Of a DNA stretch of 64,000 nucleotides, positions 1-64,000 are shown one piece after another (within the stretch, counting starts at the first letter, position 1; each line of letters opens with the position of its first letter). This DNA comes from Patescibacteria group bacterium (GTDB lineage: Bacteria; Patescibacteriota; Minisyncoccia; Phycocordibacterales; CAIZLB01), in NCBI GenBank assembly GCA_040384865.1, contig JAZKIM010000004.1:75974-139973 (forward strand), given 5' to 3'. Below the pieces are notes generated by a model. The model had not been told where the DNA came from. It did not search any database and saw only the letters and a list, made by a program, of their open reading frames with translations. The position numbers and the translations under genes are program-made.

Positions 1-1
1 T

Positions 2-229
2 CGCATCTGGATTCGCGTCTTCCCAGATCGACCATGGACACAGAAAGCTGCTGAAGTAGGTATGGGTAAAGGAAAGGGTGATCCTCAGGGTTATTGTGTC
101 GAGGTAAAGCCGGGACGTGTCATCTTCGAAGTTGACGGTATCGACGAGGTCATCGCTCGAGAAGCGCTTCGAAAGGCAGGTAGTAAGCTTCCTATTAAGA
201 CCCGAATCATTACCCGTCACGACGCTTAA
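2..229 (+). CDS. rplP: 50S ribosomal protein L16, C-terminal part (gene starts upstream of window)
   Basis: Frame 2 translates to ...[46 protein letters not shown]...[18 protein letters not shown], the typical L16 C-terminus; stop TAA at 227-229; followed by L29/S17 as in the S10 operon. Confidence 0.8.
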
Positions 230-239
230 ATTATCATAT

Positions 240-497
240 ATGTCTGAATACAAAGGAAAATCTAAAAAGGACCTCGTAAAGACTCTCGTTGAAAAGAGAG
301 ACGCTCTTCAGAATTTCCGATTCGGCATCTCTGGAGGGAAGGCAAAAAATGTTAAGGAAGGACGAACTATCCGAAAGGAAATTGCTCGAATTCAGACAGA
401 ACTGAGTGCGCAGATGATTGCCGAAAAGGTGGAAGCTCCAAAGGCTGAAGTTAAGAAATCTTCTGCTCCAAAGAAGGCTAAAGCAGCAAAGAAATAA
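240..497 (+). CDS. rpmC: 50S ribosomal protein L29
   Basis: Internal Met of ORF 117..497; MSEYKGKSKKDLVKTLVEKRDALQNFRF... matches the L29 pattern; lies between L16 and S17. Confidence 0.8.
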   Translation: MSEYKGKSKKDLVKTLVEKRDALQNFRFGISGGKAKNVKEGRTIRKEIARIQTELSAQMIAEKVEAPKAEVKKSSAPKKAKAAKK

Positions 498-517
498 ATT
501 TAATAATAAAAACTGAC

Positions 518-775
518 ATGATTACCTCAACTACAACAAACACAGCATCAAAGAAACGAGTTCTTTCGGGTGTTGTTGTCTCTGATAAAATGAAAGACAC
601 TATCGTCGTGTCAGTGGAAAGATATGTAAAGGTCCCTAAGTATAATAAGTATGTAACTCGAACAAAGAAGTTCAAGGCTCATGATGCGGGGAATACAAAG
701 AAAATCGGTGACAAGGTCGAAATTCAGGAATGTGCTCCAATTTCGAAGGATAAGCACTTCACTCTCGTCAAATAA
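518..775 (+). CDS. rpsQ: 30S ribosomal protein S17
   Basis: 85 aa, KRVLSGVVVSDKMKDTIVVSVERYVKVPKYNKYV... S17 signature; operon position. Confidence 0.9.
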   Translation: MITSTTTNTASKKRVLSGVVVSDKMKDTIVVSVERYVKVPKYNKYVTRTKKFKAHDAGNTKKIGDKVEIQECAPISKDKHFTLVK

Positions 776-785
776 TTAAACCACC

Positions 786-1157
786 ATGTTACAACCACGC
801 TCAATCATTAACGTAGCAGATAACACAGGCGCAAAGATCGTCCGTGTCTTCAAGGTACTTGGTTCTGCCAAAAAGCGATATGCTGAAATTGGCGATATTG
901 TTGTTGTATCAGTACAAAAAGCTGAGCCTCGAAAGGCGGTGAAGAAAAAAGATGTTCTTCAGGCGGTTGTTGTTCGACAGAAGAAAGCCTTTCGACGAAA
1001 GGATGGATCATATGTCCGATTTGATGAAAATGCAGTGGTTATTCTTGATAAGGGAAAGAAAGAACCTCTCGCGGGTCGTATCTTCGGTCCAATTCCTCGA
1101 GAAATTGCTGAAAAAGGTTTTCAGACTATCGCTTCACGTGCGCCTGAAATCGTATAA
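786..1157 (+). CDS. rplN: 50S ribosomal protein L14
   Basis: 123 aa, MLQPRSIINVADNTGAKIVRVFKVLGS... canonical L14. Confidence 0.95.
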   Translation: MLQPRSIINVADNTGAKIVRVFKVLGSAKKRYAEIGDIVVVSVQKAEPRKAVKKKDVLQAVVVRQKKAFRRKDGSYVRFDENAVVILDKGKKEPLAGRIFGPIPREIAEKGFQTIASRAPEIV

Positions 1158-1180
1158 CACCTCCATTTAAATATACATAT

Positions 1181-1480
1181 ATGAAAATAAAATCAGGAGA
1201 TAATATAATAGTGATCGCAGGAAAGGACAAGGGTACAACAGCCAAGGTTCTTAAGGCAATGCCTAAGGAGAACATGGTACTTGTTGAAGGTACTAATATG
1301 CGGAAGCGACACAAGCGATCAAATAAGCAGAATAGTAAGGGTCAGATTGTAGACTTCGCTACTCCGATGCATGTTTCAAATGTTATGGTAGTCGACGGTG
1401 GCAAGCGAACTCGAGTTGGGAAGAAGCTTGTGGGTGAAAGATATGTTCGAATCAGTCGAAAGTCAGGAAAGACTCTATAA
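1181..1480 (+). CDS. rplX: 50S ribosomal protein L24
   Basis: 99 aa with KOW-type N-terminus MKIKSGDNIIVIAGKDKGTTAKVL; operon position. Confidence 0.9.
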   Translation: MKIKSGDNIIVIAGKDKGTTAKVLKAMPKENMVLVEGTNMRKRHKRSNKQNSKGQIVDFATPMHVSNVMVVDGGKRTRVGKKLVGERYVRISRKSGKTL

Positions 1481-1497
1481 AAAAGAAATAAACGACC

Positions 1498-2049
1498 ATG
1501 AAAAATCATCTTACTGTAAAAGAAAAAGGAGCAAAGGCATTCGACGCGTTGAAGGATCGGTTTGGCTATAAGAACAAGCTTCAGGCACCTCGGATCGTCA
1601 AGATCACTCTTTCTGCTACAACTGGTTCTGTTAAGGACCCAAAGAAGAAGGAGCTTATTGGTGATCGAATGAATAAGATTGCGGGTCAGAAGGCTACTCC
1701 CACCGCAGCCAAGAAGTCCGTCGCTTCATTTAAAGTGCGACAGGGCGACAAGATCGGTTACCAGGTAACACTTCGCGGAGAGCGAATGTGGAGCTTCCTT
1801 GAGAAGCTGGTGAATATTGCACTCCCTCGAACTCGAGACTTTCGTGGTATTGAAGCTAAGTCGGTGGATGCTATGGGAAACTATACTCTTGGAATCAAGG
1901 AGCATACGGTATTTCCTGAGACAGCCGATGAAGAAATCAAAGATGTCTTCGGTTTCGCTGTCACTTTGGTAACTTCTGCTAAGAAGAAGGAGGAGACTAA
2001 GGCGTTGCTTGAACATTTGGGCTTTTTGTTCAAAAAGAGCGATAAATAA
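1498..2049 (+). CDS. rplE: 50S ribosomal protein L5
   Basis: 183 aa; APRIVKITLSATTGS...YTLGIKEHTVFPE typical of L5. Confidence 0.95.
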   Translation: MKNHLTVKEKGAKAFDALKDRFGYKNKLQAPRIVKITLSATTGSVKDPKKKELIGDRMNKIAGQKATPTAAKKSVASFKVRQGDKIGYQVTLRGERMWSFLEKLVNIALPRTRDFRGIEAKSVDAMGNYTLGIKEHTVFPETADEEIKDVFGFAVTLVTSAKKKEETKALLEHLGFLFKKSDK

Positions 2050-2098
2050 CATTGACTTTGAGCCTTTAAATTGATACCATCACAAAACATTACGTAAT

Positions 2099-2284
2099 AT
2101 GGCAAAAACATCCACAGTCGCACGATCCCTTAAAGCACCGAAGTTCCAGAGTCGGGTAGTTCGACGATGTTTCCGATGTGGAAGAAAGCGAGGCTATATG
2201 CGAGACTTCGATATGTGTCGAATTTGCTTCCGAGAGGCTGCAAACGAAGGACGTATTCCTGGTATAAAGAAATCATCATGGTAG
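2099..2284 (+). CDS. rpsN: 30S ribosomal protein S14, zinc-binding type Z
   Basis: 61 aa with CRRCGRK...CRICFRE zinc ribbon; between L5 and S8. Confidence 0.9.
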   Translation: MAKTSTVARSLKAPKFQSRVVRRCFRCGRKRGYMRDFDMCRICFREAANEGRIPGIKKSSW

Positions 2285-2667
2285 ACACTATTTCATCACT
2301 TATCATAAAGCTTAAAAACGCAAACATTGCAGGTAAGACAATGGTTTCTTTTCCTTACTCAAAGCTTCGAGAGGCAATTCTTATAACTCTTGAAAAAGAA
2401 GGTTTTGTGAAAGCTGTTTCAAAGAAGGGTAAGAAAGTTACAAAGACGGTTGAAGCTGAACTTGTCTATGTTGAAGGAAAGCCTCGAATCACTGATATTG
2501 AACAGATTTCAAAACAGTCTCGACGGGTGTATCAGGGAGCAAAGGAGATTCGTCTTGTGAATAGCGGCTTCGGAGCGCTCATTCTTACCACCCCAAAGGG
2601 AGTTTTGACAGGGCGAGAGGCTCGAAAGGAAAAGGTCGGCGGTGAAGTTCTCTTTAGAATTTGGTAA
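2278..2667 (+). CDS. rpsH: 30S ribosomal protein S8
   Basis: Internal Met of ORF 2167..2667 (MVDTISSLIIKLKNANIAG...), ATG at 2278 overlapping the S14 stop; S8 sequence pattern. Confidence 0.9.
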   Translation: MVDTISSLIIKLKNANIAGKTMVSFPYSKLREAILITLEKEGFVKAVSKKGKKVTKTVEAELVYVEGKPRITDIEQISKQSRRVYQGAKEIRLVNSGFGALILTTPKGVLTGREARKEKVGGEVLFRIW

Positions 2668-2697
2668 TCATTTTCATATTTAATTAATCGCATCATC

Positions 2698-3231
2698 ATG
2701 TCACGAACAGGTAAACAAAAACTCGAAATTCCAGCAAAGACAGAAGTCACTTTCGTTGACGGTTTGTTTACTGTGAAAGGACCAAAAGGTGAACTCAAGC
2801 GAGAGTTTAAAAATTCTATTGCTATCAAGATCGATGGTTCAATCATTACTCTTGAGCCAGTAAAGAAGACTCTCGAAACTAATGCACTTTGGGGTACATA
2901 TGCATCTCATATAAAGAACATGATTGCTGGCGTTAATACTCCATATATCAAGAAACTTATTCTTGAAGGTATTGGATACAAAGCTGATGTTGTTGGTACT
3001 ACGCTCAAGATGGCATTAGGTTTTTCTCATCCAGTAAATGTGGAGATCCCTGCGGGCATTACTGTCACTTCAGAAAAAGGTATTCTCACGATTACTGGCG
3101 CTGATAAGGAAGCTGTTGGACAGTTTGCTGCAGAAACACGTTCTCTAAAGAAGCCTGAGCCGTATAAGGGTAAGGGATTCCGATATGAAGGTGAGATAAT
3201 TAAGCGAAAGCAGGGTAAGAAAACTGCATAA
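2698..3231 (+). CDS. rplF: 50S ribosomal protein L6
   Basis: 177 aa, [33 protein letters not shown]... canonical L6. Confidence 0.95.
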
Positions 3232-3241
3232 TAAAACCGCC

Positions 3242-3586
3242 ATGAAACAACACATTATTTCATCAACACGAGATCGACGACGAAAGCGCATTCGAGCGAA
3301 GATTTCTGGTACCGCAGAACGACCTCGACTTTCTATCTACAAGTCAAATACAACCATCTACGCACAGCTCATCAATGACGAAAGTGGAGTGACTTTGGCA
3401 GCTGCCTCAACTAAGGGTCAGAAGGGAAACAAGACGGAGGCAGCAAAAGCGGCAGGTGTTGCACTTGCAAAAGCAGCGACAACGAATAATATTACTACTG
3501 TTGTATTCGACCGAGGTGGATTCATTTACACTGGACGAGTAAAAGCCCTTGCGGAAGGTGCTCGAGAAGGCGGACTCAAATTCTAA
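3242..3586 (+). CDS. rplR: 50S ribosomal protein L18
   Basis: 114 aa; C-terminal [27 protein letters not shown] is diagnostic for L18. Confidence 0.9.
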
Positions 3587-3591
3587 ATACT

Positions 3592-4299
3592 ATGAACGAC
3601 GAAATAAAAACACAGACAAATACAGAGCCGGCCCCAGTAGCACCAGCTGCTATTGAATCAGTTCTTGCGGCAGCAACTGGAGCACAGGCTGTTCCATCGG
3701 CACCTGCACGAAGTGCAGATCGACGAGGCGCTTTTGCTGGCGGTGGACTGGGCGGAGATCGACGAGGTGGTCAAGGTGGTGGTGGACGAGGAGGCGAACG
3801 ACGTGGCGGACCACGACGCGAACCTCGTGCTAAACCTGAATTTGATCAGAAGATCATCTCCATCAGACGTGTAACTCGAGTGGCATCGGGAGGACGACGA
3901 TTTAGCTTCGCTGTTTCTCTCGTTGCTGGTGATCGAAAAGGTAAGGTGGGTGTAGGTACAGGAAAAGGAGGAGATACAGCGCTCGCTGTAGATAAGGCAG
4001 CTCGAAACGCTAAGAAGAACATGATCACTGTTAATACAACAAAGACGGGAAGCATTGCTCATGAAGTGAAGGCTAAATACTCAAGCGCGCGTGTTGAAAT
4101 GATGCCTGCTCCTGGAAAAGGAATTGTAGCAGGAAGCTCAGTTCGAGATGTTATCGACCTTGCTGGAATCAAAGATATTACAGCAAAGCTTCGATCTGGA
4201 ACAAAAAATAAGCTTAACAACGCTCGAGCCGCGGTCTTGGCACTTAGCATGATCAAGAAGCCTCGAGCTCAGCACACTCCATCAACTCCTGCAAAATAA
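3592..4299 (+). CDS. rpsE: 30S ribosomal protein S5 with ~70-aa Ala/Pro- then RGG-rich N-terminal extension
   Basis: S5 core begins at EFDQKIISIRRVTRVASGGRRFSF...; preceded by DRRGAFAGGGLGGDRRGGQGGGGRGGERRGGPRREPR; 235 aa against a typical ~165. Confidence 0.9.
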   Translation: MNDEIKTQTNTEPAPVAPAAIESVLAAATGAQAVPSAPARSADRRGAFAGGGLGGDRRGGQGGGGRGGERRGGPRREPRAKPEFDQKIISIRRVTRVASGGRRFSFAVSLVAGDRKGKVGVGTGKGGDTALAVDKAARNAKKNMITVNTTKTGSIAHEVKAKYSSARVEMMPAPGKGIVAGSSVRDVIDLAGIKDITAKLRSGTKNKLNNARAAVLALSMIKKPRAQHTPSTPAK

Positions 4300-4316
4300 T
4301 TTTTAATAAAACTGCC

Positions 4317-4754
4317 ATGCAAAACCATAATCTTAAGCGAAAGACTCCAAACAAGAAAAGCGCCCTCATCGGACGTGGTGGTAAGCGCGGCAAGACTTCA
4401 GGAAAGGGAGGAAAGGGGCAGACAGCTCGAGCGGGTGCGAAGGTTCGTCCAGAGATCCGAGACACTATTAAGCGACTTCCAAAGCTTCGAGGTCGAGGAA
4501 AGAATTCGTTCCTTTCTATACAGACAAAGCCTATCGCTGTATACCTCGATCAACTTTCAGTTTTTAAGGCAGGTGAAAAAGTTACTCCAAAGACACTTGT
4601 AGACAAGGGTGTTACAGAGATATATAAAGGGCGATACCCAGCTATAAAAATTCTTTCAAACGGAGATATCGAAACTAAGCTAGTTATTTCAGGATGTACA
4701 GTATCAGCGGGTGCTAAGGTAAAGATCGAAGCCGCGGGAGGTTCTGTAAAGTAA
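4317..4754 (+). CDS. rplO: 50S ribosomal protein L15
   Basis: 145 aa, Gly/Lys/Arg-rich N-terminus GRGGKRGKTSGKGGKGQ typical of L15; follows S5 directly, with no L30 gene between. Confidence 0.9.
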   Translation: MQNHNLKRKTPNKKSALIGRGGKRGKTSGKGGKGQTARAGAKVRPEIRDTIKRLPKLRGRGKNSFLSIQTKPIAVYLDQLSVFKAGEKVTPKTLVDKGVTEIYKGRYPAIKILSNGDIETKLVISGCTVSAGAKVKIEAAGGSVK

Positions 4755-4755
4755 C

Positions 4756-6027
4756 ATGACAAACTTTTTTCAAAAACTTAAGACGCTTTTCACTGACAAG
4801 ACACTCCGAAATCGAATACTATTCGTTATCGGAGCTCTTGTTGTTTTCCGATTACTTGCGGTAGTTCCAATTCCGGGTGTTGATGCGGGGGCTCTTGCAA
4901 ATTTCCTTGCTGGCAATCAGTTCTTCGGACTTTTGAATATTTTCTCTGGAGGAGGTCTTTCAACTCTCTCTATTGTAATGCTCGGTGTTGGTCCATATAT
5001 CACCGCATCTATCATTATGCAGTTGTTTACGATGATGTCTGAAAGTATGAAGGCAATGTACCAGGAAGAAGGGGAGGCTGGACGACGAAAATTCAATCAG
5101 TACACTCGACTTATCACAGTTCCCCTCGCATTCATTCAGGCATTTGCGTTCATTGTCATCCTTCAGCGACAGGGAATCGTGGCAAGTCTTGGTACCTTTG
5201 ACCTTGTAAGAAACGTTATGGTTATAGTTACCGGATCAATGCTTCTTATGTGGATAGGTGAATTAATGACAGAGTTTGGTATAGGTAACGGTCTTTCTAT
5301 GATTATCTTTGCTGGTATCGTTTCTTCTATTCCTACAACCATCGGTCAGTTCCGTGTCATCTACGATCCAGCGCAGTTTCCGCTCTATGTCGGTCTTGTA
5401 GTGGCGGCGCTCGCCATCATCTACGCTGTTGTTTACGTTACTGAAGCGGAACGACCGATTCCAGTCACTTATGCAAAGCAGGTACGTGGCGGTAAGATGT
5501 ATGGAGGCGCTTCAACTTACCTTCCACTTCGTCTTAACCAGGCTGGTGTTATTCCAATCATCTTCGCCCTTTCAATCCTTCTCTTACCTCAAATGATATT
5601 CAATCTTTTGTCGTATGCTAATAACGTAACAATTGCTCGGATTTCTGTTTCTATATCAGATTTCATGGCTAACCCATGGCTCTATGCTTTGGCATATTTC
5701 ATCCTTGTATTTCTCTTTACCTTCTTCTATACAGCTGTTACCTTCGATCCACAGACGATTTCTACGAATCTTCAGAAGAATGGAGCATTCATCCCCGGGG
5801 TACGTCCTGGCGACCCTACAGCGGTTCATTTGAGCCGTGTGGTAACACGAATCACTCTTGTCGGCGCCCTTTTCCTTGGTGTTATCGCAGTCCTTCCGCC
5901 TGTTGTTCACGCTGTTACTGGTATTCAACAAATCACTATTGGTGGTACGGCACTTCTCATCGTGGTATCTGTGGTGCTTGATTTGGTAAAGAAAGTAGAT
6001 GCTCAGTTAGCAATGCGGGAATATTAA
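4756..6027 (+). CDS. secY: Preprotein translocase subunit SecY
   Basis: 423 aa polytopic membrane protein; conserved position after L15. Confidence 0.95.
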   Translation: MTNFFQKLKTLFTDKTLRNRILFVIGALVVFRLLAVVPIPGVDAGALANFLAGNQFFGLLNIFSGGGLSTLSIVMLGVGPYITASIIMQLFTMMSESMKAMYQEEGEAGRRKFNQYTRLITVPLAFIQAFAFIVILQRQGIVASLGTFDLVRNVMVIVTGSMLLMWIGELMTEFGIGNGLSMIIFAGIVSSIPTTIGQFRVIYDPAQFPLYVGLVVAALAIIYAVVYVTEAERPIPVTYAKQVRGGKMYGGASTYLPLRLNQAGVIPIIFALSILLLPQMIFNLLSYANNVTIARISVSISDFMANPWLYALAYFILVFLFTFFYTAVTFDPQTISTNLQKNGAFIPGVRPGDPTAVHLSRVVTRITLVGALFLGVIAVLPPVVHAVTGIQQITIGGTALLIVVSVVLDLVKKVDAQLAMREY

Positions 6028-6046
6028 TATTGACTCTTAGAAAAAA

Positions 6047-6076
6047 GCCTCGTGTTTAAGACGCGAGGCTTTTTTC
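6047..6076 (+). terminator. Rho-independent terminator after secY
   Basis: GCCTCGTG-tttaaga-CGCGAGGC hairpin followed by TTTTTTCT. Confidence 0.6.
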
Positions 6077-6178
6077 TAAATGTAAGGGATTTTGGTCAAA
6101 ATATATGGTTTGAAAAAGGTTCAAGTGTTTCAATCTGTTAAGATGGCTCATTAGTAAACAATATCTTATAATAAACAC

Positions 6179-6793
6179 ATGACACCTCGCACATTCATTC
6201 TCATGGGTCGTTCCGGTTGTGGTAAGGGGACGCAAGGAAAGATGCTCCGTGATTTCATCACCGCTCACGATGATGAACAGCGTAAGGTTTTCTATCTCGA
6301 AACAGGTGAACGTTTTCGTGAATTCATAAAGGGTAAAAGTTTTTCAAGTAAATTAGCAGGGGAGATAAACAATATGGGAGCGTCACAACCCGCATTCCTT
6401 GCGGTGTGGAACTGGGCACACTTGATGGTCGAAGAATTGACAGGGGAAGAGCATGTTTTTGTTGATGGTACTCCACGTTCGTTCCAAGAAGCACTGGTCT
6501 TTGATTCAGCTGTTACTTTTTATGGACGGAACAAGCCGGTAGTTATTTATATTGACGTTAGCAAAGAATGGTCGAAAGAACGCCTTGTTGCAAGAGCGGG
6601 AACGGAAGGACGTGTAGACGACCAGAAGACTGAGCAGATAGATAATAGGCTTTCGTGGTTTGATACCGATGTTGTCCCTGCTATCGATTATTTTCGAGTG
6701 AATGGTCGTTATCGATATCTACATATAAACGGAGAGCAACCTATTGAAAAGGTACACGCTGATATTATTGCAGAATTAGGGCGAAGCGAGTAG
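6179..6793 (+). CDS. adk: Adenylate kinase (short form)
   Basis: P-loop GRSGCGKGTQ; position between secY and map; 204 aa. Confidence 0.75.
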   Translation: MTPRTFILMGRSGCGKGTQGKMLRDFITAHDDEQRKVFYLETGERFREFIKGKSFSSKLAGEINNMGASQPAFLAVWNWAHLMVEELTGEEHVFVDGTPRSFQEALVFDSAVTFYGRNKPVVIYIDVSKEWSKERLVARAGTEGRVDDQKTEQIDNRLSWFDTDVVPAIDYFRVNGRYRYLHINGEQPIEKVHADIIAELGRSE

Positions 6794-6805
6794 TATGATT
6801 TTTAC

Positions 6806-7609
6806 ATGTCTGGCGTAACCATTAAAACAGCGGTGGATATAGAAATTCTCCGAAGGGCAGGAAAGATCCTGGCTGATATTTTGAGTGAACTAGAAGCTGT
6901 TGCAAAGGTTGGAATCACTTCATTTGAGCTTGAAAAGACGGCTCTCAAACTGACTAAAAAAGCTGGGGCAAAACCAGCTTTTTTGGGGTATACCCCTCAA
7001 GGAGCTTCTCGGCCATATCCCGCAGCACTTTGTCTTTCAATAAACGACGTTGTGGTGCATGGTATTCCAAATGCAGTTTCGTATACACTTAAAGATGGTG
7101 ACCTTGTCACTCTGGATATGGGTATCTCGTATAAAGGAATGATCGTAGACAGTGCAACCACCATAGGTGTAGGAGATGTGGATAGTAAGGGTAAGCAGCT
7201 TTTAAAGGCTGGTAAAGAAGCTCTTGATGCTGCGGTTGAAATTTGCAAACATTGGACTGAAAAGAAGGTTAGTATAAAGACGGGGGATATTGGCATGGCT
7301 ATTGAAAAAGCTGGTGAATACTATCGCAAAACCTATGGCTTCAATTTTGCAGAAGGTCTTGGCGGTCATGGAGTAGGATATTATGTTCACGAGGATCCAT
7401 TTATACCAAATTTCGGTAAGCCGGGACAGGGTGTTGTCTTAAAACCAGGTATGGTCATTGCAATTGAGCCAATCTTGAACGAGGGCGACGAACGAATCAC
7501 TCTCGATGACGACGACTACACCTATCGTACCTTTGATGGGAAACGAAGCGTGCACTTTGAACATACCGTTTTGATAACAGAGAAGGGGGCAGAAGTTTTG
7601 ACCGCATAA
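6806..7609 (+). CDS. map: Methionine aminopeptidase type I
   Basis: 267 aa, M24 pita-bread fold motifs (HGIP, LDMG, GHGVG, IEP). Confidence 0.95.
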   Translation: MSGVTIKTAVDIEILRRAGKILADILSELEAVAKVGITSFELEKTALKLTKKAGAKPAFLGYTPQGASRPYPAALCLSINDVVVHGIPNAVSYTLKDGDLVTLDMGISYKGMIVDSATTIGVGDVDSKGKQLLKAGKEALDAAVEICKHWTEKKVSIKTGDIGMAIEKAGEYYRKTYGFNFAEGLGGHGVGYYVHEDPFIPNFGKPGQGVVLKPGMVIAIEPILNEGDERITLDDDDYTYRTFDGKRSVHFEHTVLITEKGAEVLTA

Positions 7610-7705
7610 TAGCTTTGATATATTCAGTTTATGGAAGCAGGACGGGCAAAATAAAAAATGACTAAATCTACGCCATTGTTCCGTCTTGATATATAATAGT
7701 AATCA

Positions 7706-10513
7706 ATGGAACAAAGTGGTTTAACATATGAAGGCAAGCAGTTCAGCTCGGCAGAAGAAGAGCTTCAATATTTGCGCGATGTTGTGTCAAAAAGAGAGCG
7801 AGCTGCCTCTTCAATAGGAGAGAGTAAGGAACGAGAAGCTATCATTGCTGAAGAACTTTCTACTTACAGTCAACAACAGGCGGACCGCGTACTTCACGAG
7901 CATTACAAGATTCCTGAGCAAGAGAAGCGGGAGATTGTACTTGAGCTTTCTCCAGAAGCTCATGATAAGAAGATAGAGGAGCTATTAGCAATCCTCTATG
8001 AACGAGGAGTGCTCAATGCCATTAGTGTCGCTCGTGCTTTGAATAATCCTCATATTGACGATGATTTTCATCGTTTTCTCATTGAATATATAAAGAAAGG
8101 ATTGCCGACGCCTGGTTTAAAGGAAACACTTCCTATAGCAAAAGCTTTGAAACATACTCTTTACGAGGTTTCTTTGCCTGAGGCTAAAAAAGATGATCAG
8201 AAGAAAGTACTCAAAGAAATGCTTTCATCGATGGAACAATTTTATTCTGGCATGCTTTCAGTTTCCGGAGGTAACAAGACGCCCGAAGAAAATCAGTTCG
8301 CAATAGAATTGGCCGTAGCCGACGGGAGTGAAGAATTCGTTTTTTATGTCTCAGTGCCACACAGTAAGTCCGGTCTCTTCGAAAAACAATTTCTTTCGAT
8401 CTTTCCAAACGCGAAGATTGTTGAAAAGAAAGACAGTTACAATGTATTCAATGTAGACGGTGTTGCCGTGGGTGCAATTGCACAGCAAACAAAGAATTCA
8501 ATTTTCCCAATCAAGCAATACGATCAATTTGACTATGATCCATTGAACGTTATCCTCAATACACTGTCGAAAATAGATAAGGAAGGGGAGGGTGCGTCAA
8601 TTCAAATTATTTTCAATCCTGTCGGAGATTATTATACCAAGCTCTTCAAAACAGCTCTTGATGATATTAATAAAGGCACAAGTGTAAAGAAGGCTATTGA
8701 TATCCGTCATAGTTTTTGGGGTGAATTCAGTAAGGTTGCCGGAGAAGTAGCGAAAGAGCTTGCTAAGGAAGCTGTAAAGGGCCCCAAGGAAGAAAAGAAA
8801 GACAAACCAATCGATCAGATCACAGTTGAACAGATCACCGTGAAGATATCGAGCCCTATTGTTGAAACAAATATTCGTATTGTTACTTCCGCTGCAAATC
8901 GTCCTCGTGCCGAGCATATTCTCTCTGACATCGAGTCTGCATTTAATCAGTTCGAAAACTCTCTTGGCTCCGGTTTGAAGTTTGATCGAAAGGAAAAAGG
9001 CGAACTCGCCAATCTTTTGCATAATTTTAGTTACAGGCTTTTCGACAAGAACGGAGCAATGCCTGTTTCTCTTCGAGAGCTCACAACCATCATGCATTTT
9101 CCGGTGGAAAGCGTTATTAATTCTTCACAGCTCAAGCAGTCAAAAGCAGGGACCGCTTCGGCCCCAATCGGTTTGCCAAAAAATGGCATTTATCTCGGCA
9201 CAAATAAACACCGTAATACCGAGACAAAGATATTTATGAGTAAAGAAGACCGTCTCCGACACTTCTATGCGATTGGTCAGACCGGTACTGGTAAGTCGAC
9301 TATGCTTAAGAATATGATAATTCAGGATATAAAAAATGGAGATGGAATTTGTTTCATTGATCCTCATGGGTCTGATGTGCAGGATATCCTTGCCCATATA
9401 CCGCCTGAGCGATTTGATGATGTCATTTACTTCGATCCGTCCCACGTAGAACGTCCCATGGCCCTTAATATGCTGGAATATAATAGAAGCTATCCAGAAC
9501 AGAAGACATTCATTGTCAATGAACTGTTCAGTATTTTCCAAAAGTTGTACGGCGCTAATCCTGAATCGATGGGGCCTATGTTCGAGCAGTATTTCCGAAA
9601 TGCAACAATGCTTGTGATAGAAGATCCTGACAGCGGGTGTACATTACTTGATGTGTCGCGAGTGATGGCGGTAAAGAGCTTTCGAGATTTGAAGATATCG
9701 AAATGTAAGAACCCTGTTGTAGTTCAGTTTTGGAAAGAGATTGCTGAGAAGGCGGGGGGAGAAGGGTCGCTTCAGAATATGGTGCCATACATCACCAGTA
9801 AGTTCGATGTATTCTTGGCGAACGATATTATGCGTCCGATTATTGCTCAGGAAAAATCCAGCTTTAATTTCCGAGATATCATGGACAACAAAAAGATCCT
9901 TCTTGTAAACTTGGCCAAGGGTCGTCTTGGTGATATCAACTCATCTCTTATCGGCCTCATTCTTGTGGGAAAGATCCTGATGGCTGCGCTTTCCCGTGTT
10001 GATTCATTTGGCAAGGAAATGCATCCTTTCTATTTATACATAGATGAATTTCAAAACATCACTACGCCATCCATCGCCACTATTCTTTCTGAAGCTCGAA
10101 AGTACAAGCTCTCTCTTAATATTGCTCACCAGTTCATTGCACAACTTGATGAGAATATAAAGGATGCTGTGTTTGGAAACGTTGGATCGCTGGCTGTATT
10201 TCGTGTTGGCGCTGAAGACGCAGAATATTTGCAGAAACAATTTGAACCAGTGTTCACTTCAAATGACATTATGAATATCGATAACATGAATTGTTATTTA
10301 AAGATGCTTTCAGAAGGAAAGCCTACTAGACCATTCAATATTGAATTTAAATGGCCAGAACCTGGAAACAAGAAGATTGTGGAGAAAATAAAGGAATTGT
10401 CATATTTGAAGTTCGGACAGGATAGGGAGGAGGTGGAGGCCGCTATTTTGGAGAGATATAAGAAAGAGCCTGTTCCTGCTCGTGTTGCGGGGTCAAATCC
10501 TTTTGGGATATAA
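7706..10513 (+). CDS. Large P-loop ATPase, VirD4/TraD/HerA-like (type IV secretion DNA-binding-domain-type) protein
   Basis: 935 aa; Walker A GQTGTGKST at ~aa 520, Walker B YLYIDEF followed by IAHQ; soluble N-terminal half of unknown function. Family assignment is by motif only. Confidence 0.5.
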   Translation: MEQSGLTYEGKQFSSAEEELQYLRDVVSKRERAASSIGESKEREAIIAEELSTYSQQQADRVLHEHYKIPEQEKREIVLELSPEAHDKKIEELLAILYERGVLNAISVARALNNPHIDDDFHRFLIEYIKKGLPTPGLKETLPIAKALKHTLYEVSLPEAKKDDQKKVLKEMLSSMEQFYSGMLSVSGGNKTPEENQFAIELAVADGSEEFVFYVSVPHSKSGLFEKQFLSIFPNAKIVEKKDSYNVFNVDGVAVGAIAQQTKNSIFPIKQYDQFDYDPLNVILNTLSKIDKEGEGASIQIIFNPVGDYYTKLFKTALDDINKGTSVKKAIDIRHSFWGEFSKVAGEVAKELAKEAVKGPKEEKKDKPIDQITVEQITVKISSPIVETNIRIVTSAANRPRAEHILSDIESAFNQFENSLGSGLKFDRKEKGELANLLHNFSYRLFDKNGAMPVSLRELTTIMHFPVESVINSSQLKQSKAGTASAPIGLPKNGIYLGTNKHRNTETKIFMSKEDRLRHFYAIGQTGTGKSTMLKNMIIQDIKNGDGICFIDPHGSDVQDILAHIPPERFDDVIYFDPSHVERPMALNMLEYNRSYPEQKTFIVNELFSIFQKLYGANPESMGPMFEQYFRNATMLVIEDPDSGCTLLDVSRVMAVKSFRDLKISKCKNPVVVQFWKEIAEKAGGEGSLQNMVPYITSKFDVFLANDIMRPIIAQEKSSFNFRDIMDNKKILLVNLAKGRLGDINSSLIGLILVGKILMAALSRVDSFGKEMHPFYLYIDEFQNITTPSIATILSEARKYKLSLNIAHQFIAQLDENIKDAVFGNVGSLAVFRVGAEDAEYLQKQFEPVFTSNDIMNIDNMNCYLKMLSEGKPTRPFNIEFKWPEPGNKKIVEKIKELSYLKFGQDREEVEAAILERYKKEPVPARVAGSNPFGI

Positions 10514-10543
10514 AAAAGTTTTTAGATATGCTTAAATAGGGGC

Positions 10544-11176
10544 ATGCATACTACCAAAAAAACATCTTTAGATCACCATAGATTCGAGCGAACGCTTGTT
10601 ATTATCAAACCCGACGGCATCCAGCGAAGTCTTATAGGGGAAATTATCGGACGATATGAGCGGATTGGTCTTAAATTGATTGGTCTTAAATTGATGGTGC
10701 CAACTGAAGAAATGGTGGAGCAACACTACACACTCGATCCTGAGTGGCGTCGGGTTACAGGAGAGAAGACTATAAAAGGCTACTTGGATAAGGGATTAAC
10801 TCCTCCAGTTACTGATCCATACGAAGTAACCTCAACACTTTTAATGAGGCTGAAGAAATACTTAACAGCAGGTCCTGTGATCGCAATGGTTTGGCAGGGT
10901 GCACATGCGGTTGAGATTGTGAGAAAGATAACTGGAAGCACTGAACCTCTTAAATCTCCAGTTGGAACTATTCGCGGTGATTACGTCCTCGATTCATATC
11001 AAATGACAGACAGTGATGGTCGTGCCATTCGCAATCTCATTCACGCTTCTGGTTCTCCTAAGGAAGCTGAAGACGAGATTACTCATTGGTTTAAGCCTGA
11101 GGAGTTACTTGACTATAAGCTCGTACAGGAGCAGATCACGTATTCGGCTAATATAATTGGAATATTTGGCGAATAA
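10544..11176 (+). CDS. ndk: Nucleoside diphosphate kinase (long variant, 210 aa)
   Basis: LVIIKPDGIQRSLIGEIIGRYE...; NDK fold motifs; contains an in-frame IGLKLIGLKL duplication. Confidence 0.85.
   Translation: MHTTKKTSLDHHRFERTLVIIKPDGIQRSLIGEIIGRYERIGLKLIGLKLMVPTEEMVEQHYTLDPEWRRVTGEKTIKGYLDKGLTPPVTDPYEVTSTLLMRLKKYLTAGPVIAMVWQGAHAVEIVRKITGSTEPLKSPVGTIRGDYVLDSYQMTDSDGRAIRNLIHASGSPKEAEDEITHWFKPEELLDYKLVQEQITYSANIIGIFGE
10664..10693 (+). repeat. Perfect 15-bp tandem duplication (attggtcttaaattg x2) inside ndk
   Basis: Read directly in the sequence; encodes IGLKL-IGLKL in frame. Confidence 0.9.
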
Positions 11177-11491
11177 CCTGGTTGTTTTGTGATTTATGAA
11201 GAAAAGTTCATAAACAGCGCATTGCAATAACAATTTCCCTTCATGTAAAGATTGCGAGAAGTTTTAAAAGTATAATAATGAACTTAGGGTTACTGGATAT
11301 GTTGGCTTAGATTATTTTCAAAACAGGGAGGTCACGTAGACTTGTGCCTTGGCACAGGCTCAGGCCACCCACCTAGATTACACTAGGTCCAACATTTCAC
11401 GGTAATCCTCGCAAAAACACTCGATGCCCTTACCGGCTTCGGGTGTTTGTGCTTTTATATATAGCCCCTATTTCGTCGTCGGTAGAGCCTC

Positions 11492-11923
11492 ATGTATAAT
11501 CATAAATATATGTCATTACGAGTGCGATTTGCGGTAATAATGGTTTTAATCCTCGTGCTCTTTTGTCTAGATCTGGTTGCTACTAAATTCTACTTATACT
11601 GGTCTTTCGAATGGTTAGACAATTTGATGCATGTGTTTGGAGGATTCCTTGCCGGGAATATGGTACTCATTGGCAGGCAAGTGGTTGCAAGAAAAAAAGG
11701 AGAGGATGAAATATCAAAGAAAAGTTTATTTTTCGTAGCAATTCTCGGCGGACTACTGGTCGGCACGTTATGGGAGTTGATTGAATATTTGTTCGGTGTC
11801 TCTCATTTAGGACCTCGTTTTGTTTGGGATACGTTCGTTGATTTGATCATGGATATGGTCGGCGCAGCTTCCGCATATATTACTTGGATAAAGATACCTC
11901 ATAAACCTTATACAACAGCATAA
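11492..11923 (+). CDS. Hypothetical small membrane protein
   Basis: 143 aa, 3-4 predicted TM helices; stop overlaps the next start (TAATG). Confidence 0.45.
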   Translation: MYNHKYMSLRVRFAVIMVLILVLFCLDLVATKFYLYWSFEWLDNLMHVFGGFLAGNMVLIGRQVVARKKGEDEISKKSLFFVAILGGLLVGTLWELIEYLFGVSHLGPRFVWDTFVDLIMDMVGAASAYITWIKIPHKPYTTA

Positions 11924-13392
11924 TGCATTACATAGAACATTTGTCGGATATTCAGAAGGACGGAAAATTGAGACTGACATTTTGTGGGGGCGTTGGTTCA
12001 GTTACCGGTGCCAATTTTTTATTAGAAGGTCCGTTGCAAGTAGGTGAGGCAAGCAAGACAAATAATGTTTTAAAGATATTGGTTGATTGCGGAATGGAGC
12101 AGGGAGGGCCACTTGCCGACGCTTCGAATCGAAAGCCTTTTATCTATGACCCAAAAACCGCAGATATATTGCTTGTGACACATGCCCACATGGATCATGT
12201 TGGGAGGATAGCAAAGCTTGTCCATGATGGTTTTGATGGTGTTATATATTCAACACCAGAAACAATGGAGTTAGCCACTCTTATGCTCGAGGATGCGCTT
12301 AAGTTAACCACCATGGAAGCAATGGAGAAAAAACTGCCGGCCCTTTTTGGAGAGGCCGATGTAAAAAAATCTTTTGCAATATGGAAAGCTATTCCGTACC
12401 ATATTCCAACCGTGTTGTCGCCGGGGTATGAGGTATATTTAAAAGACGCGGGACATGTATTGGGTTCAACCATGTATGAATTGACATACACAGCACCGGC
12501 CGGGGTACTCGACAAAAAAGGTCAACCATACAAGCGAAAGGTGGTATTTACCGGAGACCTAGGGAATAGTCCAACTCCTCTTTTAAAGGACACAGAAAAA
12601 ATAGATGATGCCGACTATTTGCTTATGGAAAGTGTGTATGGCGACAGAAATCATGAAGATAGGGAATTGCGCCTTGAGAAACTGGAGCAGGCCATTGAGA
12701 GCAACACAGCTCGTGGAGGCACCCTCCTTATCCCGTCTTTTTCTCTTGAAAAGACCCAGGAGCTATTATTTGAAATTCACCGAATGATGGATGAAAAGAA
12801 GCTGCCCCGAACTCAGGTATATCTAGATTCTCCCTTAGCTATTAAACTTACAGAAATGTATCGAAGGTTGAATGGTCAATTCAATACAGGTGCTGAAGCG
12901 GATATAGCTCGCGGCCACGACCTATTTACCTTTCCAGGATTGCAGGTGGTCGAAGATGCCGACGCATCAAAGGCAATCAAGTATGCGCCTGCTCCAAAAA
13001 TCATTATTGCTGGATCGGGAATGTCTAATGGTGGGAGGATTCAACATCACGAATTGAATTATTTGAGTGATTCAAGAACCACTTTGTTATTGATCGGTTA
13101 CCAGGCGGTTGGGACACTTGGTCGGCAAATTCAAGAAGGAGCGAAGCGTATCACTATTTACAACAAAGAAGTTGTAGTCAATGCAACCATCGAACACATA
13201 GATGGATATTCATCGCATAAAGATTCGGATCATTTGGTTGAATTTGTGGAGCCAACAGCGGAAAAAGTTCGACAGGTATTTGTTGTTATGGGTGAAACGA
13301 AGTCGTCGTTGTTTTTGGTTCAGAGGTTAAGAGATTATTTAGGTGTGAATGCGGTTCACCCAAATGAGGGGGATACTGTGGTTCTTGAATAA
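11923..13392 (+). CDS. MBL-fold metallo-hydrolase of the beta-CASP family (RNase J/CPSF-like ribonuclease)
   Basis: 489 aa; HAHMDHVG motif, later D/H motifs, C-terminal beta-CASP-like region. Confidence 0.75.
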   Translation: MHYIEHLSDIQKDGKLRLTFCGGVGSVTGANFLLEGPLQVGEASKTNNVLKILVDCGMEQGGPLADASNRKPFIYDPKTADILLVTHAHMDHVGRIAKLVHDGFDGVIYSTPETMELATLMLEDALKLTTMEAMEKKLPALFGEADVKKSFAIWKAIPYHIPTVLSPGYEVYLKDAGHVLGSTMYELTYTAPAGVLDKKGQPYKRKVVFTGDLGNSPTPLLKDTEKIDDADYLLMESVYGDRNHEDRELRLEKLEQAIESNTARGGTLLIPSFSLEKTQELLFEIHRMMDEKKLPRTQVYLDSPLAIKLTEMYRRLNGQFNTGAEADIARGHDLFTFPGLQVVEDADASKAIKYAPAPKIIIAGSGMSNGGRIQHHELNYLSDSRTTLLLIGYQAVGTLGRQIQEGAKRITIYNKEVVVNATIEHIDGYSSHKDSDHLVEFVEPTAEKVRQVFVVMGETKSSLFLVQRLRDYLGVNAVHPNEGDTVVLE

Positions 13393-13522
13393 ATAATTGA
13401 CTTTTAATTTTAGGATTTTTTGAGTGAAATCTTATTGTTCAACAGTATTATTGAAAGTGACATGATCCGGTAACTTCATGTCCATATTTTTTAAAATTAT
13501 GATTAGATGATATGGTAAACAT

Positions 13523-14206
13523 ATGAATTCAGTGCATAAATTTATTTCAATAACCAAGGATCTTGCCTCGTATATAAATAAGCTTCTTGATCGTGGCGAA
13601 AGTAAGAACATGAAAATGATTCGGGAAGATACGGAAGCTTTTGAACATGGAGAAATGCAGGCCCCGATTAGTCAGCTTCGGGTAATTGTCTCTATCATGC
13701 AGATGATCGGTGCGCGGCGGATATTGGAAGTAGGGACATTTCGTGGAATGACTGCTGCACGCCTGGCACAAGCTTTTCCTGCGGATATAATAGGAGCAAA
13801 AGTAGTGACCATTGAAAGAGATATCAGGTTTGTGGAAGAACTGAAGAAGCGCTGGGCTGATTTGGGAGTGATGGAAAAGATCGATTTACGGAGCGGCCAG
13901 GCTGCCGATATCCTCGATAGGCTTGCGGATGAAATTTCTTTGGAGGGTTACTTCGATCTTGCTTTTATTGACGCCGATAAGGAACAGTATAAAAACTATA
14001 CTGAAAAAGTATTGCAACTAATTCGACCAGGAGGGGTTATTCTTGTCGACAATACCTTGTGGAGAGGGGAGGTGGCGGGCACGGATACACAATCAAATTT
14101 GACGAAATATGTTCAGGATTTTAACGAATGGGTGTTTGAAAAGTTTGGGGAAAATGCCAGTATTATTCCCGCATGGGATGGAATGACAATTATTGTAAAG
14201 GAATAA
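13523..14206 (+). CDS. Class I SAM-dependent O-methyltransferase (caffeoyl-CoA OMT-like family 3)
   Basis: ILEVGTFRGMTAARLAQAF ... FDLAFIDADKEQY ... GGVILVDNTLWRG typical of the O-MTase family 3. Confidence 0.7.
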   Translation: MNSVHKFISITKDLASYINKLLDRGESKNMKMIREDTEAFEHGEMQAPISQLRVIVSIMQMIGARRILEVGTFRGMTAARLAQAFPADIIGAKVVTIERDIRFVEELKKRWADLGVMEKIDLRSGQAADILDRLADEISLEGYFDLAFIDADKEQYKNYTEKVLQLIRPGGVILVDNTLWRGEVAGTDTQSNLTKYVQDFNEWVFEKFGENASIIPAWDGMTIIVKE

Positions 14207-14257
14207 ACAAGGTTTATTCCACAAGGGAGAATTCTCTCTGCATGTTATAATCCTCAT

Positions 14258-15235
14258 ATGAATATTTACGTTACACGCCAAATTCCGCAGATCGGAATCG
14301 ATATGTTAAAAAATAAAGGCTATACAGTCGATGTTGGCACCGACAGAGAGCCTCCTTCAAAGCGTCGTTTGATGAAAATGATTTCGAAGAAGCCGTACGA
14401 TGCCATTCTTACACTTCTTACTGATCCTGTAGATAATGAATTTTTACAGGCAGCAGGTCCTCAACTCAAAGTTGTCTCAAATTATGCTGTTGGTTTTAAT
14501 AATTTTAATGTAAAGGATGCGGCCGATCGTAATGTGGTGTTGACTAACACTGTTGGTGTTTCCAGTGACTGTGTTGCCGAACACTCTCTTGCTTTGATGC
14601 TCGCATTGACTACTCGGATTACTGAAGCTGATCAGTTTATGAAAAAGGGAAAGTACAAAGGATGGGACCCTATGCTTCTTATAGGTACTGACCTTTGCGG
14701 TAAGACTATCGGGCTTGTCGGGGCCGGGCATATTGGATCACGAGTTGCCATGCACTTAGTTAAAGGTTTTGAGTGTAAGGTTCTTTATTACGATGTAAAG
14801 CGAAACGAAGATGTTGAAAAGCAAGGTGCTATTTTTGTCGAAAAACTTGAAGATGTTTTGGCACAGGCAGATATTGTAAGTCTCCATGTCCCGCTTTTAC
14901 CAAGCACTCAGCATCTAATGAATGAGGCGCGATTAAAAATGATGAAGCCGACAGCTTTTCTCATCAACACATCAAGAGGTCCTGTAGTAGATGAAAAAGC
15001 TCTTGTTGCAGCACTTCAAAAGGGCACCATTAAAGGCGCTGGCCTCGATGTTTATGAAGATGAGCCGAATCTTGCCCGAGGCTTGATTAAATTGTCAAAC
15101 GTTGTACTCACACCACATATTGCTTCAGCCCGCGAAAGCGCACGAAATGATATGGCAATAGCTGCCGCGCAGAATATTATAGATGTTCTTGAGGGAAGAG
15201 AACCAAAAGGTAAAATTCAAACACCAACAGCTTAG
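14258..15235 (+). CDS. D-isomer-specific 2-hydroxyacid dehydrogenase (glyoxylate/hydroxypyruvate reductase-like)
   Basis: GLVGAGHIGSRVA NAD-binding Rossmann motif; catalytic R/E/H arrangement; 325 aa. Confidence 0.85.
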   Translation: MNIYVTRQIPQIGIDMLKNKGYTVDVGTDREPPSKRRLMKMISKKPYDAILTLLTDPVDNEFLQAAGPQLKVVSNYAVGFNNFNVKDAADRNVVLTNTVGVSSDCVAEHSLALMLALTTRITEADQFMKKGKYKGWDPMLLIGTDLCGKTIGLVGAGHIGSRVAMHLVKGFECKVLYYDVKRNEDVEKQGAIFVEKLEDVLAQADIVSLHVPLLPSTQHLMNEARLKMMKPTAFLINTSRGPVVDEKALVAALQKGTIKGAGLDVYEDEPNLARGLIKLSNVVLTPHIASARESARNDMAIAAAQNIIDVLEGREPKGKIQTPTA

Positions 15236-15256
15236 CGTCATGTTATCATTATCTCA

Positions 15257-15922
15257 ATGCCAAAATTTAATCTGCATAATAACAATAAGCATAATCATTT
15301 GATACATAAGATCGGCGTATCCGGAGCGGCTGATATTGCCTTTTTGGGGCCTGAAGCTCTGGAAATAGCTAAAGAGCTTGGAAGGGAAATAGCTCGCCAA
15401 GATGTTGTCATGCTTTCAGGAGCAACTACCGGATTTCCTTTTTGGGCTGCTGTAGGTTGCAAAGAAGAAAATGGCGTTTCTATCGGCTTTTCTCCAGCTG
15501 AAGGTCCTCGCGAACATCAGGAGGTCTACCGCCTTCCTGTCGACTACATGGATCTCATCATCTATACCGGCTTTGGGTATAACGGGCGAGATCTTTTGTT
15601 TACACGATCAACCGATGCTGTCGTCATTGGTCCAGGACGTATTGGTACCATCCATGAATTCACCATTGCATATGAAGACGGTAAGCCGATCGGCATTTTA
15701 GAAGGGGAGGGTAAATGGCAGACAGACGAAGTGATCAGGACAATTCTTGAAAAGAGTCATCGGATAAATAAAAAGATTGTGTTTGATAAGGACCCAAAGA
15801 ATCTCATTGCAAAGCTGAAGAAGATGATAGATGAAGACAAAAAACTTTTACGTACATATGAAAATGTAGAGCAAGGCACTGCGATAGACGCTCCTGTAAA
15901 GAGCCGTGATCGTATTCTATAA
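15257..15922 (+). CDS. TIGR00725/LOG-like Rossmann-fold protein
   Basis: SGATTGFPFWAAVGC ... AVVIGPGRIGTIHE motifs resembling the LOG/SLOG-type fold. Confidence 0.45.
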   Translation: MPKFNLHNNNKHNHLIHKIGVSGAADIAFLGPEALEIAKELGREIARQDVVMLSGATTGFPFWAAVGCKEENGVSIGFSPAEGPREHQEVYRLPVDYMDLIIYTGFGYNGRDLLFTRSTDAVVIGPGRIGTIHEFTIAYEDGKPIGILEGEGKWQTDEVIRTILEKSHRINKKIVFDKDPKNLIAKLKKMIDEDKKLLRTYENVEQGTAIDAPVKSRDRIL

Positions 15923-15923
15923 A

Positions 15924-15958
15924 ACAAAAATACCACCGTTGGGTGGTATTTTTGTTTT
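15924..15958. terminator. Bidirectional rho-independent terminator
   Basis: AAATACCACC-gttg-GGTGGTATTT flanked by A- and T-tracts, between convergent genes. Confidence 0.65.
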
Positions 15959-15960
15959 GG

Positions 15961-16305
15961 TTACATTACTGACTTAACGATTCTTTCGAATGAAGCCGGA
16001 ACATTCATCGCGAGATCTGCGAGGATCTTTCGGTCTACCTCGATATTCTTCTTTTTGAGAGCGCCGATGAAGGTGCTGTAAGAGTGACCGAGAGGGCGGA
16101 GCGCTGCGTTGATGCGGACGTTCCATAATCGTCGGAAGTCACCTTTCTTGTCTCGTCGGTGGCTGAATGCTGCCGCATATGAATGAACAAGTTGTTCATA
16201 AGCTAATCGCTCCTTGTTCTTTCGGCCGTTTCGAAAACCTTTAGCTGCCTTTAATATGTTTCGTCGTGTCTTTGCGGCGTGAACGCCTTTTTTTACTCGT
16301 ACCAT
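15961..16305 (-). CDS. rplT: 50S ribosomal protein L20
   Basis: MVRVKKGVHAAKTRRNILKAAKGFRN... canonical L20. Confidence 0.95.
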   Translation of the reverse strand: MVRVKKGVHAAKTRRNILKAAKGFRNGRKNKERLAYEQLVHSYAAAFSHRRDKKGDFRRLWNVRINAALRPLGHSYSTFIGALKKKNIEVDRKILADLAMNVPASFERIVKSVM

Positions 16306-16334
16306 GGGAGTTGGAAATTAAAAGTTATAAAGAA

Positions 16335-16526
16335 TTATTTAGAAACGCCAGACAAGAATCGTGACTTATCCTTGTTTGTCATTTTAAATGGCATGCTTCG
16401 ACTTTTTGCGATCTGCTTTCGTCCGCTTTCCTTTGCATTAAAGTGGTTCTGACCAGCTTTTCTTGAAGTGACCTTTCCATTCTTGCTCACTTTCAAGCGC
16501 TTTGCGAATGATTTGTTTGTTTTCAT
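16335..16526 (-). CDS. rpmI: 50S ribosomal protein L35
   Basis: 63 aa basic protein MKTNKSFAKRLKVSKNGKV...; infC-rpmI-rplT order. Confidence 0.9.
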   Translation of the reverse strand: MKTNKSFAKRLKVSKNGKVTSRKAGQNHFNAKESGRKQIAKSRSMPFKMTNKDKSRFLSGVSK

Positions 16527-16610
16527 GTGTTTTACGCGAGGCGCCGTCTCTTTAGGACGGTCTTACGCATCTGCCTTGTTGTTTAACTTATAAATTTTGA
16601 GCTTCCTGTC

Positions 16611-17123
16611 TTATGCTTTCTCAATAAGAATTGTCATACCTTTTGGGCTCTTAACAGCAGGACCGGCGACATTGTAGTCGACAGTTAGCAACTTAAGGAG
16701 ACGGTCCATTCGCTCTCTGAGAAACTTCTCATCGAGGTATTTGGTTCGGCCGGGGAGGAAAAGGTCCATCTTGATTCGATGGCCTTCCGTGAGCCATTCT
16801 GAAGCTTTTTTAGCCTTCAAAGTGAGATCATGCTCGCCGGTACCGATTTTAACCTGGAGACTCTTGACTTCGACAACCTTCGCCTTAGATTTTGAGGCCT
16901 TTAGCTTCTTGTTCTCGTCGTACTGGAATTTACCATAATCCATGATTTTTGCAACCGGTGGATTGGCTTTTGGCGATATTTCTATGAGGTCTAGTCCGGC
17001 TTCTCGGGCACGAGAAAGGGCCTCCGAGATGGAGATGACGCCTATGTTTTCACCCTCGGCACCGATGACTCGGACCTCAGGGACTCTAATTTGATGGTTG
17101 ATGCGGACTGAAGGGATCGACAA
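16611..17123 (-). CDS. infC: Translation initiation factor IF-3 (non-AUG, apparently TTG start)
   Basis: RINHQIRVPEVRVIGAEGENIGVIS aligns to the IF3 N-domain; the first codon of the ORF is TTG (plus strand caa at 17121-17123); no in-frame ATG near the N-terminus. Confidence 0.9.
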   Translation of the reverse strand: MSIPSVRINHQIRVPEVRVIGAEGENIGVISISEALSRAREAGLDLIEISPKANPPVAKIMDYGKFQYDENKKLKASKSKAKVVEVKSLQVKIGTGEHDLTLKAKKASEWLTEGHRIKMDLFLPGRTKYLDEKFLRERMDRLLKLLTVDYNVAGPAVKSPKGMTILIEKA

Positions 17124-17177
17124 TGTGGTGTAATTTAGTGAGGTTAATATAGCATAAAAACAACTTTTTTCAAGTTT

Positions 17178-18287
17178 TTACAAAAACTTCCTTATCGGCC
17201 AAACCAAAAGTTCTAAAAATTGTGAAAGGTACGAACGCTTTTGCCATTGAGCGAAGGTGAGCTCGTCGGCGTTTTGAATATCATTCATGAAATGTCCGGC
17301 TACTTCACTAGCGAAGTGGTGATTGGATGCAACGATCCCTGATTCAAAATTGTACCGAAGACTGATATTGTCGAGATTGAGGGATCCAACCATTGCCCAA
17401 TTACCATCAATGACGGCTGTTTTCGAGTGAATCATCCCGCGATAGCGGTAAAGACGGATGCCCGCAGTGAGTACTCTGTGAAAATATGTGTGTGAGCCGC
17501 GATCTACCACAGGGTGATCAGAGTTTGTTGGTATGATGATGCGCACATCGACGCCTCGTCTTCGCGCAGCTACCAATGTTCGAAGCAGCCGTCTGTCAGG
17601 AAGAAAATATGGAGTAGTCAGGAATACATATGTCTGTGCATGACGAATTGTTTCGATCAGTCGACGATAGAGATGTCGTTGGCGGGGAAGAGGAGATTGA
17701 GTCAGGAAGGTAAATCCTTCAAGGTTCGTTTTTGCACCATCGCCCATGCCTAAGCTTTTCTTATGGGCTTTTTTCCAAATGAGTTCAAATGGAGATTGCA
17801 TTTGAACGATAATATTACCAGTTATTTCCAGTGTTGTTTCGCGCCAATACCTTACCCAGTCAACGATACAAACTCCGCCAGTGAAGGCTGTTTTCATGTC
17901 GACGATCAGTGTGCGGCGATGATCTCGGAAATACCAGATGCGTTTGTTTCCTTTTGAAAAGGGAAATATCCAGTTGAAAAAACGAACTTCGATGCCTGCT
18001 TGTTCCATTGCTTCGATGTACATTGATTGCCCGAGAGCAACACTACCCATAGCGTCTACTAACAATCGGACCCTTACACCGGCCTCTGCGCGTTCGATCA
18101 GGGCTTCAATGAATCGTTTTCCAATGTTGTCAGGGGCGAGATTGAATTGCTCTAAATCGATACTTGTTTGTGCATTGCGAATTGCCGAGATCATTGCTTC
18201 CCATGCGTGATGGGTGGTTGTATAGAATTTCCATGTGGTTTCTGGAGTGTTTGGCAACATACTGTAAGTGTACAAGAAATTTGCCAA
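17178..18287 (-). CDS. cls: Phospholipase D-family cardiolipin synthase
   Basis: Two HKD-type motifs (e.g. HSKTAVIDGNWAMVGSLNLD); 369 aa. Confidence 0.8.
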   Translation of the reverse strand: MANFLYTYSMLPNTPETTWKFYTTTHHAWEAMISAIRNAQTSIDLEQFNLAPDNIGKRFIEALIERAEAGVRVRLLVDAMGSVALGQSMYIEAMEQAGIEVRFFNWIFPFSKGNKRIWYFRDHRRTLIVDMKTAFTGGVCIVDWVRYWRETTLEITGNIIVQMQSPFELIWKKAHKKSLGMGDGAKTNLEGFTFLTQSPLPRQRHLYRRLIETIRHAQTYVFLTTPYFLPDRRLLRTLVAARRRGVDVRIIIPTNSDHPVVDRGSHTYFHRVLTAGIRLYRYRGMIHSKTAVIDGNWAMVGSLNLDNISLRYNFESGIVASNHHFASEVAGHFMNDIQNADELTFAQWQKRSYLSQFLELLVWPIRKFL

Positions 18288-18305
18288 ATGTCGTATAATG
18301 CTCTA

Positions 18306-19028
18306 ATGGCAGCTATATTTATACTTCTTACTTTTGTAGCTACATTCGTTGGTGGACTTGTCGGTCTACGATTTAAAGATCGAATGCATTTACTTCTCGG
18401 TTTTACTGCAGGGGTGCTTTTGGCGGTGGTTGCCTTCGATCTCCTTCCCGAGATATTTGAATTATCTCAGGACTCCGGATTAGGTCTTGAGATGCCTATG
18501 ATAACGTTAGTGTTGGGATTCTTGATATTTCATATTGCTGAGAAAATGCTACTCATTCATCATTCGCACGAGCAGCATTATGGGGAACATAAGCATCCAA
18601 CTGTTGGAGTACTTTCAGCTCTTGCCCTTGCAGCACATTCATTCCTTGATGGAGTGGCGATTGGTATAGGCTTTCAAGTTTCAACAGAAGTGGGAATCGC
18701 AGTTGCGTTTGCAGTGCTTGCCCATGACTTTTCAGATGGTCTTAATACGGTGTCCCTTATGGTTGCTCATAAAAATTCTGATAAAAAAGCACTTGGTTTC
18801 CTCGCTATTAGCGCCTTGGCGCCTGTCTTGGGCGGTTTGTCGACACTTTTTTTCACTCTTTCTGACACGGTCCTTCTTGGCTATCTTGGTTTCTTTGCCG
18901 GATTCCTTCTTTACATAGGCTCATCTGATATCTTGCCAGAAGCGCACAGTAAAGATTCATCGCTTCGCACAGTTTTTGCTACCGTGCTGGGTGTTGTGTT
19001 TATTTTTCTCGTTACTCGTATGCTGTAG
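18306..19028 (+). CDS. ZIP-family divalent metal (zinc) transporter
   Basis: Multi-TM protein with His-rich loop HHSHEQHYGEHKHP and HDFSDG motif; start taken at the internal ATG 18306 (the ORF-track start 18168 overlaps divergent cls). Confidence 0.75.
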   Translation: MAAIFILLTFVATFVGGLVGLRFKDRMHLLLGFTAGVLLAVVAFDLLPEIFELSQDSGLGLEMPMITLVLGFLIFHIAEKMLLIHHSHEQHYGEHKHPTVGVLSALALAAHSFLDGVAIGIGFQVSTEVGIAVAFAVLAHDFSDGLNTVSLMVAHKNSDKKALGFLAISALAPVLGGLSTLFFTLSDTVLLGYLGFFAGFLLYIGSSDILPEAHSKDSSLRTVFATVLGVVFIFLVTRML

Positions 19029-19086
19029 TGTTACTAAAAAGATATTTATTTTTTGATAAATCAGAGAATACCCTTATAATAGGAGC

Positions 19087-19485
19087 ATGAAAGGATCTAG
19101 CTATCTTGAAGGTTTTAGTAAATTGAATCAAGAATCTCCTCGCGTCGGACACAAGGAGGTTCTTGATGCGCTCATACAGTTAAAAAAAGAGGGAATTAAT
19201 GATCTTCAGGATATGGAAAATAAGGATGTGCTGCGAGCATTCGAACTTTTTAAATTATGGGCAGCAGAAACTGAAGCTGAAGAAAATCTCCAGAAAAAAC
19301 TGATCGGATATTTGGATCAGTATGCTATCGGCCTAGAAGCTGATTGGGTAAATAACCCTAGCGAACTTAGAGAAATGGATAAAAATATTTCTCAGCAATT
19401 AGATCAAGTGGGAGACGATAATGTTCCTGATTTTAGAGAGAGGGTAAAATATTATAGAGACAAAATAAAAGAGAAATTGGGTTAA
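19087..19485 (+). CDS. Hypothetical protein
   Basis: 132 aa ORF, acidic and helical; no recognisable motif. Confidence 0.4.
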   Translation: MKGSSYLEGFSKLNQESPRVGHKEVLDALIQLKKEGINDLQDMENKDVLRAFELFKLWAAETEAEENLQKKLIGYLDQYAIGLEADWVNNPSELREMDKNISQQLDQVGDDNVPDFRERVKYYRDKIKEKLG

Positions 19486-19555
19486 TGTCGTACATTCCTT
19501 GTTATAAGGAAGTTTTTGTGTTTAGATATATTAGTACACTATTTATATAATTTTA

Positions 19556-20938
19556 ATGAAAAAACAATTTTTGTCAGGTGTGATTGCGACGGTGTTACTG
19601 TTTGGTTTGTTGTGTTCCCGTGCAGAGGCCTCTGATGATTTAGTTTTTCGTATATCAAATCTTCAGTCTCAAATCGCTTCACTGACAGTTGGGCTTAATG
19701 CCCTCTTGGCTCAGCAAGCAAGCACAACTCCTAGCTTAATTGTTGTAAGTCCGAACGGCGGAGAAAGTTATAGAATAGGGGATGTCGTCAATATTAAGTG
19801 GACAGCCTCAAATCTTTCTACCAGTTCAAGTGTTTATATTGAGCTTAGGTCAAGTGCTGGCGTAAGCCCAGTAGCTACCAAAATTGCTGTTGTTCCAGCC
19901 ATAGGCCTTTACTATTCTTGGAAAATTCCAAGTACGGTAACTGCGGGATCGTACATAATAGAAATTTACAAGGCCAATAAGTATGGAAACATTGACTCTA
20001 ATAGCTCGGTTAAAGATATAAGCGACGCATCGTTTACTATCACGTCTAGCACCGGTACTCTTCAGGGGTATTATTTTACTAAAAATTTAGGCCTTGGTTC
20101 AGAGGGTGCGGATGTAAGGATGCTTCAAAAGTTTTTAGTATCAAAAGGATTTCTATCTTCATCTGATGTGAGCGGTTATTTCGGCAATCGCACCAAAACT
20201 GCTCTTGCAGGCTATCAGGCATCAGTTGGAATTGCCCCTGCTGACGGATACTTCGGACCAATTACCAGAGCAAGGGTGAATGCTGAGCTTGCTACGAGTC
20301 CGATAGTCGCATCTCTTGTTATTACTAGTCCAATCGGGGATATGTGGATGGCAAGTTCCTCCAACAAAATCACTTGGACAGCAAGTCAAAACATAGCAAC
20401 GGTCCGGTTAGCTAGTTATTTGTTAGGAACTTCTAAAAATGGATATTTTGCCCAGGGGATTCCGGCTTCGCAAGGCTACTACAATTTTACGACAGGGCCG
20501 AGTCCTCTTTTAGGGAGTTTTATCCTAGAAATAGAAGGGCTTGATGTTAATAACAATGTTATTGCAACAGCGAAAACAACTTTTTCGATTATTGCAAGCA
20601 ATAGTCCGATTATTAAATCTATAAGTTCCACCTCTGGTATTTCAGGGCAGGCAATCACTATTACAGGAAGCGGATTTATTAACGGTAATAATAACGGATA
20701 TGGTTCGAGCGAGGTTGATTTTTTGAAAGGTGGAGTTTGGGTTGGAACGATTGCTCCAGTAGCCACTGACCCTTTAGCAATATCTTTGGATGGAACCGTT
20801 CTGAAATTCACCCTCGATCCAGTCTTTGTTGCCAATATCGGTTCAGGTACATATCAGCTACAAGTATCAAACCCGATTACTGGTGGAAAAAGTAACACTG
20901 TGCAGTTTACGGTTCTTCCTTTCTACGGCACTTACTAG
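19556..20938 (+). CDS. Secreted protein with peptidoglycan-binding (PG_binding_1-like) domain and Ig-like repeats
   Basis: Signal peptide MKKQFLSGVIATVLLFGLLCSRAEA; LQKFLVSKGFL...GYFGNRTKTALAGYQ...GYFGPITRARV resembles a PG-binding domain. Confidence 0.55.
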   Translation: MKKQFLSGVIATVLLFGLLCSRAEASDDLVFRISNLQSQIASLTVGLNALLAQQASTTPSLIVVSPNGGESYRIGDVVNIKWTASNLSTSSSVYIELRSSAGVSPVATKIAVVPAIGLYYSWKIPSTVTAGSYIIEIYKANKYGNIDSNSSVKDISDASFTITSSTGTLQGYYFTKNLGLGSEGADVRMLQKFLVSKGFLSSSDVSGYFGNRTKTALAGYQASVGIAPADGYFGPITRARVNAELATSPIVASLVITSPIGDMWMASSSNKITWTASQNIATVRLASYLLGTSKNGYFAQGIPASQGYYNFTTGPSPLLGSFILEIEGLDVNNNVIATAKTTFSIIASNSPIIKSISSTSGISGQAITITGSGFINGNNNGYGSSEVDFLKGGVWVGTIAPVATDPLAISLDGTVLKFTLDPVFVANIGSGTYQLQVSNPITGGKSNTVQFTVLPFYGTY

Positions 20939-21110
20939 TTTTAAGAAACAAATTTAGTTCGTTGTTGGATCCTTTATATCACGCAGGTGATCATCCCACG
21001 CAAGCACTTTCCAGAGTCTACTTTTTCGTAGACCGAATAGTCTTTAACATCCTTTCAAATACAATAGGGCAGTACAGAAAGAGTGTCGCTGAGAAACTAA
21101 AGCGGACTCC

Positions 21111-21788
21111 TTAAATCCCTCCAGTCTTTTTTGTGTCTCTCGTGTAATCATCCCACGCTAGTATCTCCCAGCGCTTGTCTTTTGATGGTCCAAATATTCC
21201 TCGCTTGTATTGGCAAATAGTGATGGCTGCATTATTCGATGCATTAAAAAAGCTGAGAGTGTTGTACGTTGCAGAATTTAATTGTTCCCCAAACTCGATA
21301 TAAGCAACAACCATGCGTAGAAAAATGCCATGAGTAACGACAAGAATGTTTTTTTCTCTTCGCGAAGCAAGATACTCAAGTAGTGTTCTAGCCCGATTCT
21401 TTAAATCGTCAAAATTTTCCTCGTCCGAATAGCGGTAAGCATCATCGTGGAAGCTTTTGTCTATCGTATCAACGATACGTTTAACCTCAGGGTCGGTCAT
21501 TGATTTTCCAATGATTTCAGATGGATTGCGTCGTTCATGCAAAAGATCGAGATACTCAACTTTTTTAGGAGTGGGGAATTGCTCATTGATAATGGCGGCG
21601 GTCTCTTTTGTTCGTACGTAAGGGCTGACCAGAATGACATCTAGTTTGTGATGCGCGAGGCGTTTCCCTGTGTCTGCCGCTTGAGCTTGGCCCTTGTCAC
21701 TGAGACTACCCTCAGAACCTTGGCGAATACTAGCAGCGTTCAGTAGGCTTTCCCCGTGTCGGACAAAATAGAAAACTTTTCTTGTCAT
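21111..21788 (-). CDS. Histidine phosphatase family protein (phosphoglycerate mutase-like)
   Basis: N-terminal FYFVRHGES catalytic RHG motif and later VVTHG. Confidence 0.8.
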   Translation of the reverse strand: MTRKVFYFVRHGESLLNAASIRQGSEGSLSDKGQAQAADTGKRLAHHKLDVILVSPYVRTKETAAIINEQFPTPKKVEYLDLLHERRNPSEIIGKSMTDPEVKRIVDTIDKSFHDDAYRYSDEENFDDLKNRARTLLEYLASRREKNILVVTHGIFLRMVVAYIEFGEQLNSATYNTLSFFNASNNAAITICQYKRGIFGPSKDKRWEILAWDDYTRDTKKTGGI

Positions 21789-21848
21789 GTTGGATTTAGT
21801 ATAGCAGGAATATGATACAATTTTATTATTATAACTTTAACGAATATT

Positions 21849-24800
21849 GTGAATATCCTTACCTCACGATTCTCTTCTAAGCGACTGATCACCTCCGGAG
21901 TTTTATGTGCCCTTTTCGTCCTGTTGTCTCTCATACCGTCTCTGTCCAGGGCGGATATAATAAAGTTAAGTACGCCGAAATTTACTAGTGCAGAAAATAT
22001 ATATTGCGGTGCGGTGAAGCTTACATGGACGAAGTCTCTTGTGGGCGGAATCGTCGTGGTGCCGACGAGGTACAGTTTATACCGTCTTAATCCGTCGACA
22101 ATGAATTTGGATCGGATAGTTTCAACTACCAGTACTTCATATATTGATAGCACTGGGCCACTAGGTACATATTCGTACATCATTCAGTCAGAAAACATCT
22201 ACGGTATTTCATTAAAGTCAGCCCCGCTGGTGGGTAATAATAATACAAATTGCACGCCGAAACTAACCGTGACTTGCTCTCTCAGTAAGGTGACCACCCC
22301 GAACAGTACTGCCAAAGACTATCTCTGGACAGCTTCAACAACAGGAGGTACTAGCAATCGCAGTTTTAAATGGAATGATTCTTCTACAAATTTCTCCAGT
22401 TCAACAGGTATGTCTCCTTATTTGTATAAAAGATATTCTATGCCAGGACTTGTTTTTATGCAGGTAACTGTTACTTCAGGAGTTCAAAAAGTAACAGCAA
22501 GTTGTTTGGGTACAATTGCACAGGCGCCTCTCAATGGACCTGCAGTAGTAACCCGAACAGCTACGACGACAACGTGTGGCAGTGATATTTCCTTCTCTTG
22601 GGCGCCTGTAACAAAAGCCACAGGATATTCAGTTTACCGATCTACTGGTCCGGCGAGCGACATGGCCACGTGGACAAAAATTGCTACTAATATAGGGCAG
22701 ACGCAGTTTACCGACCCTTTTTCTAGCGTAAAAGCATCCACTACCTATTTTTACCGAGTGACATCTCTTATTGGTGACATTGAACCAACGGGACTTTCTT
22801 CGAATGTTATCCCTTTTGTTTCTCCATATTATCAGCTCAAGGTTAAAACGGATGATGCCTGTGGCACTTTACCACCAGGCCCAGTAGCTTCTACCACTCT
22901 TCCTGCAGCACCCTTAACCTTCACCGCTAAAGAAGGGGCTACTTGCCAAGATCCGGCTATTTTAAAGTGGTCACCGGTCATAGGTTCAAAAGGATACAAA
23001 GTGAAGGCTGCAACCTCGCTAGTTGGACCATTCATACAGATCGATAGTTTTGCAACGACATCGTCGAGTACAACCATCACCTATATGGATAAGACGGCCT
23101 CTCCAGGGTCAATAATATATAAGGTTTCCGCATACAATGATTTTGGCACTTCTCTTGAAACGGTCTCGAACATTATAATCCAGCCAGACTGTTATGATCC
23201 AGACGGTAAGTTGGACTATCACGATCCAGATGCTGATGATACAGAAGTAACCCCAAACTATTCTCTTTTCACTGTTAAGTCTTTTGGATCTCCGGAATTT
23301 GCTGCTGAACACGGTGATGATATTTATGTCATACCTCAGCCGACGTTTCTTGTATATTCAATCAATCCTTCAGATCCAGAGAACTGGATCAGAGTTCAGA
23401 CTTGCGCAAACTTTTTCTGCGACACAGATTCGTTGTATGGAGGAGTTGTATATTTCCCTAAAATAGCACCGGGTAGTTCTGATCTGTTCGACACTATTGT
23501 TATGGAAGTTCGAACAGATCAAGGGGTAAAAAAGATTCTTGGTTATGTACCCAAGAATATTCCAGACGAGGAGTTTATATTTCCAGGTGGAATAAGAAAC
23601 GTCTCTCTTGATCTACCGTTGAGGTATAAAACCCAGATCCCTTCTTATTACGAACAATCTTTAACTATGGGTGTTGATGACGCATATAGATTCCTTAGAA
23701 TCTCAGGGGCAACTTTGAATGGACATTTGGACATATATGCTCAGGCATACCATACTTTTACCACAGAAGAACTTAAATCTATTCCTCCAAATACCCCGTA
23801 TCCTTCGAAAGAGATAAAGACTGCAACCGTCGATTTCACTGACGCTACTTCTCCTAATTGGTGGAGTGGTACGACATTCTCGAACTATTCTTCAGGAACT
23901 GGTTATGGCGAATCTAACGGTGTGCGTGTCACGAGGTATCTTTGTGATGGCCAGTCCACTCTTCAGAATTATTTCCAGCTTGGTTTCAACTGGTTTGGCG
24001 ACACCATTGATAACGGCGACGACACTATTTCCACCGGAGTTCAAGCCTCAACTTATGGAAGTAATCTCAATAGGGGAAATTGTGATCAAACTAAAGAATA
24101 CTATAACAGCAATAGCAGCACAGGCTTCTATGGAAGCCCTGGAAAGACTCAGTTTAAAAACCCAATTAAATTTTATACCGTTGAAGTGGTTGACTATGAT
24201 GGCGCACTAATCAAATCTGTTGATATGTGGGGTGAGTCTGACCCAAATACTATAGGCGGGAATTACAGAGTGTCTGGTGCCGTTACAATAAGATTGAGCA
24301 AGTTTGATAGCTATGACGGGATGTTCAACGAAGAGGGTCTCTTGTCTGCTAATCCTGACTATACAGAAAGTGTCGACGAGAATAGATATCCATTACTCGC
24401 CTCCTTAAGTCTAAAAGAAAAGATATTTGCTCGATTAGACATGTTGATTCGGTACAATCCTCTTAGTGCTTCTGTAACAGCTGCATTCAGTAAGGTGCAG
24501 CAGGTTTTTAGTGGAATAAATAAAAACAATCAGACAGCAACGGTATATAGAAAACTAAAAAAGAAAAGTGATTCTTCAAGAATTGCACGCAATGGCAAGG
24601 GTAATACTCCTAAAAAAGCTTCAGGCACAGCACCTGTCAAGGAAATCGATCTTACGAAAGAGTATGCAACAAGAGACCGTATCGCTTACTGGTTTGCACA
24701 TGCTGGACAGGTAGGCCCCGCAATTAATAGAGCGGATGCAGCAAATTTGGGTGTGTGTACGACAAATGTAAGTAAAAACTGTACGGCGGTTCTGGGTTTA

Positions 24801-25178
24801 AGTGATGAGTTTATTCTTCAACTTGCCCAAATAAGACAGATTAGAAAAAATGCTGAACCAGGAGCACCTGAAACCTCTATCGATTTAATAATTTCTGGAG
24901 GAACGGAATTCTGGCTGCATGGTAATAGAAGTAATGATCGAGCTAGTAACGGCACAAGTCACGGTTATTCTATGACTGTCGACATATCAAAACGAAACGG
25001 TTACGGGACATGGATCCTGAAGACTTTTAATCCTTTCCCTGGCTGTTCGAAATGGCTTGATCTCGGTAATAATCTCAGATTCCTAAATGAAGATTCTGTG
25101 CATTTTCATGTCGAAGGATATCCGGTAAAAGACACTTGTGGTTTTAACAGGGCAAACTTCGAATATTCAAACTATTAG
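21849..25178 (+). CDS. Giant secreted protein (1109 aa) with Fn3/Ig-like repeats and C-terminal LAS/M15-type zinc-peptidase-like motifs
   Basis: Signal peptide; repeated W/Y-containing beta-rich modules; last ~120 aa contain SHGYSMTVD (H-x6-D) and VHFHVE (H-x-H). Confidence 0.65.
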   Translation: MNILTSRFSSKRLITSGVLCALFVLLSLIPSLSRADIIKLSTPKFTSAENIYCGAVKLTWTKSLVGGIVVVPTRYSLYRLNPSTMNLDRIVSTTSTSYIDSTGPLGTYSYIIQSENIYGISLKSAPLVGNNNTNCTPKLTVTCSLSKVTTPNSTAKDYLWTASTTGGTSNRSFKWNDSSTNFSSSTGMSPYLYKRYSMPGLVFMQVTVTSGVQKVTASCLGTIAQAPLNGPAVVTRTATTTTCGSDISFSWAPVTKATGYSVYRSTGPASDMATWTKIATNIGQTQFTDPFSSVKASTTYFYRVTSLIGDIEPTGLSSNVIPFVSPYYQLKVKTDDACGTLPPGPVASTTLPAAPLTFTAKEGATCQDPAILKWSPVIGSKGYKVKAATSLVGPFIQIDSFATTSSSTTITYMDKTASPGSIIYKVSAYNDFGTSLETVSNIIIQPDCYDPDGKLDYHDPDADDTEVTPNYSLFTVKSFGSPEFAAEHGDDIYVIPQPTFLVYSINPSDPENWIRVQTCANFFCDTDSLYGGVVYFPKIAPGSSDLFDTIVMEVRTDQGVKKILGYVPKNIPDEEFIFPGGIRNVSLDLPLRYKTQIPSYYEQSLTMGVDDAYRFLRISGATLNGHLDIYAQAYHTFTTEELKSIPPNTPYPSKEIKTATVDFTDATSPNWWSGTTFSNYSSGTGYGESNGVRVTRYLCDGQSTLQNYFQLGFNWFGDTIDNGDDTISTGVQASTYGSNLNRGNCDQTKEYYNSNSSTGFYGSPGKTQFKNPIKFYTVEVVDYDGALIKSVDMWGESDPNTIGGNYRVSGAVTIRLSKFDSYDGMFNEEGLLSANPDYTESVDENRYPLLASLSLKEKIFARLDMLIRYNPLSASVTAAFSKVQQVFSGINKNNQTATVYRKLKKKSDSSRIARNGKGNTPKKASGTAPVKEIDLTKEYATRDRIAYWFAHAGQVGPAINRADAANLGVCTTNVSKNCTAVLGLSDEFILQLAQIRQIRKNAEPGAPETSIDLIISGGTEFWLHGNRSNDRASNGTSHGYSMTVDISKRNGYGTWILKTFNPFPGCSKWLDLGNNLRFLNEDSVHFHVEGYPVKDTCGFNRANFEYSNY

Positions 25179-25187
25179 TATAGAGAA

Positions 25188-25222
25188 ATCGCCTGTGTGC
25201 AGAGCACGCAGGCGATTGTTTC
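25188..25222. terminator. Bidirectional hairpin terminator
   Basis: ATCGCCTGTGTGC-agag-CACGCAGGCGAT (13-bp stem, 1 mismatch) then TGTTTCT. Confidence 0.55.
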
Positions 25223-25241
25223 TGGGGGCGGGGCGCCCCTG

Positions 25242-25466
25242 TTATTTGTCGGTCGGGTCACCACTGCCGTACTTCTCGCGAAACTCCTGGTAGCTGCTGC
25301 TACCGGTTTGTTCGACGAGTTGTTCGACAGAGCTGCCGAAGATGCAGGGCTGCGACTCTGGGATAGTCGCAGTGACTTTTTTGATGTGCGCGGGGCTTGA
25401 AGAACAGCCGGTCGCGCAGAAGAGGAACAAGCCTCCAAGGAGGAAGCGGGGAAGGGTCTTTTTCAT
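25242..25466 (-). CDS. Small putative lipoprotein (GC-rich)
   Basis: 74 aa; MKKTLPRFLLGGLFLFCATGC lipobox-like signal; local GC clearly above the contig average. Confidence 0.35.
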   Translation of the reverse strand: MKKTLPRFLLGGLFLFCATGCSSSPAHIKKVTATIPESQPCIFGSSVEQLVEQTGSSSYQEFREKYGSGDPTDK

Positions 25467-25577
25467 TCAGGCCATATTATATCACAACTGAGTATGTTTG
25501 TCTATAGGTCCATAAAAGCACGCTTTTAAGTCATTTTTCTAGCAAAGAGGGTGCTATAAGGGCATCGTAATGTTAGA

Positions 25578-26930
25578 ATGTGGAGCATCATGTCTACCTA
25601 TCATTTCTGGCACAATTGTGTTTCCTGCGGCAAAGATTTCTCTCCTGATAAGTTCCTCTACACTTGTCCTTCGTGTGGCGGCCTCCTGCTGGTTGCTCGA
25701 GATGAGCAATATATAAAAGATACCATCGGTACAGGAGAAAAAATCAGAAACTATTTTGACGACCTTCGTTTTGGAAAACGTCGGAAAGAATATCCGAATG
25801 ATTCAGGTGTATGGCTTTGGCGAGATTTCATTTTGCCTGGCTTCCCAGAATCAGCGATCATTTCTCTTAAGGAAGGTCAGACTGACCTCTTTGAAATCCC
25901 AGACTGGCTTAAAAAAGAAGTTGGACTCAAGAACCTTTTCATTAAACTCGAGGGCCAGGCACCATCAGAGAGTTTTAAGGATCGCGGCATGCCTGTTGCT
26001 GTCTCTGATGCTCTACGCCTCCAGCAAGAGTTTCCTGAACTCGGCATTACCGGTATATCGTGCGCCTCAACAGGCGACACTTCGGCCGCTGCTGCGATAT
26101 ATTCTGCATACCGACGAGACAAGCTCTCTTGTTTGGTGCTTCTTCCATTTGAAAAGATATCTGATCCTCAATTGTTTCAGGCGATGGCTCACGGGGCGGA
26201 TGTACGCGCGATCAAACACCCCAACGGTTTCGATGGTTGTATGAAATTGATTCAAGAATTTACCTTGCATCATCCTGAATTGGCTTTAGTGAATAGTAAG
26301 AATGACATGAGGGTTGTCGGGCAGGAAACGATCGGCCTTGAAATCATTCAGGATCTTTCCTGGAAAGCACCTGAGTGGATCGCCCTTCCGGTAGGAAATG
26401 GCGGAAACCTTACAGCACTTCTTAGTGGACTCCTTCGCGCAAAAGAATTTGGAATGATAGATAGTTTGCCAAAGATTATCGTTGGACAAACTACGGCAGC
26501 TGATACCTTGGTGCGATGGCAGGAGAGTGGCTATGAAAAATATGAGCCAGGGGAATATACAGATACGATTGCCAGTGCTATGAATATTAATAACCCGGTT
26601 AGTTTTCCTCGAATTCAAAAGTTGTATAAAAACTTTGACTTACATTTCTATCGCGTTTCAGAATCTGAGATTCAAAGGACATGGGCGCAGTTTACTCGAG
26701 CGGGGGCAAATATTTGTCCACAATCTGCCGTTGCTTTGAATGCTGTGCTTCAGGCGAAGGCGAAGGGACTTGTGAAAGAAACCGACACTGTTGTTTCGGT
26801 TTCCACTGCTTCATCAATCAAATTTGCGGAAACGGGAATTGTACATCATAAGACTGGAAAGAAAGAGGATTTCGCTAATCCATATGAAATCATAGATGGA
26901 ACAGTGGGGGCTTTGGAGAAGAGTTTGTAA
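25578..26930 (+). CDS. thrC: Threonine synthase
   Basis: N-terminal zinc ribbon CVSCGKD...CPSCGG, PLP-lysine motif SFKDRGM; 450 aa. Confidence 0.85.
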   Translation: MWSIMSTYHFWHNCVSCGKDFSPDKFLYTCPSCGGLLLVARDEQYIKDTIGTGEKIRNYFDDLRFGKRRKEYPNDSGVWLWRDFILPGFPESAIISLKEGQTDLFEIPDWLKKEVGLKNLFIKLEGQAPSESFKDRGMPVAVSDALRLQQEFPELGITGISCASTGDTSAAAAIYSAYRRDKLSCLVLLPFEKISDPQLFQAMAHGADVRAIKHPNGFDGCMKLIQEFTLHHPELALVNSKNDMRVVGQETIGLEIIQDLSWKAPEWIALPVGNGGNLTALLSGLLRAKEFGMIDSLPKIIVGQTTAADTLVRWQESGYEKYEPGEYTDTIASAMNINNPVSFPRIQKLYKNFDLHFYRVSESEIQRTWAQFTRAGANICPQSAVALNAVLQAKAKGLVKETDTVVSVSTASSIKFAETGIVHHKTGKKEDFANPYEIIDGTVGALEKSL

Positions 26931-26946
26931 GATACAAGAATGCAAA

Positions 26947-26977
26947 ACAAAAAACCGCCCATAGGGGCGGTTTTTTG
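26947..26977. terminator. Bidirectional rho-independent terminator
   Basis: AAAAAACCGCCC-atag-GGGCGGTTTTTT between convergent thrC and csp. Confidence 0.75.
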
Positions 26978-26985
26978 TTGGTAGG

Positions 26986-27183
26986 TTATGCTCGCTTGAC
27001 GTTCACGGCATTCTTTCCTTTGTCAGTTTCCTCTGTTTCAAAAGAAACAGCGTCGCCTTCGCGAAGTTCATCGAACTTAACATCTACGAGAGAGTTAGTG
27101 TGAAAGAAAATATCCTTTCCTCCATCTTCTGGAGCGATAAAACCAAAACCTTTTTCCATAATCTTCTTGATTACTCCTTTCAT
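26986..27183 (-). CDS. Cold-shock protein (CspA family)
   Basis: 65 aa; KGFGFI RNP1 and FFH RNP2-like motifs. Confidence 0.9.
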   Translation of the reverse strand: MKGVIKKIMEKGFGFIAPEDGGKDIFFHTNSLVDVKFDELREGDAVSFETEETDKGKNAVNVKRA

Positions 27184-27366
27184 GGGGTTAGTTTGTTAGT
27201 TAATAATATACAAATGTAATTTCTTCGAAACTCGACGTGTTCTAAATAGGCTCTTTGTTGCTGACAATGGTATCATGGCGAGGTTGGTTTGTCAAATCAA
27301 AAGAAAAACGCTCTCACCCAGTATTACTACTTTGGTGAGAGCGTTTGCATCGGCATGTTGCGGACG

Positions 27367-28203
27367 CTACTTTTTTGCCTCGTTGAGGCCGACGATGAAC
27401 TTGGTCATCTCCTCGAGTTGTTTGGAGGTTGTTCGACAACCGGCGAAGGCTTGGCTTTCTGGATTGCCAAATCCTTTGCCACCACCCCATCCGTCGAACT
27501 TTTCCTTCACAGCCTTGCAGATGTCGCCAGGCCCGAAGTAATTGAGTTCGTAGGGAACGTCGTCGTAGGCATCGCTTTCCAGGTACATGTCGAGTTCGCC
27601 TTCGTGGGCAAGCGTCAGACAACGCACCAGAAGGTTTTCTTTACCGTTCGGCCAGGTCTGAAAAAGACGATCGGTAACCGGTGAGCACTTGTTGCTGTAA
27701 CGCAGGTTGACGATGACGACACCACCGCGTTCCACGCGATTGGAGATGCTGTGTTCAGCTTCCTCCTCCATTTGATTCGTCACACCCTGCGCTTGGCGGT
27801 CGGCGAGACGGATTCCGTAAATTTCGTCGTCGGTTGCCCCCATTTCAAGCATTGCAGGAATGTAGCCAGAATCATTCGCGGCGACGAGTTCATCGTGCCG
27901 AAAAGGTTTCACTCCGATCCATTTTAGGACCTGCAGGATCGAGGCGGGTTCGCCAGAGCGATTGCCGTGGTGATTAATGTCGCCGACGGGTTCACAGAGC
28001 TGAGTGTCAAACTCGAGTTCGACGCAGACTGGCGTGATCCCTTGCTGCAATGCCTCGTCGATCTCAGAGGCATAATCCGAAGTCTTGGCGCCCCAGTCGA
28101 GGCCTTTGTCTGCGAAGGGAATGCTGTGTTCCTGCAGTCGCTGACGGATGGTCAGCATTTCGAGGTCATGGCCTCCCAAGAAGAACATGTATTTCATTTT
28201 CAA
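27367..28203 (-). CDS. Hypothetical protein, GC-rich (possibly a metal-dependent hydrolase; unassigned)
   Basis: 278 aa, longest ORF in a ~55% GC segment; N-terminal YMFFLGGHDLEM and later INHHGN motifs. Antisense ORFs at 27289-27684 and 27967-28350 are considered by-products of the high GC. Confidence 0.5.
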   Translation of the reverse strand: MKMKYMFFLGGHDLEMLTIRQRLQEHSIPFADKGLDWGAKTSDYASEIDEALQQGITPVCVELEFDTQLCEPVGDINHHGNRSGEPASILQVLKWIGVKPFRHDELVAANDSGYIPAMLEMGATDDEIYGIRLADRQAQGVTNQMEEEAEHSISNRVERGGVVIVNLRYSNKCSPVTDRLFQTWPNGKENLLVRCLTLAHEGELDMYLESDAYDDVPYELNYFGPGDICKAVKEKFDGWGGGKGFGNPESQAFAGCRTTSKQLEEMTKFIVGLNEAKK

Positions 28204-28368
28204 AGGTCCAGCTTAGAAGTACGAGTGATTGATAATATTCACTCATCCAGTTTGTGGTTTAGGATGCCTAAGGGCAGCTTCAGGGCTAGTTCGGGTCTTA
28301 CAGTACCACTTAATCCGTATTACGTCAAATACAAAAAAATGCGGAATTAACGTATACTAAAAACACTC

Positions 28369-29370
28369 ATGGATATTAAATTTAAGGGAAAAATTGAGAG
28401 TTTAATAGCGGAAATAAAGAGTAGATACGATTTACGTTTTATTGATATTGGTTTAGAAAAAGGTGCAAAGTTCTATATTTTTGGAGGAGTACTTCGAGAT
28501 ATGATTTTGGATAAACCATGGAAAGAGATTGACGTTCGAGTTTTTATAAACGAACCATATCCAAAGAGAGATGATGTGATGGAACAGATATTAAGCGAGG
28601 CAGGTATTAATATTTCTTCAAAAATCCCTTTTGGTGAATCATTTACTGTATATAGATTTGTTCCACCTAATAGTAAGTCTAAGGTAGATATTGATCTTAG
28701 TGTTATAAGTAAAGACTTTTCTGTCGGCCCTGATTTTACGATTAATGGATTATATTTGGATTTTGTAACTCATGAATTAATTGATCCACATAATGCTATT
28801 CAAGCTATAGAAGAAAAAGTTATCAAGACGGCGCTGGAGCCAATACAACAATTTAAGAATGAACCCTGGATGATATTCAGAGCTGTTAAAGCGGCGTGTC
28901 AATTTGATTTTAATATAGAGCAAAAAACATTGCAGGGGATGAAAGTCAATGCATCACTTGCAGAAGGAATGATGCAATCAATCGTTGATAAGAGTATGGG
29001 AGGAATGACAGAATGGCTCCTTGGAAACATGCTTCGAGGTCTTAAATATAACGCAAAGAAATTTGTTGATATTTGGAATGAGACCGGGATTACCCTTATT
29101 TTTGTAAAGTTTATTGCGAAGAATTATGGGAGTACCTCGAATGACATTAAAATTACGAATCCTTTTGTGTTGGGGAGACATGACGGTTTTGAAGATAACT
29201 TAAATATATTTTTCAGTGAGGTATCAGTTGCTGTAGATAAAGAAAATCCTGAAAAAGTATTCCGCAAGATATTAGATTTGTTCGAAATAGATAAGCCGAA
29301 ACAGTTTGAGGATTTTATAATCGATCCTTCGAAGCTGAGGTTTATTAAAAATATAGATATTTTGGTTTGA
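28369..29370 (+). CDS. Pol-beta superfamily nucleotidyltransferase with PolyA_pol/CCA-type head domain
   Basis: IFGGVLRDMILDKPWKEIDVRVF = GG-x-[VL]RD ... [DE]h[DE] motif of class II CCA-adding/poly(A) polymerase heads; 333 aa, AT-rich. Confidence 0.55.
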   Translation: MDIKFKGKIESLIAEIKSRYDLRFIDIGLEKGAKFYIFGGVLRDMILDKPWKEIDVRVFINEPYPKRDDVMEQILSEAGINISSKIPFGESFTVYRFVPPNSKSKVDIDLSVISKDFSVGPDFTINGLYLDFVTHELIDPHNAIQAIEEKVIKTALEPIQQFKNEPWMIFRAVKAACQFDFNIEQKTLQGMKVNASLAEGMMQSIVDKSMGGMTEWLLGNMLRGLKYNAKKFVDIWNETGITLIFVKFIAKNYGSTSNDIKITNPFVLGRHDGFEDNLNIFFSEVSVAVDKENPEKVFRKILDLFEIDKPKQFEDFIIDPSKLRFIKNIDILV

Positions 29371-29441
29371 TATACTTTCCATATGAAAAGCCCACCAGTT
29401 TGAGGTCCTTGTGGGAGCTTTCACTTGTGAGGCGTAAACCG

Positions 29442-29987
29442 TTAAACTTTGAGTGCGGCCTGATCGAGTAGATTGATGAGCGCACTTCTCGCAAAGCCCC
29501 ATGTAGAGGCTAGTTCGTCGAAGTGGTACACGATTCTGTTTCCACGAGGATCAAAGTGTCCATCGGGGCAGCTTCGCAGGTCATCCATTGATTGCTCTGC
29601 GCGGAGTCCAAAGTAATCCCAACCTTTGAATGTTTGCAGCAGGGCAACCTTGAATTTACCGCTCAACATCTTGTACATGAGACAGACTGCTTGATAATTT
29701 TTTGCTCGTGGAGAGGGGCAGTCCGTTGTGATATCGAACGCAGCGACGGGAGTGAGATTGACCCACGCCTCATCGTCAAAGAGTTCAATGCGTGCCAATT
29801 TACCGACTCTAATCTTTCTCATTTGGAATAAATTGTTGTGCTGGATTTCCAGCGGGGTTTGTGTGCTTTGTTTGGCGGTATGATACCGAAAAAGGCTCTG
29901 TTTGACAACTCTTAAAAGTCCTTGTACTTTAAGGTCAGATTTCCGAATCGATAATTCAAAACCAAACCTCAACCGGAACCTTACCAA
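29442..29987 (-). CDS. Hypothetical protein (GC-rich, uncertain ORF; TTG start as drawn)
   Basis: 181 aa ORF in the GC-rich block, diverging from the radical-SAM gene; no motif recognised. Confidence 0.3.
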   Translation of the reverse strand: MVRFRLRFGFELSIRKSDLKVQGLLRVVKQSLFRYHTAKQSTQTPLEIQHNNLFQMRKIRVGKLARIELFDDEAWVNLTPVAAFDITTDCPSPRAKNYQAVCLMYKMLSGKFKVALLQTFKGWDYFGLRAEQSMDDLRSCPDGHFDPRGNRIVYHFDELASTWGFARSALINLLDQAALKV

Positions 29988-31831
29988 TGAAATATTCCCT
30001 CATCGCGCCACTTATGGTGGCGCTCCTCATTAAGCTGGAAGTCTTGGAAACACTTCCTGACTTTTCGTCCTGGTCTGACCCGACAAAGGTCCGCTGGAGC
30101 GAAGAACAGAACACCTACCTCGACCATTCTTTGGAAGGGGAACACTGGGCGCTTTGCGCAATCTTGTCCAGCGGCAAGCGGATGTCGGAACCGACAAAGG
30201 TTCCGATGAAAAAGTCACTTGCACTGACAATCCGCACCGACCTCTTTTATCGCAAGACCACTTATATTGCGGTAACCATGCTCGGTATGGTGCGTTCGAT
30301 CGAACGCAAACAGTCGCGGCGACTCGTACTCGTGAATGTTGAGCAGATGCTTAACGAACAGGCCGGTGATCTACAGCAATATCGCGTATGGCCACACCTC
30401 GGCCTCATCTTCGTCGGCACAGTTGCCGACGAAGAAGGGTACGAAGTCGTCATCTGGGACGAATACGCTAAAGGCAATGTGCCTTTGGAAAAACTCGTTC
30501 AGGAAGGCGACATCGTCGGCCTCAGTCTCGTTGTCACCGGAATGGATCGCGGTATGATGCTCGCACGCCGGGCCAAAGAACTTGGCGCAGCCTGTGTCAT
30601 CGCCGGGAATGACTCGGCGATCTTCCGTGCTAACCAGGTGATGGCTCAAAATGATCGACCGATCGACGCGGTCTTCACGACAAACAGTCTGACCGCGGTC
30701 AGGCAGTTTCTGCGAGAAATTGGCAGAACGCCGATCGAAGAGCTCGACATCCCAGGTGTTCAGATGACAGCGCGTGGCGAAGTGCGTTCAAACGAACGTG
30801 ATCAACTGCTCATCGAACAAGAAGCTCGAAAGAGCAGCGAGTTCAATAGTGACGACGTGTTCGTTGTGCCGAAGTTGGAGCTCTACCCGCACTGGGAAGA
30901 GCTATGGACTAACTACCGCGCGACCTTCGGTCACAAGCACTCGAACCCGAAGACGGTGAAGAATGCAATTTCTCTCTTTGCCCAAGGGTGTACTCGCACC
31001 CGCGGTAGTGATGTGTGTCTTTACTGCACCATCGCCGGCGTCGCAGATTTGCGTACGCCGTCGGAAGAAATTGTTCGACGCACCATTGAAGCGTACGATA
31101 AGTTCGGTATCGACATGCTCTACAACGCGACAGATAGCGTTTATGAAATGGCGAAAGTCGTGAGTCAGCTCCAGAGGCTCGGTGCTTCGTGGAAGTCGAT
31201 GACGATCTACGGCCGAGCACAAGGTATCGCTCGTGCCCCACACCTCATTGAAGAATGGCAAAAAGTTGCGACGGAGCGACTACTCGTTAACGTCGGAATG
31301 GATTCCGGCAGTGACGAGATTCTTCATAAGGGGATCGTTAAATCTTCGACTGATGTGCTGGGCAGCCGTCTTGCTGAAAACCGAAACGCGGTGAAGTACA
31401 TTCGACAGTCTGGTGCGCATCTGCACTACTCACTCATCTTCGGTTCACCTGGAGAGACACTCGAAACGTGCGAAAGTAGCATCGAGTTTCTCGAATGGAC
31501 GATCGAGGTTCTTGGTAGTCAGCTCGACATCTGCGAGACCGACGTCTTCTGGCTGAACTTCGGTTCGCCGGCAAGCCGGATATTCCGTGAGTATGCGTTC
31601 GCCGTGTACCTTGCGAGTCTCGCGGGGAAGACAATCGAGCGCGATGAGTGGCAGCGGGATTTTGCGCAGTATGCTAACGAACTTGTTGTGCCACAGTCAG
31701 TGGAGGAGTCGTGGTATCGCCACTTCACCAACATCGAGTACGAGACGGCGCAGTTGTTCAATCAGCGTGCGGCCGAGATCATGTCGCGACACACGGGGAG
31801 TATTAGGGGGCGAGCCTTTAGGCCTGCCTAA
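29987..31831 (+). CDS. Cobalamin-binding-domain radical-SAM-like enzyme (class B rSAM-like, non-canonical Cys spacing)
   Basis: 614 aa. The N-terminal half resembles a B12-binding Rossmann domain (GLIFVGTVADEEGYEVVIWDE ... VGLSLVVTG ... CVIAGNDSAI). The central AQGCTRTRGSDVCLYCT motif gives C-x8-C-x2-C spacing, followed by a NVGMDSGSDEIL (GxESGS-like) motif. Confidence 0.5.
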   Translation: MKYSLIAPLMVALLIKLEVLETLPDFSSWSDPTKVRWSEEQNTYLDHSLEGEHWALCAILSSGKRMSEPTKVPMKKSLALTIRTDLFYRKTTYIAVTMLGMVRSIERKQSRRLVLVNVEQMLNEQAGDLQQYRVWPHLGLIFVGTVADEEGYEVVIWDEYAKGNVPLEKLVQEGDIVGLSLVVTGMDRGMMLARRAKELGAACVIAGNDSAIFRANQVMAQNDRPIDAVFTTNSLTAVRQFLREIGRTPIEELDIPGVQMTARGEVRSNERDQLLIEQEARKSSEFNSDDVFVVPKLELYPHWEELWTNYRATFGHKHSNPKTVKNAISLFAQGCTRTRGSDVCLYCTIAGVADLRTPSEEIVRRTIEAYDKFGIDMLYNATDSVYEMAKVVSQLQRLGASWKSMTIYGRAQGIARAPHLIEEWQKVATERLLVNVGMDSGSDEILHKGIVKSSTDVLGSRLAENRNAVKYIRQSGAHLHYSLIFGSPGETLETCESSIEFLEWTIEVLGSQLDICETDVFWLNFGSPASRIFREYAFAVYLASLAGKTIERDEWQRDFAQYANELVVPQSVEESWYRHFTNIEYETAQLFNQRAAEIMSRHTGSIRGRAFRPA

Positions 31832-31925
31832 GAGGACAAGCTCCTTAGAAAACAGCGGGGCCTTCAACGAAAGTTGGAGGTCCTGTTTTTATATAAAAAC
31901 GCAGCCACCCCTTTCAGGATGGCCG

Positions 31926-32780
31926 CTATGTTTTTTGCCCCTCAGACTTCACAACCCAACGGCTGAGGTAGCCGGTCGCAATGAGTGCGACTATGACCCC
32001 ACCCCACTGAAGTGGTGATAGTTTCTCACCGAGCAGTATTCCCGCGACGATGATCACCGCAAGGGTTTCACCTTGAGCAAGGACGCTTGCCACTTCGACG
32101 GGCAAATTGTCGAAGGCGACGAGATTTGCCAGCCAGTAGAGGAAACCACCGACGAAGGCAAAGGCGATGATCGCCAACCGCAGTTCAGCGTTTTCGTTGA
32201 CTGCCGACCAGGAAGCGTCGAGACTTCCGATGACTCCGATTGTGCCAATGCCGACTGATCCCCAAAAGCATCGATGCATCGAGGATGACTTTGCCCGTAC
32301 GATCAGCTCGTACAGGATACCGTTCGTGGCGGTAGCGAGGAGACTCCAGAGCAATCCGGTCATATTGAAGTTTCCGTTCCAGCGGGCGGCGATGATACCG
32401 CTCAGCATAAGACAGAAACAAATGATCGGCGCAGTGGAAACCTTTTTGCCAAAGATCCAGGCAATGAAGAAGTTCACTGCCGGAGTCGTTGCGATGATGA
32501 TAATCGTTGGTCCCGCGCCCCACTCGCGAATGCCTTTGAATAGGCCGAGTGATGCGAAGGGGACGCAGAGCGCGATCAAGTACGTGTACTTGTCGGTGGT
32601 TGCGACCCGTCCGCGCAGGAGTAGGAACGCGAGAATGGCGGTGAGCCAGCCGCGCATTGCGAGCAACTGTTCGGGTGTTTGTGACTTCAGTACATTGACG
32701 AAAGGAAGGGCAAGCCCCGCTGTTAGCCAAATACCGATGACTCCGAGGAGCCCGAGAGAGACATGGTGTTTGGGGCGCAC
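31926..32780 (-). CDS. EamA/DMT-superfamily transporter
   Basis: 284 aa with ~10 TM helices in two repeated halves; GC-rich. Confidence 0.65.
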   Translation of the reverse strand: MRPKHHVSLGLLGVIGIWLTAGLALPFVNVLKSQTPEQLLAMRGWLTAILAFLLLRGRVATTDKYTYLIALCVPFASLGLFKGIREWGAGPTIIIIATTPAVNFFIAWIFGKKVSTAPIICFCLMLSGIIAARWNGNFNMTGLLWSLLATATNGILYELIVRAKSSSMHRCFWGSVGIGTIGVIGSLDASWSAVNENAELRLAIIAFAFVGGFLYWLANLVAFDNLPVEVASVLAQGETLAVIIVAGILLGEKLSPLQWGGVIVALIATGYLSRWVVKSEGQKT

Positions 32781-32965
32781 GAGAGCACCTCCTTTCTTGT
32801 TAAAATTGTTTTGAGCAAGGTTACGCGAATGCGTGCCTGGGGCTATAGTGCAATAAAATTAAGATTTTGTACAGATGCAAAATATGGAGGTTATTAGACC
32901 AGGTTAGAGCCTCTTTTGATAAGGATTGATTTAATTATATAAATAGTTGATGATATAAAATACTT

Positions 32966-33826
32966 ATGACAAGTCACGAATCTATAAATCGTTTTGATGT
33001 GGGTGATAACGGAGAGATAAGAGAAAGACTCTCTATAATTCAAGAGTCAGTGAGAGAAATTCAAGAAACTTATCCAGAGGTTGTCGGTTTCCTCATGTTT
33101 GGTTCAATGGTAAAAGGTTATGCAACTGAAGAAAGTGATATCGATGGAAGAATCATAATTGATGTAGAGCAGATTCATGATAAAAATTCTAATACAGTGA
33201 CTGTTATAGGGTGGAGGTCATTAAAAAATGATGCCGGTGCCTTATCAGTAAAAGAAAGAGGATTGAGCCCTTCTAGTATTCACGCCCGCTTTGAAGACGC
33301 CACAAAGAAAAGATATGAAGATTTGATAAAAGATAAATTTAAGTTGGGTATATCAAAATTAAGTGATGAACAGGTTAGACACATAGAAGCTTTACCTATA
33401 TCTTTCGAAGCTCTCGATAAAATATTAAAGATTTGGAGAGATAATGTTGCGGAGTTCAAGGCGATAGAGGATGCGGATAAAAAGATCAGGAAAAAGCATA
33501 AAAAAGAAGAACTGTCTGATGAGGATATGGCTTTTTTGATGCGAGAGAAGAGTTTTAAACTTCCAGAAAAAAACATACAGGCTTCAGAATATCTTTCGCA
33601 ACTATTCTTTTTAAGTGTCGGTTCGAGTAATATTCGTCCTTACCGTGCCTATATTATTAAGAAGCTTTTTTCTTACGGAGAAATTGGGAAAGAAATGTGG
33701 ACACATATTATTAGCTATACAGAAATTATGGAAAGAAGGCTGGTGGATGAAGAGAAAAAAGAAGGTGAGGCTCTCAGCGTAAAATATCCCAGAACACTGG
33801 AAGATGCGAAGTATATTTATGGTTAA
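32966..33826 (+). CDS. Pol-beta superfamily nucleotidyltransferase (minimal NTase / CD-NTase-like fold)
   Basis: FGSMVKGYATEESDIDGRI = G[GS]-x10-DxD nucleotidyltransferase signature; 286 aa; AT-rich; immediately upstream of the 1219-aa ORF on the same strand. Confidence 0.55.
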   Translation: MTSHESINRFDVGDNGEIRERLSIIQESVREIQETYPEVVGFLMFGSMVKGYATEESDIDGRIIIDVEQIHDKNSNTVTVIGWRSLKNDAGALSVKERGLSPSSIHARFEDATKKRYEDLIKDKFKLGISKLSDEQVRHIEALPISFEALDKILKIWRDNVAEFKAIEDADKKIRKKHKKEELSDEDMAFLMREKSFKLPEKNIQASEYLSQLFFLSVGSSNIRPYRAYIIKKLFSYGEIGKEMWTHIISYTEIMERRLVDEEKKEGEALSVKYPRTLEDAKYIYG

Positions 33827-34038
33827 TTTTGGACAGGGTGGAAAATTTATCAAACCGATTAATAGAGATATGGGAGTTTATTTAAAGGTGAAATAATACT
33901 TTGGAAGCATCGTCAGTGTCGTAAATGAAAAACCTGTTATATGGATACCTTTAGCGAAAAAGAAGGTATTAAAGGAGGAAAATGGGTGGTAGAGAGGTTA
34001 AAATAACCCTAACTAGTCGGTTTAGAAGTTGAAAGATA

Positions 34039-37000
34039 ATGCGGTATCATATAACCTATAATATGCCTGAAAGAGTTAAATTGCATAAAGAGAATGTTGA
34101 ACCTGTCGAAGGTCAGCCTATCGGAAAAAATGAGGATGTTATTGTCGATTCTGTAGAAGTAGAATCCTTACGTGAAGCGAAAGTGTTGAAGGAAAAAATT
34201 CACAAGCTCCATATTGAGGCAGAGATGATCAAATTAAATATTGCGAACCTAACTTCTGGATACGAAGGTAAGGGTGATTCAGAAGGAGGAAATGATCAAG
34301 ATCCTGAGATGCCCCAGCAAAAGGCCGAGGATCTTTTGAAAAAGGTAGATGGGCTTTTTGATACAAAAGGTAAAAAGCCAAATACTGATTTAAGTCCAGA
34401 GGATTTTATAAAACAAGCCACAAGTATTCTTCCGCAGTTGGATGTAGCGTATAGCTACTATCTGTTTAAAAAAGAACAACTAGACAAAAGAGAGCAGGTT
34501 TTAGTTTTAGAAATAAAAGAAGCCGAGAAACATATTGTAAATAGAGCCTCGTTTAAAGATAAGGCATTAAACTTTCTTTCTGATAAAAAAGCTAAAAATA
34601 AGTTGGATCAGCTAAGAAAAGAAAAAAATGACGTTGGTCTTGATAGTTTTCATACTTATAACCACAGGAACGCTGTGTATGCAAAAAGAAGATCTTTGAT
34701 AGAGAATACAAGTGAGGTTCTTTCAGGGCAAGTTGCAACGAGCATTCAAAAATTAGCTGTGGAGTATTTTGATTTATTTAATTCCTCTCCAGAAATAACA
34801 GCATTGCAAAAGACAGCAATAATTGAATATGTGCGTTCACAGCTTCAGGAGGATGATCCACACGATGTAATGGATGAAGTTACCAATTCCGCTTCTGATT
34901 TGATTGAAAGCAGGAGATCTTCAAGAGAGGACTTTGTATCTCATAAATTATATAAGACAGGTGATAGAAAAGATTTATCTGGCCCTTTATACTACGCCCT
35001 CATGCGCATTGAAAGCTCTGGCGCTGATAAGTATGTTATTCAAAGGATCGTTGGATTTGATTTTGGAAAAAAAGTTGAGGAAATTTGTGAACCATTAAGA
35101 TGGGCTCGCGTAAGTTCTAGAGAAATAATTAATCAGTGTCGTGATATAAAGCAACTGGATCAAAAAGTAAGGGATTTCCTTTTTTCAATTAGTGGTGATT
35201 TATCCCATCACGATATCCTTAGAATATGGGAGACTGCGAGAGACAATAAAGCTTTTCAAGTAGCTTTTGGCAAAAGTATTCAGGAAATTAATACCGTAAC
35301 TCAAACCTGCCAAATAAATGACAAATTTTCACCTGATCACTTACCAAGAGATCTTTATCATAAATTAGTTTTAAACCTCCCACTCCATCAGTTTAATGCA
35401 GAGCTTGTTAAGGCCGTAAATGAAGGAAGGGTTACTGCAGAGGCTGTAATGAATATGCCAGATGAAATCCCTGATCTTTTGGATAACAGCGAAGGGCTAC
35501 TTGCACAAATGATGAAAGCTCCAGAGATTTTTCTTGCTTCTAAAGAAGCAGCATCATATTCAAGAGATCTGAAATCAAAATATGGAAAAAATACAGGAGC
35601 ATTAAGGGTCGCCATGTCATATCTTAAACCAAACAATACGCTGGAATCTAAAGATGCAATCTTGAAGCTGCCCAAAAAGTATCCTGGACTCATAAACACT
35701 GAAGAGAAAGAAAGTTCGAAGCTTTTGAGTCTTGTTTTTGAAAACCATGAAATATTCTTCCCACCAAGTGAACCCATCGCCCTTGCTAATAGAATAGGAG
35801 GGACGTATGGGATACAGGCGGAGAGAATTCTTAATGGATACATTGAGTGTGCTAAAGCCGGGGTTGTTTCAGGAGAACAAACAGCTATTGTTATAGAATT
35901 TTTAGAAAACTTCAGAGTAATTTCTCCGGCGATATTGAAAGGTTACATTGAAGCTAAAAAGCTTAATCAAGAAGAACTGTATATTGCGGAACTTAAGTCC
36001 GCTGCTGAAAAAATGGTTAGCTCTGAAATAATTTCTGAAGAACAAAGATCCAAAGAATACTACGATGATTTAATTAAGCACGTATATCCTAAAAACTCTG
36101 CAAACTTTGGTGGTTATGAGCAATCCAAGCTTTGTTCTGATAGATCAGCGGATTTAGAAAAATACAAAGTAAAAAAAAGATATGAAATAGACCTTTTTGC
36201 TTCGGGGCGAATCGATATGAAAGAGGGTGAAACTTTAAATGAAGAAAAAGTTGGAAAGGTTAAGAACGACATCCTTGCGATCCAAAGAATTTTTGAATCG
36301 GTTGAATATGACCCTGCGAAAATGATTGAACTAGTTGAGGCGAGAATAAATGAATTGTACGTCGGAGAAAATGCTGAGCTAGGAAGAGAAGAAAAACTCT
36401 TCATAATATTGGCAGAAACACTTTATGGGAATTCATCTTTAGATAGAGATATGGTAAAGCAACTGGTTGTAACTTATGAATTTGCTTTAAATGAGGACGT
36501 AAGAGATTACATAAAGGGAACTAGTGATCGAGTTGCTTCAGCATCAAATAAGGATTATGCCCTGTTGTGTGAATTAAATGAATTTTATAACGACCGAATT
36601 AAGGAGGTTTACAGAAGAATCACGGAAAAAGCGTATGTTTCAGAGCATATACAGCAGGCAATGCCTCGATACTTTGAAATGTTGGTGCAACAAAAAGAGC
36701 AGGGTAGAAGTAAGGAATCTATCGATAAACTTCAGCTTGATAAGCTCGGTATGTCTCCGGGATTTATATCACAAATAAAAAAGGCTTTAAAAAAGAGAAA
36801 TGGAAAGGAATATACAGATGAACAAGTAAAGAAAATTATATCCGCATATGAAAGAGTAGCGGGTGGTTTAACAGGAAAGAAATCGGAGTCCAGGAAATCG
36901 GGAACACAAGCGATTTACGGACAGTTAAAATCTCAAAGGGATAAAACTCGCAACGCTGTTAAAGAATTGACAGGCGAAGAGATTAATCCCGAGGAGCTTT

Positions 37001-37698
37001 TCTTGTCTAACGTTAACTTCGAACAATTACTTCAAAGCGAGAGATCTATATCTAGTGGCGTATATAACCAAGATCAATTTGCAGCGTATACAGTAGAGAA
37101 TTTAATAGGACTTTTTGATGATGAGCAAACTATAATTTCTGGAGAATTGGATAAATTCCAATCTGAGTCTGGAAATTCACGGAAGGTTCTCAATGCTTTT
37201 ATAACTAAGAATAAAGAAAGTGCCAACGCTCGAATGACAGGAGGTGTGTGTGTTGCAGCAGATAATCCTAGCAAGGATAGGAAGGTGGATAATATCTGGG
37301 ATATGGAAAACTATTTCCAAATGGTTTTTCAAGATCCAGAAAGCTTAATGTGTACAGGTCTCGTACTTTTGCATGCCGAAGAGCATAATGGTGAAAATAT
37401 ATTGTGTGCGTCACTCAATCCCTCAAGTACATATCTATACACCGTGGATGAAAGAGCCCTGTTTGAAGGAATTATGAAGTCACTTGAAACATTTGCCAAT
37501 GAAAATAACTTCTCAAAGATTGCTGTTGCGCACAATAAGGCAATTCGAACAAATAGAACGGGAGGGGAATTTGAAAAAGCTTTGGATGCACGAATAGCTG
37601 CGCAGAATGTATCAATCAACTTTGATCCACCAAAAACCTTTTCTTTCAATCCTGCGTATGTAATGACAGGGGTAAATGTTGTTTGGCAGAATAATTAG
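34039..37698 (+). CDS. Very large hypothetical protein (1219 aa), helical, K/E-rich, no recognisable catalytic motif
   Basis: Single uninterrupted ORF with native-like AT-rich composition; a strong terminator follows. Confidence 0.6.
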   Translation: MRYHITYNMPERVKLHKENVEPVEGQPIGKNEDVIVDSVEVESLREAKVLKEKIHKLHIEAEMIKLNIANLTSGYEGKGDSEGGNDQDPEMPQQKAEDLLKKVDGLFDTKGKKPNTDLSPEDFIKQATSILPQLDVAYSYYLFKKEQLDKREQVLVLEIKEAEKHIVNRASFKDKALNFLSDKKAKNKLDQLRKEKNDVGLDSFHTYNHRNAVYAKRRSLIENTSEVLSGQVATSIQKLAVEYFDLFNSSPEITALQKTAIIEYVRSQLQEDDPHDVMDEVTNSASDLIESRRSSREDFVSHKLYKTGDRKDLSGPLYYALMRIESSGADKYVIQRIVGFDFGKKVEEICEPLRWARVSSREIINQCRDIKQLDQKVRDFLFSISGDLSHHDILRIWETARDNKAFQVAFGKSIQEINTVTQTCQINDKFSPDHLPRDLYHKLVLNLPLHQFNAELVKAVNEGRVTAEAVMNMPDEIPDLLDNSEGLLAQMMKAPEIFLASKEAASYSRDLKSKYGKNTGALRVAMSYLKPNNTLESKDAILKLPKKYPGLINTEEKESSKLLSLVFENHEIFFPPSEPIALANRIGGTYGIQAERILNGYIECAKAGVVSGEQTAIVIEFLENFRVISPAILKGYIEAKKLNQEELYIAELKSAAEKMVSSEIISEEQRSKEYYDDLIKHVYPKNSANFGGYEQSKLCSDRSADLEKYKVKKRYEIDLFASGRIDMKEGETLNEEKVGKVKNDILAIQRIFESVEYDPAKMIELVEARINELYVGENAELGREEKLFIILAETLYGNSSLDRDMVKQLVVTYEFALNEDVRDYIKGTSDRVASASNKDYALLCELNEFYNDRIKEVYRRITEKAYVSEHIQQAMPRYFEMLVQQKEQGRSKESIDKLQLDKLGMSPGFISQIKKALKKRNGKEYTDEQVKKIISAYERVAGGLTGKKSESRKSGTQAIYGQLKSQRDKTRNAVKELTGEEINPEELFLSNVNFEQLLQSERSISSGVYNQDQFAAYTVENLIGLFDDEQTIISGELDKFQSESGNSRKVLNAFITKNKESANARMTGGVCVAADNPSKDRKVDNIWDMENYFQMVFQDPESLMCTGLVLLHAEEHNGENILCASLNPSSTYLYTVDERALFEGIMKSLETFANENNFSKIAVAHNKAIRTNRTGGEFEKALDARIAAQNVSINFDPPKTFSFNPAYVMTGVNVVWQNN

Positions 37699-37872
37699 AA
37701 CGTAGCTTCACTGGGAGCTTCCTTAAAGAGAAGTAGGTTGGCCTAATTAGTTTAGTCGTGCAGTGAAATACAGTAGACCGGCCACGAATTGGAACTACAC
37801 TCGATAGCTACCTGCAAAGGAGTCCCGTCGAGAGATTATCGGTTGCTTAAGCGGCAACCCATCAGAAATCGA

Positions 37873-37912
37873 GCCTCGGCGACCATGTGTCGTCGGGGCT
37901 CTTTCTTATATT
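37873..37912 (+). terminator. Rho-independent terminator after the 1219-aa ORF
   Basis: GCCTCGGCGAC-catgt-GTCGTCGGGGC (11-bp stem with 2 G-U pairs) followed by TCTTTCTTATATT. Confidence 0.7.
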
Positions 37913-38166
37913 AGTATTTTGAAATAACAACTTTCCATTCTTTTTGTAGGGGTTTGTATTTTTCTTTGTTGTTTTTTGGTTTTGGAATAACCCCATCTGA
38001 GTTTAAGAATACGTTTTTGTGGACATAGTGAGCGAAACTTGGAACCAACTACACCCTTGGATATTTGAAGCGTCTGAGGCGATTGTAGGGAATGGCAGGT
38101 AAAAGAAAAGCCCCACCGTTGAAGGTCTCGATGGAGAGCTCTTCAGGGTGAGGGTTGTTGTGGTAA

Positions 38167-38664
38167 TTACGGCTCGTAGGTTTCGGAGGCGAGCATGATG
38201 AAGTGCTCATCCGTCGCCGATGATGAGGGTACCTCGGTGAGAGTATACTTCGCCATCGAATCCCAGCCTGTCCTTTCGAGGACGAGCATCGTCGCGCTAT
38301 TGGTAGGGTCAATTCCGCAAATCAGACGGGCAGGAAAGTCGTTCGGAAACGCCCGCGCATTGAATGCGATGAACGAAGCGACTTCGCAAGCGTCTGGCAG
38401 GAACCAGTCAGGGTTGCAGATGCTGCTATCAAGTTCGACCTTCAAATTTGGGAAGCTGGGCTTTCCATACAACTCAACAAAAATGGCATGGATGATGCCG
38501 GAGGTTCTGTCGCTGACGGGATACTTGCCGATGACCTCGGTGTTTCCACTGATGCCACCCTGGATTCTTTGAATGACCCCAGCTGGCGATACACCGCGAT
38601 GCGGGTTGCAACCAAAGACGGTGTAGTCTTCGGGACGGAAATCGACAATTTTCATAGTGTTCAA
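38167..38664 (-). CDS. Hypothetical protein, possibly GNAT-type N-acetyltransferase (GC-rich)
   Basis: 165 aa; C-terminal GIDPTNSATMLVLERTGW resembles the RimL/RimJ-type GNAT motif (…N.aS..vLEK.GF). Confidence 0.35.
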   Translation of the reverse strand: MNTMKIVDFRPEDYTVFGCNPHRGVSPAGVIQRIQGGISGNTEVIGKYPVSDRTSGIIHAIFVELYGKPSFPNLKVELDSSICNPDWFLPDACEVASFIAFNARAFPNDFPARLICGIDPTNSATMLVLERTGWDSMAKYTLTEVPSSSATDEHFIMLASETYEP

Positions 38665-38792
38665 GGTGCATATTCCTTAAGCGAGGAATGGTTTGTGTTT
38701 TTTGGTTTTGGTGAGTGCCTTGCTAAAGGGCTACATAACTGGATTTGCTAATAACCCTACAGGTATGAAAATGGTTGTCAATTTTTTTAATT

Positions 38793-39209
38793 GTGGAGAT
38801 GCCGGGAATCGAACCCGGGTGCAAGTGAGTCTCTTAGATGAATCTACGCGGCGTAGAGGGTCTTTAGACCTGCCCGGAGGCAAGGTCATTTAAAGTTCGT
38901 TACTTTAAGACAATCAAAACATAACGAACCCGAGCTACTATGGTTTCGGTAGACGACCGTAGCAGATCGTTAACCTATTTTGGATATATACCACCGGCGC
39001 ACGTTCTCCAAAAATAAACGTGCGTGATGTCGCTAGGCAGGGAGCTTACGCTCGGGCTGTCGCGAAGGCAAAATCGTTCACCGCAAAATACGGTGAAGCG
39101 ACTTTAGCTTGTCGTGCGTTAGCACTTAAGGGTTCCGGCAGATTTACGAGTTACCGGAGCTCGGTCGCGCACATAAAAGAAATTTCACATGTCGAAGCCA
39201 ATCATCCCC
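38793..39209 (-). ncRNA. ssrA: tmRNA (SsrA), ~417 nt
   Basis: Minus-strand 5' end GGGGAUGAUUGGCUUCGACAUG matches the tmRNA 5' consensus (GGGG.UGA...UUCGAC). The 3' end has a T-arm CCGGG-UUCGAUU-CCCGG and an acceptor 3' strand CAUCUCC that pairs with the 5' GGGGAUG, including a G3·U70 wobble and an A73 discriminator (Ala identity). smpB lies immediately upstream. A candidate tag ORF reads ...GCG GUG AAC GAU UUU GCC UUC GCG ACA GCC CGA GCG UAA (AVNDFAFATARA*). Confidence 0.75.
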
Positions 39210-39217
39210 ATGTTGTG

Positions 39218-39664
39218 TTATTGATTTTTCAAAGTCCTCCTGATCTCGCGGTCAGAATCTCGCTTCTTGATCGTCTGACGCTTGTCGAAACGTTTCTTTC
39301 CGCGGGCAATACCTATTTCTATTTTAACCTTGCCCTTATTGTTGTACATGGAAATTGGCACTACTGTCAACCCCTTACCGGTTTCAATGTCTGCCAATTC
39401 CTTAATTTCTGATTTTTTGAGAAGTAATCGTCGGTTTCGTCCAGGTTCATAGCCCTTTGGTGTGTTATTCATCTGGAACGGAGGGATGGTGGCACCGGTG
39501 AGATATGCCTCGCCACCGCGGATTAATACATATGCACCTTCAAGTGAACCTTGGTGTGCTTTGACTGATTTGACCTCAAAACCAAAAAGCTCGATTCCAG
39601 CCTCATAGGCTTTTTTGATATCGTAGTTGAAGTGAGCTTTTTTGTTTTGTACGAATGTTGTCAT
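39218..39664 (-). CDS. smpB: SsrA-binding protein SmpB
   Basis: MTTFVQNKKAHFNYDIKKAYEAGIELFGFEVKS...GKGLTVVPISMYNNKGKVKIEIGIARGKKRFDKRQ, canonical SmpB; start set at the internal Met (ORF-track start 39748 is an upstream extension). Confidence 0.9.
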   Translation of the reverse strand: MTTFVQNKKAHFNYDIKKAYEAGIELFGFEVKSVKAHQGSLEGAYVLIRGGEAYLTGATIPPFQMNNTPKGYEPGRNRRLLLKKSEIKELADIETGKGLTVVPISMYNNKGKVKIEIGIARGKKRFDKRQTIKKRDSDREIRRTLKNQ

Positions 39665-39689
39665 GACGGGTGAAATGTAAAAGTATACA

Positions 39690-39741
39690 AAGTATAACAA
39701 ATGTAAAGCGCGCCGCTCGGAAGAATCCTTTGGCGGCGCGC
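39690..39741 (-). terminator. Rho-independent terminator (minus strand) between the 135-aa ORF and smpB
   Basis: GCGCGCCGC-loop-GCGGCGCGC 9-bp GC stem (39708-39741) followed on the minus strand by UUUACAUUUGUU. Confidence 0.6.
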
Positions 39742-39744
39742 GTT

Positions 39745-40152
39745 TCATTCACCGATGAACCGGAAGGATCTGGGTGAGAAGGCGAAGAGTCTTCGGGGAT
39801 CTCTCCGTAACCCTCCATTAAGCAGTAAGAATTCTGCTGCAATTAGCCTGTCTTCGAGGGCAAGGGTGACGATTACTTCTGCCATGAGCGCAAAGCGCGT
39901 ACCTTTTGGAAATTTGCTGACGTACGGTCGGTAGTGGCCATCACGTCGCATAAAGTCTTCAGGTTCAAAGTATGTTGCGAACCTTACTCCGAGGAAGTCT
40001 CCTGCCACGTGCCAGGGTAGGGGCGCTGAAAAACATTGTTTAGTTTGAGGAATCGCTATGATTTCAATCACCTTCCTTTCACCAAGGATATTGGTTCCTT
40101 CCATCCGAACCAAACCTTTTGTATTGAAAGCTTGGGGAACTATGTATGGCAT
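39745..40152 (-). CDS. Hypothetical protein
   Basis: 135 aa ORF; no recognisable motif; true start uncertain. Confidence 0.35.
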   Translation of the reverse strand: MPYIVPQAFNTKGLVRMEGTNILGERKVIEIIAIPQTKQCFSAPLPWHVAGDFLGVRFATYFEPEDFMRRDGHYRPYVSKFPKGTRFALMAEVIVTLALEDRLIAAEFLLLNGGLRRDPRRLFAFSPRSFRFIGE

Positions 40153-40324
40153 GAAAAAGTTCGGCGTATTAGGCCTTTGGGAAAATTGCTTGAGCCGGTT
40201 CGTCGTTATGAAGAACTGAAGCCTCTGAGTATATAACCATATTAGATAATATTCATCAATGAGTAGTTTAAGGATGTCTTAATGGTAGCCAAGTAATGTG
40301 CATATATTGTATACTCGAACACAT

Positions 40325-42295
40325 ATGAAAACGCCACCACCTGAACAAAAACAACTTAAGAACTTGAAGAAAATGCCGGAACAAGAAGGGAATGGTCGAC
40401 CAATGTCGCGAAAAGGTCCGAAAAATCCTAAGGAACCAAAAAATATATTTTTCAATAACGTGGTTGGAACCATTGTTATCTTTGCCGCGATCATACTTTT
40501 ATATACTTATTCAGTAGTCGGCAGCACAAAAGCGGCAACTATCAGTGTTTCCGAACTGGCTTCAGATATTATTGCGGCAAAGGTTACATCTGTTGTTGTG
40601 TCCGGAGAAGATCTTGCTATTACTTATATCGACAAAACAGAAAAAGTTTCAAAGAAAGAAGCGCAGAGTTCTCTTTCAGAAACTTTAACTAACCTTGGCG
40701 TTCCAAAGGAGCAGTTGGCAACAGTGAAGATTGAAAACAAAACAGACGAAGGATTTGGATATTGGCTTGGAAATCTTTTACCGTTCATTTTCCCAATTCT
40801 TTTGTTCGGTGGAATGCTCTGGTTCCTTACGAGGCAGGCGAGAGGCTCTGGTATGCAAGCATTTAGCTTCGGACAGTCACGGGCACGTTTGACCAAACCT
40901 GAAGATGAGAAGGTTCGTATTACTTTCAAGGACGTAGCAGGCGCTAAGGAGGCAAAACAGGAATTGTCCGAGATAGTGGATTTCCTTAAAAATCCAAAGA
41001 AGTTTTTAGATATAGGTGCTCGCATTCCAAAAGGGATTCTTCTCATGGGTCAACCAGGTACTGGTAAGACATTGCTTGCTCGTGCTGTTGCTGGTGAGGC
41101 GAATGTTTCATTCTTCTCAATCTCTGGTTCTGAATTCGTCGAAATGTTTGTTGGTGTGGGCGCGTCTCGTGTGAGAGATCTCTTTGCTGTAGCAAAGGCA
41201 GCTGCTCCGGCAATCATGTTTATTGATGAAATCGATGCTGTCGGACGAGTACGAGGCGGGGGAACAGGCGGTGGTAATGATGAACGTGAGCAAACACTCA
41301 ACCAAATTTTGGTTGAAATGGACGGCTTCGAACCAAATGAAAAAGTAATTGTCATGGCAGCGACAAATCGTCCTGATGTACTCGACCCGGCGCTTCTACG
41401 GCCTGGCCGATTTGATCGACGGGTCACCATCGATCTCCCTGATCGAAGTGATCGTCTAGCTATTCTTGAAGTTCACGCAAAGGGCAAGCCTTTTGCTGAA
41501 GACGTGTACCTTCCACTCATTGCTGAGCGAACTCCTGGTTTTTCAGGTGCTGACCTGTATTCATTGGCCAACGAAGCTGCAATTTTAGCTGCTCGAGAAA
41601 ATCGCACCAAGATTTCTCAGTTTGATTTGATTCGATCGATTGAAAAAGTAATGCTTGGTCCTGAGCGACAAAGCCATATCCTTTCAATTCGAGAAAAAGA
41701 AGTAACTGCGTATCATGAAGCTGGTCATGCCCTTATTGCTTCACTTCTTCCGTTTGCGGATCCTGTACATAAAGTGTCTATCATCTCACGAGGGCGTGCT
41801 GCTGGATATACACTCAAACTTCCTCTTGAAGAAAGAAAACTACAATCTAAAAATGAGTTTCTTGATGATATCGCGGTCTCACTCGGTGGTTATGTTGTTG
41901 AAAAAAATATATTTAACGATCTTACTACAGGTTCATCAAATGATCTTCAGGTTTCAAGCGCTTTGGCTCGTGATATGGTCACTAAGTATGGAATGTCAGA
42001 CAAGATTGGCCCTATTGCCCTTGAATCAAGTGGAGGAAGAACCCTGATGGGAAGTATGGGTGTTGGTGACAGGGAATATTCAGAGTCAGTTAGTGCTTTG
42101 ATAGATGCTGAGGTATCAAAAATCATGAATGAAGCGTATGAACGGGCACTTAAGATCATTACGGACCATCGAGGGGCGCTTGACGGTATCTCAAAGGCTT
42201 TGATAGATGCTGAGACGTTGGAGCGAGATGAATTTGAGAAGTTATTGGTAGCGAACGGGATTGTCCCTAAAAAGAAAAGAGAAAAGGAAATTTAA
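40325..42295 (+). CDS. ftsH: ATP-dependent zinc metalloprotease FtsH
   Basis: N-terminal TM segments, AAA module GPPGTGKT-equivalent ([17 protein letters not shown]), second region of homology, HEAGHAL zinc motif. Confidence 0.95.
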
Positions 42296-42303
42296 ATTAC
42301 TAA

Positions 42304-42331
42304 AATACCGCCTCTTGTGGCGGTATTTTAG
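42304..42331 (+). terminator. Rho-independent terminator after ftsH
   Basis: ACCGCC-tcttgt-GGCGGT followed by ATTTTA. Confidence 0.65.
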
Positions 42332-42479
42332 TCTGTGTTTTCTTGATCAAGATTCCATCATTAAGAACTCAACCCTAGTAGGTTTGACTTACAAAAATGG
42401 TTTTGGACATGGGATATGTCGGAAAGGAGTAAGAAGACAAGATCTTTTAGATTATGCACTACAAAGCCTCACCTTCTTG

Positions 42480-42600
42480 AGAAATGATTTATAGTGCCCT
42501 TGCGCGGTCTCGGAAAATGCAAGGTGAAACCCTAAAAGGATATTTAGAGGAAAATTTCTAAACTACTCTGACCCCTCTCGGCCTGACTTTATTTCAAAGT
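42480..42600. repeat. Repeated element, copy A (composite of modules seen in B and C)
   Basis: gtgcccttgcgcggtctcggaaaatgcaaggtgaaacc is ~80% identical to the B module; it also carries the 'ggatatttagaggaaaatttc' and 'cccctctcggcctgac' modules. Confidence 0.6.
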
Positions 42601-43590
42601 AAAGTATCCGGATTGCGTATAAATAGCAGGACCTTGCTTAATAGGAGAGCTATCGACTTCTATTTTGTATTTGCCGGCCGCTAGAGTTGTCGGGATTGAC
42701 CAGCTATAACTTCCTGTATTGCTTATATTAGTAGCAATCTTCTGAACTGATATGCCGCTCTCATTCAACAAATGAATATCTATTGGAAAATCAGTCTTAT
42801 TGACAGTATTCCATTGAATATTGATAGTCGTACCTCTTTTAAAATCGTCTGTGTTGTCTTCGGTATCAGGATAGATAAGGACAAGTTTAGGAGATGATAC
42901 GTCTGATGAGACTGTGGTCGAAGTGGTTACAATAGGAATTGATTTGAAAGTGGAAATAATTACTTTTATATCACTTAGGGCTTTAACATATTCGGCGTTA
43001 GAAGTTAATGAGTTCATACCAAAATAGATACTTGTATTCTGTGCTACATCAAAACTGAAGAAGTAGTCTGTCGTATTTGTCTTGGACGTAAAGCCTGTCG
43101 AGGTGTATTTCTTATCTCCCACTTGAACTTCTTCCTGTATTCTTATAGCTCCGATCCCCACGCCAGTAGATCCACAAGGATCATTGGCTCCGGAATTGAT
43201 GAGGATAAAACCAAGACCTTTTTTAATGGAGACACAAGATGAAGCATCAGTACCACTATCAACAGAAGTAACGACTGCATCTGATGGATACTGTATTGAG
43301 TAACCGTGTTTTGAATTGGTATAGGTTTTAAGAGTAGCTGAAACTGAAACAGAAGTATTTACCGTGTTTTGTTGAGTAACCGCAGATGGATTCTGAGTGG
43401 CGGTTTGTTGGGTTTCAACTGTTGCTTGTGTATTCGTATCTACTACTGGAACTGGCACTTCTACTTTTTTGTTTTCCTGATATACATATACTCCTCCACC
43501 AACTGCAAGTATTGCTATAATCGATAAGATCAAAGGAATAATAAAGCCGCTCTGTTTGTTTTTCATATGGCTTAATATTAGCTTAATCAA
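42589..43590 (-). CDS. Membrane-anchored secreted protein, paralog A (beta-rich, Thr/Ser-rich)
   Basis: 333 aa; N-terminal anchor MKNKQSGFIIPLILSIIAILAVGGGVYVYQENK nearly identical (also at DNA level, ~90% over ~100 bp) to that of 44859-45848. Confidence 0.6.
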   Translation of the reverse strand: MIKLILSHMKNKQSGFIIPLILSIIAILAVGGGVYVYQENKKVEVPVPVVDTNTQATVETQQTATQNPSAVTQQNTVNTSVSVSATLKTYTNSKHGYSIQYPSDAVVTSVDSGTDASSCVSIKKGLGFILINSGANDPCGSTGVGIGAIRIQEEVQVGDKKYTSTGFTSKTNTTDYFFSFDVAQNTSIYFGMNSLTSNAEYVKALSDIKVIISTFKSIPIVTTSTTVSSDVSSPKLVLIYPDTEDNTDDFKRGTTINIQWNTVNKTDFPIDIHLLNESGISVQKIATNISNTGSYSWSIPTTLAAGKYKIEVDSSPIKQGPAIYTQSGYFTLK

Positions 43591-43599
43591 AGGGACTTG

Positions 43600-43750
43600 G
43601 GTAGCAACTTACCAGCTTTAATCCACCTCGGTCTATCTCACTAAAGGGTGCCCTTGCTCGGTCTCGGATTATGTAAAGTGAGACCACACAAGGGTTGTTT
43701 GGAAGATCTTAGGATGTCGAATTGAGGCACCTCAGTCGGGATCAAATTTA
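43600..43750. repeat. Repeated upstream element, copy B (modules ctcggtctatctcactaaagggtgccc + ttgctcggtctcggattatgtaaagtgagacc)
   Basis: The 27-nt module at 43637-43663 recurs at 44741-44767 with 1 mismatch; the second module resembles 42494-42532. Further related copies lie at 42480-42600 and 45880-45915. Confidence 0.7.
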
Positions 43751-44695
43751 AACCGCGAAAGAATTGTGCTCTTTTTCAGGGTAATCGTAATAAGGAGCTG
43801 CATTTTTACTCATTTGTAAATTGGGCACATGACCTCTCTTCTTAAGAAAGACAAGTAGGTCTAGTTGCATTGCCAAATCTGGAGAGATACCACTTACATA
43901 TCCATGAACTATTTGTGGATTATTGAATGCCAGTCGCTTGTTAAATTTAAGCTTTCTCTGACCATCAAAGGTATTATGGATTCCTTCTATGCTATTACCA
44001 AACCTTACTTGAGATACTATACCCGGATAGACTTTAAATTCTATATCGATACAATTAGTTTTAGATCTGATTTCTGAAGGCAGTCCATCATCAGTTCTGC
44101 CATATGGTACATAAGGTAAATTTAAATGAGAAAATATTATATCTTTTAATTCTTCGGTAAGATTAGGTATATGATTTTCCTGAAAATCGTCGTTGTGCAA
44201 TACAACGGCTCTTGATCTAAAGTACTCCTCTAAATCTGTTGATAATTTTTCATTATCATCTGTAAGAATATTTAGAGCAACACCATCTTCTGTAAGAAGG
44301 TAATCTGGGCAAACTTTTTCAACAATTTCTTTTTGTCCCTCTTTAAGTCTTTCAACTAACCAAGGATTATCGAGTAATCTACCTCCAGTAAATCGAGTGG
44401 CCCTAATACTATCTGCAATGGTGGAACGTCTATCACCATCTCTTTGTTTGCGTATCTCATCTAACAAAGCTTTTCCATCGTACAAGACAGCAAACCTTTC
44501 AGCGTTTCCATCTAGACCAGGATAGACTTCTGGCAGCATGAATCCTTTAAATTCGACAACCTGCTTTTCGCGCTCAGCGTCTTTATATTCTTTTGAATTC
44601 TGAACTTCTGAAAATTTAGTCTTTCGTTCAACATGGTCAGGAATATTCTTCAATTCTTTCGCTTTTTCATCTCGCCATTGCTGCCAATTTTCCAT
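43748..44695 (-). CDS. Hypothetical cytoplasmic protein (315 aa)
   Basis: Uninterrupted ORF between the two paralogs on the same strand; no signal peptide, no motif recognised. Confidence 0.5.
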   Translation of the reverse strand: MENWQQWRDEKAKELKNIPDHVERKTKFSEVQNSKEYKDAEREKQVVEFKGFMLPEVYPGLDGNAERFAVLYDGKALLDEIRKQRDGDRRSTIADSIRATRFTGGRLLDNPWLVERLKEGQKEIVEKVCPDYLLTEDGVALNILTDDNEKLSTDLEEYFRSRAVVLHNDDFQENHIPNLTEELKDIIFSHLNLPYVPYGRTDDGLPSEIRSKTNCIDIEFKVYPGIVSQVRFGNSIEGIHNTFDGQRKLKFNKRLAFNNPQIVHGYVSGISPDLAMQLDLLVFLKKRGHVPNLQMSKNAAPYYDYPEKEHNSFAV

Positions 44696-44699
44696 GTCA

Positions 44700-44860
44700 G
44701 TATCTTAACTTAAAACCAACATTTTGTGTAATCTAAGCCTCTCGGTCTGTCTCACTAAAGGGTGCCCCCGCTAGGAATCGAACTTTTTATAATGAAGCGT
44801 TGTAAGGGTTATTTAGAGAATTTCAGTTTGGTAAATCTAGCCCGCTCGGTCTAATCAATT
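44700..44860. repeat. Repeated upstream element, copy C
   Basis: Contains ctcggtctgtctcactaaagggtgccc (44741-44767), a 'gggttatttagagaatttc' module also present at 42537-42557, and 'cccgctcggtctaatc' resembling 42572-42587. Confidence 0.7.
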
Positions 44861-45848
44861 ATCCCTGTTTCCATGATGAGGCAACCAATTCAATGGTTGT
44901 TTTATTGCTTATTCCTGAATCTATAACGACATACTTAGTTGAATTATAAACTTTATAGTACTCTATTGTATTTTGAGTGCCGCCATCAGTCATGCCAATA
45001 TTTTTTGTATACCATACCTCACCATTAAGTGTAACTTTCGTAGCGCTAGTCAAATCAATATATTTATTCTCAACAAGCGAAATATTGATTCGATCCGTAG
45101 TAGAAATAGTTTTATTAATTACCTGATCCGCCTTGCTTTTAGGGTAGGCTATCGTGAGTCCGATTACTGAATTAGCTTCCCATATATCCCAGTCAGAAGG
45201 ATAAGAGAATCCGTAGGATGATCCCGAGTAGGATTTTGTGCTAACTTGCTGATTGGTATTCGTATTTAGATCTAAAATAATTGGAACCTCTACTGTTTTA
45301 CTTGGCTCGATAGCCGCTGCATTTTCTGCAGTAAAGAGAATCTTCATTGGAGTACCAGATGGAATCCCTATGCCTCCATTGTTAAAATTAAGAACAAGCT
45401 CAAAAGAAGTTGTTTTGGCTGTCCAATCACTGACTCTTACAGGTACCGAAGTTCCAATAGGCTTCCATCCTTGATTTTCATAGTTGAAGAATAGTTGGGC
45501 TGTACCTGCCTGTCCTTCAAACATCTGCCAAGAACAGCCTGTTGCGCTATTATCAATCGTTCCTTTTACAGTTAGAGGGAAGGAGACTTTTGAATTAGCA
45601 GCAAGAGAGGTAACGACCAAGGCACACTTTTGTATTTGGCCGACGGTATTATTTTTCACAGGAGTTTCTTCTGTTTTTACCTGACTTTCGTTTGAAGTAG
45701 TTGTTACCGTATTATCAATCTCTATATTTTCAGCTACTTTATTTTCCTGATATACATATACCCCTCCACCAACCGCAAGTATTGCCACAATTGCCAAGAT
45801 CAAGGGAATAATAAATCCGCTTTGTTTATTTTTCATATCTTTAATCAT
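44859..45848 (-). CDS. Membrane-anchored secreted protein, paralog B
   Basis: 329 aa; shares the N-terminal anchor with 42589-43590, C-terminal part diverged. Confidence 0.6.
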   Translation of the reverse strand: MIKDMKNKQSGFIIPLILAIVAILAVGGGVYVYQENKVAENIEIDNTVTTTSNESQVKTEETPVKNNTVGQIQKCALVVTSLAANSKVSFPLTVKGTIDNSATGCSWQMFEGQAGTAQLFFNYENQGWKPIGTSVPVRVSDWTAKTTSFELVLNFNNGGIGIPSGTPMKILFTAENAAAIEPSKTVEVPIILDLNTNTNQQVSTKSYSGSSYGFSYPSDWDIWEANSVIGLTIAYPKSKADQVINKTISTTDRINISLVENKYIDLTSATKVTLNGEVWYTKNIGMTDGGTQNTIEYYKVYNSTKYVVIDSGISNKTTIELVASSWKQG

Positions 45849-45915
45849 AGCTTGGTTTTAGGTCTTTAGGTAACAACTTGCCAATTTCTACCCACCTCGG
45901 TAGGTCTCACAATCT

Positions 45916-45991
45916 GGTGCGCGTGCCTGGACTCGAACCAGGGACCGCCAAGGTATAAGCTTGATGCTCTAACCAGCTGAGCTACACGCGC
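45916..45991 (-). tRNA. tRNA with anticodon UAU (Ile, AUA-reading), CCA encoded
   Basis: Minus-strand sequence GCGCGTGTAGCTCAGCTGGTTAGAGCATCAAGCTTATACCTTGGCGGTCCCTGGTTCGAGTCCAGGCACGCGCACCA folds as a cloverleaf: acceptor GCGCGTG/CACGCGC, D-arm GCTC..GAGC, anticodon stem TCAAG/CTTGG with loop CTTATAC, T-arm CCTGG-TTCGAGT-CCAGG. Confidence 0.7.
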
Positions 45992-46050
45992 GTAGGGCCA
46001 ATAGTATAGTAAATATTTGAGTTTATCAATTCAAGGCGTATCATAGGAAA

Positions 46051-47067
46051 ATGAATGTTTTATACACTGTAAAATCAATCAAAAAAGAGCTTCTTAAGAT
46101 AAAACCCTCAAAAGTGGTTGTTGTTGTTTCGAATAATATACAAAATATCCAGTCAGGTATTGTAAAAGAGGTAGCGGTTCTTTCGAAAGCAATTAAAGTG
46201 ATTGCCGTCAACGACGGTGAGGATCTTAAAAGTTGGAAATCTATTGAGAAATTATTAACTAAGTTTTTAAAGCTTGGGTTGGATAGAAAAAGTCTGATTA
46301 TTGCTATCGGCGGGGGAAGTATAGGAGATGCTGTTGGTTTTGCCAGCTCGATATATCTTCGTGGTATACCGTATATAAACATACCAACCACTTTGCTAGC
46401 TCAAGTTGATAGTGCTCATGGTGGAAAGACTGGTATTAATTTTGGTTCATATAAAAATCAAATCGGTACGTTCCACGAATCAGTGGCAACGGTTATTGAT
46501 CCTCGTTTCATTCAGACATTATCTGAAGAAGAGATTGTTAGTGGCTTGGGAGAAATAATTAAAGCTGGTTATCTCGCTGATCCATCTATTTTGTTATCAT
46601 TACAAAAAGAAACTACTGCAACACTGGCACAGAGCAAAAAATTGTTAACCATAATTCGAAAGGCTATTGAAGTAAAACGTTATTGTGTATTGAAGGATTT
46701 TAAGGATAAGGGGGTTAGACAATTGCTAAATTTAGGACATACGGTTAGTCATTCCATAGAGTTAAAGTACAAATTGAGCCATGGGCGAGCAGTTATTATT
46801 GGCATGATGGAAGAGTTTGAAATGAGTGAGCGTGCTGGTTTGAGTAAAATCGGCCTAACCTCTTCTCTTAAGGTGCTTCTAGAAAAACTTGGTATTTCTA
46901 ACGAAAAGAAATATATTCCAGATTGGAACGCTGTCATGAAGGATAAGAAGGTAAGTGGTGAAAATCTTGAATGGCCGATCATTACGGAAATTGGAAAGGC
47001 TAATTTGGTGAAAGTTAGTTTAAATAATTTTAAGGATTTGTTTAAGGGCGGAAAGATTTATAATTAA
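46051..47067 (+). CDS. 3-dehydroquinate synthase family protein (AroB-like, short)
   Basis: GGGSIGDAVGFASSIYLRGIPYINIPTTLLAQVDSAHGGKTGINF: NAD-binding glycine motif and the metal/substrate region of the DHQS-like superfamily; 338 aa. Confidence 0.65.
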   Translation: MNVLYTVKSIKKELLKIKPSKVVVVVSNNIQNIQSGIVKEVAVLSKAIKVIAVNDGEDLKSWKSIEKLLTKFLKLGLDRKSLIIAIGGGSIGDAVGFASSIYLRGIPYINIPTTLLAQVDSAHGGKTGINFGSYKNQIGTFHESVATVIDPRFIQTLSEEEIVSGLGEIIKAGYLADPSILLSLQKETTATLAQSKKLLTIIRKAIEVKRYCVLKDFKDKGVRQLLNLGHTVSHSIELKYKLSHGRAVIIGMMEEFEMSERAGLSKIGLTSSLKVLLEKLGISNEKKYIPDWNAVMKDKKVSGENLEWPIITEIGKANLVKVSLNNFKDLFKGGKIYN

Positions 47068-47129
47068 ATCTTCTGGGCGGAGAGGGAGAGTAGGTTCGGG
47101 CTTTTGGGAAATATAGTTTGTTTGGATTT

Positions 47130-49316
47130 TTACTCAAAATGATTTTCTTCTCGCGTTTTTAGGATGTGAGCCAGGAGGCTATTTTCAGGTTTCAATAGTG
47201 TTGGATCGTTAGCGATAAGTGTTTGTGCCTCTTTGCGCGCAGCTTCTACCATTTTCAGATTCTTTATAGCCTCCATGGCAACATCAGAAATGCCCCACTG
47301 TTTTCCGACATATAGTTCGCCAGCTCCTCGCATCTGGAGATCAAGTTCGGAGAGCTCAAATCCATTTTTTGCTGTAACTAAAGCTTTGAGTCTTTCGACT
47401 GTCTTGTCACTTTTGCTTTCTGTTGCTACGAAACAATATGGTTGATGAGTTCCTCTGATGACGCGGCCCCGTAGCTGATGGAGCTGCGAGAGACCGAATC
47501 GCTCACCCCCTTCAATGAGGATAACGTTTGCGTTTGGAACATTTACCCCCACCTCGACCACGGACGTTGCAACGAGAATATCAATTTCGTGCTTGGCGAA
47601 GCGTTCCATGGTTGCTTCTTTTTCTGCAGGCTTCATTTTGCTGTGCAAAATATCTATTCGAGAATCCTTAAATACATCTTTTTTAAGACGCTTGGCTTCT
47701 TCTTTTACAGATTTAGCCAGTATGCTTTGTTCTTTGTCGGGATCGGGTTCGTCTATACGGGGACATATGACGTAGCATTGGCGGCCAGCTGCAAGCTCAA
47801 GGCGCATGCGGTCATAAGCTTTTTCTCGCTGGCCAATCGTACCAGCTATTTCTGTAAGTACTTTCTTTCGGCCGGCCGGCATCTGGTCGAGGATGGAAAG
47901 ATCGAGGTCTCCATATAAAGTGAGAGCGAGAGTGCGGGGAATTGGTGTGGCTGTCATTGAAAGAAGATGGGGTGTGACATCGTGTTTGCGCGCAAGTTTT
48001 TGACGTTGTGCGGTTCCAAAGCGATGTTGTTCATCGATGATGACGTATGCGAGGTCTTTGAACTTAACTGATTTTTGAATGAGGGCGTGCGTGCCGATGA
48101 CAACAGCAATCTCACCATTCGCTACCCATTTTAGAAATTGAGAACGAGAAATGTCAGTCCATCCGTTTGGGTTTATCTTAGATGGAAACTTTCTGCAACC
48201 ATTTCCAGTAATGAGGCCGATGGAAATGGGCATGTGTCGAAAAAGTTTTATGAACGATTCGAAATGTTGTCGAGCAAGAATTTCGGTTGGAGCCATGTAG
48301 CCTACTTGAAGGGTGCCGGCAACCCGGCCTTTTGGCCGTGTCGTTACGGCAGCATATGAAGTGACCGCTGCAACAGCTGTCTTTCCAGAGCCTACATCAC
48401 CTTCAAGTAGGCGAGACATGGGTTGACCTTTGGCGAAGTCTGCCAAGATATCCTCAACTGATTTTTGTTGTGCTTCGGTCAAGGGAAAGCCGAGACGTTC
48501 AATGAAATTGCTAACACCGACGCTCGCTGCCGGTTTGTCGATGATGAATGATTTCTCTTTTGCCTGAAGCGCGCGCGTTTGCTGATTTTTCAATTGAATG
48601 AAAAATACTTCTTCGAATGCAAAACGCTTTCGCGCCACTTCAGCGTCAGAATCTTTTTGTGGTGCATGCATCCACACGAGCGCAGTAGCAAGATTGGGTA
48701 GTTTATATCGTTCGCGAATGGCGGAGGGGATTGGGTCTGTGTCAGTAGCCTCGTTGCTAACCATGTCTTGAAATTCTTTTGTTTTGAATATGCGCTGGAG
48801 AGCGTGGAAGAACCAGCGTGACGTGATGCCTTTTGTTTCTGAGTAAACAGGAACGCCTACCGTTGGCGCTCCTTCACCAAAAAGTGATTTTCCTATATTT
48901 ACAGGAAGAACACCTATGGATTCGATTTCGGGATTGAGAAATGCAAGAACACCATTTCTGTCGGTAACCTTACCCGACACTTTTACCAAGCTGTCTGGCT
49001 GAATCAGTTTTGCAATATATGGTTGATGAAGCCATATGACTTTGACGCGAGAAGTGTCGTCTTCAATGAAACCTTCGGCCATAGGCATTCGACCACGAAA
49101 AGATTTGCTTGTTTTAAGGGAAGTGACTTTTCCAAATATTGTCGCCTGTTCGCCGCTTGTAAGATCGCGGATAAATTTTCCTGAGGCTGATTCGCCGTAG
49201 CGTAAGGGAAAATGATACAGTAGCTCCCCGACAGTTTGAAGGCCGATCTTTTGCAGTGCAGATCCTTGCTGCGGAGTAAGACGAAAAAGGTCAGAGAGAG
49301 GTGTCGAGAATAACAT
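47130..49316 (-). CDS. recG: ATP-dependent DNA helicase RecG
   Basis: 728 aa; N-terminal wedge domain, helicase motifs GDVGSGKT, DEQHRFG, QLHQLRGRVIRG. Confidence 0.95.
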   Translation of the reverse strand: MLFSTPLSDLFRLTPQQGSALQKIGLQTVGELLYHFPLRYGESASGKFIRDLTSGEQATIFGKVTSLKTSKSFRGRMPMAEGFIEDDTSRVKVIWLHQPYIAKLIQPDSLVKVSGKVTDRNGVLAFLNPEIESIGVLPVNIGKSLFGEGAPTVGVPVYSETKGITSRWFFHALQRIFKTKEFQDMVSNEATDTDPIPSAIRERYKLPNLATALVWMHAPQKDSDAEVARKRFAFEEVFFIQLKNQQTRALQAKEKSFIIDKPAASVGVSNFIERLGFPLTEAQQKSVEDILADFAKGQPMSRLLEGDVGSGKTAVAAVTSYAAVTTRPKGRVAGTLQVGYMAPTEILARQHFESFIKLFRHMPISIGLITGNGCRKFPSKINPNGWTDISRSQFLKWVANGEIAVVIGTHALIQKSVKFKDLAYVIIDEQHRFGTAQRQKLARKHDVTPHLLSMTATPIPRTLALTLYGDLDLSILDQMPAGRKKVLTEIAGTIGQREKAYDRMRLELAAGRQCYVICPRIDEPDPDKEQSILAKSVKEEAKRLKKDVFKDSRIDILHSKMKPAEKEATMERFAKHEIDILVATSVVEVGVNVPNANVILIEGGERFGLSQLHQLRGRVIRGTHQPYCFVATESKSDKTVERLKALVTAKNGFELSELDLQMRGAGELYVGKQWGISDVAMEAIKNLKMVEAARKEAQTLIANDPTLLKPENSLLAHILKTREENHFE

Positions 49317-49708
49317 TATGCAATTGGTGAAATAGGAGGGTTAGGACCAATGACTCGAACTCGAGGGTAATAGCGAATGGTAAGTGAAAGGGCAAGGGCT
49401 AATACAGGGGTAACAGAAAGTATGAAATGAAGTTTAGTGATATTGATCAGTATTGCCAAACTAAGAAGGGCGGTGGCAATGAGATTTGCAAGAAATTTCT
49501 TTCGGTTGGAGATGATCCAAACTGCCATAACGAGACTTAAGAATCCTCCAATTCCGACAAGTGCGGTGATGTCGGTGCTCCAATATGATAGACGAGGGTA
49601 ATATGAAGTAGCTTCAATCGGACGGAAAAAGGCTATCAGGGTCGCGTAGACGAATGAGAGAGAAAGCCCTATCTTCTGTACCAAACTGGCCAAAGATTGT
49701 CTGAGCAT
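49316..49708 (-). CDS. Hypothetical membrane protein
   Basis: 130 aa, 3-4 TM helices; start overlaps the recG stop. Confidence 0.4.
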   Translation of the reverse strand: MLRQSLASLVQKIGLSLSFVYATLIAFFRPIEATSYYPRLSYWSTDITALVGIGGFLSLVMAVWIISNRKKFLANLIATALLSLAILINITKLHFILSVTPVLALALSLTIRYYPRVRVIGPNPPISPIA

Positions 49709-49733
49709 GGGTAATTGTTATTATAACCGTCTT

Positions 49734-50573
49734 TTAGGCAGTTTTCCACCCTTGGGTAACATGCTTAAGTAAACCTTCTTTTCTCATAGATTTAAGATTT
49801 GAAGTTATTGCCTCAGAGTCACCTAAAACTTTTTTAATAATCTGCTCTGTAGATTGGGCTTTTGAAGAGGACAATATATGTTTGATTATGCGTGAACGCA
49901 ATTCTCTGTTTGAACCGATGAATTTTGATTGTTTTTTATAGTGTTTACTTTTGCGATGAACTGATCGAGTATTAGCATCGACAGATTTTTTCAACATGGT
50001 TCCATAATCATAGAGGGCGTAATACCACTCACGTGGATTTGAATAGTCGAATGTTTTTTCGACCAGCTCGCGGATCATAGTATCAGGTACTGATGAAATA
50101 TCTTTGAAGAAAAAATGGAGAAAAACTGAACGGATATTAGTTTCGACGAAGATCGCTGGTAGGTTATATGCAAAAGCTAGCAGTGCCCCAGCTGTCGACT
50201 GTCCAATTCCTGGTAACTTTAACAATTCTTCCTGTGTTTGAGGAAACTTTCCATTGTGATCATTTGCTACTGTTTTTGCTGTCTTTTTTAAATATAACGC
50301 GCGTCGATTGTATCCCAATCCTTGCCACTCAAGGAGTACTTCTTGCAAGGGGGCTGTGGCTAGTATTTTGATTGATGGAAATTTCTTCAAGAAACTTCTA
50401 TATTTCTCTAGTACGCGGCCGACTTGTGTCTGTTGCAACATCATCTCGGAAACAAGAATTTTATATGGGTCACGGGTGCGTCGCCAAGGGAGAGAGCGGC
50501 GATGTTCGGCGTGATATCCCCATATGACTTTTTGAAATTGCTTGATTGAGGGTTTGATTATCATCTTAATCAA
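49734..50573 (-). CDS. HhH-GPD base-excision DNA glycosylase (MutY/Nth family, no Fe-S cysteine cluster)
   Basis: EMMLQQTQV...LPGIGQSTAGALLAFAYN helix-hairpin-helix/GPD region; no C-x6-C-x2-C-x5-C motif in the C-terminus. Confidence 0.65.
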   Translation of the reverse strand: MIKMIIKPSIKQFQKVIWGYHAEHRRSLPWRRTRDPYKILVSEMMLQQTQVGRVLEKYRSFLKKFPSIKILATAPLQEVLLEWQGLGYNRRALYLKKTAKTVANDHNGKFPQTQEELLKLPGIGQSTAGALLAFAYNLPAIFVETNIRSVFLHFFFKDISSVPDTMIRELVEKTFDYSNPREWYYALYDYGTMLKKSVDANTRSVHRKSKHYKKQSKFIGSNRELRSRIIKHILSSSKAQSTEQIIKKVLGDSEAITSNLKSMRKEGLLKHVTQGWKTA

Positions 50574-50596
50574 AAAAACATGAATACTGCTATAAT

Positions 50597-51001
50597 GTGG
50601 CTATGAATCAAAAAACAGCATTGGCGATTATAATAGCATTATTCGTTATTTTCGGTTTGGCATACTATTCTTTTAATTCTATTGGAAATTCTAATCCAAC
50701 CAACTCTCCGGATGTTCCACAACAAGTTAGCCTACAGGGTGAATATGTTTGTCTTCCTCATAAGGATAAGACAGGACCTCAAACTATGGAGTGTACTCTT
50801 GGAATAAAAACAGACAACAATATCTATTACGCAATTGACGCTCAGGGAGAGGCAGCTCGTAATGTCCTACTATCACTTCAGACGGGATTAAAAATTCAGA
50901 TTGATGGAACACTCGCGCCGATTGAAGAGATCAATATAGAGACGTGGCAGAAATATGATATCGGAGGAATTATCAGCACCAGTAATATAAAGAGAATCTA
51001 A
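50597..51001 (+). CDS. Hypothetical secreted/membrane-anchored protein
   Basis: 134 aa with N-terminal hydrophobic segment. Confidence 0.4.
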   Translation: MAMNQKTALAIIIALFVIFGLAYYSFNSIGNSNPTNSPDVPQQVSLQGEYVCLPHKDKTGPQTMECTLGIKTDNNIYYAIDAQGEAARNVLLSLQTGLKIQIDGTLAPIEEINIETWQKYDIGGIISTSNIKRI

Positions 51002-51549
51002 TCTTTTAGAGATTCCGCGAAGGTGAGCAGATGCGTGCCAACGAGTACAGCGTCTGCTTCTTTGTGTATGTCGGCAGTCATCTTTATATTACTTGCCTGA
51101 CATAGCCACCCCTTGAATATTTTACGAGCTTCTGCAAAAGTTTCTTTTTTGATTGAGCCGTCTGATAAGTCTCTACTATTCCAAACAACCTTTAGGTTTT
51201 CTGGAATAGTTTGAAGTTCTTCGAGAGTCATTGGCTCAATTAAACATTTTTCTGGATGAATATTGGGAATGCGTCCAACTACAAGTATATAATCAGCTCC
51301 GGCGTCGAGAGCTTCCTGGATTTCCATATCTGTAGCATGAATACCCTTAGCCAAAATTGGTTTAGTAGTCATTGTTTTTGCCTTTCTAATTAAATCAAAC
51401 GACCCACCCCAGCGAGGGTCGGTATGAATGGAGATGATATCGCCGATTTCATTTGCAACCGCAAAAATCTCATCCCAGCTTTTATTGGATTTGAAACCAA
51501 AAGGAGACTGAGTTTTTACTTCGGCTATTATTTGAGTGGTTTTGTACAT
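50998..51549 (-). CDS. Indole-3-glycerol-phosphate synthase-like (TrpC family) protein, truncated form
   Basis: IAEVKTQSPFGF ... ISIHTDPRWGGSFDLI ... PILAKGIHATDMEIQEALDAGADYILVV ... NSRDLSDGSI aligns with the conserved IGPS motifs (ILEIKKASPSKG / SVLTDEKYFQGS / PILCKDFI / NNRDL); 183 aa. Confidence 0.55.
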   Translation of the reverse strand: MYKTTQIIAEVKTQSPFGFKSNKSWDEIFAVANEIGDIISIHTDPRWGGSFDLIRKAKTMTTKPILAKGIHATDMEIQEALDAGADYILVVGRIPNIHPEKCLIEPMTLEELQTIPENLKVVWNSRDLSDGSIKKETFAEARKIFKGWLCQASNIKMTADIHKEADAVLVGTHLLTFAESLKD

Positions 51550-51584
51550 GATAATGAAGAAGTCTTTGGTCTAGAAGTGTAATT

Positions 51585-52157
51585 CTAGGATAGTAGTGCT
51601 AAGGCAGTATCCCAAGCCTTGTCGGCAGTTTCAAACACTGCATACCCATATTTTTCGGATTCTTCTTTGTAGCGAGGTCTTTCTCCGTTAAAAAACGCAT
51701 CCGCTTCTAATTTTTGTAGCTCTTCGGTTTTGCCCCATCGAGGCTCTTTTTTGTTTCTTTCTAGGGTTTCTTTAAAAGATTTTCCTATAATGGTAATCCC
51801 TTCCATTTTTAAATCTCTATGAGCAAGATGAGGCATGATATTTACTCCCTCAAAGATCACAGGCTTACTCTCATCGTCATACTGGTGAATCTTTTTTAAT
51901 ACTCCTGGCCAAAATTCTTCTGACTGCTTTGTGAGATCCTCCCACCTTTTGTCGTGGCTGGTTGTGGTGTAGTAAGTGTATTCATCTTGGTCTAAGTAAA
52001 AGTTAACCCACTTTCTGTATCTTTCATCCTCGGTCAAGTCTTCTCTAAAGTCATCGATCGAAACACAAATTCCACCTACCGCTTCTGCAAGTTTTTTTGC
52101 GAGATAAGATTTTCCCGCTGTCGGCATTCCGGTTATAAAAATTCGTTTTTTTATCAT
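51585..52157 (-). CDS. P-loop NTPase / kinase-like protein
   Basis: Walker A ITGMPTAGKSYLAKKLAE; 190 aa. Confidence 0.5.
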   Translation of the reverse strand: MIKKRIFITGMPTAGKSYLAKKLAEAVGGICVSIDDFREDLTEDERYRKWVNFYLDQDEYTYYTTTSHDKRWEDLTKQSEEFWPGVLKKIHQYDDESKPVIFEGVNIMPHLAHRDLKMEGITIIGKSFKETLERNKKEPRWGKTEELQKLEADAFFNGERPRYKEESEKYGYAVFETADKAWDTALALLS

Positions 52158-52186
52158 AATCGGAATCCTTTCGGTGTCCGTCTATT

Positions 52187-52843
52187 TTAGCACCATTTCG
52201 GGGATTCAAATGAGATATGTGGGTCAGAGGCAAAAATATCAAAAGTGAGAATATCATCGGTATAATTGACATGTCGGCTTTTCTTACTCCCTTCAGAAAC
52301 CTTTACATTTCTAAACACTTTCTTAAGAAGAGTTTCTATGTACTCAATTGTGTAGGAATAAGTGGGCACATCAATTTCCTCTCTGTTAAAAATTCCTCCT
52401 TTTGTATTGTAACTTAAGAGCAAAAAACCTCTTGGCTTCAAAGCACTTCTGATTTTGTCGATTAGAAAATCTAGCTCTTGAAGATTGAGATACTGGATCA
52501 CTCGCGCCACTATGACGGCTTGATATTGTGACGTTTTGTAAGGGTATTCCAGGAGGTTTGTTTTTCTGAAATGTATTCTTTTCCTTAAATCATCGGGTAG
52601 ATTTTCCTCCCATTGCAAATCGATAACGTCAAAACAATCTACATTTACCCCTCGTTTTGCGAGATATATGGAATTTCGACCATTGCCGCATCCTACGTCG
52701 AGGATATAATCATCGGTGAGCAGTTTATTTTGATATTTTGAAACAAGCACACTGGGTACAAGAGTTTCTATACTGAATTTTTTATCTTCCCATGCTTTTT
52801 CCCATTTATGCTTTTTCATATCAATTCTAGCTACTCGGGCCAT
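52187..52843 (-). CDS. Class I SAM-dependent methyltransferase
   Basis: ILDVGCGNGRNSIYLAKRG motif I; 218 aa. Confidence 0.7.
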   Translation of the reverse strand: MARVARIDMKKHKWEKAWEDKKFSIETLVPSVLVSKYQNKLLTDDYILDVGCGNGRNSIYLAKRGVNVDCFDVIDLQWEENLPDDLRKRIHFRKTNLLEYPYKTSQYQAVIVARVIQYLNLQELDFLIDKIRSALKPRGFLLLSYNTKGGIFNREEIDVPTYSYTIEYIETLLKKVFRNVKVSEGSKKSRHVNYTDDILTFDIFASDPHISFESPKWC

Positions 52844-52864
52844 GTCGATACTGAGTTCTTAATG

Positions 52865-52953
52865 CGGAGAGTGAGGGATTTGAACCCTCGAGAGGTTTTA
52901 ACACCCCTACCTCGTTAGCAGTGAGGCGCTTTCGACCACTCAGCCAACTCTCC
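52865..52953 (-). tRNA. tRNA-Ser (anticodon GCU), long variable arm, CCA not encoded
   Basis: Minus-strand GGAGAGTTGGCTGAGTGGTCGAAAGCGCCTCACTGCTAACGAGGTAGGGGTGTTAAAACCTCTCGAGGGTTCAAATCCCTCACTCTCCG: acceptor GGAGAGT/ACTCTCC, anticodon loop CTGCTAA, long extra arm, T-arm GAGGG-TTCAAAT-CCCTC, discriminator G. Confidence 0.8.
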
Positions 52954-53008
52954 ATTGGGCATTACCTTATCATATTTTCTAGCGGCATGCGAATAGATAA
53001 ATAAAGGG

Positions 53009-53746
53009 TTAATGTGTGAGGGATACACAGTATATGTGTGTTGCACCTGCCGTCTGAAGGGCCCGAGCACAATCTCTCATTGTTGCGCCAGTGGTTACTA
53101 CATCATCAATTAGAATTACTCCCTTTTCATTAATATGTTTTTTTACTTCAAATTTACCGCGGGCATGTATAATCCGCGCGGCTCGGTTTGAAGTTTTACT
53201 TTGTTGAAGTAATGATTGCGCCGCTTCGGGGGAGATGGACAAAAGATCTGGAGAGGAGTTGGGTAGGATAAAATTAATTAATAACGGTTTTAATGCAATT
53301 GCTATTTCTTGCATATGATCAACGGCACGTTCACGAAGGGAGTACGCTGTGGAAGGAACCGCTGTTAACATTAATTTGCCTTCCATTGGACTTATACAAT
53401 CAGTTAGTCTTGCAACCAGCTCATCTGCTAGTAAATGTGCGCAAAGAGAAACTGCTTCACTGTTGTTATCATATTTTACTGCCCAAACAAGTCCTTTTAA
53501 TGGCTCGTATTTATATTGTCCGCAATACCATCCGCTCACTCTGGTAAGAGTAGTTTTTGGTAATTCGGCCGCGGTAGAGCGAACATGTTCGTATATATGA
53601 TGTTGAGCAATGGGAGGGCGCCGTTGATGTTTTCTTTTGCTCGGATAGAGCAGTTCTATCAAAAGTTTCAAATAGTTATTGGCAAAAGATAGAAGGTAGT
53701 AAGATTTCCCGATCTTATCCCTACTTTTCCAGTTTTCCATTTTCAT
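53009..53746 (-). CDS. comF: ComF-family phosphoribosyltransferase (competence protein ComFC-like)
   Basis: C-terminal PRTase motif GVILIDDVVTTGATMRDCARAL; 245 aa; adjacent to the pilus cluster. Confidence 0.75.
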   Translation of the reverse strand: MKMENWKSRDKIGKSYYLLSFANNYLKLLIELLYPSKRKHQRRPPIAQHHIYEHVRSTAAELPKTTLTRVSGWYCGQYKYEPLKGLVWAVKYDNNSEAVSLCAHLLADELVARLTDCISPMEGKLMLTAVPSTAYSLRERAVDHMQEIAIALKPLLINFILPNSSPDLLSISPEAAQSLLQQSKTSNRAARIIHARGKFEVKKHINEKGVILIDDVVTTGATMRDCARALQTAGATHIYCVSLTH

Positions 53747-53797
53747 TAGACAGTGTGATGTTATATACTAAAGATTGAATACAGCCTAAATCAGGTC

Positions 53798-54934
53798 ATG
53801 CCAAATTTTCTTCAAAATTTTCTAAAGAAAACAAGCGACAGTGTCGTTGGTATTGATATTGGGTCTTCTTCTGTTAAGGTGGTGCAGCTCAGAAAGAAAA
53901 AAGGTCGAGCCGTCCTTGAAACTTATGGGGAGCTTTCTTTAGGTCCCTACGGTGGTCTTACAGTAGGTCAGGTAACCAATCTTCCACCTGAAAAAATAGC
54001 TGAAGCTATAAAAGATGTTCTCCGTGAGGCCAATGTTACTAGTTTGGTGAGCGGGGTATCTATCCCGTTTCGATCAAGCCTCATATCTCTCATCCAGCTT
54101 CCAGCTGGAGCTAATGAAAAACAGCTTCAGGAAATGATTCCCATTGAGGCACGAAAATATATTCCCGTACCTATTAATGAAGTAACTCTCGATTGGTGGG
54201 TGGTGCCAAGTGAGACTGACAGCGGTCTTGGATATGTTGAAAGCGAAACAGACGAATTGACGACAACCACTCCTTCAAATGAGATTAAAAAGACTGATGT
54301 ACTGGTTGTTTCTATCCATAACGAAGTACTTAGTAATTACAACGCGATTGTTAAACAAGCCGCTCTTGATGCTGGTTTCTTTGAGATTGAAATGTTTAGC
54401 GCTACACGTTCACTCCTTGCAGGAGAGACAACCCCTATCATGATTTTTGATCTTGGTGCCTCTGCAACGAAGATATATATTCTCGAGCGGGGAGTGGTAA
54501 AATATTCTCATATTATTAACCGCGGTTCACAGGATATAACAGTCAGTATTTCAAAAGGTCTCAATCTAACGTTTGAGCAGGCAGAACATATTAAACGAAC
54601 TTTAGGCACAGGTGTTACCGCTGATGAAAAAGCTGTGTACGATATAATCTCACTTACCCTCGACTTTATTTTCTCAGAAGCAAATAGTGTAATCCTCAAT
54701 TATCAAAAGCGATATAATAAGGCAATTAGTAAGGTCGTGCTCACTGGTGGCGGGGTTGCTATGAAGGGAGTGTTCGAGCTTGCCCGAGCAAACTTTCAGA
54801 CAGAAGTAGCGATTGGTGAGCCTTTTCTTAAGGTGGAGTCTCCGGCTTTTCTTGACGACGTACTCAAAGCTACTGGCTTAGAGTTTGCTGTTGCTATTGG
54901 TATCGCATTGCGAAAACTTCAGGAACTTCCATAA
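53798..54934 (+). CDS. pilM: Type IV pilus assembly protein PilM (actin-like ATPase fold)
   Basis: VVGIDIGSSSVKVVQL N-terminus; 378 aa; heads the pilMNO-pilB cluster. Confidence 0.85.
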   Translation: MPNFLQNFLKKTSDSVVGIDIGSSSVKVVQLRKKKGRAVLETYGELSLGPYGGLTVGQVTNLPPEKIAEAIKDVLREANVTSLVSGVSIPFRSSLISLIQLPAGANEKQLQEMIPIEARKYIPVPINEVTLDWWVVPSETDSGLGYVESETDELTTTTPSNEIKKTDVLVVSIHNEVLSNYNAIVKQAALDAGFFEIEMFSATRSLLAGETTPIMIFDLGASATKIYILERGVVKYSHIINRGSQDITVSISKGLNLTFEQAEHIKRTLGTGVTADEKAVYDIISLTLDFIFSEANSVILNYQKRYNKAISKVVLTGGGVAMKGVFELARANFQTEVAIGEPFLKVESPAFLDDVLKATGLEFAVAIGIALRKLQELP

Positions 54935-55019
54935 TTGAGATATACACAAAAAGTTGAAAACTTTGTTGAAGTTAAGCGACGCAAGGTGATATACTAATCA
55001 TTGAAAACTTCTTACGTAC

Positions 55020-55685
55020 ATGGAGACAAAATTCCAAACATCTTTTATCCCAAAACAACCGGTTACTGAAACCCGTGTTCACAGTTCAGGTGGAAATTTT
55101 TTCTTCCTCGTCTCCTTTATCCTCTTTATGGTAAGTGTTGCTATTGCTGGTGCCGCCTTTCTCTATGATCAATTGGTAGAAAACAATATCTCGAAGGGTA
55201 ACGCTCAGCTTCGGTTGAACGAAAACGCCTTTGATTCAACTACTATTCAGCAGCTTACCCGTCTTAACGATCGCATCAATGCCGCTCAGAACCTTTTGCG
55301 CCAGCATATTGCCTTCTCTAATTTCTTCGGTGCTCTTGAGCGAGCTACTTTGCGAAATGTTGTGTATAAGAACTTCAGCTATGCTTACGGCGGAGGTGAA
55401 AAAATATCTATTTCCATGCTTGGTCTTGCTGGACGGGGTCCTGCCAGTAGCTACGAAACAGTAGCTCTTCAGGCAAAGGCATTTACTGACCCGTCACTTC
55501 GAAATGTTTTTCGTAGTCCTATTCTTACTGACGTAGCTCTTGATGCACAAGGGAACGCCAGTTTCTCATTCTCGGCATCAATCGATCCTATTCTTGTTTC
55601 TTTCTACAGACTCCGAAAGGAAGAAGCTGCAGCAGCCGGTGCTGTTGTAGATACCGACGATGAAGCTAATTCTCCGCAACAATAA
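55020..55685 (+). CDS. PilN-like bitopic membrane protein
   Basis: Single N-terminal TM helix then periplasmic domain; position after pilM. Confidence 0.5.
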   Translation: METKFQTSFIPKQPVTETRVHSSGGNFFFLVSFILFMVSVAIAGAAFLYDQLVENNISKGNAQLRLNENAFDSTTIQQLTRLNDRINAAQNLLRQHIAFSNFFGALERATLRNVVYKNFSYAYGGGEKISISMLGLAGRGPASSYETVALQAKAFTDPSLRNVFRSPILTDVALDAQGNASFSFSASIDPILVSFYRLRKEEAAAAGAVVDTDDEANSPQQ

Positions 55686-56223
55686 TATGAAATTTATATT
55701 TCCCATACTATTCATAATCGTAGCCGTAGGTATCTTTATTGGCTACACCAACCCTTTGTATCAGGAGATTAAGGCGAAGCAGGTAGAGCTCAATACTATC
55801 GCGGAGGCTAACAAAAAAGCGACACAGTTACGTGCAGTCCGAGAGTCATTGACTAATGAGCGTAATCAAATATCTCAGGTTGATATTGACCGCCTCCAGA
55901 AAATGCTTCCAGACGGGGTTGAAAACGTTCGTCTCATTATCGATATTAATAACATTGCTGCTAAATATGGCATGACTATTAAGAGTACTCGAACTAATCA
56001 AGGGTCGGTTGATAAGGGTGGGGCAGTTGGCCCAGATGCCAATCGGTACGGTACGATCTCTCTTTCGTTTATGGTTACCAATTCATATGAAAATTTCCAG
56101 GTGTTCCTTAAGGATCTTGAGAACAGCCTCCGTATTGTTGATGTAACAGCTCTGTCATTCAATTCTTCGAATGAGAACAAGTATGACTTCAACGTTACGA
56201 TTCAAACTTATTGGTTAAAATAA
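55660..56223 (+). CDS. PilO-like bitopic membrane protein
   Basis: N-terminal TM (IFPILFIIVAVGIFIGY) followed by coiled-coil; position. Confidence 0.5.
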   Translation: MKLILRNNNMKFIFPILFIIVAVGIFIGYTNPLYQEIKAKQVELNTIAEANKKATQLRAVRESLTNERNQISQVDIDRLQKMLPDGVENVRLIIDINNIAAKYGMTIKSTRTNQGSVDKGGAVGPDANRYGTISLSFMVTNSYENFQVFLKDLENSLRIVDVTALSFNSSNENKYDFNVTIQTYWLK

Positions 56224-56672
56224 TACCCATGCTTTCAATAATCTCATCGCATAAAAAAACCATCATCGGGATCATAATCATAGTCCTTTTGTTTATTGGC
56301 TACGCTGCTTTTGTTCCAAAGAGTTCTTCGCCGGACGGTACACTTACTCGACAGAATACGACAGGTAATACTGGTACGGCTTCTGATCCAAACAGTCCTG
56401 GTGCACAATTTGTGTCCCAGCTTTTGGCAATACAAAATATTCATTTCAATCTCGATCTGTTCAAGGATCCTGCTTATGCATATTTGCAGGATTTCAGTCG
56501 AGAGCTTACACCACAGGAAGTGGGAAGGGATAATCCTTTTGCGCCACTTGAGGGTGGTTCTGGGTCTGGTAATTTTGTAACTGAGTCAGGTGCTTCCTTC
56601 GTCAATACCTCTGAAGGCACTACTTCTGTGAAAACCCCAGCAAAGACAACAGGCGGTGCAACTCGTCGGTAA
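56211..56672 (+). CDS. Hypothetical pilus-assembly accessory protein (PilP-like position)
   Basis: 153 aa, N-terminal TM; Thr/Ser/Gly-rich; positional inference only. Confidence 0.35.
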   Translation: MVKIIPMLSIISSHKKTIIGIIIIVLLFIGYAAFVPKSSSPDGTLTRQNTTGNTGTASDPNSPGAQFVSQLLAIQNIHFNLDLFKDPAYAYLQDFSRELTPQEVGRDNPFAPLEGGSGSGNFVTESGASFVNTSEGTTSVKTPAKTTGGATRR

Positions 56673-56685
56673 TAACTGATGTAGC

Positions 56686-58407
56686 ATGAGTTTTCTAGAC
56701 ATACTTGCAAAACAAAATACGATTACCCGCGATGATGTCGGTTTCATCATGCAGGAGGCGGAAAGTTCTCATCGCCCGATAGAAGATATACTTCGTGATA
56801 AAGGTATTTCACCGCAAATTATCATCAAGGCTAAGGGTGAGTACTTGCATATCCCGACAAAATCTCTTGGAGACAAGCAGGTACCTTTTGAAATTCTTAA
56901 ATATATTCCTGAAGAATCAGCTACTCATTATAAGATTGTGCCACTGGAAGTAGTCGACGGAGTTCTTGAAGTTGGAGTGGTTGATCCTGACAATATCGAG
57001 GCACGAGATGCTCTTAATTTTATTTCCGAGAAAATGGGAATGCCTTTCAGGGTCTTTATTATTTCGGAAGAGGACTTTCAGAGCGTCCTCAGTACTTATA
57101 AAGGTCTTACTGGGGAAGTAACGAAGGCACTTGGAGTACTTGAGGATGAAATGACTGGTATTGCTGATGTGGAATTGTCGAAAGACGAGGAGTTGGTGCC
57201 TCAGAAAAGTGGTACGGCAAATATCATTGAGGATGCGCCAGTTACCAAGATTGTAGCCACTATTCTTCGCTATGCTATTGAAGGAGGGGCATCTGACGTT
57301 CATATTGAAGCTATGCGTGAAAAGATACGAGTACGATTTCGAATGGACGGTATCCTTTCCACCAGTCTTATTCTTCCGGCAAAAGTGCATGATGCTGTGG
57401 TCGCGCGTATTAAAATCCTTTGTAATATGAAGCTTGATGAAAAGCGAAAGCCTCAAGACGGTCGTTTTTCTGCCCGTATCGATGATCGAAAGATAGACTT
57501 CCGAGTTTCTACTTTCCCTGCCTACTATGGAGAGAAGGTGGTGATGCGAATTCTCGACCAACAAAAGGGTGTGGAAAAGCTTGATTTGATAGGCTTCTCG
57601 CAGAAGAACTTAGCGATGATCAAGAAAGCGATTAATAAACCTTATGGATTGATTCTCATCTCTGGTCCGACAGGGTCTGGTAAAACAACAACCCTCTACT
57701 CCATGCTTAATGAGCTTGATATGGAAGAACTTAACGTTCTCTCTCTTGAGGATCCGGTGGAATACAATATTGATGGTATGAGTCAGTCACAGGTACATCC
57801 TGAAATTGGTTACTCGTTTGCTACTGGTCTCCGTACCACCCTTCGACAAGATCCTGACGTTATCATGGTAGGAGAAATTCGAGACAAGGAAACGGCACAG
57901 CTTGCCATTCAAGCAGCTCTTACTGGTCACCTTGTGCTTTCGACTATTCACACCAATGACTCCGTCGGTATCGTTCCTCGTCTTATCGATATGGGTGTTG
58001 ATCCCTACCTTATTGCACCGACTCTCATTCTCGGTATGGCCCAGCGACTTCTCGGTAAGGCAGCTCCTGAAGCTGTTACTACGATTCCAGTCGAGGGAAG
58101 TATTAAGATAATGATTGATAATCAGTTTGCGGACCTCCCGGAGGAATTCAAGAAGGACATACCTGAGATAAAGGAGATTTATCGAATTAATCCTACAGCA
58201 GAGTTCCCACGTGGTACCAAAGGACGACGTGCGGTTTTGGAGGTGTTTGAAATGGATAAGGAATTGGAGCAGGCGATTCTTACTGATCCAACTACTGTAA
58301 ATCTTGGAAAAGTTCTTAGAAAAAAGGGAATGTTTACAATGAAAGAGGACGCCATTATCCAGGCTTTGAACAAGATTATTCCATTCGAAGAAGTGAATAA
58401 AGTATAG
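56686..58407 (+). CDS. pilB: Type IV pilus assembly ATPase PilB (GspE family)
   Basis: Walker A LISGPTGSGKTTTLYS, Asp box, Walker B, His box; 573 aa. Confidence 0.9.
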   Translation: MSFLDILAKQNTITRDDVGFIMQEAESSHRPIEDILRDKGISPQIIIKAKGEYLHIPTKSLGDKQVPFEILKYIPEESATHYKIVPLEVVDGVLEVGVVDPDNIEARDALNFISEKMGMPFRVFIISEEDFQSVLSTYKGLTGEVTKALGVLEDEMTGIADVELSKDEELVPQKSGTANIIEDAPVTKIVATILRYAIEGGASDVHIEAMREKIRVRFRMDGILSTSLILPAKVHDAVVARIKILCNMKLDEKRKPQDGRFSARIDDRKIDFRVSTFPAYYGEKVVMRILDQQKGVEKLDLIGFSQKNLAMIKKAINKPYGLILISGPTGSGKTTTLYSMLNELDMEELNVLSLEDPVEYNIDGMSQSQVHPEIGYSFATGLRTTLRQDPDVIMVGEIRDKETAQLAIQAALTGHLVLSTIHTNDSVGIVPRLIDMGVDPYLIAPTLILGMAQRLLGKAAPEAVTTIPVEGSIKIMIDNQFADLPEEFKKDIPEIKEIYRINPTAEFPRGTKGRRAVLEVFEMDKELEQAILTDPTTVNLGKVLRKKGMFTMKEDAIIQALNKIIPFEEVNKV

Positions 58408-58441
58408 CGTTTGAAAGAACGCTCTGTGTTACAATAAAATC

Positions 58442-58846
58442 ATGAACGGAGACCATCCTTATAAAATATTAATTGTTGATGATGATAAGTTTCTTCTGAA
58501 TATGTATTCCATCAAATTTCAGAAGGAGAAATTTGATGTGACAACAGCGGGAGATGGGGCGGAAGCTGTAGCAAAGCTTCAAAGCGGATTTTTACCTGAC
58601 GCGATCGTTCTTGATATTGTTATGCCGATCATGGATGGCCTTGAGGTTTTGGAAAAGATGCGTCAGGAGGGCTTGGCTAAAAATGCGGTGGTACTAATCC
58701 TTAGCAACCAAGGTCAATCGAGCGATATTGAAAAAGCAAAGAGGCTTGGTATCAATGGGTATATCGTTAAGGCAACAACTATTCCCTCTGAAGTGGTTAC
58801 GGAAGTCCTCCGTATGCTTAGCAGTAATACAAAATCTAAAGCATAA
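58442..58846 (+). CDS. Stand-alone response-regulator receiver (CheY/PilH-like)
   Basis: 134 aa REC domain (ILIVDDD ... D in LDIVMP ... K in YIVKA). Confidence 0.8.
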   Translation: MNGDHPYKILIVDDDKFLLNMYSIKFQKEKFDVTTAGDGAEAVAKLQSGFLPDAIVLDIVMPIMDGLEVLEKMRQEGLAKNAVVLILSNQGQSSDIEKAKRLGINGYIVKATTIPSEVVTEVLRMLSSNTKSKA

Positions 58847-58858
58847 TTACATTTATAT

Positions 58859-59920
58859 ATGAACTACGATACTGAACTCGAGGATTTACTAAATACAGTG
58901 GTGACACAAGGAGCTTCTGACCTTCATCTTTCTGAAGGCCGACATCCGACACTTCGAAGTAATAGCGAACTGTTGCCGTTGGGGAAGAAACCTGTTCTCA
59001 CTCATGATGATCTTGCTGGTCTTATCTTGACCCTTGCTGGTAAGGAAAATTACGATCGATTCCTCAAGACAAAGGAGCTCGACTTTTCATATCAGTACAA
59101 GGACGTTGCACGTTTCCGAGGAAACGCCTTCTTTCAGAGGGGACATATGGGCGCAGCATTGCGACTCATCCCAAAAAAGATCAAAACATTTTCTGAGCTA
59201 AATTTACCTCCATTTCTTGAAAACTTTACTCGAAAATCTCAGGGATTCTTTTTGGTGGTAGGACCCGTTGGACAGGGAAAAACAACAACACTAGCTTCAA
59301 TGATTGAGCTTATTAATAACGAACGCACTGAACATATCATAACTATTGAAGATCCTATTGAATATGTGTTCGAACAGAAGAAATCGATCATTGACCAAAG
59401 AGAGGTACGTATCGATACTGAAACATTTGAATCCGGACTACTTTCAGTTTTTCGAGAGGACGTAAATGTTATTTTGTTGGGTGAAATGCGAGGGCACGAA
59501 ACAATGGCTGCTGCAGTAACAGCCGCTGAAACTGGTCACTTAGTGCTTTCAACACTGCATACGAATAATGCCGCGCAGACTATTGATCGTATTATTGACT
59601 CATTTCCTGCTGCTCAACAGGACCAGATCCGTATACAGCTTTCATCGTCACTCACTGGTATTTTCTCACAAAGACTCATTCCTCGTATTTCTGGCGGACT
59701 CATCCCTGCGTATGAATTGCTTATTTCAAACAGTGCTGTTGCTAATCTTATTCGAGAAAAAAGAACTCATGAGATAAATACAGTAATTGAGACCGGTCAA
59801 CAAGAGGGGATGATCGACTTCAATCGATGCCTTGCCGATCTTGTACGACGAGGTGAAATCACTATTGAAAATGCCTACCAGCACTCGCTTAACCCAGCTA
59901 TTCTTGAACGTTTGTTATAA
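58859..59920 (+). CDS. pilT: Twitching-motility retraction ATPase PilT
   Basis: 353 aa; Walker A VVGPVGQGKTTTLASM; PilT-type C-terminus. Confidence 0.9.
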   Translation: MNYDTELEDLLNTVVTQGASDLHLSEGRHPTLRSNSELLPLGKKPVLTHDDLAGLILTLAGKENYDRFLKTKELDFSYQYKDVARFRGNAFFQRGHMGAALRLIPKKIKTFSELNLPPFLENFTRKSQGFFLVVGPVGQGKTTTLASMIELINNERTEHIITIEDPIEYVFEQKKSIIDQREVRIDTETFESGLLSVFREDVNVILLGEMRGHETMAAAVTAAETGHLVLSTLHTNNAAQTIDRIIDSFPAAQQDQIRIQLSSSLTGIFSQRLIPRISGGLIPAYELLISNSAVANLIREKRTHEINTVIETGQQEGMIDFNRCLADLVRRGEITIENAYQHSLNPAILERLL

Positions 59921-59930
59921 AAATTGAACT

Positions 59931-61139
59931 ATGTTATTTCTTTACAAAGTAATTAATGAAAAAGGACAGGAGAGTGAGGGGTCGATCGACGCGGTAAATG
60001 TCGATGTAGCTATTAATTCACTCCAACGAAGAGGTTTAGTCATCTCCTCTATCCATGAAGCAGAGTCTAAAGGCGGCATACTTAGTCGAAACATCGCTTT
60101 TTTTGACCGCGTCTCGAACAAAGACGTTGTTATTCTTTCACGGCAGATGTCGACGCTTTTCACTGCGCAGGTGTCAGCGCTCCGTATCTTCAAACTGCTT
60201 GCCTCTGAAACTGAAAATCACACCCTGGGTAAACATTTAACAGAAGTGGCGGATGATATTCAAGGAGGAAATACTATTTCAGGGTCTCTCGCTAAACATC
60301 CAAAGGTATTCAGTTCTTTCTATGTGAACATGGTTAAGGCTGGTGAGGAATCAGGTAAGCTTGATGAAACCTTTACCTTTCTTGCGGACTACCTCGATCG
60401 AAACTACGAAGTAACTTCAAAGGTAAAAAATGCCCTTATCTATCCAGCTTTCGTTATCAGTACTTTTATTGCTGTGATGGCCCTCATGTTAACGGTGGTT
60501 ATTCCAAAAATCAGTACTATTATTACAAGTTCCGGACAAGAGGTTCCTATTTATACCAAGGTCGTTATTGCTACTAGTAACATATTGGTAGATTTCGGCC
60601 CTCTTATTCTCATCTTATTGATCATTGGTATTATTGTATTTATTCGTTTTGCGCAAACGGAGGCGGGTAAGAATTCTTTAGCTCACGCTAAGATAACCAC
60701 CCCTTATTTTGGCAATCTGTACAGGAAATTATATTTATCTCGTATATCCGATAACCTCGATACACAGCTGAGCTCAGGTATTCCAATGATAAAGGCACTG
60801 GAACTTACCGCAGCGGTGGTTGATAATAATATTTATGAAGATGTTCTCAAGGATATTACTGAACAGGTGAAGGGCGGGCTATCTCTTTCAGATGCTTCTT
60901 CTCGACACTCGGAAATTCCGAGTATTATGGTGCAAATGATGAAGATTGGTGAAGAAACAGGAGAGCTCGGTAGTATCTTGAAGACACTTGCTAAGTTCTA
61001 TCAGCGAGAGGTGGTGAATGCGGTGGATACTCTTGTTGATCTTATCGAACCGTTAATGATCGTACTCCTCGGTCTTGGCGTTGGTTTCCTCCTTGCTTCT
61101 GTCCTTATTCCTATCTACAACATCTCCTCAAGTATTTAA
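59931..61139 (+). CDS. pilC: Type IV pilus platform protein PilC (GspF family)
   Basis: 402 aa with two GspF repeats and 3 TM segments. Confidence 0.9.
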   Translation: MLFLYKVINEKGQESEGSIDAVNVDVAINSLQRRGLVISSIHEAESKGGILSRNIAFFDRVSNKDVVILSRQMSTLFTAQVSALRIFKLLASETENHTLGKHLTEVADDIQGGNTISGSLAKHPKVFSSFYVNMVKAGEESGKLDETFTFLADYLDRNYEVTSKVKNALIYPAFVISTFIAVMALMLTVVIPKISTIITSSGQEVPIYTKVVIATSNILVDFGPLILILLIIGIIVFIRFAQTEAGKNSLAHAKITTPYFGNLYRKLYLSRISDNLDTQLSSGIPMIKALELTAAVVDNNIYEDVLKDITEQVKGGLSLSDASSRHSEIPSIMVQMMKIGEETGELGSILKTLAKFYQREVVNAVDTLVDLIEPLMIVLLGLGVGFLLASVLIPIYNISSSI

Positions 61140-61282
61140 TCGAATACTAACGATTAATTGTTATCCACAAGCTATACGTGGGTTTTGGATAAATCTAGTA
61201 TAATGAGGCTACGTTTTTGGTCTGTCGAAGACCAAGGATTAGTAAGTTAGAAAGTAATTAATTAATTAGTTTTTATTATTAA

Positions 61283-61741
61283 ATGAAAAAATCTTCACGA
61301 GGTTTCACCCTCATTGAACTCTTGGTGGTTATCGCCATCATCGGTATCCTGTCTTCTGTTGTCTTGGCTTCTCTCACATCAGCCCGATCAAAGGGAACTG
61401 ACGCTGCTATTCAGAGTGAACTCGCAAACATGCGAGCTCAGGCTGAGTTGTATTACAGTTCAAGCGGTGCTAATAGTTACGGTCCTGTAGTTGCTGCTGG
61501 TGCCTGCCCTACATCCTCATCTACTACTGGGAACATGTTCTCTACTACCACAACTGGTGGTCTTTGGAGTCTTGTTAGCGATCTTGAGACAAAGGCTTTC
61601 GGTGGTGCAACAAAGGCACACTGTCAGTCAACAGGTACAGCTTGGGCGGTTACAGCTTCAACAACAAACGGTCAGACATGGTGTGTTGACAGCGCGGGTA
61701 ACTCAAAGCAGGGATCACAGACAGCTGCTGTTTGTAACTAA
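61283..61741 (+). CDS. Type IV (major) pilin
   Basis: Class III signal MKKSSRG|FTLIELLVVIAIIGIL with Glu5; C-terminal Cys pair. Confidence 0.8.
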   Translation: MKKSSRGFTLIELLVVIAIIGILSSVVLASLTSARSKGTDAAIQSELANMRAQAELYYSSSGANSYGPVVAAGACPTSSSTTGNMFSTTTTGGLWSLVSDLETKAFGGATKAHCQSTGTAWAVTASTTNGQTWCVDSAGNSKQGSQTAAVCN

Positions 61742-61771
61742 GTATCAATTTAGTTAGATTTGGTAGATTCC

Positions 61772-61799
61772 AAAAACCGGCCACGTGGCCGGTTTTTGT
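61772..61799 (+). terminator. Rho-independent terminator after the pilin gene
   Basis: AAAAACCGGCCACGTGGCCGGTTTTTG palindrome with T-tract. Confidence 0.75.
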
Positions 61800-61819
61800 T
61801 TTGGTGAGAAAGAAGGTGC

Positions 61820-62692
61820 ATGTATAATAGGGATATGAATGTTTTCTTTGTGGTGGCCATATTTATTCTCGGAACGATCATTGGAAGTTTTCTCAACGTT
61901 GTTCTCTATCGTTATAACACTGGAAAGGGTATTGGTGGACGATCGCAGTGCTTTTCGTGTCGACGAACACTGACATGGATAGACTTGGTACCAGTATTTT
62001 CATATCTATTCCTTGGTGGTAAGTGCAGAAGTTGTCGCAGTAAGATTTCCATGCAATATCCTGCCGTAGAATTGCTTACTGGAATTCTCTTTGTCGCATC
62101 TTATCTTATCGATGCGCATCTCTTTTTGTTGGCACCGACAATGTTTCTGTATGAATTGATATATCACCTAATTGTCATGTCTTTTCTCGTGCTTATTATT
62201 GTATATGACATAAAGCATAAGATTATTCCGGATGCTTTTGCTTACAGCTTTGCCCTTGTTGCAGTACTCCACCTCTTTGTTGGTATCGATAGTGGTGGTG
62301 GAATCATCTTATTACAACCGCAAGCATGGGATATGCTCGCTGGTGCTATCCTTGCTTTTCCGTTCTATATCTTGTGGCTCGTCTCTGGAGGTCGATGGAT
62401 GGGGCTGGGTGATGCAAAGCTTGCGCTGGGAATAGGTTGGTTCTTGGGACTGACCGCGGGAATTACAGCAATTGTGGTGAGTTTCTGGATCGGCGCTGCT
62501 ATTTCAATCTTGTTACTACTTGCTATTAAAATGGTGAAGGGATTGCGAAAGGAGGTTTCAGCATCCTTTCGTTCTAAATTGCCATACCTAACCATAAAGA
62601 GTGAAGTGCCATTCGCACCTTTTCTTATTATAGGCCTCCTCAGTGTGTTCTTTTTTAGGTATACTATATTCAGTACTACTTTATTTTTTTAA
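61820..62692 (+). CDS. pilD: Prepilin peptidase (A24 family) PilD
   Basis: N-terminal CxxC pairs (CFSCRRTL...CRSCRSKIS) and polytopic membrane domain; 290 aa. Confidence 0.85.
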   Translation: MYNRDMNVFFVVAIFILGTIIGSFLNVVLYRYNTGKGIGGRSQCFSCRRTLTWIDLVPVFSYLFLGGKCRSCRSKISMQYPAVELLTGILFVASYLIDAHLFLLAPTMFLYELIYHLIVMSFLVLIIVYDIKHKIIPDAFAYSFALVAVLHLFVGIDSGGGIILLQPQAWDMLAGAILAFPFYILWLVSGGRWMGLGDAKLALGIGWFLGLTAGITAIVVSFWIGAAISILLLLAIKMVKGLRKEVSASFRSKLPYLTIKSEVPFAPFLIIGLLSVFFFRYTIFSTTLFF

Positions 62693-62698
62693 ATATCC

Positions 62699-63340
62699 AT
62701 GAAGAGATTTATCTCACATATGTCACGAGGATTTACACTCATTGAACTCATTGTCGTTATTGCGATATTTTCTGTCGTCACATCTATCTCTTTGTTCAAT
62801 CAAGGAAAACTCAACAGCACTATTCTTGTCACTAACCTTGCTTATGAGATTGCTCTTGCGGTGCGAGAAGCTCAGACCTATGGTGTCGGAGTGCGTGCTG
62901 ATGGAACAGGCGGAAGCTTTGAGGGTGGTTATGGTATATCGTTTGATATAAATCGGCCAAATGAGATAATTTTGTTTACGGATACAATTGATTCAAATCA
63001 TTTGGTTGATGAAGGGGAGGAGGTGTCGACCATGTTGATACAAAATCAGCGAGGAAATAAAATTGTAGCCATTTGTCGGGGTGCGGTATCTAATCCAAAG
63101 TGTATGACTGGCAGTGAGCACAATGTTACTCTTTTGAATATTATTTTCCGAAGACCAAATCCTGAAGCCGTTTTTCTTTCATCTAATGGTAGCGGACAAA
63201 CAAGTGATGATGCCGCAGGACCAGCGTATATTGTCGTGAATACTCCTGCTGGAAACAATTGCCGAGTTATAATCGTAGAAAAGACCGGTCAGATTCGTGT
63301 GGACAACGGCTCGTCCGGTCTTTGCGATAATGGATCTTAA
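62699..63340 (+). CDS. Minor pilin / pseudopilin
   Basis: RGFTLIELIVVIAIFSV prepilin signal; 213 aa. Confidence 0.6.
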   Translation: MKRFISHMSRGFTLIELIVVIAIFSVVTSISLFNQGKLNSTILVTNLAYEIALAVREAQTYGVGVRADGTGGSFEGGYGISFDINRPNEIILFTDTIDSNHLVDEGEEVSTMLIQNQRGNKIVAICRGAVSNPKCMTGSEHNVTLLNIIFRRPNPEAVFLSSNGSGQTSDDAAGPAYIVVNTPAGNNCRVIIVEKTGQIRVDNGSSGLCDNGS

Positions 63341-63382
63341 TATATGCACCATATGTCACATTACCCTCTGGTTTCCAAATAT

Positions 63383-63982
63383 ATGAAAAAAGTATCATCA
63401 CAAAAAGGTTTTACTCTTATTGAGATGCTCGTGTCGGTGGCTCTCTTTACTATTGTCATGACCGTCGGGCTTGGTGTCATCTTAAGTGTGGTTGAAGGGA
63501 ACAAGAAGACACAGTCGATTAACTCGGTGGTAAACAATCTCAATTCAAGTATTGATAGTATGGTGCGAGATATGAAGACAGGTCTTTGGTATAAATGTGA
63601 TGCCAACCTTCCTGTATTGCCTGGTGTGTCTACTTGTACGGATTCATCCGTATCAACTCCTGTGCTTAGCTTTATCTCTACTATTTCTGGAGGAGAGAGG
63701 AGTGTTAGTTATCATTTCGTTCCGTCGAATATAAATGGTACACCTGGTTATATCGAAAAAACGAGCTGTTCTGCCGCTGGTGTTTGTGATGCCGTTCCTA
63801 CTCGCATCACTTCTCCAGAAGTAAATATCACAGATATGCGTATGTACGTGAAATCTGGATTGAGTGGAGTAGATCAGCCGGGTATTCTGCTTATTATCGG
63901 AGGTACAGCTAAGATTAATCCTGCGACTGTTTCAAACTTTTATCTTCAAACCTTTGTTTCTCGTCGCGTTCTCAATATTTAA
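63383..63982 (+). CDS. Minor pilin / pseudopilin
   Basis: MKKVSSQKGFTLIEMLVSVALFTIV prepilin signal (internal Met of ORF 63344..63982). Confidence 0.6.
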   Translation: MKKVSSQKGFTLIEMLVSVALFTIVMTVGLGVILSVVEGNKKTQSINSVVNNLNSSIDSMVRDMKTGLWYKCDANLPVLPGVSTCTDSSVSTPVLSFISTISGGERSVSYHFVPSNINGTPGYIEKTSCSAAGVCDAVPTRITSPEVNITDMRMYVKSGLSGVDQPGILLIIGGTAKINPATVSNFYLQTFVSRRVLNI

Positions 63983-64000
63983 TATATGAAAAACATCTTA

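Follow-up and report, generated by a model that had tools for sequence, protein, structure and literature searches.

The usual bacterial system for reading the isoleucine codon AUA relies on a tRNA with a CAU anticodon, whose C34 is made into lysidine (LAU) by TilS. In many bacteria, tilS and hpt lie directly upstream of ftsH. TilS, found in about 98% of annotated bacterial genomes (PMC12514573), is considered all but universal and essential in bacteria, and it is treated as an antibiotic target. AUA decoding without TilS has been described for about nine species from three clades (PMC3575796). One of these is Mycoplasma mobile, a species with a reduced genome that lacks tilS and reads AUA with a tRNA-Ile2 whose UAU anticodon is encoded in the gene. 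This tRNA has an unmodified U34, and it is the ribosome that rejects AUG (Taniguchi et al. 2013, PMC3575796). TilS-less Bifidobacterium and Neorickettsia have a eukaryote-type IleRS; in eukaryotes, this type of enzyme charges a tRNA-Ile with a psi-A-psi anticodon (PMC3575796). UAU tRNA-Ile genes are not rare in environmental data, and Taniguchi et al. cited 371 distinct metagenomic UAU tRNA-Ile sequences (PMC3575796).

We analyzed a window of DNA (the whole stretch of 64 kb, with a GC content of about 42%) from a member of the Patescibacteria, class Paceibacteria. The window is a segment of a cellular chromosome and not of a phage. Its genes include smpB beside a 417-nt tmRNA gene, ftsH, recG, a gene for 3-dehydroquinate synthase, pilM, a type II/IV secretion ATPase, a VirD4-like coupling protein, and many open reading frames (ORFs) without a Pfam match. 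The first ORFs of the window, judged by eye, resemble a ribosomal-protein/secY cluster. The gene of interest, a tRNA-Ile(UAU) gene of 77 nt with an encoded CCA, is located at 45915-45991 on the minus strand. It lies between recG (47130-49316, minus strand; Pfam RecG_wedge, DEAD, Helicase_C, and RecG_dom3_C), the upstream anchor for synteny, and ftsH (40298-42295, plus strand; Pfam Peptidase_M41 and AAA), the downstream one.

Three lines of evidence, namely, ARAGORN, the Rfam tRNA model, and 65 covarying orthologues, identify this gene. Of the three RNA genes called by ARAGORN in the window, one is this tRNA-Ile with anticodon tat. The Rfam tRNA family (RF00005) matched at 45918-45991 on the minus strand with 69 bits (E = 6e-13), the gathering score being 29. 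Read from the sequence, the molecule has the acceptor stem GCGCGTG/CACGCGC, U8-A9, the D stem GCTC/GAGC, the anticodon stem TCAAG/CTTGG, the variable loop CGGTC, and the T stem CCTGG/CCAGG. The discriminator is A73, the CCA end is encoded, there is no intron, and the cloverleaf has no mismatches. The anticodon loop, CUUAUAC (C32 to C38), occupies 45953-45959 on the minus strand, and the anticodon U34-A35-U36 occupies 45955-45957, with U34 at 45957. A tRNA with a UAU anticodon in just this loop had been proposed in the first-pass annotation, by manual folding, and the proposal is borne out. The loop and the coordinates of the gene were exact, except that a start at 45916 omits the terminal A of CCA; the strand had not been given. 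The antisense strand of the gene also matches the Rfam family Plastid-ycf2, whose aligned consensus resembles a reverse-complemented tRNA with a CAU anticodon, which we take to be plastid trnI-CAU. Apart from the tRNA and this antisense artifact, no RNA family was found by Rfam at permissive thresholds between 42300 and 46100.

For comparison, we used the best 80 RecG loci (56 to 83% identity) from a search with the RecG protein that covered each GTDB species by one genome; the source genome is not among them. These relatives are Paceibacteria/Parcubacteria MAGs, and the names recorded among them are Paceibacterota, Parcubacteria, and Taylor-, Zambryski-, Nomura-, and Kaiserbacteria. Some are tagged "Saccharibacteria," a label that is generic or probably mistaken. 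ARAGORN found tRNA-Ile(tat) in 65 of the 80 loci, always downstream of recG and at a median distance of 668 nt; 10 of the 15 loci without it stop less than 800 nt past recG. Wherever a locus contained both the tRNA and ftsH, the recG-ftsH interval held tRNA-Ile(UAU) (53/53).

The tRNA alignment comprised 66 genes (62 distinct sequences). Of these orthologues, 63 have the anticodon loop CTTATAC and the other 3 have CTTATAT. T34, A35, T36, A37, and A73 are invariant over the 62 distinct sequences, and C34 occurs in 0/66 orthologues; the gene carries TAT, not CAT. Stem cells are paired at 99.8%, with compensatory changes in 16 of 21 stem pairs, and the covariation score is 0.714, whereas shuffles gave 0.168 and slid registers 0.14 at most. 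The fold far exceeds what chance would give. The covarying stems of the 62 distinct orthologues also fix the register of the loop, giving a canonical cloverleaf with a genome-encoded T34-A35-T36. Since U34 is invariant and the stems covary, the gene appears to specify a functional tRNA that is selected strongly for its wobble U. The same two observations rule out a mis-fold, a pseudogene, or a CAT gene changed by a single isolated mutation. The rarity of UAU anticodons that the first-pass annotation had implied does not hold: the gene is syntenic and invariant through a large bacterial class, and UAU tRNA-Ile genes are also common on viral contigs. Judging from these orthologues, the UAU tRNA-Ile trait appears to be fixed across Paceibacteria, and it probably extends through much of the CPR.

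The canonical tRNA-Ile2(CAU) belongs to the same tRNA class and likewise reads AUA as isoleucine while rejecting AUG, but the gene here encodes TAT, and no tilS accompanies ftsH. Upstream of the window ftsH, the position of tilS and hpt holds neither gene and is taken instead by a small divergent ORF, smpB, and the tmRNA. We found no SGGxDS PP-loop in any frame of the 64-kb window. Nor was there any match to E. coli TilS (phmmer, E <= 10) among the ORFs of the window or in 1.3 Mb of sequence from the 80 related loci, which included 53 ftsH neighborhoods, none with tilS near ftsH. A tRNA-Ile2(CAU) gene was likewise missing from both the window and these loci. Five ORFs in the related loci do have a PP-loop motif; the two that were domain-scanned are GuaA and a QueC-like protein, and one of the other three is probably SHMT. 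A CAU version of the tRNA body gave 67 metagenome matches, none adjoining recG, and ftsH adjoined it only on a Synergistetes contig. This contig served as a positive control, since the same method recovered from it the order tRNA(CAU)x2-tilS-hpt-ftsH (hpt being an ORF of 186 aa, assigned by size). The remaining sequences among the 67 CAT-anticodon matches looked archaeal by eye, and the lineage of the window was not represented in the 67. TilS of locus L250 was considered as a CPR protein and rejected because its source is Synergistetes; it is uninformative on Paceibacteria.

The protein families of 2321 CPR and 1198 non-CPR genomes tabulated by Meheust et al. (2019, Supplementary Data 1, PMC6744442) allowed a broader comparison. 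TilS (K04075/PF01171) is recorded with 123 CPR versus 866 non-CPR entries and is labeled depleted. The labels are the same for MnmG (K03495; 5 versus 897) and TadA (K11991; 158 versus 873). Ribosomal protein S10 (2138 versus 1054), MnmA (K00566; 1495 versus 948), and TsaD (K01409; 1942 versus 995) are equally distributed (PMC6744442). By these counts, about 5% of the CPR entries have TilS, a depletion of about 15-fold relative to universal families, with the proviso that the table is built from similarity-based protein clusters, so that a CPR family of TilS with highly diverged sequences could have escaped it. The counts indicate that the CPR as a group is largely without TilS. It is likewise largely without the xm5U34 and inosine-34 pathways, while the enzymes for t6A37 and 2-thiolation are kept. 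The main text of that paper is silent on CPR depletion of TilS, MnmG, and TadA (PMC6744442). Among the main texts of the literature searched, we found no paper that treats lysidine or tilS together with CPR or Patescibacteria, and the supplement of a Parcubacteria genome-streamlining paper gave no matches on the tilS topic. Loss of MnmG and TadA appears to accompany the trait, apparently undiscussed in the literature searched. The link to a tilS-less lineage made in the first-pass annotation is supported by the window, the 80 related loci, and the published counts, and TilS is probably absent from the source genome.

AUA is a common codon in the window, at 18.5 per 1000 codons and 24% of isoleucine codons over 45 long ORFs. 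By the classes of PMC12514573, this counts as "high use." We mapped codons by aligning the RecG of the window with 80 orthologues and its FtsH with 53. At window ATA positions, 59.5% of the orthologue cells are isoleucine codons, 21% are valine codons, and 1.8% are ATG. The ATT and ATC columns match this profile, and ATG columns are 59% ATG. Since ATA columns behave as ATT and ATC columns do, AUA is isoleucine, and the source lineage would read it as such. The AUA-decoding role first proposed for the tRNA gains support from both results, the frequency of the codon and its evolution as an isoleucine codon.

We then considered which enzyme would charge this tRNA. To accept U34, an IleRS would have to be either of type 1 with Arg or Lys at the position of E. 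coli W905 or of type 2. The 64-kb window has no IleRS gene, and the evidence comes from the relatives L066, L084, and L085. The best PDB matches of the L066 IleRS are type-2/cytoplasmic enzymes (8c8u, 7d5c, and 1ile; E about 1e-157), compared to E = 7e-68 for the type-1 IleRS of S. aureus, and its homologues in databases are annotated as proteins of Paceibacterota or Patescibacteria. L085 has a type-2 IleRS as well. On a 311-kb contig of a relative, the C-terminal part of IleRS contains Anticodon_1 and DUF5915; the type-1 zinc finger zf-FPG_IleRS is not among the families listed for it. The IleRS2 of Paceibacteria often carries an inserted histidine-phosphatase domain. A split IleRS, with two ORFs called, was considered and rejected: the reading frame of L066 is continuous, and that of L085 is broken by a frameshift within the conserved VVGH motif, which argues for a domain insertion. 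Charging of tRNA-Ile(UAU) is most likely performed by this type-2, archaeal/eukaryote-like enzyme of the lineage. Such an enzyme permits TilS-less reading but does not prove it, because many bacteria with IleRS2 retain TilS.

By analogy, Paceibacteria fit the IleRS2 route of Bifidobacterium and Neorickettsia, which combine a UAU tRNA, a type-2 IleRS, and no TilS and are the closest mechanistic analogue (PMC3575796). The two differ in that Bifidobacterium and Neorickettsia belong to unrelated phyla, that their IleRS2 is thought to be horizontally acquired, and that the Paceibacteria enzyme often has the inserted histidine-phosphatase domain. M. mobile took another route, an IleRS1 in which a Trp of the zinc-binding domain is replaced by Arg, and is a single Tenericutes species, whereas the trait here is class-wide. 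Eukaryotic cytosolic tRNA-Ile(UAU) and the UAU genes of archaea without tiaS also combine an encoded UAU with charging by a type-2 IleRS. The eukaryotic genes have, in addition, an intron and rely on pseudouridylation (PMC11912914), unlike the intronless gene of the window.

The question of how AUG is avoided centers on the wobble base. A37 of tRNA-Ile(UAU) would be expected to carry t6A, the M. mobile tRNA likewise having an A37 for t6A, and in both cases AUG misreading would be avoided without lysidine. C32 is invariant and C38 is near-invariant among the orthologues, whereas the GAU tRNA of the lineage has A38; C32 and C38 are candidates for tuning codon affinity. By analogy with M. mobile, the tRNA body (C32 and C38) together with the ribosome may prevent misreading. 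U34 itself is probably unmodified or lightly modified, with a bare, thiolated, or isomerized U likeliest, since the xm5U pathway (MnmG) is missing from the CPR. The need for a special U34 modification, as stated in the first-pass annotation, is not established, given the bare U34 of M. mobile (PMC3575796) and the MnmG count in CPR.

The surroundings of the gene were also examined. A consensus scan gave a sigma-70-like putative promoter, TTGATA-17 nt-TACTAT, at 46001-46029 on the minus strand, whose end lies 10 nt before the first position of the tRNA. A near-identical sequence precedes the tRNA in the closest relative, L002. The promoter is probably functional, and the tRNA is apparently transcribed from it as from its own promoter. 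On the 3' side, many relatives have a classic terminator hairpin and T-run directly after the tRNA, whereas the window has none with a U-run. Instead, the 3' trailer carries the motif ACCTACCGAGGTGGGTAG at 45888-45905 on the minus strand, a unique exact match that forms a small hairpin without a U-run (-9.7 kcal/mol, z = -2.4). The same sequence starts the 5' leader of the next gene and aligns with four more copies further on.

These copies belong to an array of three genes on the minus strand, the first of which begins 66 nt past the tRNA. Gene 1 (44859-45848, from the ORF list) encodes 329 aa with a pilin-like hydrophobic N terminus, MKNKQSGFIIPLILAIVAILAVGGG, and has no Pfam match. Gene 2 (43748-44695) encodes 315 aa, also without a Pfam match, and is flanked by motif cores at 44841-44851 and 44737-44747. 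Gene 3 (42589-43590), an N-terminal paralogue of gene 1, encodes 333 aa with a Kre9_KNH Ig-like domain and has motif cores upstream (43623-43633) and just past the stop codon (42573-42583). Genes 1 and 3 share 85% identity over the leader and the first ~110 nt, which encode the pilin-like signal peptides, and a 46-nt segment is repeated after genes 2 and 3. The motif core, GACCGAGNNGG, has 12 matches in the window with at most one mismatch, of which six cluster at 42573-45902 on the minus strand, all intergenic. Exact matches to GACCGAGNNGG elsewhere in the window lie inside coding sequence by reading-frame context and are due to chance. Five copies of the motif, roughly (G/T)AGAN..RCCGAGNNGG..TAGA, occupy intergenic regions of the array (42589-45848, minus strand). 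A conserved hairpin for the trailer motif was considered and rejected, as only two of five copies fold better than shuffles. The earlier remark that the trailer shares a motif with the neighboring array is thus correct, with five copies found, but the motif is local to the inserted array. It is best read as a duplicated cassette leader/trailer rather than a component of the tRNA.

In L002, ftsH comes immediately after the tRNA. That locus has neither the three-gene array nor the gene for dehydroquinate synthase that stands between recG and the tRNA in the window. Because L002 lacks the array, we take the array to be an insertion on the 3' side of the tRNA, apparently of three surface-protein genes. 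Within it, a fragment at 44761-44783, GTTCGATTCCTAGCGGGGGCACC, resembles the 3' end of a foreign tRNA, and in L027, L035, and L037 the gene has partial duplicates of the tRNA-Ile 3' half on its downstream side. The fragment and the duplicates fit the 3' flank of the tRNA being a hot spot of integration.

Taken as a whole, the locus is best explained by a functional, chromosomally inherited AUA decoder of a Paceibacteria bacterium that works without TilS, a reading to which we assign a probability of roughly 0.78. The encoded UAU anticodon would pair with AUA, a common codon in the source genome, and would thereby replace the usual system of a CAU tRNA and TilS lysidine modification. An alternative is that the genome keeps tilS and tRNA-Ile2(CAU) and uses the UAU tRNA as an auxiliary, second reader of AUA. 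Some bacteria do have both systems, and an auxiliary reader of this kind has been suggested for Lactobacillus casei, Cyanothece, and Ferrimonas; such auxiliary genes have been reported in a few scattered strains or species only (PMC3575796), in contrast to the invariant U34 and class-wide synteny seen here. Our searches covered the window and the related loci, and the 123 CPR entries with TilS show that a minority of these genomes have the enzyme. The ~15-fold depletion of TilS and the 0/53 ftsH neighborhoods with tilS make a redundant decoder unlikely. A second alternative leaves the decoder as we describe it but has a restrictive modification of U34 block AUG misreading, such as 2-thiolation by MnmA, pseudouridine, or some unknown group specific to CPR. 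MnmA is widespread in CPR. It normally acts on the tRNAs for Glu, Gln, and Lys only, and no gene for a modification enzyme adjoins tRNA-Ile(UAU). The psi-A-psi anticodon of the eukaryotic tRNA is a precedent, and the M. mobile authors allow a modified U in M. suis; the bacterial case examined experimentally, M. mobile itself, has a bare U34 (PMC3575796), and MnmG is essentially absent from CPR (PMC6744442). We regard a restrictive modification as possible but the less probable state of U34.

Two further explanations concern the origin and the meaning of the gene. A phage or mobile element could have brought the tRNA in beside the inserted island, so that it would not be a core gene. The loop CUUAUAC is indeed frequent in phage tRNA-Ile(UAU), and T34 was present in 36 of 124 tRNA pattern matches on IMG/VR viral contigs. 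The absence of the array from L002 likewise speaks for this origin, and the duplicated 3' halves in some relatives suggest the tRNA as an integration target. In phages, however, the gene is an accessory of mobile genomes, while here it is a syntenic core gene: it holds the same recG-ftsH position in 53/53 loci, has a covariation typical of the lineage, shares its promoter region with L002, and sits among the housekeeping neighbors recG, ftsH, smpB, and tmRNA, with variable inserted DNA on its 3' side. We found neither a sporadic distribution nor a mobile context for it. It is the island that was inserted, not the tRNA, and a mobile origin of the tRNA is very improbable. Least probable of all is that AUA has been reassigned, for example to methionine, or that the tRNA has a non-isoleucine identity despite its anticodon. 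AUA for methionine does occur in mitochondria. In E. coli, A73, U12-A23, and C4-G69 are isoleucine identity elements; our tRNA retains A73, U12-A23, and mostly C4-G69, and its acceptor stem and D arm in the window are the same as those of tRNA-Ile(GAU) of L077. Other codon reassignments are known in CPR lineages (PMC8629427), but the codon columns, with 59.5% isoleucine and 1.8% methionine at ATA against 59% methionine at ATG, leave ATA indistinguishable from ATT and ATC.

The TilS-independent AUA decoder we favor fits those already known; what sets it apart is its class-wide scale. Extending the reading to the group, we consider the odds even that the lysidine system has been abandoned across Paceibacteria, and probably most CPR, in favor of a UAU tRNA-Ile without an xm5U-type modification. 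If this is true, AUA decoding with a bare U34, shown so far only in M. mobile, would be the norm in a large bacterial radiation, where its partners would be an unusual IleRS2 and reduced ribosomes that must reject AUG. A class-wide trait, together with frequent AUA codons and lack of MnmG and TadA, would leave TilS ill-suited as a universal marker or drug target in this group, and annotation and completeness estimates that expect TilS or tRNA-Ile2(CAU) would misjudge such genomes. It would also mean that the minimal set of wobble modifications compatible with the standard code occurs far more widely than has been assumed, and the way in which a U34 tRNA avoids AUG would become testable in a second, very large lineage.

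An array of three genes, whose products are secreted or pilin-like proteins, lies 3′ of the tRNA-Ile(UAU) gene (45915-45991, minus strand), before ftsH, and is not present in the closest relative, L002. The genes are flanked by five minus-strand copies of a local motif with the core RCCGAGNNGG (42480-45910) and by a 46-nt repeat (42494-42539 and 43648-43693); the leader and signal peptide of genes 1 and 3 are 85% identical. We found no consistent hairpin among the five motif copies in the window. Inside the array, GTTCGATTCCTAGCGGGGGCACC (44761-44783, minus strand) resembles the T-loop-to-acceptor 3′ end of another tRNA, and three related loci (L027, L035, and L037) carry partial copies of the tRNA-Ile 3′ half shortly downstream of the tRNA-Ile gene. 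The tRNA-like fragment and these partial copies together suggest that the 3′ flank of tRNA-Ile is an integration site.

The gene order recG-tRNA-Ile-ftsH-tmRNA was found again in many relatives. The tmRNA of the window (38793-39209, minus strand) is unusually long, 417 nt, with the tag ANARQAKVASPYFAVNDFAFATARA, and directly adjoins smpB (39218-39748, minus strand). A Synergistetes metagenome contig, L250, has the textbook order: two tRNA(CAU) genes are followed by tilS, an hpt-sized ORF, and ftsH (363-4404; likewise in L218). In the Paceibacteria locus, by contrast, a UAU tRNA sits beside ftsH without tilS. Elsewhere in the window, a 2-kb stretch (30001-32000) has a GC content of 54%, versus about 42% in the remainder, and coincides with a 614-amino-acid ORF (29987-31831, plus strand) whose only match is a weak one to radical-SAM proteins; this stretch may have been acquired horizontally. 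A VirD4/TraG-like type IV secretion coupling protein of 935 amino acids (7706-10513, plus strand) is encoded beside the cluster of ORFs with which the window opens and may belong to the Patescibacteria type IV secretion system recently described in a preprint.

On the plus strand, antisense to tRNA-Ile(UAU), positions 45917-45991 match the Rfam family Plastid-ycf2 5′UTR RNA (RF04354) at 37.6 bits, below the gathering score of 65.7. By alignment, the RF04354 consensus looks like a CAU-anticodon tRNA in reverse complement, presumably plastid trnI-CAU, and we therefore rejected the Plastid-ycf2 identity as an artefact. The match does show that the body of the window tRNA resembles Ile2-type tRNAs. 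A pattern of this tRNA in which the wobble base could vary gave 124 matches on the IMG/VR viral contigs L086-L205 (85 GAT, 36 TAT, and 3 CAT), so that tRNA-Ile(UAU) with the identical CUUAUAC loop is common there. The copies on two of these contigs, L093 and L169, look like the Paceibacteria type, and both may be CPR DNA misfiled under viral.

In many Paceibacteria, the type-2 isoleucyl-tRNA synthetase (IleRS) contains an inserted histidine-phosphatase domain (PF00300; proteins P0002-P0118 and loci L066, 1-2367, minus strand; L084, 10001-13364, plus strand; and L085, 10001-13541, plus strand). The insert follows about residue 540 and separates the editing region from the latter half of the catalytic domain. 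In L066, the insert keeps the reading frame. In L085, a frameshift within the VVGH motif is the source of the two-ORF gene call. We know of no description of a histidine-phosphatase insertion in an IleRS.

Eighteen of the 80 related Paceibacteria loci carry a tRNA-Ser with the anticodon ACT (A34; loop UUACUAA), usually adjoined by tRNA-Ser(GCU): L003 (2804-2891), L004 (862-951), L081 (8643-8730), and 15 others. It is absent from the window, where the sole tRNA-Ser is GCU (52864-52953, minus strand). Anticodons beginning with A are very rare in bacteria, Arg-ACG excepted (PMC4013482). Since TadA, an enzyme of the inosine-34 pathway, is depleted in CPR (PMC6744442), we predict that A34 of the Paceibacteria tRNA-Ser(ACT) would remain unmodified.
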